From positions 310,001 through 374,000 of the forward strand of contig NIVC01000570.1 of NCBI GenBank assembly GCA_002269645.1: a DNA stretch of 64,000 nucleotides, read 5' to 3'. The translations under genes were made by a program, and so were the position numbers. Positions 1 through 64,000 of this stretch are shown one piece after another. The DNA is from Macrostomum lignano (lineage: Eukaryota). The notes below the pieces were generated by a model. It searched no databases. It saw only the letters and a list, made by a program, of their open reading frames with translations, and had not been told where the DNA came from. Numbering within the stretch: the first letter of the stretch is position 1; each line of letters begins with the position of its first letter.

Positions 1-157
1 ATCTGAGAGAGATCTCCGAATCTTCGCAGCTAATGAGCAAAGCATGCGGTTGCTGCAGCAATCGATTTTCGATCGCCAGACGGCCTGTAAGACGAGAGCC
101 CGTAGTACTTTTTGTTCCACAGAAAATCGATTCGTCACCTGCGTTTTGACCGCCTTC

Positions 158-483
<326 letters not shown>

Positions 484-899
484 GCTTGACCCGCTCTGCT
501 TGATCCGCTGCGAGCGGTAAATGCGTATGATCAATGTAAGACTTTTACTGCACACCTTAGCAGGTCTGGGGGTTAACATTGACTGGCGCTGAGCCAACGG
601 GGCCGTCTGAAGCGACCGGTTGGGGGCTCGGCTGTCCAAAGAGGCTTAGGCTGGGGATTAACAACTTTCACAGCGATCGCCAATGCCCCTGGAAATGTGC
701 TATTGATCCACAGTCTGTGCTCGCCTCTTTCAATTTTCTTTTCCATCAGTTCCCTCTCCTATCTCTGCATTCGTTCATTGACTTGGGACTTTGGACTATT
801 GGGCTGGCGAAATCGAGTCTGACGATAGTGCTTTGAGGATTCTAAGTTCTTATGAAACTGAAAGCGCTGAGAAGTTTGGCGACAGAAGTGAGACAGAAC

Positions 900-1034
900 A
901 GGGTTTATAGTGCAGTCGGAGCGGTGATACATCCAGACTCTTATACCAAAGTCCTGGGTTCGATTCTTGAGTAGACAGGGACTGGCTTATCTTAGTTGGC
1001 AAGTGCTAGATTACTACGAACTAAGGACGTTGCA
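900..1034 (+). mobile_element. tRNA-derived SINE-like head
   Basis: A-box-like TAGTGCAGTCGG (~908) and B-box GGTTCGATTC (957-966); no full cloverleaf; runs into a tandem-repeat tail. Confidence 0.5.
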
Positions 1035-1370
1035 TAAGTGCATGTACTCAGACAGGACAGAGGTTGCAAAAGTACTCAGACAGGACAGAGGTTGCAAAAG
1101 TACTCAGACAGGACAGAGGTTGCATAAGTACTCAGACAGGACAGAGGTTGCATAAGTACTCAGACAGGACAGAGGTTGCATAAGTACTCAGACAGGACAG
1201 AGGTTGCATAAGTACTCAGACAGGACAGAGGTTGCATAAGTACTCAGACAGGACAGAGGTTGCATAAGTACTCAGACAGGACAGAGGTTGAAAAAGTACA
1301 CAGGCAGAACAAAGACAGGACACATGTTGCAAAAGTACACAGACAGGACACAGGTTGCAAAAGTACACAG
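1035..1370. repeat. 28-bp minisatellite (gttgcataagtactcagacaggacagag), about 11-12 units
   Basis: Unit starts at 1091 and 1119 are 28 bp apart; units degenerate toward the 3' end. Confidence 0.9.
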
Positions 1371-1415
1371 ATCACAGCTCGCCCTACAGAAGCCCCATCC
1401 CAAGCAAGTGCTCAC

Positions 1416-1680
1416 AGCCTGTACAGTCGAAACGCGGCTCTCGCCCATGGTCCTATTAACAGCCAGCTGGGATCACCCTCGCCGTCGCCCTCGAAGGCGT
1501 CGCCAGTCAGCTGGTTCGCCGTACTCGGCGACAGACGGCCAGCCTCGGCCAGGACGGCCAAGTTGAAGGCCGCCTCCGGGTCGCCCTTGGCAACCGCGCG
1601 AGTGTAAAAATCCACGGCGGCGCTCAGGTTGGAGGCGTGCGCCAAGCCCAGGCTGTGGTAGTCTCCCATGCGCGTCAGCG
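1416..1680 (-). CDS. Internal exon of a Sel1-repeat protein (SEL1L3-like)
   Basis: Minus-strand acceptor ttcctcag| at 1681 and donor |gtgagc at 1415. Translation LTRMGDYHSLGLAHASNLSAAVDFYTRAVAKGDPEAAFNLAVLAEAG...LYRL fits a Sel1-like repeat and resembles the C-terminal repeat of SEL1L3 from memory. Confidence 0.65.
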
Positions 1681-2886
1681 CTGAGGAAAGAATGGTTATG
1701 CCCCGCTTAGCCTACTCTCGGGTTTTGTTCAGTAGTGTGACTGGCCCTGGAAGCCCAGGTATTGTTAAATTATTCGCGTGCATTCAATCTATCAAATTAG
1801 ATAAATTCTCGTATTTCTTGCATCTCTCGCAACTGTCTGTCGTATATGTCGTGCTCCTTCCGTCTTTGTCAATTCGCTTAAACTCTAATTCAAAATATTC
1901 GGTGAGATCTGAAGATCACTCTTCTATAACTTGAAGAGCAGCCAGTCAACTTCTATAGGTGAAGTATTCATAAATTTTAGCAGCCAAGTTGGTGTCTTAG
2001 ACGTAATCCATTGTATTACTATATCCATAGTAATCATCGATTAAAAGTAATACTAATAGAGCCCTCGCCGTGACCTCTCGTTGGCTGAAATAGGCCGTTG
2101 ACATAATTAGATACAAGTTAAAATACAAGGAGTTGGAAATGATGGTCGCGAGAACACACTTTTAGCCTAATTTCAACACAAATAGGAATTGGAAATGATG
2201 GTCCCTAGGCTTGTTAAGAGACCAAAATTATTGGGCCGCACACAGAATTGAACCAGAGTACATGTATGAGTACTGTGGCGCGAGATTAAAACGTGTTGCT
2301 GTTGACTCCATTTTGCTCCCTCTGCAAAGAGGCGAACAAATCCAATTGTTCGCTAATTCAAATAGGTCTGATCGACACTGAAGTATTTTTGTGGTCCAAA
2401 TGGCCCAGAACTTGGATATTCCATGCAGTAAACTATTTGCCGAAGGAATCCATTCCAAATTACTCACTTAAACTTAGCAAACAGCTTGTTTTATTTAATA
2501 AAATGGATCAGTGCTCGGAGTGTGGAGTTCACTTTTTCTGCTGGAAAATTGGGCAGATCCGAATCGGATTTTAGCGACTTCGATGCACGATGCGGCATGA
2601 GAGCGACAAATCAATATCTGCAAGTAGCTCGTAAATGTATCTACCAGTATTCCACATGACCACTTGCAACTTTAAAAAAATTACAAAGCTCAAAAAACAC
2701 AAATATTGATATTATCGTTGCATTCGGTGCCTAATTAGATTATGCTTGTTGTTATATTGCATATTTAGTAAAATTAACTGATCAGTGAATAGGGGCTGTG
2801 AAGAGTCAGAGATCAAAGTCCGGTCAGCTGTGAGTTGTCTGGATCTTCCGATCGATAAAGCGACTTCGATGTGCGATGTGGCTCAT

Positions 2887-3069
2887 CTAACCATGAAAAT
2901 GAACGTGGAAGCCCTTCTTCCTCAGCTTCGGGAACTGCTCCTCTGACATCTTGGAATCGTCGGAGTCGGACGGATCCTCCTTCGACTCGCTTTCGGCCTT
3001 GGCCTCTGAGGGTTCGACAACGACCAGGGCTGCGAAAACCAGAAGTCCGAGAACCAGTTGCCACTTCAT
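2887..3069 (-). CDS. Secreted His-rich peptide precursor, copy 1 (C-terminus RKKGFHVHFHG)
   Basis: 60-aa ORF: hydrophobic signal MKWQLVLGLLVFAALVVV, acidic spacer, basic RKK site, terminal Gly; near-identical paralogs elsewhere in the window. Confidence 0.85.
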   Translation of the reverse strand: MKWQLVLGLLVFAALVVVEPSEAKAESESKEDPSDSDDSKMSEEQFPKLRKKGFHVHFHG

Positions 3070-4016
3070 GATTGCTTGAGTCGAGTCGATTCTTCGAGCT
3101 GTGTGTAGATTGAGTCGAGTCTGAGCTTGTTGCTCTGAGCAGTCGGCAGCTACGAATTTATACGCATCGGATCAGCACGTGTTTCCGGTCCGTTGAGAGG
3201 CGTTGTTTGAGTTGAAGACTTTCGCATGAGCAGAGACAGGCGTTGTTTCAAACGAATATCATGTAGCGTATATTTGCTTGCTGACACCCGAGCAATCAAA
3301 CGAGTACCGCTCTAGCTTTTTCTCAGTGCAAATTTATCTAACGCACGGCACTGCACTGCAGTCACTTGACTCAGTCGCATATTGAAGCCCAATGACGCTA
3401 TCTATCGACTGTGGAGAATAAATGCATGAAATCGAGATATCTACAGATTTTTTGGCTACTGTGTGTTGATTTCTGCAGTTTCTAATGGTAGTTCTGATTT
3501 GTCAGAGCACGCTCGTGTTCAGAATTTCTTTGATTTTATTCCTTATTCGGTCAAGTACGCGGATTTCAGTCGCCGATTTCGTGTGATTGAGCGATGCGGA
3601 GAAACCAGACGCATGTCCAGAAATGCATGGAAGCGTGCAATATGCCAGCTTATATTCTGACTTCGCCTTGTTCTGTCTACCGTTTTGCGGCAACTGCCGA
3701 CTTTCCGCGTTTCCTTTGACACTCGCTTTGAACGTGACTGGATATTTTTTAATCATTTCAACTCCACTAAGCTCTCATTACAGGATTATTTGAATGGGGT
3801 TTAACAGTAGAAAGACCATGGGGGTGTTTTTCAAAAACACACATTTTCCTTTGTCTGGATCTCCCAAAACTTTTCAAACAATTGCCATGAAAATCCAGAA
3901 CACGGGCTAAAATTTTCCGCTCTATGCGATGAAGCAACTTCGAGAATCACGAAAAATCGGCATCGTCTAGATATTCAACAAAAACCACCAACATTGAGAA
4001 ACATTTTCAACATTGA

Positions 4017-4288
<272 letters not shown>

Positions 4289-4290
<2 letters not shown>

Positions 4291-4568
4291 TTCGATCCGT
4301 TGGACATCACTGTACATCGCGTCATGTTCATTGACGATGTTCGACCATAGCTGTTCGATCCCAAGTCTGACGCCATGGTGAGTAAATTAGTACATATATA
4401 GATTGTTGATAATAAATTATACAAATTAATGTAAATTATCAATATTGTTGATACTGATGTACATGAATGTGTCTTGTTCATCAGGTTCCGCTCCTACGGT
4501 TGATCGCTGGGGACACCTTCAATGTCAACCAGAGGTATCAATCGATAGTGAGTCACCATCTGCGAGAC
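4289..4568 (+). pseudogene. Partial duplicate of the SF3 helicase gene (Walker B region, intron, start of exon 2)
   Basis: Near-identical to 9519-9790, including the GT-AG intron; carries an extra nonsense change (gag to tag). Confidence 0.85.
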
Positions 4569-4572
4569 TGAA

Positions 4573-5264
4573 AAACCAACTGACAGATGTATATTAATTA
4601 GTAAGCCGAGAAGGATCACAATGTTTTATATGTTGCTTCTGCCATTTTTAAATCGTTTGTACATATATATTATTTATTTATGCGATTATACTTTGCTCAT
4701 GGTTTGTACATATTAATGGATCCATAGTTGGTTGGCTGACTTTGTTTCAAAGCGGTCGATTCATTGTGTTGTTAAATAATCGTGTGTAAAGTGCATGCCG
4801 TTACCGTTCTGCATACGTTATAAAATTTGTTTGTATAAATATTTAAGTGGTTTATTGACCAAGATTCCGTTGCTGGTTGTTGACGCCAAAACTGTGTCCG
4901 AGTCATGCACATACAATTTCAGATGGGTCAAGATTTTAATCATGGCCGGTTGTTGTCAAACTTGTCCTCGTAGATGCCAAATGTGTGGATTATAATTGTC
5001 AATGTTGCTGTGCTAGTGACTGTAATAAAAACTGTTAACATTGTGTATGTATATATGTATGTATGTATGTATGCGTCTGTTTGTCAAAGCTGTGCTCAAT
5101 TGAGACAAATCTGTGTGCATGACTAATAACCGATATAACAGAAAAAATAAAAAAATCAAACCAGCATACGAACAATGGATAATAAATGTCAATAAGCTGA
5201 TTAAAATCTTCGTTTAATTATAATATAGTTTCAATAAACATATAGTTACAAAGGTGAGCAATTC
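4573..5264 (+). repeat. ~690-bp direct repeat, copy 1 (segment A)
   Basis: Runs aaaccaactgacagatgt...aaaggtgagcaattc; matches 12242-13755 once the solo LTR is removed. Confidence 0.9.
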
Positions 5265-5740
5265 AGCAGTGATGATCTCTGCCATCCACCTTGATGCATC
5301 AATCAATGCAGCCAGCCGGCCAACCAGACGTGCATTCAGGCAGTCAGTCAGTTAGCATATATACATGCAAAATAAAATATGCATTGTCAGCTACTACTGA
5401 AAAAAGTATTAAACCATAACCATTAATCTCTGCCTGCCTGCCTGCCTGCCTGCCCGACTGAACTACAATAATTCATTCATTCCCTCTATACCCTCTCCCC
5501 CCGCACTAACCCTAACCCTAACACATAAAACAAATTTTTTTCGGGGGGACCGCTGCGCTAACCGAGAAATGTGAAATTTCTCTAAGTGTCAAAATTATTT
5601 TGACTTAGAAAATTTTCGCGCTGAAATTTTTTTTTCTTTCATTTCGTCTACTAAACTGCCTGATGCTGCCTGTGGATAATTTATCTTGAAAGAGGGTTAG
5701 AGGGGCCCGTCCGTTGCTGTCTCAGGAGGTAACTTATCAT

Positions 5741-5899
5741 GGAAAATCTGTCTGGGGAAACCGCAAACTGTCTCTCCACTAATCTGTCTAGGGAATATCA
5801 GGTTGATTTCTTTCTTGGAAAATCTGTCTGGGGAAACCGCAAACTGTCTCTCCACTAATCTGTCTAGGGAATATCAGGTTGATTTCTTTCTTGGAAAAT
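5741..5899. repeat. 76-bp tandem duplication
   Basis: ggaaaatctgtctggggaaacc...gatttctttctt occurs at 5741 and again at 5817. Confidence 0.9.
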
Positions 5900-6500
5900 A
5901 AACTATTTGAAGATAAACTGCAAAACGTCTAGAAGATGCATAGATACAAGGAGATCGACGATACATAGAAAATGAAAACTTGTGTTGTGACAACTTTTGA
6001 TTCAAACACTGCAATCTTGTAGGCAGTAGTAAATCAGTTCAAGGCATAGACAACATTAATCGATTCAGTATACAAGTGCAGCTATACTGTTTCACTTGAT
6101 CTTCAAATGTTAAATTTAAACTGTACTTAGAAATGATTGAAATTGACAAATTTTCATTCAAGCCATAGACACAGGTTTCTATACAGTGCGCATACACTCA
6201 TGGAATGCTATAATCTACACTCTGGAGTGGAATTATCATAGGTTGAACCATAGACAATTGTTTGTTAGTCATTTGCATTCCATATTTGCAAATAGCAGTA
6301 GTATTGCACATTAAAGTACAACAAGATTCCAATCCATTATACTAGCCATAAAACTCCTTGGTATGTGTGCGCTCGATTTATCAAGTGCACGCTGTACAAA
6401 ATAGACATGCTATTATTAGAGTATGTTAAAACATAGACATATTTTTGACTAGTTTTTGAAATCAATCCTCTACTTAAAGCTTGATTAATCAATCCGAATC

Positions 6501-6501
<1 letters not shown>

Positions 6502-6577
<76 letters not shown>
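6502..6577. repeat. (CT)n microsatellite
   Basis: Direct reading; lies immediately upstream of the ORF1 start. Confidence 0.97.
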
Positions 6578-6602
6578 GCAATCTATCAATCAATCATTCA
6601 AT

Positions 6603-8573
6603 ATGCAACGGCAGCCTACTAACAACAGCGTTACCGGTTGTGGAGATGGTGCTACGCGAACTACACCGAATCGACGACAAAGGGGGGCTGTAGCCCAGCG
6701 GTAGCGCAGCTGCTCTGGTGTGCCAGCGACCCAGGCTCGATTCCAAGTGCAGTCACATTAATTTGGGGCTGAATTGGAATCTCGGCTTGGCTCTGCTCGT
6801 GCAATTAACGGCCTTGAGAGCCAACCCCCCAAGGCGCAGTGAAGTGTACATGCCTAACGATAAATAAAGTTAGGGCCGCTGTACATTACTGTGTGAGTGT
6901 GTGCCTGCGTACGTATCCGCGCGCTTGTATGCCTGCTCAGGGGAGTCGGCGGAATGGGCAGTAATGCCTCTCGCCGGTTGTGTGCCTATGTCGCTTAAAG
7001 TGCACACAACCCCCCCTGCCTCTAATAAAAAAAAAACACCGAATCGACTAGTCGCCATCGTAAACGACTTGTGGTCAAAAATATTGCCTGCCTCAGATAC
7101 ATCGGCCACCAGCATTGTACAACAAGATGCTGATATTGAATTGTGCAATATGGCTGCCGATTGTGATGTCGATGCCGATGCTGCCAATGCTGTTGCTGCT
7201 GATACTGCTGCTGATTCTCGCGTGTCGACGCCAGAATCTTACACGACCGCGCCGAACAGCCCAGGCAATAACGAAGCTATATTATCGGCTGTGAATAACG
7301 ACTGTGTTAACGCTGACGACGTCAATCAACGTCTCGTCTTGCTAAACCAGTCTCTGTCTGCTGCTGATGGTGATGGTTCTACTGTTGCTGGTGGTTCTAC
7401 TGCTGCTGCTGCTGCTGCTGAGGCTGAGGCTGCTGCTGAACCGTCGACTGTGCCAAAGTCGCACACTCCTACGCCAGATGTGTCCGCTCATACACCGGCT
7501 ATGTTGCGTGACAGCACTACTGACGAGGACGAACGTGCGACTGGGATTGTTGCCACATTTTCTCCAGCTGCAACATTCTAGACTGGCGACTTCATTGACG
7601 ACGAGTTTTGTCGAGCATCGACTCCAAAACAAGCGTCCGCCGCGGCGAAGGACTACATCAACGCGTCTATCTCGCCAGTCAACAGTCAGCTGTTATTCGA
7701 CGATGACGATGATGTCATGCGCGGTGTAGAATCGGCATCCAATAATGGCAGACTAGCAAACCGTGTCGTAAAAGGCAACGTCCACAGATAATGCTCTCCG
7801 ACTGCGAAATTGTATCAGATACATCTTCGTCACAGTTGTCGAGCGCAATTCCGTCTCCTTATCAACGACACACTGGACAGTCGCCAGACGATACGCGGCA
7901 GTCTGATGCGTCCAGTACAATAGGCGTGCCCAATCGGACGACCAAATCATCCGTCCGTGGACCGAGTCGGACGAGATTGCCTAGGAACAGTGACTCTGGC
8001 AGTTCTGTTAGCTCGCATACGATCGATCGTATCCGGGCACACGCATTGTCACGCCAGGCGTCTGTCTCGATTGCGGCGACAGCAGTGTCGAATGCGGCGA
8101 CAATGAAAGACAGGGCATTGGCGGCGATACGAGCGAGGTGTGAGGCGAGGGCAAAGTTTGTACAGTCGCCATCAACAACAGTTGCGGCGGCGGCGGCGGA
8201 GGCGGCGGTGAATGACTCATCGTCAATCAGTAGTCAATCGCTGACACAGTTGTCTGTCGATGACATCAGTTTGACTGATGCAGCCAATCTAGCCGCAAAC
8301 ACCGCCGCGTATGCCAATAGAAACGCGCGTCCGACTGTCCCACGGGATGTACAACCCGGATATGCACTAGCCTCCGGACCAATACGTTATCATCGAAATC
8401 GGGACGTCAAACCGCTTAACGCATTTTCAAGCGAAGACCGTTACGCACTCAGCTCAACGCGGATACACCACGTCGTGGAACTGTCCGGTGTGCTTGATGC
8501 TGACCAGCTTAAGCACACCGGCATTTATATGGCATTGCGCGTCACTGTAATGCGCTTGTTGTCGCCAATCTAA
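6603..8573 (+). pseudogene. ORF1 of the unclassified element: long Ala/Ser/Asp/Thr-rich low-complexity protein, disrupted
   Basis: ATG at 6603 (MQRQPTNNS...) joins in frame to TPNRLVAIVNDLWSK when the SINE and one TSD are excised. In-frame TAG at 7579-7581, frameshift near 7745, basic motif KPCRKRQRP, stop at 8573. Confidence 0.65.
6676..7035 (+). mobile_element. tRNA-derived SINE with 13-bp TSD
   Basis: A-box-like TAGCCCAGCGG, B-box-like GGCTCGATTCC, AATAAA/poly-A tail; TSD ACACCGAATCGAC at 6663-6675 and 7036-7048. Confidence 0.9.
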
Positions 8574-8590
8574 CCGGAAATTCGCCCAAC

Positions 8591-9954
8591 ATGCTGGATG
8601 ACGATGAACTTATCCATAAGACACTTAATCGTCACAGGCAATCTAAGCATGTGGTTGAAGACGATCTGGATTATAACTGGTGCGGAGTTACGTTGTACAT
8701 GCGAACACCACGCAGCATGTCTGGCTACCAGTTATATACCATCATTCACCAGATACTGTCTACAGACCCGAATATACGGTATATAGTAAGCGACACCAAT
8801 TGCCGAATCCTTATCGCCGGCGTCAGACAGGTCAAGAATGCGTTAGTCTCAGTTACAAGACACGATGGCTGCGCCATGCTACGTAATGTTAATATGTCCG
8901 ACTGTAGCATGCTCGTGTCAGCGTATCATTGGATTGAAAATCATAGCGAATTAGTAGTCACACCAGCGCCAGAGGACGATTTTCTGATGCGTCATGTGAC
9001 GTGCAAGCAAGAGCTAACTCGTCTCTTTCAACGCGTACAGAAGATTCGTCGATTCAATCTAGAGCGTCTCACTGGTTGCGCGTGCTGTGCTCATTTTATA
9101 AATCGGCATACCCGCGATCGTACCATCAATCACGTCTCTAGTGACAACAATTCTACAACTGGTGTTGACAATCAGTCCAATGAACGCGAGACTAGCGCTA
9201 ATTCGACTGATGCTGCTGCCGACGCCGCATCTGCCGCCGACAACGCTGCCGCCGACAACGCCGCCACTGACAACGCCGCCGCCGCCGCCGCCACTGCCGC
9301 CGCCTCAACCGACTCAGTACATGTCGACAGACCGCTGAATGAACGACGACGCGGATGTCCAACGATGCGAGCCGTGTGCGCAGCTCTTCGCCAACGTAAA
9401 GGTGTGGTGTAACTATGGGGGCCACCTGGTGTTGGCAAAACTCATAGCGTAGCTGCGCACTGCGGTGAGACTCGTGTTGTCAATATAGTCCCGTCACGAG
9501 CTACAGCCAACACGTTTCTATTCGATCCGTTGGACATCACTGTACATCGCGTCATGTTCATTGACGAAGTTCGACCAGAGCTGTTCGATCCCAAGTCTGA
9601 CGCCATGGTGAGTAAATTAGTACATATATAGATTGTTGATAATAAATTATACAAATTAATCTAAATTATCAATATTGTTGATATTGATGTACGTGAATGT
9701 GTCTTGTTCATCAGGTTCCGCTCCTACGGTTGATCAATGGGGACACCTTCAATGTCAACCAGAGGTATCAATCGATAGTGAGTCACCATTGGCGAGACAG
9801 ACTACTCCTCTTGGCTGGTCACGACTCTGTGAATGCGTACGACCCCGATGTACGGAGACGTCTTCGGCATGGTCACGTTTTGCAAGGTCGACTCGTCACG
9901 GTGCTGTGCGTTGGGCATCCGCTATATGGGACGTACGACTGTGACGGGATCTAA
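8591..9954 (+). pseudogene. Spliced SF3 helicase (T-antigen/E1/NS1/Rep-like), ~418 codons, one premature stop
   Basis: In frame after TAA 9410-9412: LWGPPGVGKT (Walker A), VMFIDEV (Walker B). A phase-0 intron 9608-9714 (gtgagt...ttcatcag) joins to VPLLRLINGDTFNVNQRYQ (B'-like), LLLLAGH (motif C position) and VRRRL (Arg finger). Confidence 0.75.
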
Positions 9955-10469
9955 CAGGTGATCCCATTCGCGATTGATTGTTTGCTCGATTGATTGATTG
10001 ACTAATTTCTTCTCGCGGCAGTATTAGCAGTAACAACAGCAGCAGCAGCAGCAGCATCTATAATAGCATTTGTAACAGCATCAGCAGCAGCAGCAGCATA
10101 TTAACAGATTATGCATTTTATAGATTAGATGTATTATTTCTCCAGTTAATTTTTAAACTATCCCATTCAATATAAGACTGAATATGAAATAGTGCAAAAA
10201 TGAGCTAGCAGCTATTTTTATCTCGATCAGTTCTTCTATTAATAGCTCCTTCCTTGTTCATCCTAGTTGTTGACAGAAATTATATTCTTTGTGAGAGTTT
10301 GTGTCATATGGTTTGGCACATAGACTATTTTGTTTGGGAATGAAATGTGTGAGAATTATACGCTCGTATATTGTCTATGGTAATCACTCGCCAGTCTATT
10401 CATCTGAATATCAATATCTCAATAGCTGAACATACGCTCGTAGTCTGCATACATGGATGTTAAGTATGA

Positions 10470-11045
10470 TTTGTGCACACGGGTGGTTGCATTGGCTATT
10501 ATGGTCGGTGCACACGGGTGAATATGGCTGTTTGCAGTGGCGAGCATGGTCGGTGCACACCGGTGGACATGGCTGGTTGCGGTGGCGAGTATGGTCGGTG
10601 CACACGGGTGAATATGGCTGATTGCAGCGGCGAGCATGGTCGGTGCACACCGGTGGACATGGCTGGTTGCGGTGGCGAGTATGGTCGGTGCACACGGGTG
10701 AATATGGCTGATTGCAGCGGCGAGCATGGTCGGTGCACACGGGTGAATATGGCTGATTGCAGCGGCGAGTATGGTCGGTGCACACGGGTGAATATGGCTG
10801 ATTGCAGCGGCGAGCATGTTCGGTGCACACCGGTGGACATGGCTGATTGCAGCGGCGAGCATGGTCGGTGCACACCGGTGGACATGGCTGTTTGCAGTGG
10901 CGAGTATAGTCTGTGCACACGGGTGGTTGCAGTGGCGAGTATGGTCGGTGCACACCGGTGAACATGGCTGTTTGCAGTGGCGTTTATGGTCGGTGCACGC
11001 GGGTGCACACGGTTGTTTACAGTGGCTAGTATGGTCGGTGCACAC
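10470..11045. repeat. 45-bp minisatellite, about 12 units
   Basis: Unit ggtgcacacgggtgaatatggctgattgcagcggcgagcatggtc; translates as 15-aa repeats on both strands. Confidence 0.92.
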
Positions 11046-11230
11046 GGGTTCCTTTCCTGGATTATGATAAACTGTGATTGATCTTGTTATAGAACTGGAA
11101 TATAGAGCGCCGTGTTGATTTATAATTGATTGATGCGCATTGGATTCATTCATTTTTTGATTGAAATAATTAAAATTGGCGCTTTCACATTTTTCTTCTT
11201 CATTCTATGTCCATTTCAAAATTGTCCATA

Positions 11231-12045
11231 GTGACTGGTGATGTGACCTTGTTGATTGGTGATGTGACCGTATGGGCTGGTGATGTGACCCGACTGGCTG
11301 GTGTTGTTACCATGTTGACTGGTGATGTGACCGTGTTGACTGGTGATGTGACCGTGTTGACTGGTGATGTGACCTTGTTGATTGGTGATGTGACCAGGTT
11401 GACTGGTGATGTGACCTTATGGGCTGGTGATGTGACCAGGTTGACTGGTGATGTGACCTTATGGGCTGGTGATGTGACCATGTGGACTGGTGATGTGACC
11501 ATGTTGGCTAGTGTTGTGACCTTATGGACTGGTGATGTGACCGTGTTGACTGGTGATGTGACCTTGTTGATTGGTGATGTGACCAGGTTGACTGGTGATG
11601 TGACCTTGTGGGCTGGTGATGTGACCAGATTGACTGGTGATGTGACCAGGTTGACTGGTGATGTGACCATGTTGGCTAGTGTTGTGACCTTATGGGCTGG
11701 TGATGTGACTATGTTGATTGGTGATGTGACCACGATGATTGGTGATGTGACAATGTTGACTGTTGATGTGACCATATGGACTGGTGATGTGGCCATGATG
11801 ACTGGTGATGTGACCATGCTGACTGGTGATGTGACCATGCTGACTGGTGATGTGACCATGCTGACTGGTGATGTGACCCTGTGGACTGGTGATGTGACCA
11901 TGCTGACTGGTGATGTGACCATGCTGACTGGTGATGTGACCCTGTGGACTGGTGATGTGACCATGATGACTGGTGATGTGACCATGGTGACTGGTGATGT
12001 GACCGTGTTTGACTGGTGATGTGACCTGGGTGACTGGTGATGTGA
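11231..12045. repeat. 21-bp minisatellite (gactggtgatgtgaccatgtt), copy 1
   Basis: 7-aa periodicity (TGDVTML on +, VTSPVNM on -). Confidence 0.95.
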
Positions 12046-12241
12046 CGATGTGAGATCGATGTGAGAATAGATACAATAGACAAGAGAAACCCAGACACTT
12101 GAGCGAGTGTAAATGAACGAACTACTGAGTGATATCCAAATTCACATTCAAATGAGGAACTTTATTAAAATTTCACCCTAATAATAAGTGCTGTGGCATG
12201 TCTTGGCAGAAGGCTGTTAAAATTGGAAAATTGCTTGAGAG

Positions 12242-13755
12242 AAACCAACTGACAGATGTATATTAATTAGTAAGCCGAGAAGGATCACAATGTTTTATAT
12301 GTTGCTTCTGCCATTTTTAAATCGTTTGTACATATATATTATTTATTTATGCGATTATACTTTGCTCATGGTTTTTACATATTAATGGATCCATAGTTGG
12401 TTGGCTGACTTTGTTTCAAAGCGGTCGATTCATAGTGTCACGTTATTGGCGTAGCGGCTAACTATGGCTATGACCCTTAAAAGGGCCGTTTTGACGAGAG
12501 TTGTAGTGAGTCGTAGTCTCAAAATAAGTTGAAGTCAACTCTTGTAAAGCGGATTTTGTAGCGGAGCACTTGGCGATAAAGGCAGGAACTGCCGTAGTTG
12601 TTTTTATTGGTAGTATCAATATTAGGCTTGGTTATTACTGTCAATACACAAACTATAGCTTTCTGGGCACTGGCGGCTGCAACAATGGTTTTTGAAGATA
12701 AATTGAATGTGAAGTCAAGTGGCAGACGAATGATGCAATGGCGACGTAACGTGATGAGCAATGGCAATGAGCACAGTGAAGGCAGTGAGACGCAGTAGGC
12801 AGGCAGATGAGCAGTGGCGAGGTTGGCGTCAGCCGTGGCGTGAGATAAGGAGGCTCGAGGCAGCCAGACAGAGAGAAGGAAAACAAGGCTAGACAAGGCT
12901 AGGCAAGCCAGACGGGACGGAGGACAAGCCTAAGGAGAGAGAACACCGAACACAAGTGAAGCCCCCAGCCCGCCAGGCGAAGGTTAATAAAGAGCGCAAA
13001 AGGGGGTAGCGTAAAACACGGAGAGTTTTCATTGGCTGGCGAGAGAACTTGAAATTATCGATCGTGCCAAAATTCACAGACGAGCGCAAGGCCTACCAAA
13101 TACACAGTGAAATAGCAGTTGATACAGATTATTTGCACGCTACTATAAGTAAACGTTAAAATAAACTATTGGAGAAATTAATATGAGAAATTGCAAGGGA
13201 AACTATAGTCCAACGGCCCTTTTGCTGGACCACTTAAACTAGCAACGTCACAATAGTGTTGTTAAATAATCGTGTGTAAAGTGCATGCCGTTACCGTTCT
13301 GCATACGTTATAAAATTTGTTTGTATAAATATTTAAGTGGTTTATTGACCAAGATTCCGTTGCTGGTTGTTGACGTAAAAACTGTGTCCGAGTCATGCAC
13401 AAACAATTTCAGATGGGTCAAGATTTTAATCATGGCCGGTTGTTGTCAAACTTGTCCTCGTAGATGCCAAATGTGTGTGATTATAATTGTCAATTTTGTT
13501 GTACTAGTGACTGTAATAAAAACTGCTAACATTGTGTATGTATATATGTATGTATGTATGTATGCGTCTGTTTGTCAAAGCTGTGTTCAATTGAGACAAA
13601 TCTGAGTACATGACTAAAAACCGATATAACAGAAAAAATAAAAAAATCAAACCAGCATACGAACAATGGATAATAACTGTCAATAAGCTGATTAAAATTT
13701 TCGTTTAATTATAATATAGTTTCAATAAACATATAGTTACAAAGGTGAGCAATTC
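12242..13755 (+). repeat. Segment A copy 2, interrupted by a solo LTR
   Basis: Colinear with 4573-5264 on both sides of the LTR. Confidence 0.9.
12436..13252. mobile_element. Solo LTR, 817 bp
   Basis: TGTCACG...AACGTCACA termini; 4-bp TSD ATAG at 12432-12435 and 13253-13256; the empty site is visible in segment A copy 1 (~4750). Confidence 0.85.
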
Positions 13756-14119
13756 TCTTTTTTGTTTTCATTTTTCTTCGTAGTGTCAGAAGTTGTCTGG
13801 GTCGCTTCATACTAAAAGTCAGTCAAATAGTTCGAGAAGGCACCGCGTCTGGACGAGGCAGCGTCTCAGTAACTGGGTGACCGAGTGTTGGTCGTAGTGT
13901 CCTGCTGTTCGAATGCAAGCAGTTGTCCAGAACAAAGATGGTTGACTGTTGGCGACCACACACCTGGCAGTCAGTGGTTGGGTAGCGGTATGATGTTGTA
14001 ATACATTAATTTAGAATTTAGAAAGTAGACGAACTAACAAAGAACCGAATTGTTTTGTGTTTTGAAATATATTTAAATGGGTGTATGGATAGATGTAGTC
14101 AGACGAGATAAAAAGAGGC

Positions 14120-14124
<5 letters not shown>

Positions 14125-14202
<78 letters not shown>
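14125..14202. repeat. (GA)n microsatellite
   Basis: Direct reading; abuts the left Polinton TSD. Confidence 0.97.
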
Positions 14203-14205
<3 letters not shown>

Positions 14206-14211
14206 TGCATA

Positions 14212-15045
14212 AGTAGAAGGCATGAGGGGGCTTTTGGGACAAAATTTTTCACGTCTTCCATAATCCCATTAACTCCATCCATATTATCCCTGACAGAATC
14301 AGAAAAAAAGGGGGGTCGCACTCGCTCACAAAACGTCCTCCATAATCCCATTAAATCCATCCATATTATCCCTGACAGAATCAGAAAAAAGGGGGGGTCG
14401 CACTCGCTCACAAAACGTCCTCCATAATCCATTAAATCCATCCATATTATCCCCGACAGAATCAGTGCATAACAGGTGTCCTACTTGCTCCAAAAACTTC
14501 GAACATAATCCCATTAAATCCATCCATATTATCCCTGAATCAAAGCATAACAGGTGTCGCACTCGCTCACAAAACGTCATCTATAATCCTCCTAACCTAT
14601 CCTCCTTCCTCCACGACAGAATCAGAGCATAACAAGTGTCCTACATAATCCACCGACATCCACCCATAGCATATTCGAAACAATCAGAAAATAATCTGCA
14701 TTCTTCTCCCCACATTCAATCCGAAGCGGCGAAACCAGATCCTAAAGACTTTAAATACCCAAACCCAGGGTCCTTACCCTTTGAAAAAATCTAAATTCTC
14801 TCTAAAAATGCTTCCAGTTGTCTCTCCAGGTTCTTATTACAAAGCACACGAGCCTAATTACAAATCCAAGTACCGATGCAAACTTGAATGCAGCGAATAC
14901 ATGAGAAAATATTGGCCTGGCGTTGATATCAATGTCCCTAATATTAATCTAGCTCTCCAAAGACATTGGTTTCATAAGTATGGAGTAACCTATGTAAAAG
15001 ATTATGACAGCTACTATAACTTTGCAGAAATCATTAGGCAATTGT
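14212..15045 (+). repeat. Polinton left TIR (~830 bp, internal tandem subrepeats, includes a small ORF)
   Basis: Reverse complement of ~28411-29238; near-identical at the tip, diverging inward. Confidence 0.85.
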
Positions 15046-15047
15046 GA
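14781..15047 (+). CDS. Small unknown protein encoded in the left TIR
   Basis: MLPVVSPGSYYKAHEPNYKSKYRCKLEC...; homologous ORF in the right TIR. Confidence 0.45.
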   Translation: MKKSKFSLKMLPVVSPGSYYKAHEPNYKSKYRCKLECSEYMRKYWPGVDINVPNINLALQRHWFHKYGVTYVKDYDSYYNFAEIIRQL

Positions 15048-15051
15048 TTTC

Positions 15052-15927
15052 TTACATTCTCTCAATGATTAACGTCAATACAAACTCTTCACCGTTGAAA
15101 TCAACACCCATCCCATCTTCAGTCTCAAACTGTAGCACAATCTCGTGAATCTCCTTATTACTCAATACAACTCTTTTCACTGGATTTGGTTTCTCTACCA
15201 CCATCTGTCCTCCAGCAACAGAGTTGGAGATGTTGTACAAAATATTAGTTCGCTTTCCCTTAAATACCCAATCAAGACTGAGATTGCTTCTGATTAGAAT
15301 ATTCAAACCCTTTACAATGTCTGCAATATTGGGTGCTAAGAACAAACCGCTTACACTTTCCCGGACCATTCTAACAGTCCCCGATGCTTGAGTGGCGGTC
15401 CGCACCGCGGATTCTGCCTTATAAACTTTCTTCTCGAATCCCAGTTCCCTATACCAAGTGTCATCTTTAAACTCAACCTCCGCATCTTTGTGAACTTGCA
15501 TGACCACTCTCATTACAGTGAGATCATAGGTTAGTTTGACAGGGAACAGTTTCTTCTCTGGCTTACTCGCATCAGGTGTCTCAAAATGGCCTCTCTTAGT
15601 AAAGAAATTTTCTAGAAAGTTATTATAGGTATCCACACTTTGCGTGCTCACATGGAATACCACAGGGTCTGCTGCTGCACCTTTCCATTTGTAATAAAAC
15701 TTATTATTTGCTGCCATCACATTGGGAACGTTTGACCAACCAGTGAAGTCGTTAAGATAGAGATGGTAATTAGCACCTGGATCCAGGCGAATCGCCTGCT
15801 TTAATTTTTCAACAAACATCCCGTTTAAGTCATTAATTCGCCCGGTTATTGTAATAGGAATGCTCTCCTTAGAGTGTGAAACAATGTTGTTTAGTCTTTC
15901 GGCTATAGCTTCCATTTTTTGTCCCAA
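15052..15927 (-). CDS. Minor capsid (penton, single jelly-roll) protein
   Basis: 291 aa adjacent to MCP; C-terminal NILIRSNL...NILY...EKPNP...IHEIVLQFETEDGMGVDFNGEEFVLTL pattern typical of Polinton mCP. Confidence 0.75.
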   Translation of the reverse strand: MGQKMEAIAERLNNIVSHSKESIPITITGRINDLNGMFVEKLKQAIRLDPGANYHLYLNDFTGWSNVPNVMAANNKFYYKWKGAAADPVVFHVSTQSVDTYNNFLENFFTKRGHFETPDASKPEKKLFPVKLTYDLTVMRVVMQVHKDAEVEFKDDTWYRELGFEKKVYKAESAVRTATQASGTVRMVRESVSGLFLAPNIADIVKGLNILIRSNLSLDWVFKGKRTNILYNISNSVAGGQMVVEKPNPVKRVVLSNKEIHEIVLQFETEDGMGVDFNGEEFVLTLIIERM

Positions 15928-15936
15928 AAAAAATAT

Positions 15937-17223
15937 TTAAACTTTACTGGATGAATTGTTGATCATGTTAAGCTTCACCTTCCTCTCAAATGCATAGATA
16001 ATGTACAGGTCCACGGGTGTTGCGGTAGTCCTTTCAATGTTAGTCACGATATTCACAGGGCTGTTATCAGTAGGCATTTGTCTGGCAGACACATCAGCGC
16101 CAAACATCGGATATAGAGTTCCATATTGAAGAGCAGTGATAGCAATTCCATTGTTCTCTTTCACAGCCAAGTCGACCAACTCGCTGTAAAATTTGCTAAT
16201 CTTGTTCTGACTGAAATCTCCATTTTGTGGCAGTGCAGGGTAAAGATTATCACTGATTTCATGCTGAATGGACCGCACGTCTCCATGCATGTAGCGTATG
16301 ATGCTATTTGGGTTTCTCATATTAATAATGATATACCTTGGATTGCTGCATGATCCCTCTTTAATGCAGATGTTTGTTCTAGTTTCGTTTCGCTCATCTC
16401 GACACATGTAGGCTGTGTATGCAACATCAATGTCCTTCTCTATTGCCTTAAGATAATCCGCTTTTAGTGCAGTCTTTGGCTCAATGACTTCCAAATACAG
16501 CTCGATTCCGGTTAGCTTCACCTCCATCCTTGTGTGGTCCGCCCCAGTCCACAACACTCTACTGCGATCATCTCTAGTCAGTCTAAATGTGTAGCTAAAG
16601 TTACTAGTCAGTCGATTAAATGTATTACAGAATCCACTCATGAATCTCAATGGTACAAATACATCAACAGACCGATACTGCGGGTTCTTAGCAGCATCAT
16701 CTGCACCTTGCAATGCATAGTTGTATCTCTTCTTCCTATTTTTATAACCACTATCATTGATATCTCCTTCTTTTTGGTCTGCAATAAAACCCGCGCCACT
16801 TCCCAATTGAATAAAATCAGGATTCTCGATCAAACAATGAGCGTCATAGACAATTCCAAAGTTGGCGATTCGCTCCAACTCAGTGCTCCCATTCGATACA
16901 CTAAACTCCTTGAACATGTACGCCCAAAAGTTACTGATCAGAGCCACATCCGCATCATGCTTGTCAACGTTAGCACGAGCCGCATCCGCACCACCCTTTG
17001 TCTTGAATTGAAATGTCATATGGAAGCCGCTCTTAAGACTGTGCGCACTAACAAAGGACGAACATCCATTGTATGTAAATGTCAGTGTTTGGCCAGGACC
17101 AAGATTTGTTTCATTCTGATTTTCCTGACTGGGAACTCTTACCTGAGTCGCTTTGATTGTGCTATCATCACTCAAAATAGGCTTGTTAATTTTGTAGAAA
17201 ACTGGTGTCAGTGGGTCGTTCAT
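15937..17223 (-). CDS. Major capsid protein (double jelly-roll)
   Basis: 428 aa, beta-rich; motifs AYMFKEFSV..GSTELE, VFVPLRFMSGF, LTGIELYL, PRYIII, YPMFGADVS; intact ORF. Confidence 0.8.
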   Translation of the reverse strand: MNDPLTPVFYKINKPILSDDSTIKATQVRVPSQENQNETNLGPGQTLTFTYNGCSSFVSAHSLKSGFHMTFQFKTKGGADAARANVDKHDADVALISNFWAYMFKEFSVSNGSTELERIANFGIVYDAHCLIENPDFIQLGSGAGFIADQKEGDINDSGYKNRKKRYNYALQGADDAAKNPQYRSVDVFVPLRFMSGFCNTFNRLTSNFSYTFRLTRDDRSRVLWTGADHTRMEVKLTGIELYLEVIEPKTALKADYLKAIEKDIDVAYTAYMCRDERNETRTNICIKEGSCSNPRYIIINMRNPNSIIRYMHGDVRSIQHEISDNLYPALPQNGDFSQNKISKFYSELVDLAVKENNGIAITALQYGTLYPMFGADVSARQMPTDNSPVNIVTNIERTTATPVDLYIIYAFERKVKLNMINNSSSKV

Positions 17224-17253
17224 TTTTTAACTAAAAATAAAATAAAATAAGAA

Positions 17254-18468
17254 ATGAAGCGAAAAAGTACACAGCAGATATCTGAACTAGAAAAGCTGGC
17301 GCAGGCAGAAAAGAGAGTTACCGGGCTAATCAATAAGGAGCAACAATCCTACAATGAGTTTGTCCAAGCAGCCACAGAGTTTCATAAGCCCGGGTATGGA
17401 GAAGCTAAGAAAAATATTGATCAGGTCAAAGAAACTATCGACGACATACAGGAAACCCAAGTGCAAAAGGTTTTGGGCAAAATTCCAGAAGCACCACAGA
17501 TACAGCCGCAACCACAACAACCACAACCACAACAACAGCAACTAAAAGTGACAGATAACATTTTTGGACCAGTAGAGCGTGTCGAACATGATGGGAAATA
17601 TGTATTTGGAATAAGTATGTGGAGAAAAAACATTTATAATGAACCAGTGGAATATTATATCGACATAAATAAGGAAAATATTTCTGTTGTCAAATGCTCA
17701 GAAGCTATGAAAATTCCTTTCACAGACGCCTTACTGACTTTTATGACCAAGAACCAAGAGAGAATCTCGGACAAGCAGCTAAAGAACTACAGAGATCTAG
17801 TGACTTTTTCTCTTGCTAGAGATATAGAAATACTAAAGGTCCCAGAAGTTCTGAAACACATGTACAATGGCAGTGTCAACCTGACTAAATTTAAAAAGTA
17901 CAAGCACTTTAAACAATGGTTTGGTTTGCCAGATCAGGGGGAAGTCATTGATCAGATGAAATATCTAGAACAACAACCACAACCACAACAACAACAACGA
18001 CCGCCACAACAGCAGCAACATTTCACAGAAGAACAAGTACTCAGGCAACTGGAAAATGCAGATCCGACTCAAGTAGCTAAATATAAAAATGATCACCCAA
18101 ATGCCTGGCAACAACTAGAAAATATCTCCCCAGATCGAATGAATAGAATCAATCAAAGAGTTTTCACACCTCAACAAAGACAGGCACCACATGACAGTTC
18201 CATCTCTGAAAGCGAGCAGTCTTTTGCATCACCTCCCCAGCAGCTACAAGCCCAACCAACTCCACAACCCCAAGACCAACCACCCAAATCTGGAAAAGGA
18301 ATAGCTGAAATCTACAAGCGAGTAGCGGTTCTTCTAGGAGCGGCAAAGACCGGAATGAAAGACGAGAATAGAAAAGAATTTGTCAACATCCTGGACAAAA
18401 TGCTTGAGAGAAAATACATCGATAAGAGGGCGAAAGAGCTTCTGCTTTCGCGGTTCAACAAAAAATAA
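17254..18468 (+). CDS. Polinton Gln/Pro-rich protein with C-terminal KSGKG-I...RVAVLLGAAKTG...EFVNILDKM motif
   Basis: 404-aa ORF with A-rich ATG context; the C-terminal motif resembles one recurrent in Maverick ORFs (from memory). Confidence 0.6.
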   Translation: MKRKSTQQISELEKLAQAEKRVTGLINKEQQSYNEFVQAATEFHKPGYGEAKKNIDQVKETIDDIQETQVQKVLGKIPEAPQIQPQPQQPQPQQQQLKVTDNIFGPVERVEHDGKYVFGISMWRKNIYNEPVEYYIDINKENISVVKCSEAMKIPFTDALLTFMTKNQERISDKQLKNYRDLVTFSLARDIEILKVPEVLKHMYNGSVNLTKFKKYKHFKQWFGLPDQGEVIDQMKYLEQQPQPQQQQRPPQQQQHFTEEQVLRQLENADPTQVAKYKNDHPNAWQQLENISPDRMNRINQRVFTPQQRQAPHDSSISESEQSFASPPQQLQAQPTPQPQDQPPKSGKGIAEIYKRVAVLLGAAKTGMKDENRKEFVNILDKMLERKYIDKRAKELLLSRFNKK

Positions 18469-18487
18469 TTTATTTCTATTTAAAAAG

Positions 18488-18868
18488 ATGCCAATTATTT
18501 TCGAAAAAGACATTGACAAATACTATGATAAAGAGGAACTCAATCTCATTAAACGCGGATCTGGACTTTTCCCTGCAGGCCACTATCCAAGAAAAGAACG
18601 CTCAGGGAACGGTCTTGCCGATTTGATCGCTCAGGGGGCCAAGATTTTTAAGGTCATTGGAGAGAACAAAGAGAACATCAAGAACGTTGCCGAAGCGGCT
18701 GGCAGTGTAGCCACAGCAGCCAAAAAGATTAAAGATACGGTTAATGAAACCCGGAAATCAGTACCAGATATTCAACCCCTTGCACCGAGTGCAGATAGTG
18801 TCGATCCAGCCATCTACGCAAAGATGAGAGCTGAATATAAGAAAGGAGGCGGTTTTAAATTTGACTAA
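18488..18868 (+). CDS. Small putative virion core protein with GxG motifs and an amphipathic helix
   Basis: ATG at 18488 (MPIIFEK...); RGSGL, SGNGLADLIAQGAKIFKVIG, KGGGF. Confidence 0.55.
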   Translation: MPIIFEKDIDKYYDKEELNLIKRGSGLFPAGHYPRKERSGNGLADLIAQGAKIFKVIGENKENIKNVAEAAGSVATAAKKIKDTVNETRKSVPDIQPLAPSADSVDPAIYAKMRAEYKKGGGFKFD

Positions 18869-19072
18869 TTTGGTGCACCCTGACGGTAAAAGAGGTGTGA
18901 GGGTGTAGGACTGGTCGGATGTAGGACTAGTAGAAAAAAAGACACACAAGTACACAACCCGAAAAAAAGACACACACATCCCGTAAAGAGACACACACAT
19001 ACACATCCCGCAAAGAGACACACGCGTCTTAAATACACAAGTTTAAAAAGAAAAAGTTTTTTACATAAAAAA

Positions 19073-19881
19073 ATGGACTTCACAAACGAATTTTGGTGAA
19101 ATGCAATCACTGGACACGCAATCAGATAAATTTTGCTCACAACGAGATAATTCCAGGGCACTTCCGATGCATTGTTGTTGGCTCATCTGGGTCAGGGAAA
19201 ACCTTCAGAGTTTTTAACATGCTCCTCAGACCTGGATTCCTCGATTATGACACACTACATATCTATTCACCCACTCTGTATCAAGATGAGTATAAAATGC
19301 TAGTAGCGGGCCTACAGAACAAACTCAACAAGGAAGATATTATTCAATGTTTTAGACATCAAAAAGACCTCAACAGCAACCCGGAAGTTGTAGCCACTGA
19401 ATACGCAAAGCACATCCCAGACAATGAAAAATGGCAAAATATTAAAGTTTTCACTTATGGAGATCCACAGATAGATCCTAAAACTAAACTCTTACCTCAA
19501 CCTGATGAGCTAGAAAAGGGGAGAAAGCACCTGATTGTCTTTGATGACTGCATGACCGGTCCCCAGAAACAGATAGAAAATTATTTCACCCGGGGTAGAC
19601 ACAATAACTGCAATGTTATTTACATTGCCCAAAACTGGTTTGAACTGCCAAATAAAACAATTAGAGGTAACTGTAATTTGATTCTCCTTTTCCCAACCAT
19701 ACCACAGGATCGACTGAAACGATTTTATAATGAGGTCATTGCCCCAGCTCACATTACATATCCAGCTAAGAACTCTAACAGAACAATATCACAGGAGGAA
19801 TTTGTTAACATATGCTATGAAAAGTGGAACCAACCCTATCAGTTTGTCATGATTAATAAGGAGAAAAGAATTTTAATTTAA
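19073..19881 (+). pseudogene. A32/FtsK-like DNA packaging ATPase with a 1-bp frameshift near the start
   Basis: GSSGSGKT (Walker A), LIVFDD (Walker B), RGRHNN, YIAQNWFELP. ATG at 19073 (MDFTNEF) is out of frame by one T in a T-run. Confidence 0.88.
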
Positions 19882-19897
19882 TTTTTTATTTAAAAAA

Positions 19898-20551
19898 ATG
19901 TCAGTAAATTTTGCAGGTGAGTCAACTACAGGCAACAGCACTCTCACAACTTCCTTCCTTGACAAGCGCTACATTAACACTGATGAAGAGATCCCAGAGA
20001 TTAAACTGAATAAAAACAGACTGAAACAATTAGAGCGCTCCATGCACCAGCTACAACAGATAAACATAGAAGATCTCCGCATAAAAGTAGCCAGGCAGAA
20101 GTTTGAAAGTGATAAGCTTTATGTACAGGTTGTACACGCAACTAATGAACTTAGGTCATAGATAACTTCGGCGGTCTCGCAAATCAACGGCTTGAGATCG
20201 ACAGTTAATCTTCTGGGAAATTCCACTGATAGACGGATGCGTATTCTTGAAGGAGGAGTTTTCACAAACACAGCTAAAGTGAATAATTTAGAAGAGTTCA
20301 TGAACCAGTCAACAGCATTGCATGATAGAATTAAAGAAAGACTTGATGCATTAGAGAGAAACGATGTATCACACAGTAGCTATCTAAACGGAATGTATAG
20401 CTCTTGGGGTAAAATAATAAGGAGGCTTAATCGTCTGGAGAGAACACTCAATCTTCGCGATATTGCTATTGATGAAGCAGAATCTGCTGCTCGTCCGGTC
20501 ATTACTGCAGATGAAATTATCAAAAAGAAAACAGATCTTCAAACCGGATAG
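19898..20551 (+). pseudogene. Coiled-coil protein split by an in-frame TAG
   Basis: ORFs 19898..20161 and 20192..20551 share a frame and are separated only by TAG 20159-20161. Confidence 0.6.
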
Positions 20552-20587
20552 TTTTATAATTTTTTTTATTTTTTCTAGAGAAAAAAA

Positions 20588-21310
20588 ATGGCCCAACAAA
20601 ATTCTCTATACGATCAGTCTCAATACGCTGAACCTAAAATACCGACAGCACCAAACTCAATGGCACCGAATTCGAACACACAAAGCATGAATGCACCGAA
20701 TCTGAATGCACCTCAATATGAGCAACAAAAACTCTACCCCGTCATTTCTTGTAATTCTCAGCAGTTTCGATTGGTGGAGATTCAAAAAATGCGCGATGAT
20801 CTTGAAAAAAATATTTTCCACAACACAAAGAAAATTAAACGCTATGACAGCCACTGTAAATTTTTCGACTACAGCAATATGATTCTAGGATCTGTGTCTG
20901 TTCTATCTGGATCTGCTGCAGCTGTCTCAGTGTTGCCAGCCATCACAGTCCCAATCGCAATTCCACTTGGTTCAGTAGGTGCTGCATGTGGACTTATTTC
21001 AGCAATAACTGGAGCATTAGCGCGAAACAGGCGAAAAAAACTAAAGCAGCTACAGGAGAAGCAAGTAAAAGAGAAAGGGGTGCACACTTCAATCATAGGG
21101 TACATTTCAAGGGCAATCGAGGATAAGTTCATTTCAGAGGATGAGTTCAAAACCATTCAGGATCTTTATGAACAATCAATTCGAATGAACTTGAACATGG
21201 TCGGTACTGATGACATGAGCTCGAGAAAGTTTTTTAACATTATGCGGAAAGAAAGTCGGCAAGAAAGTCGGCAAGAAGGACGACGAGAAATGCACAATGA
21301 ACCCCTATGA
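20588..21310 (+). CDS. Polinton coiled-coil protein with two hydrophobic (TM-like) segments
   Basis: FRLVEIQKMRDDLEK, hydrophobic ILGSVSVLSGSAAAV...LGSVGAACGLISAITGAL, then ISRAIEDKFISEDEF. Confidence 0.6.
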   Translation: MAQQNSLYDQSQYAEPKIPTAPNSMAPNSNTQSMNAPNLNAPQYEQQKLYPVISCNSQQFRLVEIQKMRDDLEKNIFHNTKKIKRYDSHCKFFDYSNMILGSVSVLSGSAAAVSVLPAITVPIAIPLGSVGAACGLISAITGALARNRRKKLKQLQEKQVKEKGVHTSIIGYISRAIEDKFISEDEFKTIQDLYEQSIRMNLNMVGTDDMSSRKFFNIMRKESRQESRQEGRREMHNEPL

Positions 21311-21713
21311 AACACAGGTACGAATAATTTCCTTGTAGGTCTTTCGTGTTTTGGTCATTGCATAGCTCGTACAAAACAGTCATGCACAGCTCACCGCAAA
21401 TATCACTGCTAAGACCTTGGAGAATAAAGTCTGAGCGATAAATTTTTTTATTATTTTTTCCCTTCATATAATTTCTTAGCTCTTCTGGTACTGCCGTCCC
21501 ATAGCTATCGAAGTAATAACACTTGTGCTTGCGATCGGGATCAATCACCCAGCAAACCCAATGAGATCCTGGCTTATCGGTGGTGTCAAAGTTCATGATG
21601 CCGCATTCCTTTCTTAGAGGAAAATCAGGCAGAGTGTCCCTCATAAATATTCCTCTAAAGTTTGGGATTTCCAGTTCGTTAGCCAAATCTTCAAGAAAGT
21701 TATTTGTCGTCAT
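21306..21713 (-). CDS. Adenain-like cysteine protease
   Basis: GSHW (His), YFDSYG (Asp), Q...SDICG (Gln/Cys). The likely true end KTYKEIIRTCVS* at 21306 needs a 1-bp correction in an A-run. Confidence 0.9.
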
Positions 21714-21777
21714 TTTTATGTCATTTTTTATGAGGTTTATTAAACTTTCTCTTAAACCTAAACCTAATCTCCACCTC

Positions 21778-24700
21778 CTAAACCCAACCTCCTAAGCCTA
21801 ATCTCCAGTGCCCGAACGGTAGACTGTTAATATTGTCATCAAAAATGAATCTCTTGTTATCTGCACCTGACAGTCCAATCTTCTTTTGCTGAATTGTGTG
21901 AATAATATGGTTTTTAGATTGTAGCTTTGAGAACTCATGTGATGTCTTTTTGTTGCAATTCAAGGCGTCTCTGTATTCAGCTTCATTAATTTCCTTCCTA
22001 ACCACACGTTTCGGAATTCCCTTTGATTTTTTAATTGGGTCTGACGACTCACATTTTACAAAATAGGACTTTGCTCTCAACCCAATGAATTCAGTGATTA
22101 TGTCACCAGCAATCTCGTCTTCATTTTCCCAATCACTTTCTTGTTAGTGGCGTCAAACACTTGATCGCCATTCTGTGTCCTGCAAGATTCATCATACTCA
22201 GACAAGTCAAACAAATCTTTTTGCTGCAGCATGTCCTGATAAATGTCTTCTGTTTGAATGTCCATAATAAAACTGTCTGTGTCAGTGTACAAGAGTTTCA
22301 TTTTATCCTTGTACTGCTGCTTCATGCCATAGAAGAACTGGTACATCAGACGTTTTGATTCGTCGAGACAGTGACACCTGTATAGATCGGCTTGCGCAGC
22401 GTCACCTTGGTTTTGTAAAATATGATCACACCTAAGTAGCTATTAAAGATATGGAGTTCTTTGAATGTTGGCTTTGACATATTTGCCTGAATAACAGCAG
22501 GCTCTGATGAGGTAACAAGTTTCAGGTTTGTTCTTTTCCGCTCATTCTCAAGAGTCTTGCCATAGACAGAGTTGTTGGCCAACTTAAAGAGGTTCTTGTC
22601 AAAGTCGTTGGTTGCTTTGGTCCTAAACTGGGTGTTCTTATCAATGTAGGGTTTCATCCACGCTTCCTCTGTAAATGTAAGAGCCCGTGAACTTTGGTGA
22701 CCCTGCAACCAAGTGAGATAAAATATGAAGCAGTTTGTAATGGATTTTGTAACGTGTCTTGTTGTTTAGATTCTGTGTTAGTTTCTCTGTATGTTCTTTT
22801 TCTGTTCCTGACAGGTGCCAAGTTCCATTGGGAGTTTCGATTATTTTCGGGCACTTGATGTTCTCTGGGAAGGGTGGAAAGTCAGAGAAATAGTCGTGAA
22901 GCTCTGGTGGAATGTAAACATCAACCTCATAAATGGCAGCCAATGAAAAGTCCCACTTTAGTTCTGATGAGGTAGCCATCGAAAATCTCTAACTGGAAGA
23001 TCTTGACTCATCGCCCACCGTAGAGATTATTAGCGTCCAAGTAAGTAATGTAGTTTGAGGGCTGCTCCTTATTGTAAGATCAATGTAGGGATTGTTTGCT
23101 TTTGCATACCTGTTAACGCAAATTGAGATCCCCCTCGCTTTGACGATTCGACAAAATTGTACATGTCAATGTCTGTAAGAAGTTCAATGTACCAATCTGG
23201 ATCTTGATCCCATTTCATTTTAAGCAAAGATTCCCAGCTAGTGGCAGGCAGAGACACATAATGTGCTGGATCGAGGCCATATGCTGTGTACCAGGTATAT
23301 CTGAAGGTTTCAAACACATCGGCCAGCAGAAACACATCTGTGTAGAGGTAAAGCAGGTGATACTGGAAGAAGTTTTGACAATTAAAGTAATTATAGACAT
23401 GCTTCGCGTGCTCATAGTCTTTGTCAGAGATTCCAGAGTCTGTTAGCTTTGAAAAGAACTTTCTTGTGGTGGTAAACTTCTTCAAATACGTGATACCCAG
23501 TAATATTTTCATAGGGGTAGAAGCCTTTCTTTCTTAAAAGTTTAAATGATTCATCAGTGTTGTTAATTTTACTTGCAAACATCTTTGTATATGTACATTG
23601 TTCATCTTTTAGATTCTTGCTTAGTTCGTCTAGACTGGCAGCTAGAAATTGATATGAATCCTTCAGTCTTATTTTACCTTCACTCGAACCTTCACCTTTA
23701 CCTGAGTTATCCTGTTTAATATCAACACACTTAAACTTCTCCTTGTTCTCTGCGATGCAATCAAGGTGTATGTCTGGAATCATGCCGATTTTTTCAACTA
23801 TTAAATGCATGTCATAGTTCTTTGCGTTGTGACAAAATATCGTTAGATCATGAATGTTCGATTTTAGCTTTAGATTACAGGTGTTATGCGCTGCACCTCT
23901 AAATTTCCCAGTAAAGTGGCAGTGGTCCCTAACGGTGGGGTTTTTAAAATCAGTGCAAGTTAACTGTTTCCTGCAGATGTAGCAATGAGTTGCTGATAGG
24001 AAATTGCTTTCATCCTCCTCAGTCATCATTATTGGAACAGGTTGAAGGGTGCTAATCACTCTTTGCAACTCTAACATTCTGGCAATAAACTGCTCCACAC
24101 ACTGCTCTCCAAAGAAATAATTATACTCAACAAGTCCTTTTGTATTAATAAAGGCATATGCTACTGAATTGGGGACATGTTTTTGAGTTTGGGTTTGTTT
24201 TTGAGTTTGAGTTTGTTTTTGAGTTTGAGTTTGTTTTTTAGTTTGTTTTTGTGTTTCCGGCACGATTGAGCATTCGAAATCAGCATATACAACAAATAGA
24301 AGCTTCTCCATCTTGTGATAGTTCTTAAACCGGAGATACTTCTCTTCAGCTGAAGGAAGAGAGCAGTTTGTTGGGTGATCCTCGCATGATAATTCATGCT
24401 CTGTTCGTTTTTCAAAGCGTTCAGGTCCACTGTAATGCTTAAGGCACAAGCGGCAGATGGCAACAGCCTCGTGATGATTATTCAACTGCTTGTGAATGAG
24501 TCTTGAAAGATCTTTAATCCAAACATAGTGAGCCTCCTCTAGTAAATTACCAATCACTAGAAGATCCACTTCAGTCCGCCTTTTCCCTTCACGATCTAAA
24601 ACGTCTTTGCTACATCTGACCGGTTGAACTTTCTCAGTTTTTTCACTCCACTCAAAGACTGTGATTCTAATTTTGTTATTAAACACTTCTTCTAGCTTAG

Positions 24701-25661
24701 GGATCTGAGAGATCGCCAAGCCTCCTTTGTCAAACCTGATTCCCTTCTTTTCGCATTCGATGAGATAGTAGTTGAAATAATTTTGATAATTTGAGGTTCT
24801 TTCGGGGTGGTGAGGGACACTATCAAGAAGAAGTGCAGAAAGAACTGCCCATAGAGCACAGCAATTGTCTTTATTTTTAACATTTGTGCAAGCTTTTTTG
24901 CCGGCTAGCTTATGCGGGAGCTCTATATAAGAGGAGGCTTTAAGTGGGTCATATTTCATGACCATGACAGTCGCTCTTTGAATCCCTCCCACGACCCATC
25001 CGGAACCTCTGGATGTAAACGCTTCAATTTTCTTAGTGACATCTTGAAGGAAAGGATCCAGTGTGTCTGTAGGGGTGAATGGCTTTGCCTTTGTTGTCAT
25101 GTAATACTCGAGATGCTCAGTAGGTTTTGCAGGCATATAAAACGCAATCTTGAATGATATATGTAGTTTAAAGGTCTTGCGTGTTTTGAGTGTGTGATCA
25201 ACAACTGATTGGATGCTGTCTTTATAGTCGTAGATGTTTGCGGTGGTATCCTTAATTGGGATTGTGTACTCTATGTAATGTTCTGTAAACTTCCTCTGTG
25301 CAAAATTAATCTCTTCAATGGCAAGCTCCGACACTTTTAAATGGATTAATTGCTCTAATTTCTCTTGTTCCTGCTTATTTTGTGGGTACTTTGTTTTTTC
25401 ACCAGTGAGAGTTTCGTATTTGTTAACTAAGTTGCGACTCCTCTCTTGGTGTTCCTTTGCAGGACTTTTTATAGGCGCATACTGGTTGGATTCTAATTGA
25501 TTGATGATTTCCAACTGTTTTTCATAGCTTCCCAGGTGACCAGGGTCGGTGTTAAACTTTTGTTTACATGGTTTTCTTAGTAAATTACTTTTTTCTTAAA
25601 ATAAGACGCCTTTTGAAAAATATTTGTTGACTAAATCTTTTGCTGGATTAGCTTTTGGCAT
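21778..25661 (-). pseudogene. Protein-primed DNA polymerase B, fragmented
   Basis: ATG 25661 in frame through TAA 25596-25598; exonuclease YADFEC, HNAKNYD, KDSYQF; EndoVII-like CYIC...RDHCH; YLDANNLYG (~23020-23045), KLANNSVYGK, YTDTDS; several frameshifts. Confidence 0.93.
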
Positions 25662-25783
25662 TTTTTTCTATAAAATAAAAAAATTTTGAGGGTGAGCACC
25701 CTGATAGAAAAGTTGAACTGTTTCTACATCCTATAAGTAGTGTTAGGTTTATGAAGCTGGATAAAGTGGGGTTTTAAACCTCA

Positions 25784-26239
25784 TCACATGCGCATTATTG
25801 TAAACCCAGCATTGTGCAGTGTCATGATGGCTTTGAAAATGTCAGACTTGCTTATAGAATTTTCATGCTCACAATCATCACGATCATCACAATCAGGGCA
25901 GCCCTCTCCTGCTTTAATCGTTATACCTTTGTCTCTTGCAATCTTTTGCAATTCTAGCTGGTGGGCTCTATCATTACCAGCTTTAACAGCAGTTGCTACA
26001 CCTCCAGCTACACCACCTGCGGCACTTACGGCGCCTGCAATGATTGGAATAAGAGCTGCTAATGGCAGGATTCCTCCTGACTTTTCATCTGTGATGCTGT
26101 GTCTTTGCTCATTACACTGAAGTATTTGCTGCGTGGGATCGATTTTTACTTTGACACCTTTAATTGATATAATACCTGGTTTCTTTGATTCAATGATTTT
26201 ATTGAGTTTATTGATGGTTCTGGTTTCAATCTTTGTCAT
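25784..26239 (-). CDS. Putative virion core/membrane-active protein
   Basis: KSGG-ILPLAALIPIIAGAVSAAGGVAGGVATAVKA hydrophobic Gly/Ala stretch, similar to small Polinton core proteins (from memory). Confidence 0.6.
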   Translation of the reverse strand: MTKIETRTINKLNKIIESKKPGIISIKGVKVKIDPTQQILQCNEQRHSITDEKSGGILPLAALIPIIAGAVSAAGGVAGGVATAVKAGNDRAHQLELQKIARDKGITIKAGEGCPDCDDRDDCEHENSISKSDIFKAIMTLHNAGFTIMRM

Positions 26240-26255
26240 TATTTATTTTAATATT

Positions 26256-27251
26256 TTAATTAATTTCCGTGTCAGCTGGTATCACTAGGAGTTCAGCTCT
26301 AGTGAATGACCGCGTGGGGGATTTAGGGTTAAAGGCCTGAGATAAAAAGTAATAGTCACCGGAGTCGGAGGTAAAATGCCTGTCTATTTTATGTACATCA
26401 AGGCTGAAGTATGGATCTGTAGCTCTTCTTTTGGTGTCTTTCTCTAGCTCTCCAGGTAGATATAAAAAGCGTAGAAACTCAGAGTTTGTCAGTATGTATG
26501 GTGATTCAACTCCTGGAAGCTTAGGGTAGTTTGAGGTGTCTGTTCTATGAGATGCCTTAATTTCAACAGTGTCTTGTTTAATTGCATGGGACGGTTTCAA
26601 TCCAGTCATACGTGTGACTTCATTGTTCAGTTGCTCTATAACAGTGGGGAGTCTTTCTGTCCACTTGGTATAGTACTGACCACTTTTTAGTTTCAGCTCC
26701 TCTGCTGTCTGCTTAGTGAATAGCCTCTTGGCTAGAGTTAGATTGAATCTTTCCACAAAAGCCTGGTCTCTGTGGAGCTCAGTTCTGCCATAGCGAATCT
26801 CTGTATTTTTCTTTTCCATAAGGGATTTCACTGCACCCATGAATTCTTTACCAGGGTCCGTCATAAAGATTTGGGGGTATGTGAGCGGAGAGTTTTTATA
26901 AATATCTTGGAGTGCGCTGGCAACAACCTCTGACTTCTTCGTCTTGAGTGGGCGAGCTTCCTTATATCTGGAAGCAACGTCTATAATTGTGAGAGCATAC
27001 TTGTAGCCTGAGTCATTGGGGAGAAACAGAAGATCTGCTTGGTGCGCCTCATTAGGTTTATAAATACTGAAATGGGGCCTTTCAAATTTTACTGGTGGGA
27101 AATAGACTTGAAAGACTGCTTGCTTAGAGAGCCACTTTTCTACTTTAGCTTTTGGTTCCTTACTTAGTTCTGCGAGTTTGGTGACTGCATTTTTTCCTAC
27201 AAAGAATCCTTTGTCGCTGTAGTAGAGTTTTTTAAGTTTCTGATCTGTCAT
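26256..27251 (-). CDS. Retroviral-like (rve) integrase
   Basis: HQADLLFL (D), IIDVASRY, MTDPGKEF (D), FVERFNLTL (E); ATG at 27251 (MTDQKLKKLYY); intact. Confidence 0.93.
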   Translation of the reverse strand: MTDQKLKKLYYSDKGFFVGKNAVTKLAELSKEPKAKVEKWLSKQAVFQVYFPPVKFERPHFSIYKPNEAHQADLLFLPNDSGYKYALTIIDVASRYKEARPLKTKKSEVVASALQDIYKNSPLTYPQIFMTDPGKEFMGAVKSLMEKKNTEIRYGRTELHRDQAFVERFNLTLAKRLFTKQTAEELKLKSGQYYTKWTERLPTVIEQLNNEVTRMTGLKPSHAIKQDTVEIKASHRTDTSNYPKLPGVESPYILTNSEFLRFLYLPGELEKDTKRRATDPYFSLDVHKIDRHFTSDSGDYYFLSQAFNPKSPTRSFTRAELLVIPADTEIN

Positions 27252-27281
27252 TTTTTTAAAAAGAAAATTTAAAATAAAATA

Positions 27282-27782
27282 ATGCAACGCTCTGGTGGTA
27301 AGTTAGGTTCACATGGACTGATAGAAAAGCTTCCTCATCCAAACAAAGGCTGGACACTTCCCGGCTATAAATATTGCGGGCCTTTGAATCCACTTGAAAT
27401 ACAGTTAGATAAAAACAATAATCCAAATCCTGGGCATGAGCCTGTGAATGAGCTAGACTCTGTCTGCATGTGGCATGACGTTAAATATAGAGATTTTCCT
27501 GAGGAGAAGAATCGTTGGGACAAAGAAATGCTTAGGAGACTAGACAATATAGGGGCTTCAAGCGGATTTCGCGAGTCTATTGCTAGGAAATTAGTCAAGG
27601 CGGTTATTTTTGGTAAGTCTAAGTTGGGGTTGGGGGTGTGCGTCGGGGGTGGGTGTACGGGGAGAGAGGGCGGGGTGGGCTTTGTACTGCACGCGCCAAG
27701 GAAAAAACTAGGAGTTCTGCTGAAAGAGCTGTGGGTTGAGAAGGCTGGGGGGTTAAACAAGGAACTAAATGGGCGTTTGTGA
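27282..27782 (+). CDS. Parvovirus VP1u-like phospholipase A2 domain protein
   Basis: LPGYKYCGPLN (Ca-loop-like) and CMWHDVKY (HD dyad) followed by WDKEM. Confidence 0.8.
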   Translation: MQRSGGKLGSHGLIEKLPHPNKGWTLPGYKYCGPLNPLEIQLDKNNNPNPGHEPVNELDSVCMWHDVKYRDFPEEKNRWDKEMLRRLDNIGASSGFRESIARKLVKAVIFGKSKLGLGVCVGGGCTGREGGVGFVLHAPRKKLGVLLKELWVEKAGGLNKELNGRL

Positions 27783-27844
27783 AGTTAGGCGAGGAATCCT
27801 TTGAGCTTGTTAAGGAATCCTTGAGCTGGGCAAGCTTTTTTTCT

Positions 27845-28080
27845 CTATGCTGCACATGATTTTCACGAACGTTCGTCAAATTAATGTAACCACTGAGAGC
27901 CGCTTTATGCTGCACATGATTTTTACGAAAGCTCGTAAAAATCATGTAACCATTGAGAGCCGCTTTATGCTGCACATTTTTACGAAATGATTTTTACGAA
28001 AGTTCGTAAAAATCATGTAACCACTGAGAGCCGCTTTATGCTGCACATGATTTTTACGAACGTTCGTGAAAATCATGTTA
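27845..28080. repeat. Four ~60-bp tandem units, each with an internal palindrome
   Basis: Unit 2 has the perfect 15-bp stem acatgatttttacga-aagc-tcgtaaaaatcatgt (27914-27947). Confidence 0.9.
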
Positions 28081-28201
28081 TCAGTGGGAATCGAACCGTG
28101 CGGGGCAGACTGAGACCGGTTTTGGGCTTTTTTGCCCTCGTCAGTCAGTCATAGCCACGCGAGGTCGGCTCCACCTCTAGTCAGCTGAGTGGAACTGCTA
28201 T

Positions 28202-28669
28202 TTATACGCCCTTGCACCAAGTCCTTGCCTTGCACATGGCGACATTTTCTAGTCCACCATGTGAGGAATTCGCGCCATGTTCAAATAGCTTTACTGTCAG
28301 TAAGCTATCGCTTACAAATGTAACTAATACGAGCCGCTTTATGCTGCACATGATTTTGTCAGTATTTTTTAGATCTCTACAGGGTACAACCTTGTAGTTG
28401 GCTAACTGCAACTGCCTTATAACTTCAGCAAAGTTATAATAGCTGTCAAAATTGTTAATGACTACTCCGTGTTTTTCAAACCAGTGAGATTTAAGTTCTT
28501 GATTAATATTAGGGACATTGATATCAAAGCCAGGCCAATATTTTCTCATGTACTCGCTGCATTCAAGTTTGCAACGGTACTTACTCTTGTAATTAGGCTC
28601 GTGCGCTTTGTAATAAGAACCTGGAGAGACAACTGGAAACATTTTTAGAGAAAATTTAATTCTTTTCAA
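28202..28669 (-). CDS. Right-TIR paralog of the small TIR protein, C-terminally extended
   Basis: MFPVVSPGSYYKAHEPNYKSKYRCKLEC... matches 14781..15047. Confidence 0.45.
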   Translation of the reverse strand: MKRIKFSLKMFPVVSPGSYYKAHEPNYKSKYRCKLECSEYMRKYWPGFDINVPNINQELKSHWFEKHGVVINNFDSYYNFAEVIRQLQLANYKVVPCRDLKNTDKIMCSIKRLVLVTFVSDSLLTVKLFEHGANSSHGGLENVAMCKARTWCKGV

Positions 28670-29238
28670 AGGGTAAGGACCCTGGGTTAGGGGATTTAAA
28701 GTCTTTGGAATCAGGTTTCGTGTTGCGAATTAAATGTGGGGAGAAGAATTCAGATTATTTTCTGCTTGTTTCGAATATGCTATGGGTGGATGTCGGTGGA
28801 TTATGTAGGACACTTGTTATGCTCTGATTCTGTCGAGGAGGAAGGAGGATAGGTTAGGAGGATTATAGATGACGTTTTGTGAGCGAGTGCGACACCTGTT
28901 ATGCTTTGATTCAGGGATAATATGGATGGATTTAATGGGATTATGTTCGAAGTTTTTGGAGCAAGTAGGACACCTGTTATGCACTGACTCTGTCGGGGAT
29001 AATATGGATGGATTTAATGGGATTATTTTTGAAGTTTTTGGAGCAAGTGCGACCCCCCTTTTTTTCTTATTCTGTCGGGGATAATATGGATGGATTTAAT
29101 GGGATTATGGAGGACGTTTTGTGAGCGAGTGCGACCCCCCTTTTTTTCTGATTCTGTCAGGGATAATATGGATGGAGTTAATGGGATTATGGAGGACGTG
29201 AAAAATTTTGTCCCAAAAGCCCCCTCATGCCTTCTACT
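28411..29238 (-). repeat. Polinton right TIR
   Basis: Reverse complement of the left TIR. Confidence 0.85.
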
Positions 29239-29585
29239 TGCATACATACTATTATACAGATGCAGACAGGAGACAAGGGAATGTGAGAATTTTGAGTGAC
29301 AATCAAACGGGTAGATTGGGAGACATGATGGGTAAAGTGCATGCATAGAGAAAGAGATAGAGACGGAGAGAGAGAGAGAGTACCACAGACAAATTTATAT
29401 AAAACAGAACAATATTTACCATAGACAACTGTTATAGAGAACAGTTTATGTTCAAACGAGGCAATGTTTTATCATGCGACGAGTCTGACTCGTTTAATAT
29501 AATCACAGCATACCGGCTTTGTTAAAATCAACTGTTGTATAGTTTAGATATTATTATAGTCAATCAATCAATCAATCAGTCAATC

Positions 29586-29617
29586 ATGTCCGGTGACAAC
29601 GGAAACGTACAACAACA

Positions 29618-29702
<85 letters not shown>

Positions 29703-30511
29703 CAACAACATCTACAAGAGTCGCATCGTTGTCAGCTGAACACTGCCAATGATCATCTCGCCTGGGCAGACGACGTCTCAGACGCGGAGTTGGTCGCTGC
29801 GTGTGTATCGGTCGAACAACAACACACAACGCAACAACCATTGATGAATGCGTCTGCATCGTATGCAGAGACCAGACGCGCAGTGTCAGCGCTACATTCG
29901 GCAGGCGTCGATTGGGCTGACCAGCTCGACGAAGCGATGCGCTGGTTCGATGGCGATTTTTACACAGCGAACGCGATTGTGACCGACGTTGCTGCGACAT
30001 CGATGCCGTCTAACTTGCGTAAGCGGCGTCATTCGTGCATCAGCCAAGAACACCAGGATGACATGGTCGTCGATCTTGATGCCGATATCGACATCCTGAT
30101 CGACCCAGAGACGATGGCAGAATGCGACGCACTAGAAGCAGCGATGCCGCCAATCACAACATCGAACAGCCGCCAACTGATGCGACTACTGACGATGCAA
30201 ATGCAGCCGCCTCTGATGACATGTACATGTCAGATGCGGAGCTTGTTGCCGCATGCGAAGAGGTCGAGGCGACATTCCATCTGAGCGCCATCGATCAATG
30301 TGCACCACCGGACGAAGCGTTGGCTAGCCCAATTAGTCAAGTCGACCCGTCCGTGTCGCTGTACGACTCCGATGGCAATCTGCTAGAGGAGTCCAGCTTT
30401 GCCGTTGATCGACGGTCAGTCGCCTGCCAGGTGGACATGTGTCGACCTCGTCGCAATCGCACCTGGACTCGACTGTACCGTAGATGGCGTTCTCGTCGAT
30501 CCACCGACTAG
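29586..30511 (+). pseudogene. ORF3 of the unclassified element: poly-Gln, acidic low-complexity protein with one frameshift
   Basis: MSGDNGNV(Q)n; two SDAELVAAC motifs; frameshift near 30140 joins ORFs 29535..30284 and 30122..30511. Confidence 0.55.
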
Positions 30512-30597
30512 GTAGATGGATGGTGGTCGCTCGAGTCAGTACAATCGCGCGCGCGTGTTGTAGTCTTCTGCCGGTCCTCACCAGGCCGTGAATCTGG

Positions 30598-30634
<37 letters not shown>

Positions 30635-30649
30635 TGGCTGACTAATTAA

Positions 30650-30900
30650 CTAGTTAGAAAATACTATATGAACCTCCTATGAGATGTCTGTATGTATGTA
30701 TATGGGTATGCGATTGATTTCAGAAAAATTGGCTCAACCGATTTTTTTCAAACTTGCACCATTCGATCAGAAATTTTCCTGGGACGGTACATGCATCTTG
30801 GCTAAGAAATTGCTCTATGTTAAAGGGATTAAATATTCGAAAAACATGCTTTTTTGCAAAGGTCAAGCAAAATTTTCAACTTGAAATGCATTGTAAGAAT
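30650..30900. mobile_element. Possible Helentron-associated (HINE/DINE-1-like) non-autonomous fragment
   Basis: gtctgtatgtatgt microsatellite followed by ...gctcaaccgatttttttcaaacttgcac, a pattern I associate with HINE elements; ends not resolved. Confidence 0.4.
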
Positions 30901-31257
30901 GCTAGAGAAAAACTGACTGACTGAATTACAATTCTGATAAAGATTGCATCACAACCAGTTGAAAACAGTGCCAAAGAAATGCACACACGACTTGATTTAA
31001 ATTGCGTAACCATATTGCTAACTTAAATTGAGACTGATACTGGCTGACTGAGAAATTGATTATGTCATAATTTTCTACTCCAATTGACTTGCTGTAAGAA
31101 TTGAATTATAAGGGCCACAATTCATGTTCTCCAATTGAAAAGAGATAGCCTAGATGCAAACAGACTGGACTGCTAATGTAGCGACCTGGGTTCGAATCTT
31201 AGTAGTGCAAAATAATTTTTTTATTAAAACACCTTAAAAACACAAAATGCAAAACAT

Positions 31258-32030
31258 AAAAGAGCCACCATGTCAAACATTAGAGAGCCACCATGTCGAA
31301 CATTAAAGAGCCACCATGTCAAAAATATACATGACTCCATGTCGAACATTCAAGAGCCACCATGTCAAACATATACGTGACTCCATGTCAAACATTGAAG
31401 AGACCCCATGTCGAACATTAAAGAGCCACCATGTCGAACATAAAAGAACCATCATTTAAAACATATACATGACTCCATGTCAAACATTGAAGCGACACCA
31501 TGTCGAACATAAAAGAGCCACCATGTCAAACATAAAAGAGACACCATGTCAAACATTAAAGAGCCACCATGTCAAACATAACAGAGACACACCATTTCAA
31601 ACGTAAAAGGGCCACCATGTCAAACATTAAAGTGCTACCATGTCAAACATAGAAGAGCCACCATGTCAAACATTAAAGAGCCACCATGTCAAACGTTAAA
31701 GAGACACCATGTCAAACATTAAAGAGCCACCATGTCAAACATTAAAGAGCCACCATGTCAAACATAACAGAGACACACCATTTCAAACGTAAAAGGGCCA
31801 CCATGTCAAACATTAAAGTGCTACCATGTCAAACATAGAAGAGCCACCATGTCAAACATTAAAGAGCCACCATGTCAAACATAAAAGAGACACCATGTCA
31901 AACATTAAAGAGACACCATGTCAAACATTAAAGAGCTACCATGTCAAACATTAAAGAGCCACCATGTCAAACATTAAAGAGCCACCATGTCAAACATAAA
32001 AGAGACACCATTTTAAATGTAAAAAGAAGC
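31258..32030. repeat. 23-bp minisatellite (aaagagccaccatgtcaaacatt)
   Basis: Unit spacing of 23 bp (31681 and 31704); about 30 variant units. Confidence 0.92.
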
Positions 32031-32099
32031 TTCATACCAAACATAAAGGAGCCACTATAAAGCTAAGGATATTATTGCACTAGCTACTTATTGTCTTAG

Positions 32100-32390
32100 T
32101 GGATGCTTGCTATCTGAGGGATGCCTGCTATTGGGGAGATGCTTGCTATCTGGGGTAACTTAATATTGGAGGATGCTTGCTCTCGGGGTGGAGGGTTCTT
32201 TCTATCTGAGAGGGGGTTTGCTATCTGGAAGATGCTTCTTGCTATTGTATTTGGGGGTGCTTGCTATTGTATTTGAGGGTGCCTGCTATTGTATTTGGGG
32301 GTGCTTGCTATTGTATTTGGGCGTGCTTGCTATTGTATTTGGGGGGGGGCTTGCTATTTGGGGGATGCTTGCTATCTGGGAGATGCTTGC
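32100..32390. repeat. 18-22-bp G-rich minisatellite (tgcttgctattgtatttggggg / gatgcttgctatctgggg)
   Basis: Direct reading. Confidence 0.8.
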
Positions 32391-33445
32391 ATGCTGTCTG
32401 GGGATGTTTTTTAAGAGGAAATGTCTGTTGTTTTTTTCGTTGTCTATTTGTTACTTGTAAAGATTCTATACAGATGTCCCCCATCGAAAGGGGAAGATTG
32501 CTAGTTATTATCTGATAAGTTCATTCTATTGTTATTTATTTAACACTAGACTTTGATTGATATTAGTTACATTGTTTATGCATTACATATGTAAATATGA
32601 GTTGGGTTTTGAATACAACATGTTTGTTTTCACAAATCCATCACTGTACATTAGAATAATCCGTTCACCAACTATATTATGCTAAAATTATAACCAATGA
32701 ACGTGTAACATGTCGATCGTTAAACCAATTAACTGTATAAATGAGGTGAGGTACAATATGGTGATAGAAGATAGAACTGCAAAATTTAAGCCATGGTATT
32801 GGATTGAGTGTATGTACGAGAGACTGCTAGTAGTATATAGTATAGAGAGTGTACACGATGACGAGTGTCCTATTTGAGAATGAGGTTACCTACTAGGAGG
32901 AAAATGAAGATTAAAAAGATTAATGAGAATGGGATTGCCAATGCTAACGCGACTGAGACTGATTGAAAGTGCAGCATATTGAAAGTGATTATGAGAGACA
33001 ATATGGAATATGGATTACGGATGGATGGTAACGTGATACGATCGTATGTTGAGTGCTTGTGTACATGCAGACACAAGAGAATCGGTAACAATAAATTCTG
33101 ATAATTGTGCAGATTGTGCATATTTTAGACAAGCATAAGTACAAATGCATAAGTACAACTATTCTGTACTCAGTAAAGTTCGTAAATATTAGAATTATAG
33201 ATTGTTATTAATGATGACATAAACTATAATTTGTTCGCATCTGCTGCTTATCAGAAACTCTGTTATAGATTCGGTATCTTGTTAATAATTAGTAATTAAA
33301 TAATAATTCAGTCGAACTGTTTGTTGTATTGTCAGTCAAATTTAACAGCTTTTTTATTAACTAACTCACTCCAAAACATAATAATGGACCACTATGAGCC
33401 GAGATGTGACCACCTGGACGAGTCCGAGTCGACCTGCCGCTACAA

Positions 33446-35825
33446 ATGACTGTTGACCATGCTGACGGCGTCGACAATGTATTGTCTGACAGTGACACTG
33501 TCATATTAGACAACAGTGATGAAGCATACGACGGTATCGACGAGTCTGTAGATGGCAACACAACGTATTATACGTGTAGTCCAATGCACTCGAATGGCGA
33601 CTGTTGTTCAGTGACCAACGAGGAAATTGACGCAGCCGCCGACGCAGATGATCCGATGCTCGACAATCTCGACGGGGACGCCGACGAACAGATGATGGTG
33701 GTGGTGGGGCACCCCACTACCGGCGCGCCTGGCGCGCCTCCCAACGCTGCCACCTTCTCGCGGTGGGACCGACTGGGCGCCCGCCCAGCAAAGTGCAGCA
33801 ACACCCCGGACCCTGGGAAGAGTGCAGAGCGCGCTTTCGGCGCGTCATTACCACGTCGGCATTCTTTTGCCAAGCTGGCCCTGGCTCCCCAGCCCACCTC
33901 GGCCAGCTTCTCATCCGGGCTGGAGACATCGAACAAAACCCGGGACCAGCCTTCCCGTGCGGAGCCTGCAATCAGAATGTCACCCGCAAAGACTACTCCA
34001 CCCGCTGCTCCTCTTGCCTTCGCTGGTGGCACCGCCGTTGCAGCAACCTTAGCATAGCCGAAATCAACATCGGTCGTGACCGGAGACTTTGGCGGTGCGC
34101 AAACTGCCGTCAGCCGACGGCACAGACGGACAGCCGAACGCCGCCGCCTGACCCGCCTAGCCTGCCAAACCCGCCTCCCCCGGTCCACCGTCGGACTGAA
34201 AACATGGCCACGTATCCGACCGACGGGACTCCGCACGCTAAAAACGCTAAAAACAAAGACAATGCAAATTTTCGCATCATACAACTCAATACAGCCGGCC
34301 TCAGAGCTCGACGCCTCGAACTCCTCCGATTCCTCGAAGAACACCAAGCGGACATTGCCTGCATCCAGGAATCGAATCTGTCGCCCACGTCTCAGGTCCC
34401 GCGCCTCCCCGGTTGGCAACTGGCAGGCCGTAGGGACCACGCTATAAACCGCGACGGTGACGCCACTGCCACTCCCCACGGAGGGGTCTGTTTTCTTGTC
34501 AAGGAAGGCGTGGACTTCGCTGAGTACCGTCTGCCGCAGATAGACGTGACCCGCACTGCATCTGAAGGCTCGGCCATCTCGCTCCACGATAAACGGTTAC
34601 CACGCCCAATTCACATCATCAACCTCTACCTCCCGCCGGTTCGAACCGCCGACGGGCGCCCTGACGGCTTCGACCCGGACTGGCTCCCGACCGGTCCGGA
34701 CGTGCTCATCCTCGGAGACATCAACGCGCACCACGGCATGTGGGAGGATAACTGCGACTCTGAAGACCAGCGAGACTCCGTTTTCGAAGACTGGGCTACC
34801 ACCAACGACTACGTGGCCCTCAACGACGGCGGCCCAACCAGAGTCAACGCCAGAGGCATCACCAGCAGCCCCGACGTCTCCTTCGTCCCTGCCAGCTGGC
34901 AGGACAAGCTGGAATGGAACACCGGCAAACATATCGGATCTGATCACCTGCCCATTATCATTGACGTTATTAACCCAAACCCGTATTTTGGGACGCCTAC
35001 CGCCAGGCCACCACGTGACCCTGCAATGGGTCCCGGGCCACTGCGACCTTCGTCGCAACGATCTCGCCGACGCCACTGCCCGCGCTGCTGCCACTCTTGA
35101 TCAGACCAACGCACCTCTGGATCACCGCAGCGCGCGCTCTGCCATCCTGGAAACGGCCCAAAACGACTTCATCCAATTGTACAAGGCAAACGAGCACTGC
35201 AGCACCCACCGCACCTGCACCAACGGACGACGACCCAAACAGAAAACTTCCATGAACCGTAAGGACAGAGTCCTGCTAGCCCAGCTACGCACTGGCCACT
35301 GCCCGATACTCCGACAGTACCGGCACCGCATCAGGCTGGAACTGGAGGCCACCTGCCCAGCCTGCGGGGAGGCCCCGGAGGACCTCAAACATCTGCTTCT
35401 GGAATGCCGCACCACAACCGAGACCAGACGACAAATCTTGGGCGAGAACCCGACGCTGGCCATCCTCCACGACGACGGCCCGCGCGCACTGCACTTTCTC
35501 CAGGCGGTAGGGGCGCAAACCCGCCCCCCGGATATTAACCCGGCCGGGAACTAACAACAACAACAACAACGAACAGATGATCGACGAACTAGAAGAGATT
35601 GAATTTTTATATAACCAGTTTATCGCGGAACAGCACTCGTCCGGCGACAACACTGGCTTAATCAATCCAATTAGTCGATGTAGCCCGGCTGAGTCTCTGC
35701 GTGATTCAGACGACAATATTCTAGAGGAGTCGAGTTTCTGGAGCGGCGCTCGTTCTGTCGCGTGTCAAACTGACAACATCAGACCGGGCTCTACATCAGG
35801 TCGCATCCGTAGTTGGTCTGTATAA
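33446..35825 (+). pseudogene. ORF4 of the unclassified element (acidic), split by the LINE
   Basis: Excising 33697-35581 restores the frame: ...DGDADEQM-IDELEEIEF...; C-terminal motif shared with ORF3. Confidence 0.6.
33697..35568 (+). mobile_element. Internally deleted Ingi/I-group non-LTR retrotransposon (2A-like peptide, PHD-like finger, APE, RNase H end, C-terminal Cys/His finger; RT missing)
   Basis: 13-bp TSD ACGAACAGATGAT (33684-33696, 35569-35581); (CAA)n tail; DIEQNPGP; CGAC...CSSC...H..C...CANC; QLNTAGL, CIQES, GDINAH, SDHLPI; WVPGH...NDLAD; CPACG...HLLLEC. Confidence 0.88.
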
Positions 35826-35894
35826 TATTAATTATATAACAACATTGTTAAAATGACATATTAAATCTATATAACTACAACATAGTGAGATAAA

Positions 35895-36684
35895 AGGTCA
35901 TATCACCAATTAACAAGGTCACACCATCAGTCAACAATGTCACATCACCAGTCAACGAGGTCACATCACCAGTCGTCGTGGTCACATCACCAGTCTATAC
36001 AGTCACATCAACAGTCAGCATGGTCACATCACCAGTCAGCATGGTCACATCACCAGTCATCATGGTCACATCACCAGTCCACAGGGTCACATCACCAGTC
36101 AGCATGGTCACATCACCAGTCATCATGGCCACATCACCAGTCCATATGGTCACATCAACAGTCAACATTGTCACATCACCAATCAACATAGTCACATCAC
36201 CAGTCCATAAGGTCACAACACTAGCCAACATGGTCACATCACCAGGCAACATGGTCACATCACCAGCCCATAAGGTCACATCACCAGTCAACCTGGTCAC
36301 ATCACCAGCCCATAAGGTCACATCACCAATCAACAAGGTCACATCACCAGTCAACACGGTCACATCGCCAGTCAACACGGTCACATAACCAGTCACCATG
36401 GTCACATCACCAGTCAACATGGTCACAACACCAGTCAACCAGGTCACATCACTAGTCAACATGGTCACAACACCAGTCAACTAGGTCACAGCACCAGTCA
36501 ACCAGGTCACATCACCAGTCGCGTTGGTCATATCACCACTCAATCGGAGTCACAACACCAGTCAACCAGGTCACATCACTAGTCAACATGGTCACAACAC
36601 CAGTCAACCAGGTCACAACACCAGTCAACCAGGTCACATCACCAGTCGCGTTGGACACATCACCAGTCACCCAGGTCACATCAC
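35895..36684. repeat. 21-bp minisatellite, copy 2, inverted relative to 11231-12045
   Basis: Unit catggtcacatcaccagtcaa; same order of variant units as copy 1. Confidence 0.93.
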
Positions 36685-36879
36685 CGCATTTTACCTTTAA
36701 TCAGTTTCATCGTAAAGCCGAATGACACTATCTATCGACAGCGGGAGATTAAATGTATGAAATCGGTTAAGATCGAAAGAAAAGATCGTTTTTTTCTGTC
36801 CGCTGCGAGTCGTAGTTATTTTTCTCTTGTCATCTTCCATACCAGGATAATCTACACGATTTTGGTTTAAAGAAACGAT

Positions 36880-38400
36880 AGCTCTTTCGATCATGGTTTT
36901 GCTTAAACGCCATACGTTTGCTGCCTGTCTCCTCGTCTCGAAGCTTGATACGAGCGTACCTATTCTCGATTACTTTCGAGATGCATCATATGATCGATGT
37001 AGGACTCCTTTCTCATATAGCTCGTATATCGAGTGCCTGTGAACTCAATTTTTAAAGTTCAGTGGTACATTGAAGTCTATGGATGCTCGTTTCTACACGA
37101 CAGAATCATTATGCATTTACTTTTCGGCCATGGGCCTTTTTTGCTTGCGTAGCAAAATATTTCATCGGTTTATTGCTCGGTAGCATATGAACAATTAAGC
37201 TGCAACCCTTATCTTCCGGGCTTCTTTAAAAAAGAAATTCCTCCGGTACCTCTGATTTCTGCTGGCAAATCAAGAGCAATACACCTAACAATTGTTTTGA
37301 CATCAGTGAAGTTTATTTAGTAGTCACTTGCCAACTTAGCCAGGTAGCTCAGATGAAAGTGAGATCGATTTATACCCTTTTGGCCGCGCCGAAAAGGTCT
37401 ATGGTGCAATGTAAAAGACGTTTATTTGTCCCGGCCAAACAAACGATCCAAATAAATAAGACAAACGAATGCGCCACAAGAAAGTACTCAAGAAATACAT
37501 GCAAAAGCAACACATACCATGCTTTGATGCTCTGACACAGAGGAGTCTGACATACTCTGACAACAATCAAAGCATGAAATCAAAGCATGAAATGAAGATT
37601 TCAGGAAATTGGGCTACGTTTCCACTGACGAACTTCACTCGCTTTCTTACTTAGATTTACCATAGACACCTTCTTTTCTTACCATGGACAAAGCAAACAC
37701 TTTTTCTGATCAGGCTGTATTTGCACTGACGAATTTCACTTACTTAGACGAATTCGAAGTCACTTCTCTAAAAATTTACCATAGACACTCATTCTCTTCC
37801 CCTTGAGCGCCATATAGCTTTGCATACGCTGACCAATTTGAACTCACTTTTGACGAATCCGAAGTTGAAAAGTTATATTATAATGTTTTAGAAAGGTAAG
37901 CAGTTGATAACCAGTTTTTTGGCTTGACAGTTAAAAGTTGGTCAATGGGTTGTAACAGATCAACTCAATCAAAGTAGATAATCACCCCGCACAACTCCAC
38001 ATCGACCACCCCCCCCAAATCACAGAACTCACCAGTTGTCGTGGACATCACTACCAAACACACCTTCAGACCAGAGTTTCTCTTCGGACGTCGGCTGTCA
38101 TTGAATTTACCATCCTTCCAGAGGCTCCATGGCTTTCCGCATTAATTGAACAAGTAGCATTGCAGCATGCTGAAAAGAATCCTTAAACGTAGAAGCGCCA
38201 TAGCGATCACCAGGTTAATTTCGGATCTCTAAGATAAAACACTTAAGAACGTAGTTGAGATCGCGCTTGCTCAAACTCGGATAGTCGGTTGCGGGTGCCA
38301 ATGGCAAGTCATTTAAGACAGCTTCGACTTCAGCAAGCCTAAGTGATTCAAGCTGACGCTATCAACATCACTCATGCAGCAAATAACTCGAAAATGTCAC
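36880..38400 (-). pseudogene. Probable degenerate Crypton-type (DUF3504/tyrosine recombinase) remnant
   Basis: Manual minus-strand translation of ~38050-38340 gives LNYVLKCFILEIRN*PGDRYGASTF...EEKLWSEGVFG; an HSI...LYEKGV-like stretch lies near 37000; many stops. Confidence 0.45.
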
Positions 38401-39323
38401 AGAAAAGGTTTAGTAGAGATACAGACAACTACTTACTCTTAAAAAACCCAACACAGTCGTTTTGTAAAAGGCATCAAATCAACATTTCTCTATGGCTAAA
38501 ATGTACAATGTTAATATGGCCAAACGGAATACTCGTATAAATACATTGCCTCCGTATATTACAAGTAATAAATGGAAATAACTTTCATTTAGTTTGCAAT
38601 ACGGTTCGGTACTTCGTACATCAGGAAAATCCAGATTAAGTCAATCTCGCAGCATCTAAACGACTTTACTCCTTACAGCGCCTTCCCGGCTGTTTAGCAC
38701 ATTTTTTTCTACGAGCTATCTCATTTAAAAATTCCTTCAATGAGAATCCGGTGGCGTCGCAATGATTGAAAAGAAGTCAATAGATTTAAAAGAGATATCG
38801 ACATTTGAGAAAACCCGGCGGTTGCAACTCGGCAGTTGTCGCTCTGAGCGTTGGTAGATGGAACGAGGCGATGTAAGAATATAAGCTGCAAATGGCGCGC
38901 TTCCACGCATTTCTCGCCCCGTGTCTGGTTCTTCCGCATTTTCCGCCGGGTCGAGTGAGGAATCAAATCTAAGAAATTGTAAATAGCATCTGACAAGTTG
39001 AGATCTACAATTGAAAACTGCACAAATCGACAACAAGTGGCCGAGTCAACGATCTGTAGAAATCCCGATTTCGCGAATTTCTTCTCTACAGTTGATAGAT
39101 AGTGTCAGTTGCATTACTATGCTAATGATGTCGAGTAAATACAGTGCAGTGTAGAGCAAGGTGTAGAATGCATTCGCACTGAGAAAAAGCTAGATCAGTA
39201 CTCGTTTGATTGCTCAGGTGTCAACGTGCAAATATACGCTACATGATATTCGCTTAAAGAAACCCTTGTCTCTGCTCTCGAGAAAGCCTTCACCTCAAGC
39301 ATCGTCGCTAGACGGACCGGAAA

Positions 39324-39348
39324 CACGTGCCGATCCGATGCGTATAAA
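39324..39348 (+). promoter_or_regulatory. E-box (CACGTG) plus TATA box of peptide gene copy 2
   Basis: aaaCACGTGccgatccgatgcgTATAAAtt; the E-box block recurs upstream of copies 1-6 and 8 with TATA-like variants. Confidence 0.6.
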
Positions 39349-39435
39349 TTCGAGGCTGCCGACTGCTCAAAGCAACAAGCTCAGACTCGACTCAATCTAC
39401 ACACAACTCGAAGAATCGACTCGACTCAAGCAATC

Positions 39436-39618
39436 ATGAAGTGGCAACTGGTTCTCGGACTTCTGGTGCTCGCAGCCCTGGTCGTTGTCGAACCCTCAGA
39501 GGCCAAGGCCGAAAGCGAGTCGAAGGAGGATCCGTCCGACTCGGACGATTCCAAGCTGTCGGAGGAGCAGTTCCCGAAGCTAAGGAAGAAGGGCTTCCAC
39601 GTTCATTTTCATGGTTAG
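39436..39618 (+). CDS. His-rich peptide precursor, copy 2
   Basis: 60 aa, ends RKKGFHVHFHG. Confidence 0.85.
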   Translation: MKWQLVLGLLVLAALVVVEPSEAKAESESKEDPSDSDDSKLSEEQFPKLRKKGFHVHFHG

Positions 39619-41278
39619 ATGAGCCACATCGCTCATCGAAGTCGCTTCATCGATCGGAAGATCCAGACAACTCACAGCTGACCGGACTTTAAACTTTGAT
39701 TTGAAACCGCCCAATTCCGAATAGTAAACGTAAAATCTACACAGCCCTTGTGCCCTGATCGGCTTTGACAAATATAACAACCAGTACCATCTAACTAGGC
39801 AACCCCATGCAACTATAATATTTGTGTTGTTGAGCTTTTTAAATTTGCAAGTTGTGATGTTGAAGACTGGTAGATAAATGTGCGACGTACAGATAATAAT
39901 TTGTCGCTTTCATGACGCATCGTGCGTCAAAGTTGCAGACTGAACTCTAAATTCTGACTTGAATATGATGATGTAATAATGATGCGATGAAGATAATCTT
40001 AAATTCAACGTAAATGTGTTAACTTAGAGAGATACTTGTTCAGCAGTTTTTGGGTATACCTTCATTTTCCGGGTTTTTGAGTTTTACCGGGTACGATAAG
40101 TCAATGACTTGTGCATAATATCTCTGAGATTGTGAGTGCACTATTTAATTGGAAGGTGTGTTGTGTCCTTGGGCGGTCCGGCTGATGCTCCTAGATGAGA
40201 AGCTGAGCTTTCCGTGCTTTTTGAAAGATGACCGCTTTTAGCGGCTTTACTGAGTTTGCGCTAGGTGAACCGAGATGAGTAGGTAGCTGGTAAATGGAAA
40301 TCATTGAAGGCATCGTGCCGTAGACTTTGAATTTTCACAACTAGCTAAATGGAAGGCATGAGACCAAAACTTTGGTACCCTTCCATTGGGACCCACTTGG
40401 GATTCGGGAACCCCATGCCGATGAGAGTGCTCAGCGATAGCGAGAGCACTGCCGCTGGGTCAGATATTGACCATCAGGTCCTACTGTGACTGAATTCTGA
40501 ATTCTAGCTCGTAACCTCTCTTCTAGCAAACCGGTGTATCACCGCAAAGGGGATAGAAGGCGGAAACGGGCGATACAATTGACCTCGGCCTGTCCAGCGC
40601 TTGGTAGAGTCGAGTCACAGGCCAAAGGAAAGGCAAAGGCCGATACCAAAGTCGATGCAGTGCTTGGCCTTCTGCAAGCGGCAGTTCAGGGACCGTAGCG
40701 ACGTCTGTGCCCTAGACTTTTAATTCCACAAAGGTCGAAATGAAAGATATGAGCCCAAAAATTTGGTACCCTGCTATTGGGATCTACTTGGAAGTTAGGG
40801 TAGAGTATGTTAGACGAAGAGAGTCGGCTAACTGAAAAGTACGAGGCTGAATTGCAAAACATATTTGGAAGATGGAAATCCGAACGCCCATTATATTTTG
40901 AGCGTATTTCAAGTAGTTTCAAATTGGCACAAATGAATAATATCCATATTTGAATGAATTTCTTCATTCAATGTATTTCTTTCTTCATGCATCAAAACTT
41001 CTCTGATTACTTTAGTGCAAATTATCTGCATGATGACTGGCAACTGGAAAAAGATTAACAAAGCTCAACAACACAAATATTATTGTTGCATCAAGTGTCT
41101 AATTAGCTTCTGCTTGTTGTTATATTTGGTAAAACTGTTCAGCGAATAAGGGCTTGTGTTAATTTCAGTTTACTATTCGGAATTGATCGGTTTCAAATCA
41201 ATGTTTAAAGCCCGGTCAGCTGTGAGTTGTCTGGATCTTCCGATCGATGAAGCGACTTCGATGTGCGATGTGGCTCAT

Positions 41279-41461
41279 CTAACCATGAAAATGAACGTGG
41301 AAGCCCTTCTTCCTCAGCTTCGGGAACTGCTCCTCCGACAGCTTGGAATCGTCCGAGTCGGACGGATCCTCCTTCGACTCGCTTTCGGCCTTGGCCTCCG
41401 AGGGCTCGACAACGACCAGGGCTGCGAGCACCAGAAGTCCGAGAACCAGTTGCCACTTCAT
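41279..41461 (-). CDS. His-rich peptide precursor, copy 3
   Basis: ATG at 41461; 60 aa, same protein as copy 2. Confidence 0.85.
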   Translation of the reverse strand: MKWQLVLGLLVLAALVVVEPSEAKAESESKEDPSDSDDSKLSEEQFPKLRKKGFHVHFHG

Positions 41462-43484
41462 GATTGCTTGAGTCGAGTCGATTCTTCGAGCTGTGCGTAG
41501 ACTGAGTCGAGTCTGAGCTTGTTGTGTTGAGCAGTCGCAGCTTCGAATATATGCGCATCGGATCGGCACGTGTTTCCGTTCCATCGAGCGGCGTTGTTTG
41601 AATTGCAGGCTTTTGCGTAAGCAGAGACAGGCGTTGCTTTAAGCGAATATCATGTAGCGTTTGTTTGGTTGTTGACGCCTGAGCAATGAAACAAGTACCG
41701 CTCAAGCATTTTCTTGGAGCAGGACACTGCAGGTATTCTAAGTACTGCACCGCACCACACTGCACTGCTTTGCATCGCACTCTCTTTGACTCGTAATGCG
41801 AACTGAGTCGCATAGTAAAGCAATATTACACTATATTTCGACTTTGTAGAACAAATGAAGAAAAACTGTCGCATTTCATCTTGGAGAATAATCTCGGTAG
41901 AGACAGTGCATGTAAAAAAGAAGAAAGAGAACAATGGCTCGTATTCGCAAGGTTAAGGAGTACAAGCATTGTATTTTGACGGGGTTGTTTACTTTAATGT
42001 TCTACAGCCCCATAATCTCACCAAACGTTTTTTTACTATCCTAAAGAGCTGATACACCGTCGAGGCTGTCGATAACCGCTTACTGCGTACTGTTCTCTTG
42101 AAAAGCTTGAACAAGACCAGATTGGAAAACACTTGACAATTTCATTTCTGGCATTTCTGACGCAGATGTTCAGCTGTCCTGCGAAGTTTACCCAATCTTT
42201 GTTGTCAGTCTAATCGTTCAATTTTCTCCGATTCTACTGGGAGACAGACTTTTATTACGATGCTCATCAATGCGTTCATGAAATTTTCAATTTGTGGTGT
42301 CAAATGAATTTCAAATTCGATACAAAGAAGGTGTAGCTACTCGTAAATTTATGGCATTATCATTTTGAATTCATGCTTGCACACCTACGAGATTTTGAGA
42401 TTCACCAAATGATCGGTGTATGGACCCCCTTTTCATACATTTACCCGTTACGCTTCATTAACTTGTGAAATAAGACCATTTGCAATCACTGTGCGGATCG
42501 GGACGGTGATTCGAGCTGTGATGGGCGGAAACATAAATTTTAGGCAGAGAGATTCTTGGTTTTATTCATCGACATGAGGCAAAGCATACACTTGCGACCA
42601 CATACTATTTTTTCTTGAATGGATTAAAATGTTTTCCTTGACTTAAAGCTCGTTTGACTTAAATATTAGTACTTAAGTAACAGTTTTTTTAATTAGCTAC
42701 CTTTGGTGAGTATGGATATTACCAATTATACAAGCGTATCACCTTATGATAAAAATAGGAGTTTTAGCCCATTTAACTACAAAGCTGTCAAATAAATCAA
42801 TTTACATACACTACATCATCAGCCAAATCCAGATTAGGTCCGTTTCGCAGCACTTCAACGGGTTTACTCAGTGCAGTGAGTTCAATAGTTTAATTCTACC
42901 TCAATGAATGGATTCTCTAATGAGAGCTCGGGGGCGTCATAATGGTTTAGAAACATTCAGTCAGGTTCAAAACGGCTGCAAAAACAAATATTAAAAGTCG
43001 GCAGTTGTCGCAAGACGGTAGACGGTAGAATATAAACAGGCAAATGGCGCCCATTTTCTGCTGCGCTCGACCACACGAAATCGCTCCTAAAAATCCGCTT
43101 TCCCAAGCAGATCTAAAGAGTTCTAAACACGAGCTCAGCAGCTGACAGGTTGCAAACCGCCATTGGAAAATTCAGAAATCGAAACGCAGTGGCCATAAGT
43201 AAAATGAGTGAGATGCATTGCCATTTGCACTGATAAAACTTGAGCGGCACTTTTTTTATTGCTCAGGCGTCAACAAGCAAATATACGCTACATGATATTC
43301 ACTTAAAGCAACGCCTGTCTCTGCTCACGTGAAAGCCTGCAGCTCAAACAACGCCGCTCGACGGACCGAAAACACGTGCCGATCCGATGTTTATAAATTC
43401 TTAGTTCCCGACTGCTCAAAGCAACAAGCTCAGACTCGACTCAATCTACACACAACTCGAAGAATCGACTCGACTCAAGCAATC

Positions 43485-43667
43485 ATGAAGTGGCAACTGG
43501 TTCTCGGACTTCTGGTGTTTGCAGCTCTGGCCGTCGCTCAGCCCTCGGAGGCCAAGGCCGAAAGCGAGTCGAAGGAGGATCCGTCCGACTCGGACGATTC
43601 CAAGCTGTCGGAGGAGCAGTTCCCGAAGCTAAGGAAGAAGGGCTTCCACGTTCATTTTCATGGTTAG
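43485..43667 (+). CDS. His-rich peptide precursor, copy 4
   Basis: ATG at 43485; signal variant FAALAVAQP; ends RKKGFHVHFHG. Confidence 0.85.
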   Translation: MKWQLVLGLLVFAALAVAQPSEAKAESESKEDPSDSDDSKLSEEQFPKLRKKGFHVHFHG

Positions 43668-46079
43668 ATGAGCCACATCGCACATCGAAATCGCTTCATC
43701 GATCGGAAGATTCAGACAACTCACAGCTGACCGGACTTTGAACTTTAATTTGAAACCGCCCAATTCTGAATGGTAAACGTGAAATCCATACAGTCTTTAT
43801 TTGCTGATCAGTTTTACCAAATATAACAACAAGCAGAATCTAATAAGGCACCAAATGCAACAATAATATATGTGTGATTGAGCTCAGTAAATTTCTTTAA
43901 GTTACGAGTCGTCATGTGGAGCATTCGTAGATATATCTAACTTGCAGATAACAATTGATACTGATACATTGATACATTGACTCATATCCTTTCCGGACAC
44001 ATCGTGCATCGAAGTTGCTTTATCAAAGCTGACTGGACTCTAAAGTCTGACTTGAATATGTTGATTTGATGATGATGCAATGCAGAGATTGTTTTTTTCG
44101 CATGAAATTCAATGTGAATGTGTTACCTTAGAGATACTTGTTTAAAAGTTTTTGGGTATCCCTTCATTTTCGCCGAATAATAAGTATCATTACAAAAATT
44201 GTATTATTTTTTTATTGCAGTTTGAAATTTTTCCGTTTATTTTTTTCATTTCTTTGGGCGATTTCTAGCTCGTCACCGTAAATATGTACAAACAATATCT
44301 CTGAGATTGTGAGTGCACTATTTACCAGGAAGGTGTGATGTGTCCTTGGGCGGTCCGGCTGAATTTCCTAGATGAGAAGCTCACCTTTCTGTACTTTTTG
44401 TAAGATGACAATCGTTAGTGGCTTTACTGAATTTGCGCTAGGAGAACTGACATATGGTAAATGGACAACATTGAAGGCCTCGTGCCGTAGACTTTGAATT
44501 ACACAACTAGCTAAATGGAAGGCATGAGCCCAAAAATTTGGTGCCCGTCCATTGGGACTCACTTGAGATTCGGGTTCGGATTCGGGAACCCTAGGCCGAT
44601 GAGAGTGCTCAGCGATAGCGAGAGCACTGCCGCTGGGTCAGATATTAACCATCGGGTCCTACTGCACCTGATTTCTGACCTTTCTTCTAGCAAACCGGTG
44701 TATCACCGGAAAGGGGAAGGGGATAGAAGGCGGAAACGAGCGATTAAACTTTCCTCGGCCTGTCCAACGCTTGGTAGAGTCGAGTCACAGGCCAAAAGAA
44801 AGGCACAGGCCGATCCCAAAGTCAATGCTGCGCTTGGCCTTCTGTAAGCGGCGGTTCGGCGACCGTAGCGACAGCTCTGACCCGGCCCAGGGCGCTAAAC
44901 CTGCCAAATGGAGTCGGAAACAAAGCCGGGTGTTCGGAAGTTGAAGTTCGAAGCCAGTGCTTTTCTCGGCTACTTTGATGGGGTCCGAGGAAAAAGACCA
45001 AGATGAAGAAACCTCCTCCATTCCGTCATCGGAGCTTGAAGAATCTGTCGGGGGCTGAGGGGTGAGGAGACCATGGACGTCGACTAAGTCCCACCTACCG
45101 GACAAACCCTGACGGCCTGAGACGAGGACGAACTGCTGTCTAGTTTCCTTGATAGCCTCGAAAATCGCATCAGAACTTGAATTTTGTACAGTATGGCTAA
45201 GCTCCACACTGCTAAAGGAGCTAATGTCTAGAAATATATTTAAAGCATTGTGAACTTGCTTTAGTAAATTTGATGACGATGGCCAGTTGTAAAGGCCGGT
45301 CGTCATCCTGATCCGGAAACCATGAATGGGCAGCAGTAAGTTGCTCAACATTCCTTCTCGCTACTTTGACTTCAATGTGTGGGGCTTCAATACTAGTTCT
45401 CTAAGTTATCAATCATCAAGTTGTCACATCTCTAGGAGATTTCCCACAAAATGGGTACCAGCTCCATGATAGTTCTATGGATCGAATTGGCTCCACATTT
45501 CCTAAATCAGCTCGCACATTTGATAACCGATTTTTCACAACAAGAAGAGAAAATTCTGTTAACTCTACAGTTATTTAGCTGCTTAGTCACTTGTTTGTGA
45601 CGAGTTAAGAATCGCCATAAGAATTCATAAAGCAAACGAAAAAGTTAGGAAATGTTATTTTATACGCGTAATTGCACAATCGCCGATTATGTTGTGAACT
45701 CATTTCAAATAATAAAGTTTGGCAAAAACGAATATATATAATCCATATGTGCCGAATGAGTACCTTATCGCATCAACACTTTCTGATTACTTTAATACAA
45801 AAACTTTTATCTGAAAGTCCTCCACATGACGACTGGCAACTTGAAGAAATTTACAAAGCTCAACAACACAAATATTATTGTTGCATCAAGTGTCTAATTA
45901 CGCTCGTAGCTTCTGCTTGTTGTTATATTTGGTAAAACTGTTCAGCGAATAAGGGCTTGTGTTAATTTTAGTTTACCATTCAGAATTAGGCGGTTTCAAA
46001 TCAAAATTTAAAGTCCTGTCAGCTGTGAGTTGTCATTCTTCCGATCGATGAAGCGACTTCGATGTGCGATGTGGCTCAT

Positions 46080-46262
46080 CTAACCATGAAAATGAACGTG
46101 GAAGCCCTTCTTCCTCAGCTTCGGGAACTGCTCCTCCGACAGCTTGGAATCGTCCGAGTCGGACGGATCCTCCTTTGACTCACTTTCGGCCTTGGCCTCC
46201 GAGGGCTGGGCAACGGCCAGGGCTGCGAACACCAGAAGTCCGAGAACCAGTTGCCACTTCAT
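46080..46262 (-). CDS. His-rich peptide precursor, copy 5
   Basis: 60 aa, same protein as copy 4. Confidence 0.85.
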   Translation of the reverse strand: MKWQLVLGLLVFAALAVAQPSEAKAESESKEDPSDSDDSKLSEEQFPKLRKKGFHVHFHG

Positions 46263-47089
46263 GATTGCTTGAGTCGAGTCGATTCTTCGAGTTGTGTGTA
46301 GATTGAGTCGAGTCTAAGCTTGTTGGGTTGAGTAGTCGGCTGTCGGCGAATTTATAAACATCGGATCGGCACGTGTTTTCGGTCCGTCGAGCGGTGTAGT
46401 TTGAGCTGAATGCTTTCACGTGAGCAGAGACAGGCATTGCTTTAAGTGAATATCATGTAGCGTTTGTTTGCTTGTTGACGCCTGAGGAATGAAACGAGTT
46501 ACAGCTCTACGGTTTTCTCAGTGCAAGCATACCCACCGCACCGCCATGTACTCCGTTTACTTCACCGATCATTCAATCCTAATTTTATTTTCTGTGATTT
46601 GTTTGGAAATATTATGTCCTAGCGATTCAATTTTGTTCATGAAAGGCACTCGCTTCTAATTTTAATGTTTCAAACGTTAGGAGCTTTTTTGATGTGCTCT
46701 TTGTTTTTGTAGGCATGTGAACATGCCAGGAAAGGAGATATGGTTTAAAGAAAAAAGTATTTCTCACACAAGATCACCTATTCCACCTGCCGTCTTCGTG
46801 TCGCGCCACTTTTTTTAACTTTCCGTATTCTGAGTTGTTAAATCGTACATTGCAAGTCATTAACACTTTTTTCGCTAAAGCCCGTACGTCAACCCCGCTT
46901 TCTAGTCAGTCGAGAATCAATATGCCTAGCACAAGCCCTTAAATTTTTCTCGTGTAGCGACTATTGCCAATGTGAGGCTTTTCTCTGGTTGACAATCACC
47001 GCTTGCTGCCTCCTAGTCTCTTAAACAGCTTGAACCCGATCAGATTGGACACACTTGACTGTTAAATTTCTGGCAGACTCACGCCAATT

Positions 47090-47620
47090 GTCAGCGACCA
47101 AGTTGCTTCCAAGCTTCGTTGTCAGTGTATTTGTTTATCGTTCGCCGATCCTGCTGAGAGACAGAGACTCTTCTAATACCAAGTCCATCTGGCAGCATCT
47201 CAAGGAGTTTACTCACTACAGGGATCAAGAGTGTTTTGTACAAATATTTTAACAGTAATCTGGGTCCATCTGTCGTAGAGGCTTTTGCTCTCAGCATCAT
47301 AGGCACCAGGGTCCCCTTCATCAACGTCTGGACGGCGGCGACCGTCGGGACCTTCCACAAAAGCACCCGATCGGCATCTCAGAGACGGCTGCGTTCCCAA
47401 AATTGAAATGGAAGAACCCTCTTCTGTCAGTAGACATAATCGGTGGATGAAATGGACGATGGCGACCCTCTAGGCTGACCTGTAGACATACAGGCATCAT
47501 GTCTGCCAGCTTTGCTGTTGCAATTTCTGTAGCGCTCGCACCAGGAAATGAAGCCCTTGGCGTCGTTGTCTGTGGCTCCATTTTCTGTGAGATATCTGTG
47601 CAACAGTTGCGCCTCAGTGA
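47090..47620 (-). pseudogene. Frameshifted ORF remnant, possibly a LINE ORF1/RRM-like fragment
   Basis: Overlapping minus ORFs (MAVTEAQLLHRYL..., ...ITVKIFVQNTLDPCSE, LLEMLPDGLGIRRV...) look like one broken reading frame; family call is weak. Confidence 0.25.
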
Positions 47621-48446
47621 CTGCCATTGTGCAAGAACGCAACCGGTTTATGAATACGATTTTAGTATGATTCCGGAAATTTGCGATGGAAAGACTGAAG
47701 AACTGAAGATGTGCTGGTTTTTGTAACAGTGCAATCCCTCGCATCGCTGTGCCTCCCTTTCTTCCGGGCGGTTATTCTTTCTTGATTGCCGAGCCTTAGG
47801 GCTTCGCGATGGCTGCTCTGAAAGTTCTGTGATTACTTATATATAGGGCCTACGGGGATGTATTGATTTCACTGTGGGACGCAGACGCGTGTGTTTTATG
47901 CCGGGATTATAATTATAGACTTTCAGCCGCCAGTTAAATCTGCAACTCTCCAATTTAACATGGTGAAAAAGCATTGCATAATATCCAAACATGCCTGGTT
48001 TGGTGCCTTGATAGAAAAATCACGATGTTGGGGTGCCCGCTCGTCAGGGCCGCGTGGTGGCACTCCGTTGAAGGTCCCGAAGGTCGCCTGTATGTCTGAT
48101 GTGACCTGATGTCGCCTGATGTGACCATGTTGACTGGCGATGTGACCGTGTTTGACTGGGGCAGTACAGTGCAGTGCAGTGCGGTGCGTAGGATAAATTT
48201 TCACTGAGAAAACGTTGGGCGGTACTTGTTTGATTGCTCGGGTGTCAAGAAGCAAATAAACGCTACATGATATTCGCATAAAGCAACGCCTGTCTCTGCC
48301 AATGCGAAAGCCTTCATTCAATTCAAACAACGCACTACAACGGACCGGTCAACGGTCCGGAAACACGTGCCGATCCGATGCGCATAAATTAACAGCTGCC
48401 GACTGCTCAACACAACAAGCTCAGACTCGACTCGACTCAAGCAATC

Positions 48447-48638
48447 ATGAAGTGGCAACTGGTTCTCGGACTTCTGCTGTTCGCAGCCCTGGCCGTCGCC
48501 GAGCCTTCCCAGGAGGAGAACGACAAGGGCCAAATTGATTCGAAGGATGATCGGACCGATATGGACGTTTCCGACCTGTCGGATGAGCAGTTCCCGAAGC
48601 TCAGAAAGAAATTCCACCTTCATTTACCTGGTAAATAA
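48447..48638 (+). CDS. His-rich peptide precursor, copy 6 (divergent subtype, ends RKKFHLHLPGK)
   Basis: 63 aa; same signal peptide family, different acidic spacer. Confidence 0.82.
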   Translation: MKWQLVLGLLLFAALAVAEPSQEENDKGQIDSKDDRTDMDVSDLSDEQFPKLRKKFHLHLPGK

Positions 48639-49394
48639 GCAACATCGTAAATCGAAATCGCTTCAAGAATCGGAAGATTACGACAACTCACAGCTGACCG
48701 GACTTTGATCTCTGACTCGGAACCACCCAATTCTGAATGGTAAACTTGAAATCTACTCGGCTCTTATTCGCTGATCAGTTTTATTATCTGACAAATACAA
48801 CAGCATCGTTTAATTAGGCACCCAGTACAACGATAAGATTTTTGTTGTTAAGCTGCGTAAATTTCTTTGTAAGTCGGAAGTCATAATGGGGAGAAATTTT
48901 AAATACATTTAATTTTAATTAATGATCTTAAAATATGACAGCAAAAATAGCTGTTTCGAAGGAGCGACTTTTCCAAAGGCGGCTGCTGCTCGCAAAGACT
49001 GGCCGCTTGTCCACCCGGCCTGAATTTCCCCAAATTGACCTGCGTTCTACAGGTTCGCATGTTTCATAGTGTGCTGGTGGGTGGCTTGTAAAAGTAGCTG
49101 CTCTTAAATTAAGAGTAGTTTCGGAGTCAAATTGTGGTGGATGAGACCTATATGCGCGTCAATATGGTCAGCCAATGTCGTTTTTTCTGTGCCTTGTTGC
49201 ACTGTACCGATATTTTCACCCGCATACAATAGAAGCATTTACTGCTCGTTATTCCAAATATTAAAATAGAAATTTGGATTCAAAACATTCAGCACCAGGT
49301 GTATTTGTTAATACGAACTTAGCTAAAGAACACCAAAAAGTAAATGAACAAAAAAGAAACAATCAATAAAAACTTAACTACACTCTTAACTAAC

Positions 49395-49511
<117 letters not shown>

Positions 49512-49987
49512 GTATATATAGGCATAAAGATACAGCAGATAGATATATACTTTTCTATCTGAGTTCTCAGCTGAGTTTCGAGTGCCTAGAGTTAATTTTT
49601 GCACTAGACAATTGGGCAAATGAATTTTGATACAGAGTTCCGTCAGCCTCAATAAAGTGACTTCAATATACGATTTGTCATGAAAGCGACTAAAAAGTAT
49701 CTGAATGAAGATGCATTTACAAGTCCTTTACTTCACGGCTCGCAACTTGAAGATATTTACAAAGCCCAACAAAACAAACAGTATAGTTTCTTTGCGAGCC
49801 TATTTATTTGGTACTTGTTGGTATATTTAATAAAACTCGCCAGTGAATAAACACTGAGTACACTACACCTCAACCATTTAGAAATTGGGGGGGGGGGGTT
49901 AGAGTCAGAGTTCAGAGTCCGGTCGGTGGGAGTTGTGAGTGCGAGTCCCTTAATCTTCGATAAAGCGACTTCGATGTACGATTTTGT

Positions 49988-50178
49988 TTATTTACCAGGT
50001 AAATGAAAGTGGAACTTCTTCTTGAGCTTCGGGAACTGCTCATCCGGCTTCCCGGAAGCGTCCATCTCGGAGGATCATCCTTCGACTCACGTTCGCCCTT
50101 GTCGTCCTCCTCCTGGGAAGGCTCGGCGACGGTCAGGGCTGCGAACAGCAGAAGTCCGAGGGCGAGCTGCCACTTTAT
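49988..50178 (-). pseudogene. His-rich peptide precursor, copy 7 (pseudogene; would end KKKFHFHLPGK)
   Basis: Start codon ATG changed to ATA (50176-50178); 191 nt versus 192 nt in copy 6, i.e. a 1-bp deletion in the spacer. Confidence 0.8.
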
Positions 50179-51275
50179 GTTCGCTTGAGTCGAGTCAAGC
50201 CTGAGCTTGTTGTTTGTCTCTTTATTTTTCATAAAAGCCAAATGACGCTATCGATCGACTGTGGAGAAAAAATGCGCGAAATCGGGATATCTAAAGTACA
50301 GACTGTTGCACCATGGCCATCACCATGAATTCTCACTTTCAGACAACCCTCCATTAGTAAAGTTTATTTAGTCCCTTTGTAGCTTAGCCAGATCCCTCAG
50401 AGGTAAGTGAGATGATTTGGTCTACGATATGGTTTGGTACTCGTATATCCAGATTATGTCCACCTCGCAGCACCCCAACAAGTTTACACGCTACAATGAG
50501 TTCATGACTGTTTAGCACAAATTTGTTCTATTTAATCCAATGGTGAAAGCCCAGTGGTGTCGCAATTATTTAAAAGTGATCTGAAAGATTAAGTTCTGAC
50601 AGGTTGGTGTCGGAAAACGGTGGCAAGTCGGCAGTTGTCGCTCTTAGAGTTGGTAGATGGAACGAGGCGATGTAAGAATATAAGCTGCAAATGGCGCGCT
50701 ACCACGCATTTACCGCGCATTACCACGCACTACCACGCATTACCACGCATTTTCTGGTTCTTCCGCATTTTCTGCCGGGTCGAGTAAGGAATCAAATCTA
50801 AGAAATTGTAAATAGCATCTGACAAGTTGAGATCTTCAATTGGAAACTGCACTAATCGACAACAAGTCGCCGAGTCAACGATCTGTACAAATTCTGATTT
50901 CGCGAATTTCTTCTCTACAGTTGATAGATAGTGTCAGTTGCATTTACTATGCTAATGATGTGGAGTAAATACAGTGCAGTGTAGAGCGGTGCATAGGATA
51001 CATTCTCACTGAGAACACGCTAAAGCGGTACTCGTTTGATTGCTAGGGTGTCAACAAGCAAATATACGCTTCATGGTATTCGTTCAAAGCAACGCCTGTC
51101 TTTGAGGTAAAGAAAGCCTTTACCTCAAACATCGTCGCTAGACGGACCGGAAACACGTGCCGATCCGATGCGTATAAATTCGAGGCTGCCGACTGCACAA
51201 TACAACAAGCTCAGACTCGACTCAGTCTACGCACAGCTCGAAGAATCAAAGCAACTCGACTCGACTCAAGCAATC

Positions 51276-51458
51276 ATGAAGTGGCAACTGGTTCTCGGAC
51301 TTCTATTGTTCGCAGCTCTGGCCGTCGCCCAGCCCTCGGAGGCCAAAGCCGAAAGTGAGTCGAAGGAGGATCCGTCCGACTCGGACGATTCCAAGTTGTC
51401 GGAGGAGCAGTTCCCGAAGCTGAGGAAGAAGGGCTTCCACGTTCATTTTCATGGTTAG
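51276..51458 (+). CDS. His-rich peptide precursor, copy 8
   Basis: ATG at 51276; 60 aa, ends RKKGFHVHFHG. Confidence 0.85.
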   Translation: MKWQLVLGLLLFAALAVAQPSEAKAESESKEDPSDSDDSKLSEEQFPKLRKKGFHVHFHG

Positions 51459-54400
51459 ATAAGCCACATCGCACATCGAAGTCGCTTCATGAATCGGAAG
51501 ATTAAGACAAGTCACAGCTGACGGACTTTAAACATTGATTTGAAACCGCCCAATTCTGAATGGTAAACGTAAAATTAACACAAGCCCTTATTCGCTGATC
51601 AGTTTTACCAAATATAACAACAAGCAGTATCTAATTTGGCACCCAATGCAGTTATAATATTTGTATTGCTGAGCTTTGTGAATTTATTTATGCGGAGGAC
51701 TTGTAGATACATCTACTTGCATATAATGATATTTTTCATGAAACTCGGCGAAACTGTGCTGGTTAAATATTATAGCTTAGAACTCTTGATTACTGTATTC
51801 TTTTCTGCGGAATTTTTAATTTAGGATAAGTTCACGAAATAATAGGCGAACGACATTTTTTAAATGGTCATTTTCTTTTTTGGGGCGATTTGTAACTCGT
51901 CACCAATATGTGACTAAATATGGTATGCTGTAACTAACTTCAGAGTTGACAGAATGTTCTCTTGTTCTGCGGCTTGGTTAATCATTACCTACCAAATTTG
52001 CTAGCCGATTTATGAAACCTTCGATGTATGAAGCCATCATGGAATAGGGTTCGTTTCATAAGAAAATTTTAAGTGACAAGTGAATATTTGATGAGTGGCT
52101 GCTGTTGTTATATCATGCAAGAACCCTTTCTGCAGAACTAATGTATCTTTTTATGTCTTTGGCTGGAATGACCTTTCTGTTAATTCGACGCAAAAGTAAT
52201 TAGAGCTCACTTAAAAAAAGTAAATAAAATAGGAAGAACTGAAGAGCTCTGAAGTACGTAGTGCGCACATTGCAAAAAAAATGAAGTCAGAACTTTTTGA
52301 AGCAATATTGTCTAACAACTTTGCAAGCCTAGAAGCCAGCTTTGTATCTAATCCATGTATTGCCAATCGCATCGACACACACTTGCCTGCACCTCGCAGC
52401 AAGTACATTGAAGATCCTTGAACCCAACTTATAACAGTCGCGTTGCAAGACGAACTCTGCATCCAGTTCACCTGCACGATCATCAGTGGATTCCAATAAA
52501 GTAGCGGGTCCTCCCAAAACAGTTAGGGTTGTTTTACGAAGACGGCTGGTCTGCCGGATAGTGCGGCGCAAGTCGTCGGCCAGACAAATCGACGGACTGA
52601 GGGAGCAGTAGGTATCGAGAAACTGGAAGCTTCTAGCAACCTGCCATGCGGTCTAGATAGATTCGAGGTGGCAGTAGCCTTCTACAACTGGGACTCAGTT
52701 GGAAAAGCACAAGTAACGCTAATGCGACTTTCATTAAAGTGTAATGACTAATGATTAATTTGTGGCTGAGGTAGAGGCTTTCTCATTCTTAGTCGCCACA
52801 GATTATGAATAACGCTTCTAAGCTTGACGGCCTTGCGAAAATTAAGGTTGGAGTTTTCAAATACGGCTCAGTGAGAACAAAAAATCGGAATAAGAATACA
52901 AGACTTAAGAACTTTCAGTGTGGTTCGATGCGCGACAAATTTCCTGTCTAGTGATGGAAGAAACTTGCCGAGATTTTGGGAAGCTGTACCACTTCCAGAA
53001 AGTGTGCCGGTCACAGAGCGGCCGTTTAAAGCCAAGAAGGCGCCAATCATCATTAAATTTCTCGAATTCCACTAGAAGCCCAAGTGCAAGTTGAGAACCG
53101 GCCAACGGGACGTTCCTCATTGGCACTATAGAAAGCACTTCACCTATAAACTTCACGTTGAACTTCGTCTATAAGGAGAAAACTAAAGCATTTGAGTGCC
53201 AGGTCGACACGGGTGAAGCTGTGTCAGCCACGTCAAATTGCTCATGGCTTGAGATCGGATGTCAAAAATTGCAACAGAATGAGACCAAGCAGCTGAGTTA
53301 TGTTGACTCGCATTCATTTCAAAACCTAGAACGATTCAATGGCACTGTGTCTCATGAGGACTGCCATTTTATACTCGTAATTGTACAATCGCTCATTACG
53401 ATTTCCTAAGCTTATTTCAAATTGTGAAATTCGGTGAAAGGAAAAAAATGACCAATAAGTACTCAACCAGTTTCTTCGCATTAACACGTTCCCTGTAACG
53501 ATTAACCGGCAGACTCGAAATTAACTGACGAAGACAAATACAGCAGAGGCGAATTTTTTAGCGGTAGCACTTGATGATAGTAGCGAATGATGCGGGCGGT
53601 GGCCGCAGTTCTTATTTATTGTAACCGTATAAGTGGATAGTTAGGGCTCGTTATTATCAATTCCGTCTGGGTAGTTAATAGAGATGGGCCGGAGTATTTG
53701 CTGAATCCGTAAGGAATGCACTGGGCGGCTACACAACAATAAGATAGTTGATAGATGATAGAGCGAGTCGATGAGCCCTGAGGCAATGGCGACGATGTGA
53801 TGACAGTGATCGTGTGGATGCGGTGCTCGTAGCGAGAACCCTTTATAGACGGTAGTGGTGGCGTGGTCGAGAATTTGCGGTGGCGGTGGCGTGACTGAGA
53901 CTTGGCAGAGGCGTGGTTTAGAACTGCCCTATGAAAAATTGGCCCGAATTTTCACCCTTCTCTTCACCCGAAATCGTCAGCACTTTGTGGGTGTAAAAAT
54001 TGCCGGGCTACTGGCCCGGAATCGTTACGAAAAGTTCGCTTTTCGGGCGAAACACCCGTGCATGCACCCGCATTTATACCCGAATATTTACGGGCGATTC
54101 ACCCAGAATTATTCTGCGCCGAAAAATCCGGGCCAGTTAACCGATATTTTGCTTTTTAATCCGGCCCGAAGAACTGGTCATATTTCCTGCTTTTGATCTT
54201 GCGATAGTGCACGATATTATAGTACGTTTTTTGAGGGAATATAAACTTTACAGTGACTGCCAATTTTCATACTGCAAAACTTGTATGTAGTTGAATAGAA
54301 AGATGCATGTAAATGACCCCCCATCAAGAGATACATATCGAGAAAAAAATAAGGCAATTCTGGAGGGATTCAATAAGAAATTTTTGGACAAAAATGTTTA

Positions 54401-54871
54401 AACACTTGGCGACATAATAAGAGAAAAGCGTGCGCGATAGTTTATTTAAATATTTAATGAGTGCATTCAATACGTTCAGTAAGCAAAGGCATTAACATAA
54501 AAGTAATAAAAGCAAAGGAGGGTTAAGAAAACAATAGAAACAGAAACAAACAAAGTTGTAAAGAAGATAAAACGAAGGGCTTGACGTTGAGAAATGCTGA
54601 CGAAACCGTAAAAAAGAAAAATAACTAACTGTATTTATAGGGGATTTGCAGCTCAGAGATAACCAAATATACTAGTATAATGGTTTTATTCCTCGCCCTA
54701 TTGGCAGTTCTTGAACTGGTATCGTATCGACAAATATTTGGCTGAATAATTGTAATGTATGTTCGCTCTCTCGATGTACATCGTTGACTTGCATAAATAT
54801 AGCCATCACTGCCCCACGGGGGCTTCTACACTTTTTTTTTCTACACTGCCAAAAATACCGCGCGTTACAAG

Positions 54872-55930
54872 TGGTAGCAGAGCTCAGAATGGCAGAGGGC
54901 AGCCACCGCGCAATTCCGAGAACTTTTAGCTCTGGCAACTTTAGTGAGTGGCTGCAGCGGTTTGAGCTGTGTGCGACAGCCAACAAGTGGACAAACGACA
55001 AACACTTGCATCTGTCAATGTTTCTGGATGGCGAGGCTCTGGCCGTCTTCCTTGAGCTCGGCGACAAGGACAAGAGCGACTACAGTCAGGTGACCAAAGC
55101 ATTAAGATCTGAGGGCTGCGGTCAGCTCGCTGCAGGCGACGGTTCAAGATCTGGCGGCGAAGCTGGGTTCAGATGCTTTGGACTCCTGCGCGTTTCGCAG
55201 TGCGAGGAGACGGCGCGAGGTGACCTGCAGGAATTGCAACCGTCGCGGCTACATCGCCAGGAACTGCAAGCAGCCGTCGGAAAACGGCACAGCCCGGGGC
55301 GGAGCCCGCACCCCTGGCCAGTTCTGAGCGCGGGCCCCAGCGTGAGCGGACTGTTCCAGAGCGCAGAGGGGGGCGGTGCAGGCGCAGCCAGCTCCAGCGC
55401 AGCTGCTGTCGTCATCAGGCCGAACCCGTCGACATCAAAACTACAGTGCAAGGTCGGAGGTGCGGAAGTCACGGCGCTGATCGACTCTGGCAGCCAGGTG
55501 TCAATCGTGGACAAGCGGGTCCTGCAGAGCATGCAGCCAGTTCAGCTGGAGAGCGTGCACCTGAAGCTGCGGGCAGTCAACCAGCAGGCAGTGCCGGTGC
55601 AGCAGGTGGCCAGCCTGGCGGTGTCGCTCGGCGGCATCGTGCGGCAGCATCCATTCTACGTGTCGGAAGGCCTGGCAGCCGCTGTCATCATCGGGTTCGA
55701 CTTCATCAAGTCCTGCAACATTTGCCTGAACTTCAGCGACCGCGCAGAGGCGCCACCAAGGAGCTCGTGCGCGATGGACGGCGTGAGCTACCTCGACGCT
55801 GACAGCCAGCTGGAGGACCTCGAAGAGAGGCTCGGGTGCTGTCGGTTGCTGCTGCAGGAGTTCACCTTCACCATCAAGTACATAAACGGTGTCGACAACG
55901 TGGAGGCGGACGGGCTGTCGAGGATTGCGA
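54872..55930 (+). pseudogene. Internally deleted Gypsy remnant (PBS, gag, aspartic protease, RNase H tail)
   Basis: LTR-like end ...GCGTTACA followed by PBS-like TGGTAGCAGAGC (54872-54883); gag FSEWLQRFELCATANKW; knuckle CRNCNRRGYIARNC in another frame; ALIDSGSQVSI; LLLQEFTFTIKYINGVDNVEADGLSR. Confidence 0.8.
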
Positions 55931-56350
55931 GACGCTGTTGGAGCGTCGGCAGCAGAGCTGCAGCCGCAGGTGTCCAACCGAGAGATACGACAGGCGCAGC
56001 GGGCTGCTCCGAAGCTCAAGCTGGTCATCGATGCACTTTGCGGCTGAAAAGAGGCAGATCTAAGGCACGAGAGTGCAAGGAGAGGGGGTGCACACAGAAT
56101 GCACTTGTGAAATAACTAAGATAGGGAAAATATTAGCGCGACCATGTAGAAAGAAGAGAAACGATATGAAGAGAAATAGCAACATTGGGAAAGATAGGAA
56201 GAACAGAGATCAGTTATGGGTTCGGGTGCAAAGGTGACTTAAGATCCCTCCCTCCCAGTCGCAGCCACATTACGAAGCAATGAAAAAGAACAAACAGCTA
56301 GTGTAGAACAAAAACAGATGCGATAGAAAGTTCAAAGTTAGAGTACAGAT

Positions 56351-57847
56351 TTACAACTCATTGAGCGACAGGATGCGATATTGCGCTTGATTGAGCATGC
56401 CAGCGGTGTCACTGGTTAGCGTGATGCTGGGTGGCGTAGTAGCAGAAACTGGCAGCTGAGATTCTGCAGCACCAGTAGGGCTAGCTTGCTGGCCAGCCAC
56501 TCGAAGCTCTGGAGTATCTGGAGTAGAAGGAGGCGCAGTTGCAGAAAAGCGTCAATAAAAACTACAAGACTACGTTCTAAACAAGACTACAATACAAAAA
56601 ATGAAAACATTACCTGCAGGTTTGGTCTTAGTCGCCTTTCTTGCGACGATGGTCTTTTTCGGTAGCAGGCCCTCTCGGCATCGGGAGTAGGCACGCTGCA
56701 GCTCGGATTTTGTGAATTTTACATTTTGCTGGGCGCAAAATGACTTTAAAATCGACATTTTTCCGGCGTCCGGTGCCAATGCTTTTCTTCCTGAGAAGTT
56801 GCATTTCAACAGCTCATCCTTAGAGAAGAGGGCTCTAACTAAAGAGCGAAGAAATGCACCACGCTGCTTTGCAGCCTGGGCTGGGGCACAGTTTCTCATC
56901 AGATCCAGGCGCAGGTTGACGAGATGGTGCGCAGATCGAGACACTCTAGCAGCCATGTGGGAGCTAGACAGGGGCACTGTGTCACAATGGCTAGTCTCAT
57001 CCTCCAACTCTAAAGCGACCTAAGAAAGGAAAACGACAAAAAACTTCATCAGTCAAAGCTCTGGAATATGATATCGGGCTCGAATATGAAGAAATTATCT
57101 TAAATTAGTACGTGCAATTCTTCAGAACCACAGTCGGAACTACTGACCTGAGCTGCATTCTCTTCCAGTCGAGCTGATTCAGCAGCGGTTATTTGGCGAC
57201 AAATAGAGGCACCTTGCGTTGCCTCTATTTCGTCTTCAGGAGCCAGTAGATCGACAGCACGAGCTACCAGCCGCCTTGCCTTCGCGTAGCGTTCCGGTTC
57301 ACAGCTGGCTGATGCAGACTCGGAGCGGAGATGGTCGAGTTCAGCACGAGTTGCCGAGAGCTGTTCGGTTAACTCCTCCAGACGCTGTCGCAATGAGGTG
57401 TCAGTCATTGACAGATGCCCTATTTGCTGACGTGCAGCCTCTAAAGAATTCTCTGTAAAATGCAGGTATAGACAATATATGTGGTAAAATTTCTTCGTCG
57501 CATGGTAAACTCTATTGTCGGGCTGCTTGGCAGTAATGCCTCATATGCAAATACGAGGTATAATACTTCCAAAAGTATTTTACAAAAAGGTATTAAACTA
57601 CTTTATAGAATAAATAATACTTTGCAATTTGTTTACATACCAAGCTGATGGGTGGCCTGAGCTTGAGTTATCAGCTCGCGCTTTAAATTGACGCAAGACG
57701 TGCAGGTAATCGTAGTCGCATCCAAGTCACAATTAGTAGCTGATGTGGGCTCAGATTCTTTCGTCTTCTTTGGTCTGGTGGTGGAGTTGCAGTTTTTTTT
57801 GTTCGAGCGAGTCATGATACTTAACTTAGCTCGTAGCTCTTGTATCT
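56351..57847 (-). CDS. Spliced coiled-coil + BEN-domain accessory gene of the EnSpm element (at least 4 exons; first exon not found)
   Basis: Exons 57847-57641, 57452-57112, 57019-56614 and 56517-56351 join in frame across GT-AG introns; BEN-like FLRSLVRALFSKDELLKCNFSG...KMSILKSFC. Confidence 0.65.
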
Positions 57848-58835
57848 CTGGAAGTCGGGCATTAATTGTTAAGCATATCAATATAAATGTACTTATAATT
57901 ATAGAATGACGAACTCTTACATTATCAGCTTCTGGTAAACTGATCCTAAATCCGTTTTATCTCACTGTTCAAAATTATAATTTTATTCTAGAATACTTGG
58001 TTTTCAATGATTAAAATATAAAGATTACGTTATGTTAAATCGGAACCGCAGATTACATTTGTATTTCTGTATATTTCTACAGCAGCACTTTAGGTTGACA
58101 TCATTATGAAATTTACTGTACATCAAATGTAACAGTACGACGATTAATGAGTAAACGAATTAACGCACCGAAGACAGAAGTAAAACATATAACTTATGCA
58201 AGACATATATTACTGTACGAACCTTGTGATCCGTGTATGAGTAAATATGCTACAATAGCTTCATAGCCAGCCATTTCTAAAAAATAAACACAAATGACAC
58301 TGAACACTTTGCACATGGAATGAAATCCACTCTGTTGGGTTGGGGATCTAACCACCAGCAACAAATAACAACATGTTGGGTCTAAGTGCTAAGTCAAACA
58401 CTATGAGAAATCAAACCAGTCCCTTGAGTGTGATTTACTGTACTTTTTGGTAAAAGAATGGAACCCGACGACTAATTGTAACTTATCACAAAGGACTCCC
58501 AGTTAAGTAAGCGTTGGGTTGATCTCTTCGCCTTTTCAGTTTATTCGACCTTCATAATTATTGGCTGCTGGTGGTTTTGTCCGCAGCTCACAGTTGGGCT
58601 TTGTTGTTTACGCGGATTTCCCATTTTGTTGTTTGCTAATTGACTCGTTATGTGCGTATTCATAACGAATAAAGGCTTAAGTTCGTTATAGACTGACACT
58701 ATGAGAAGCAGGTGAATATTTTGTAATTACAAAAATATATAAACTTATATAACAAAACAGGAATCTAAACATTACTCTAGCAGAACAAGAAGTGCTCACG
58801 GAAGCAAACAATCTTTCTCACAAATCGCACATCGT

Positions 58836-61439
58836 TCATGAAAACGATAGTTGTGCGTGAGGCATCAGGGCAATATGAGTGTTGCTAATGACACAATTGC
58901 CGTCAATGTCACGTAACGCCACAGAGTAGACATGAGAGTCAAGTTTATTAGCAAACGCATCACATGTTAGGCGTCTAACATGAGCCAGACGGCAACAGCG
59001 CACATTAGAATCTTGCGATACGCCTGCTTGTTCGAAAGGTGTACCAATCTCTAGTTCTTCCACACAGAGATTTTGCAGCATCACTCGAACGTCCTCGTTG
59101 GATGCGTTCATCCTCAGCGAATGGACCCTGGCAAATCGGAAATTGTTTGGATCGGTACCACGCACAGCAACGAAACAGGAAACAGACTTTCGATTCGTAC
59201 GAATGGCGTTCGCAAACGATTCTACAATGAATCCACTAGATAGATGTGCTGCATCCCATTCTTCCGAGCACGCGTTTGCTGTCGCCATCGATCTACGGAG
59301 AATCACGTTGTCTGTGGTGCATAGTTCGATTCGCCTTTTTTGGTCGAGACCTTTGGAATTCGCCTCTATCATCATAGACTGCGCCTGTGCCACGGCAATT
59401 TCATTTTCAACGATGTTAGCAATTTCAACGTCAATGTTTCGCCTTCCTCTGATACGGGCAGCCAGTCGTCCATGCATTGTCTCGAATAACGATGCCGATA
59501 GTAAATGTATTGGACCAGCCGATTCCACCGACGAAATCATGTGCGTACATACATGATGGGCATTATAAGAAAGCGCTCGTTTTGAGTATAACGTATCCAT
59601 GCTATGGAGAAATTGCTTAAGTGATATTCTTACATGCCGCATCTCACTCAGTGGTGCACCGACGAATGACATCCAAAAAACAGCAGACGACAAGAGAACC
59701 AGGTGACTGTAGTACTCAGTCGGAAGAAAGTTCTGTAGCGTCATTGGGCCGAATGCTAAGAGCCACATTTCAAATTCATGGCCACGGAAGTTTGATAATT
59801 CTTTTAGATGACGTGGATTACCACGCTGGACACATTGTGGCACCCGTATTTCGTTCAGCAAATTACAAATCGAACCGACTTGTCGATAAGTGTCAGGTGT
59901 CCTTCTGCATGCTGGGTCAGGTCGTTGAGCAGGTGGTAGCAGCAATTGCCTTAGAAGGTACCTAAATAAGCCTGAACACAGCTGATGTAAATAGCATGCA
60001 GGCGTGCCATTCACAAAATCAAAGCCAGATAATTGAGCCAGAGGTGACAGAACCTTTACTCCAAGAATATCGGACGTTGTTCGCAATCCTGCATCTCGGT
60101 CCTCCTGCCGCTTCGCCAAATGTATGGTGTCTAACATTGTACGCAATTCCGGATGGTCACAGCCTTCATTGCGCGCATCTTGAAGCATACCCTGGCTGAT
60201 TTGCATAGGATAAAAGCGGCCATAACCACCAGGCTGCTTCTCTGTGCGAATATAGCACTTGTCGCAACCGTAATGGGCATTATACCTCTTAAAGCCTAGA
60301 GCGTCTGCTCGTGCAGGGGCATCAAATATTGCAACAAATGGATGCAGACGCAGAACTCGTTTCTCTCCAGTTTCGTCGGTATACGTAACTCCTGGGTGCA
60401 GTAGGCGGTTAAGCCGTTCAACTACCAAAGGCAAAAAAGCGACACTGTGAAGCTTTTCCTTCCCGGCCCAAACACCACAGATCGCCACGAAACGATGCTG
60501 GACAGATCGATTGACTTCAATAATTGACAGGTACACTGGACACACTTCGACAGTTGACGTCGTTCGCATCGGAAATCCATCACAGCATATGCTGTATGAC
60601 AGATCGGAACGCGAGTCAATGTCGATTGTCTGCAAGAAGCGTCTGTACAGGTTACTATTTGCATAATGAAGGATGCCGGGTTCCAAGCGACGGCAAAGAT
60701 CAGCAGGAAATTCGACATGTTTCAGCATTCCACCAGCCTCAATCATAGTACGCACTTTAGTTTCGATATCTAGGCACCAGAATTGTCCTAGAGAGCTGGC
60801 ACCGCAGTTCGGACACATTTGCTTCGCTTTAAGCCTGCCCTCAACTGCACTCAGACAAGATTCGCAAACTATATATGATATGGATGTGCCTTTGGCAGTT
60901 TGAAGGACTCCGAATGCAACATCCAGTCTGTGTGTTGTCGTTGGCAGTCGTGAATTCGGCAAAATTTTGTTGATTAGTGTGAGTAGATCCTGCTTATGAA
61001 TTTTTGTGAGCCCAGCATCTGTTGCGAATTTTTGTAGCATGACTACAGCTTGACCAACGGTAAGACAATGCCCTTCAACAAGTGGCATCTCATTCAGATC
61101 AAGCAGGTAGCTGTTCTGATTGGGTTGATCATTTTCGCTGGCACAATCGGGAACATCTAATTGAGTTCTAATGTCCGACTCCAATAGACTGACATCATTT
61201 TCCTCGACTTCAATAAAACAATTGTTTTCGTCATACTTGTCTTCAGTACCAGAGTTGGCTGAGTTTTCTTCAACAGTTGTTACATCTGTACAATGATGAT
61301 CTAGTACATTCTTTGATGCACGGTGTCGCATCATTCGCTCGCTGGCTGTTTGAGCTGGAGTACGTCGCCTAACACCAGTCCTGTAGCGCACGGCATAGTC
61401 CCGGCGACGACGCTTAGCAGTCCCAAGGTCATCAGACAT
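58836..61439 (-). CDS. EnSpm/CACTA-type DDE transposase, intact 867 aa
   Basis: CESC...CPNCG; CDGFP (D), FDAPARA (D), GCDKC, CYLH, FETMHG (E); TATA-like TATATAAATA about 30 nt upstream of the ATG. Confidence 0.85.
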   Translation of the reverse strand: MSDDLGTAKRRRRDYAVRYRTGVRRRTPAQTASERMMRHRASKNVLDHHCTDVTTVEENSANSGTEDKYDENNCFIEVEENDVSLLESDIRTQLDVPDCASENDQPNQNSYLLDLNEMPLVEGHCLTVGQAVVMLQKFATDAGLTKIHKQDLLTLINKILPNSRLPTTTHRLDVAFGVLQTAKGTSISYIVCESCLSAVEGRLKAKQMCPNCGASSLGQFWCLDIETKVRTMIEAGGMLKHVEFPADLCRRLEPGILHYANSNLYRRFLQTIDIDSRSDLSYSICCDGFPMRTTSTVEVCPVYLSIIEVNRSVQHRFVAICGVWAGKEKLHSVAFLPLVVERLNRLLHPGVTYTDETGEKRVLRLHPFVAIFDAPARADALGFKRYNAHYGCDKCYIRTEKQPGGYGRFYPMQISQGMLQDARNEGCDHPELRTMLDTIHLAKRQEDRDAGLRTTSDILGVKVLSPLAQLSGFDFVNGTPACYLHQLCSGLFRYLLRQLLLPPAQRPDPACRRTPDTYRQVGSICNLLNEIRVPQCVQRGNPRHLKELSNFRGHEFEMWLLAFGPMTLQNFLPTEYYSHLVLLSSAVFWMSFVGAPLSEMRHVRISLKQFLHSMDTLYSKRALSYNAHHVCTHMISSVESAGPIHLLSASLFETMHGRLAARIRGRRNIDVEIANIVENEIAVAQAQSMMIEANSKGLDQKRRIELCTTDNVILRRSMATANACSEEWDAAHLSSGFIVESFANAIRTNRKSVSCFVAVRGTDPNNFRFARVHSLRMNASNEDVRVMLQNLCVEELEIGTPFEQAGVSQDSNVRCCRLAHVRRLTCDAFANKLDSHVYSVALRDIDGNCVISNTHIALMPHAQLSFS

Positions 61440-63859
61440 TAATGGCCAGAGGAAAATTTGGCTGAGGGGTATTTATATAGCATAAATGGCTTAGGAGCAT
61501 GGTATGATGATGCTGAAAGTCTGGTTATTGAGCAATAAAATCTAATAAACCTAAATTAAAAGGCCACTAAATTTATCATCAATAATCTTCCTTAATTACA
61601 AGTATAACTGTATAAGTACAGTGCTTTAGAATGTAAATCTGATGATGAATGTTTATTCTACAAAACATGTTCAGACTATTGGATCTAAAAAATTCACATA
61701 AGAGCTAAAATAATTTTTTCTATATAAGATATAAAGGGCCTCTATCTCTGGGAATATGTTGAGTTGCAAAACTTTTTAGGTTATTAATTTCTTTGTAAAA
61801 TGTTAAGTTCTAGGCGTTAAGTTCCTTTAGAATATAATATGTTAATAAAATTTATATCTATTAAAATATAAAATAAAGCATGCATTGTACAAATATGTAA
61901 TATTTGAATACACAGCTTTCTAAAAAGTACTATATAGACTATACAAACCTAAGTAAATGAATATCATATTAATAATTGTTGCAATTTTATATTTGGACTT
62001 CAACATATTTTTAAATTGATTTCTTACTTACACTCTAAAATTTCTTACCATACAGCAAGCTCTCTCTGTGCTCATATACAATCACAATATATCTCTACGA
62101 TAGATGAAATATTTTATTAGGATGAGTTTTCTAAATTATTTTTCTATTTTTTCTTACTCTTTAAGTTTAAGTAATAAAATAGGCTAATTGCTAGCAATCG
62201 ACAACACAAATTTATTTAGTTATTTTTCAGTTTATGCATAATGCAGACTGATTGATTTCATTATAAAAAACAAATGACATTTTTCTCATCCAAAATTATT
62301 ATTCAGCCTGTTGAGACTGGACTACTTTAATATTTAACTATAATTTACTATAGTGACTGCCAATTCCCGAACCAGGGCAGGGGCAGGGGGTCAGGCCTTG
62401 TTATTGACTCATTTAGTGAAATAACTCGCATTGACTATTTCTGAGGTTAAATAAACTTTGTCCATTAGATTATGATAAATTATACAAAACATGCTTCACG
62501 TGCACGATAAAACTCAGAAGTCTGTTGAAACGTGGCGTCTGAAATTTAAATATTTTCGAGTAACAAAAAAACAAACAAAATAGTTTCCTTTTTTTCATTA
62601 GTCAGCACGATGAAAGAGTAAAAAGCACAGCAAATACTTAATAAAAAAGCTTTTAGCTTGTGAATAGCAAATTCAGAAAAAGGTATTTAGAGTAAGCGAA
62701 TAAGTGATTTCGACAATTTTTTTAAAAGATTAATTTTATTTTCCCATCAGACGATTCAGAGATTCAGATAATTAATTTCCCATCATTGTGATCAAGCAAC
62801 TGATTGTATAACCGTACTTTTTAAAATAATAAACAATGTATTGTTGAATCCTGAAGCCTGGGATTTTCATCCCTACTAGCACAAAAGACCTGCCGGGAAG
62901 CGGGAACTCAGTTAGTTGACAGCGATAATTTTACTGAAAATAATATATATACATGTACCACTTTAATTGTTTCTAGTTGATTTGGTACGTTACAAGTTTA
63001 TTTAAAGTGTATAAAAATTGAGGTCCCAAAAACTCATAAATTGTACGTATGGGCTTCATGTGTAGGCTTTAATCTCCATTTTCGCACCTAGCTTTCCTAC
63101 TCCTTTTTAATCAGCATCGTCACGTCAAAGTCCCTCAGGACACGCTTTCAGAAAAAACGGGCTATAGACCCGAACGTCTGGGTTTCTGCTTTCCCCGCTT
63201 TCCGGGCGAAAGTCCCGCTTTTTCACCCGATTTAGTTTCAACCGTTTTGTCGGCGTGCTTTCCGGGTGAATCGACCGTTTTTTAGTTTTCACCCGAAAAA
63301 TTTAAAGTTCCGGGCCCAATTGCATATGTTTCCGGGCGAAAATTCGGGCCAATTTTTCATAGGGTGTGGCGGAGCGAGGCGGAGAGAGAAGACGGGTAAA
63401 CAAGCAACGAGGGCTGTGAAAAACAAGGGTCGCAAAACAAGGGGCTACCCCGGGCGCCCCAGCCAGACAGGACTGATAAAGAGCGGGCTGGGGGTGGGTG
63501 CGCGGGGAGAGCTTAGTTTCCGGCTAGCATAATTTATGCGCGGCTTTTCTATTGGCCGGCGAGAAAAACCAACTTGAAAACAGAAATTATCGATCGCATT
63601 GTACATAGGCTTTACAAACGCACGCATTGTTGTTTAAAATTCTTTGGGCATTACTTTAAGCAGACGTTAGAGTACGAGACCATTAAATAACCAATATTAT
63701 AGATTGGCACTGCTCTCGCTAAAAAAGCCCTTGTCGGGGCTACCTCAACTGACAACGTCACATTCCCCAATGCTAAAAAGTTTTCGCTAAATTTCATACG
63801 ACAAATGTTTATCGGCATCAAGATGCATCTACAACGTCTCCACATGACGACTCTGTGTG

Positions 63860-64000
63860 GAGACTATGACGCCAAACAACACAGGCATTATAGTTGCATT
63901 GGGTGTCTAATTAATTCTTTCTGGTTGTTATATTTGGTAAAACTGATCAGTGAATAAGTATTGCGTAGATTTCACGTTTTCCATTCAGAATTGGGCGGTT
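63860..64000 (-). repeat. 3' flank of a probable ninth peptide gene copy beyond the window
   Basis: Matches the downstream flank of minus-strand copies, e.g. 45880-46000 (ttgttatatttggtaaaactg...cattcagaatt.ggcggtt). Confidence 0.7.

Follow-up and report, generated by a model that had tools for sequence, protein, structure and literature searches.

The protein described here can be compared with the replication proteins of small DNA viruses. Parvovirus NS1 carries an N-terminal domain and an SF3-type ATPase in one protein. Polyomavirus large T and papillomavirus E1 are laid out as a disordered regulatory N-terminus, a non-catalytic domain, a Cys-rich module in the case of T antigen, and an SF3-type ATPase, and among the CRESS-DNA viruses spliced Rep genes are known in several groups. 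The window analyzed here, 64,000 nucleotides of Macrostomum lignano contig NIVC01000570.1 (positions 310,001 to 374,000), contains a broken gene that a preliminary description had assigned to an SF3 helicase resembling T antigen, E1 and NS1, with an endogenous small DNA virus or a new transposon class as its proposed source. On balance, we favor the view that an initiator-like, lineage-restricted gene, probably derived from a virus or mobile element, survives here as a decayed copy. The window copy itself does not function as a protein and is dead.

HMMER, run over the full set of 1.84 billion representative proteins, recovered four true relatives (P0001-P0004) and one spurious match. Two are from Macrostomum lignano: P0001 (252 aa, E 1e-22) and P0002 (594 aa, E 5e-15), the latter a chimera whose gene model includes a receptor tail, the source of its present label. 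P0003 and P0004 lie on short JGI and ENA metagenome contigs, and a fifth relative found in a later search, P0006, comes from the same JGI sample as P0003; P0001 and P0003 are named 'hypothetical protein'. A word-index protein search with the window translation, with X placed at the stop, gave no match, and the same kind of search with the family alignment returned P0004 alone. When IMG/VR was scanned with a motif pattern as well as with the protein and the family alignment, only unrelated P-loop proteins and no true relative were recovered. A literature search found no description of the family, which is undescribed, has no Pfam family and is known so far only from Macrostomum lignano and four short metagenome contigs. 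Among the loci compared at the DNA level, L001 encodes P0004 and L002 is M. lignano contig NIVC01001938.1. Two further candidates were rejected as relatives, L006 being a high-GC phage gene of the AAA_24 type and L009 a sequence that fits the pattern by chance, in a frame that is closed; L004, L005, L007 and L008 are weak Walker A matches from the IMG/VR and metagenome scans.

The features of the window gene are collected in Table 1. The plus-strand ORF that opens at 8591 is closed by an in-frame stop, and LWGPPGVGKT follows directly in the same frame. In P0001, P0002 and P0006 the stop aligns with the Tyr of GVVY(L/I)YGPSGVGKT, which bears out both the premature stop first described and its placement at the position of a usual aromatic residue. 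The Walker B sequence VMFIDE is found 40 residues beyond the Walker A Lys, and the frame that resumes after a 107-nt interruption ends at the stop codon at 9952-9954. The open reading of the gene falls into three pieces, which match the relatives independently and in order, the two ATPase pieces with E values of 9e-18 and 2e-31. Because the pieces are colinear with the relatives, because a Tyr stands where the window has its stop and because the join across the 107-nt stretch is exact, the motifs are not chance occurrences.

The gene also extends further upstream than first described. Upstream of the ATG at 8591 the frame stays open, and the adjoining tract can be read in a different frame as far back as 7746. 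Upstream ORFs in L010 and L002 align with this tract, and L010 reads through the region as a single frame. Compared directly with the upstream ORF of L002, the window tract has no significant BLASTP similarity, and the relationship shows only via the L010 intermediate and the multiple alignment. Since the frame is open and the ORFs of relatives align upstream, the ancestral gene did not begin at the ATG at 8591 and the earlier figure of ~418 aa is an underestimate. A further tract 5' of position 7746 has short matches to the upstream ORF of L002 that are mostly colinear and each insignificant alone; it matches no Pfam family and may belong to the gene. In the clearly homologous part the window copy has one stop and one frame change, so that the stop noted earlier is confirmed and is joined by a frame change that had been missed; with the far upstream tract included, there are two of each.

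Table 1. Positions of the gene, its second copy and the coding regions of the neighboring element, numbered from the first nucleotide of the window.
Feature	Position	Strand	Remarks
Patchwork second copy of 9518-13755	4288..5264	+	
Possible further 5' extension of the gene	6874..7745	+	Low-complexity open tract rich in Ala/Ser/Thr/Asp
Broken gene, one part	7746..9954	+	From open tract aligned with upstream ORFs to stop codon; one in-frame stop, one frame change, 107-nt GT..AG sequence
Family-specific N-terminal domain, ~110-130 aa	8684..9022	+	tblastn matches in L001, L002 and L010 (E 3e-13 to 7e-10)
First Cys pair and His-rich cluster (GCACCAHFINRH)	9074..9109	+	CxxC kept in P0001, P0004 and P0006
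Ala/Asp/Asn-rich low-complexity linker	9137..9325	+	Also in P0002; short in P0001 and P0006
SF3-like P-loop ATPase domain, one span	9344..9873	+	
Second Cys pair (C-x6-C), just 5' of the P-loop	9353..9379	+	
Walker A	9419-9442	+	
Walker B	9551-9568	+	
B'-like segment, LLRLINGDTFNVNQRYQS	9721-9774	+	
Sensor-1 position, LLLLAGHD	9802-9825	+	
Candidate Arg finger, RRRLRHG	9853-9873	+	
C-terminal tail, short and rich in Cys/His, with the stop codon	9913..9954	+	An AAA+ lid domain would not fit
Polinton: double jelly-roll capsid domain	15937-17223	-	ORF match
Polinton: Pox_A32 packaging ATPase	19093-19881	+	ORF match
Polinton: adenovirus-type protease	21240-21713	-	Sub-threshold match
Polinton: 696-aa ORF	23424-25514	-	Weak Endonuclease_7 match
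Polinton: Adeno_PX	25784-26239	-	ORF match
Polinton: rve integrase	26256-27287	-	ORF match
Polinton: parvovirus-type phospholipase A2-like domain	27282-27782	+	ORF match

Several lines of evidence suggest what kind of ATPase the gene encoded. Walker A (GPPGVGKT) and Walker B (VMFIDE) are present where they had been reported, are separated by a short spacing and are both kept in P0001, P0002 and P0006. A conserved block, LLRLxNGxxFxxNxKxQ, between Walker B and motif C is a candidate B' motif, and the model of P0006 (pLDDT 50.7) predicts strands there. RR(L), a candidate Arg finger, is invariant in P0001, P0002 and P0006 and is found in the window and in a shifted frame of L001. Both blocks had been pointed out earlier, and their presence and conservation hold up, although their roles remain those of candidates assigned from sequence. 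Motif C is atypical, as had been observed: the Asn of SF3 proteins is absent, its place being taken by AGH in the window, P0001, P0002 and P0006 and by SSV in P0004. Beyond the sensor-1 position the protein has only ~43 residues, too few to accommodate an AAA+ lid.

Profile comparisons point in the same direction. P0001 matches PF00910 (RNA_helicase) over positions 1-88 of 105 (E 0.006, 17.5 bits against a cut-off of 21.5) and P0006 matches PF19263 (DUF5906) over positions 1-106 of 114 (E 0.002, 19.2 bits against a cut-off of 27.6). These two families belong to SF3, and each match spans the entire domain yet scores below threshold; over the ATPase domain the cut-off is not attained for any Pfam family. 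With the window pieces and the relatives, other Pfam, PHROGs and NCBIfam families gave matches at the level of the P-loop only, those to PF00004 being confined to 16-31 residues there, and sequence and profile searches of the PDB likewise found the P-loop only. AlphaFold (AF2) models were built from very shallow alignments; the P0004 model (seven-row alignment, pLDDT 46.7) was set aside together with its fold search because of its low pLDDT. A Foldseek search with a predicted model had been suggested at the outset, and with the P0006 model (pLDDT 50.7, pTM 0.48) it returned from the PDB generic ASCE/AAA+ or secretion ATPases at TM ~0.3, none at E<=1e-3, and from BFVD 12 matches at E<=1e-3, the top 50 being nearly all CRESS-DNA virus Rep proteins, a dominance that may partly reflect a library rich in CRESS Reps. 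Given the weak model and the make-up of the library, we treat the BFVD result as supportive, not decisive. The ATPase is likely of SF3 type and nearest to the CRESS Rep helicases, short of formal membership. What stands of the original assignment is thus a small, lid-less ATPase of likely SF3 type; a specific likeness to T antigen, E1 or NS1 is not seen by sequence or fold.

PF00910 is also the 2C family, and one Picornavirales polyprotein is found among the BFVD matches (rank 43), as might be expected if the locus were an endogenised piece of the 2C helicase of a picorna-like RNA virus. Against this, the protein in the window, P0001 and P0006 stops on its own ~45-70 residues past the ATPase core and has an N-terminal domain of its own, and no protease or polymerase lies downstream; we regard a 2C origin as highly improbable.

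N-terminal to the ATPase, the family alignment shows a helix-rich segment that runs into a conserved CxxC, which in the window comes with extra His residues; the Cys/His cluster reported there is present. The two Cys pairs may together form a zinc module. We found no conserved His pair (HUH/HUQ) and no YxxK in the N-terminal domain alignment, in agreement with the initial reading of the window: an isolated LHLQ occurs in P0003 only, and the single conserved Tyr (SYP) lacks a following Lys. The domain matches no Pfam family, Rep families included, gives no fold or motif match and has no detectable relative outside the family. The likeness of this domain and the putative zinc module to an origin-binding domain followed by a zinc module is one of layout only.

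The 107-nt stretch that interrupts the ATPase begins with GTGAGT, ends with a pyrimidine run and CAG, and has a G+C content of 23% as compared to 51-54% in its flanks. The two ATPase pieces abut exactly across it in P0001, with no residue missing or extra. The P0001, P0004 and P0006 genes are uninterrupted in their DNA at this site, so the stretch is extra sequence in the lineage of the window. The simplest explanation, and the one first offered, is that it is a spliceosomal intron, here particular to this lineage of copies. The upstream part of L002 has a 78-nt GT..AG intervening sequence of its own at a different place, and this one is not in L010.

To what extent the family has been maintained can be judged from its other copies. 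L002 has one frame change, within the N-terminal domain. L001 has one near the C-terminus, beyond which the conserved RR and the DHxIxDCxGxC tail go on in another frame, and L010 has one frame change before the gene is cut short, with a Tc1/mariner-like ORF next to it. L003 covers no more than 919 nt, in which the ATPase part is open. Thus each of the four sufficiently covered genomic copies, those in the window, L001, L002 and L010, carries one to a few breaks. A comparison of the copies shows differences at 0.54-0.71 of sites for codon position 3, which is near saturation, and at 0.24-0.50 for position 2; of 104 identical residues in total, 70 are encoded by different codons. This codon-position pattern and the synonymous codon differences indicate that the family diverged as working genes and that the copies decayed later. 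The preliminary description had asked for a homologous copy retaining both the intron and an open frame; the relatives read at the DNA level lack this intron and no sufficiently covered copy is fully open, yet constraint at the protein level is seen in the family.

Transposase-like sequences were observed beside two copies. Just downstream of the gene in L002 is a 722-bp element (11201-11922) that has perfect terminal inverted repeats of 48 nt and contains a helix-turn-helix ORF of Tc1/mariner-like type, and the ORF that follows the cut-short gene in L010 (1263-1958) is similar.

The window holds a second, patchwork copy of part of the same region. Positions 4288-4571 correspond to 9518-9801 (284 bp, 96.5% identical, intervening sequence included), 4570-4769 to 12239-12438, and 4763-5264 to 13253-13755. 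The differences within the duplicate are evenly spread and fall mostly on codon positions 1 and 2, indicating no constraint since the duplication. These data bear on whether the window copy might be intact, expressed and spliced in the animal, its breaks reflecting assembly or sequencing error or strain polymorphism. Frame changes are common errors in long-read assemblies, and the splice-like ends here are canonical. The stop, however, is a base substitution with no indel, the 284-bp duplicate carries its own stop along with its mostly position-1 and position-2 changes, and the Illumina-type metagenome contigs of the relatives are broken as well, so that an intact window copy seems improbable.

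Long microsatellites, (CTA)88 at 4027-4290, (CT)38 at 6501-6577 and (AG)39 at 14125-14203, edge the duplicated segments and adjoin the left end of a Polinton. Their location at duplication edges and at the Polinton end suggests that rearrangement breakpoints may fall at simple repeats.

That Polinton/Maverick-like (adintovirus-like) element of ~15 kb occupies positions 14204-29244 and has terminal inverted repeats of 842 bp that are 91.7% identical (14204-15044 and 28409-29244) and contain 82-bp tandem repeats. Its recognizable coding regions are listed in Table 1; none of its ORFs that were tested matched a protein-primed polymerase. As only ~4.2 kb separates the helicase-like gene from the left terminal repeat, we considered whether the gene might be cargo or an accessory gene of this element. 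The 842-bp repeats bound the element at 14204 and 29244 and the gene, which ends at 9954, lies outside them, and the L002 copy has no Polinton neighbor; a cargo gene is the least probable of the explanations considered.

The surroundings are otherwise rich in repeats. Just downstream of the gene are a 45-bp tandem array of ~12 units (10473-11049) and a 21-bp array of 39 units (11232-12051). The 21-bp array has an inverted counterpart ~24 kb away (35896-36547), and so the Polinton and its surroundings sit between two inverted satellite blocks. An unclassified dispersed repeat of ~0.7-1.1 kb is present in at least eight copies, in both orientations and at 74-83% identity, the first at 2574-3681 and further ones at 38853-39936, 41029-41714, 43223-43950, 45808-46565, 48170-48718, 49901-50196 and 50781-51690. 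Positions 33446-35554 (57% GC), with ORF matches to endonuclease-reverse-transcriptase, zf-RVT and RNase H, are a fragment of a LINE-type retrotransposon. The regions 54784-56115 and 58836-61439 contain one ORF with a retroviral-type aspartyl protease on the plus strand and an 867-aa ORF on the minus strand that matches no Pfam family.

The main alternative to a viral or mobile origin is that the family is an ordinary, fast-evolving flatworm host family of orphan P-loop NTPases, which have a disordered N-terminus but lack such ancestry, and that the window holds one of its pseudogenes. The L002 copy is flanked by the host genes COG7 and EME1-MUS81, and its gene model stems from a transcript-based annotation that leaves out annotated repeats (PMC5730564). 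Being transcript-based and outside annotated repeats, the L002 copy is transcribed and low-copy. Intervening sequences of spliceosomal type stand at different places in two copies, and introns, transcription and low copy number fit a host family just as well. M. lignano is moreover a recent polyploid with much duplicated sequence (PMC5730564). Neither in the window nor in L002 did we find the gene accompanied by a capsid gene or any other viral gene, by terminal repeats, or by a target-site or flanking duplication, and the IMG/VR scans recovered no exogenous relative. On the other side, each of the four sufficiently covered copies is broken despite divergence under selection, no other organism among the 1.84 billion representatives has the family, and the only whole-domain matches, like the only fold matches at E<=1e-3, are to viral-type SF3 helicases. 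In our judgment a host family is the less likely of the two readings.

We infer a viral or mobile origin because of this restricted distribution, because selection was followed by decay and because the ATPase is of a viral type. Of the endogenous virus or new transposon class first proposed, decayed, host-flanked copies that diverged under selection are what can be observed, whereas an exogenous relative, a capsid and terminal repeats are not found.

If an initiator-like gene of viral or mobile origin is the correct reading, the intact protein would consist, in order, of a long disordered N-terminal region, a family domain of ~120 aa that is not a nuclease, two Cys pairs, an SF3-type ATPase and a Cys/His tail. 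By analogy with known initiators, it might assemble into a ring and spend ATP on moving along DNA or opening it, and the N-terminal domain might provide DNA recognition in place of the nicking chemistry of HUH initiators. The family diverged under selection at the protein level and single genomic copies decayed afterwards, a sequence of events that is to be expected if the copies descend from a virus or mobile element that encoded an initiator-like protein, or from one endogenised long ago. A more specific and rather doubtful proposal is that the locus is a remnant of an unrecorded lineage of flatworm nuclear DNA viruses or episome-like elements, in which a non-nuclease N-terminal domain and zinc module like those of T antigen and E1 were combined with a CRESS-Rep-type SF3 helicase, an architecture that would be intermediate between the Reps of ssDNA viruses and the initiators of small dsDNA viruses.

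Should the SF3 assignment be confirmed and a viral or mobile source be found, this would be an initiator-type protein in which a new N-terminal domain replaces the HUH nuclease; it would bear on the kinship among the initiators of small DNA viruses and extend the host range of such elements to flatworms. If it instead proves to be a host orphan family, it would be an unannotated family, lacking a Pfam entry, with a recognizable ATPase, and of local interest only.

The family can be compared with known systems as follows. Classical AAA+ proteins (FtsH, Cdc48, RFC, Vps4) share the P-loop and the general ASCE core, but the matches span only ~20-35 residues around Walker A or have a TM of ~0.3, and the family lacks their C-terminal helical lid. 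Parvovirus NS1 similarly combines an N-terminal domain with an SF3-type ATPase, yet the family has no PF01057 match and no HUH motifs, and NS1 was not matched in the sequence or fold searches. With the D5/P4-type primase-helicases (PF19263) there is a match of P0006 over 106 of 114 profile positions at E 0.002; unlike them, however, the family has no primase domain, and the match is sub-threshold in P0006 and absent in P0001 and P0004. The likeness to large T and E1 is one of layout only, as there is no sequence or fold match, the ATPase of the family is much smaller and the family has no J domain. The Reps of CRESS-DNA viruses (Cressdnaviricota) differ in that the family described here has no HUH/YxxK endonuclease domain, carries AGH and not Asn at sensor-1, adds two Cys pairs and a Cys/His tail, and has a long disordered N-terminus that makes the protein 2-3x the size of a typical Rep. 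Their SF3 domain is nonetheless the likely closest counterpart of the family ATPase: both are small, lid-less P-loop ATPases with a short spacing between Walker A and Walker B, a conserved, candidate hairpin-like segment with a basic residue lies between Walker B and sensor-1, and it is the CRESS Reps that give the best match in the BFVD fold library, alongside the whole-domain, sub-threshold match to PF00910.
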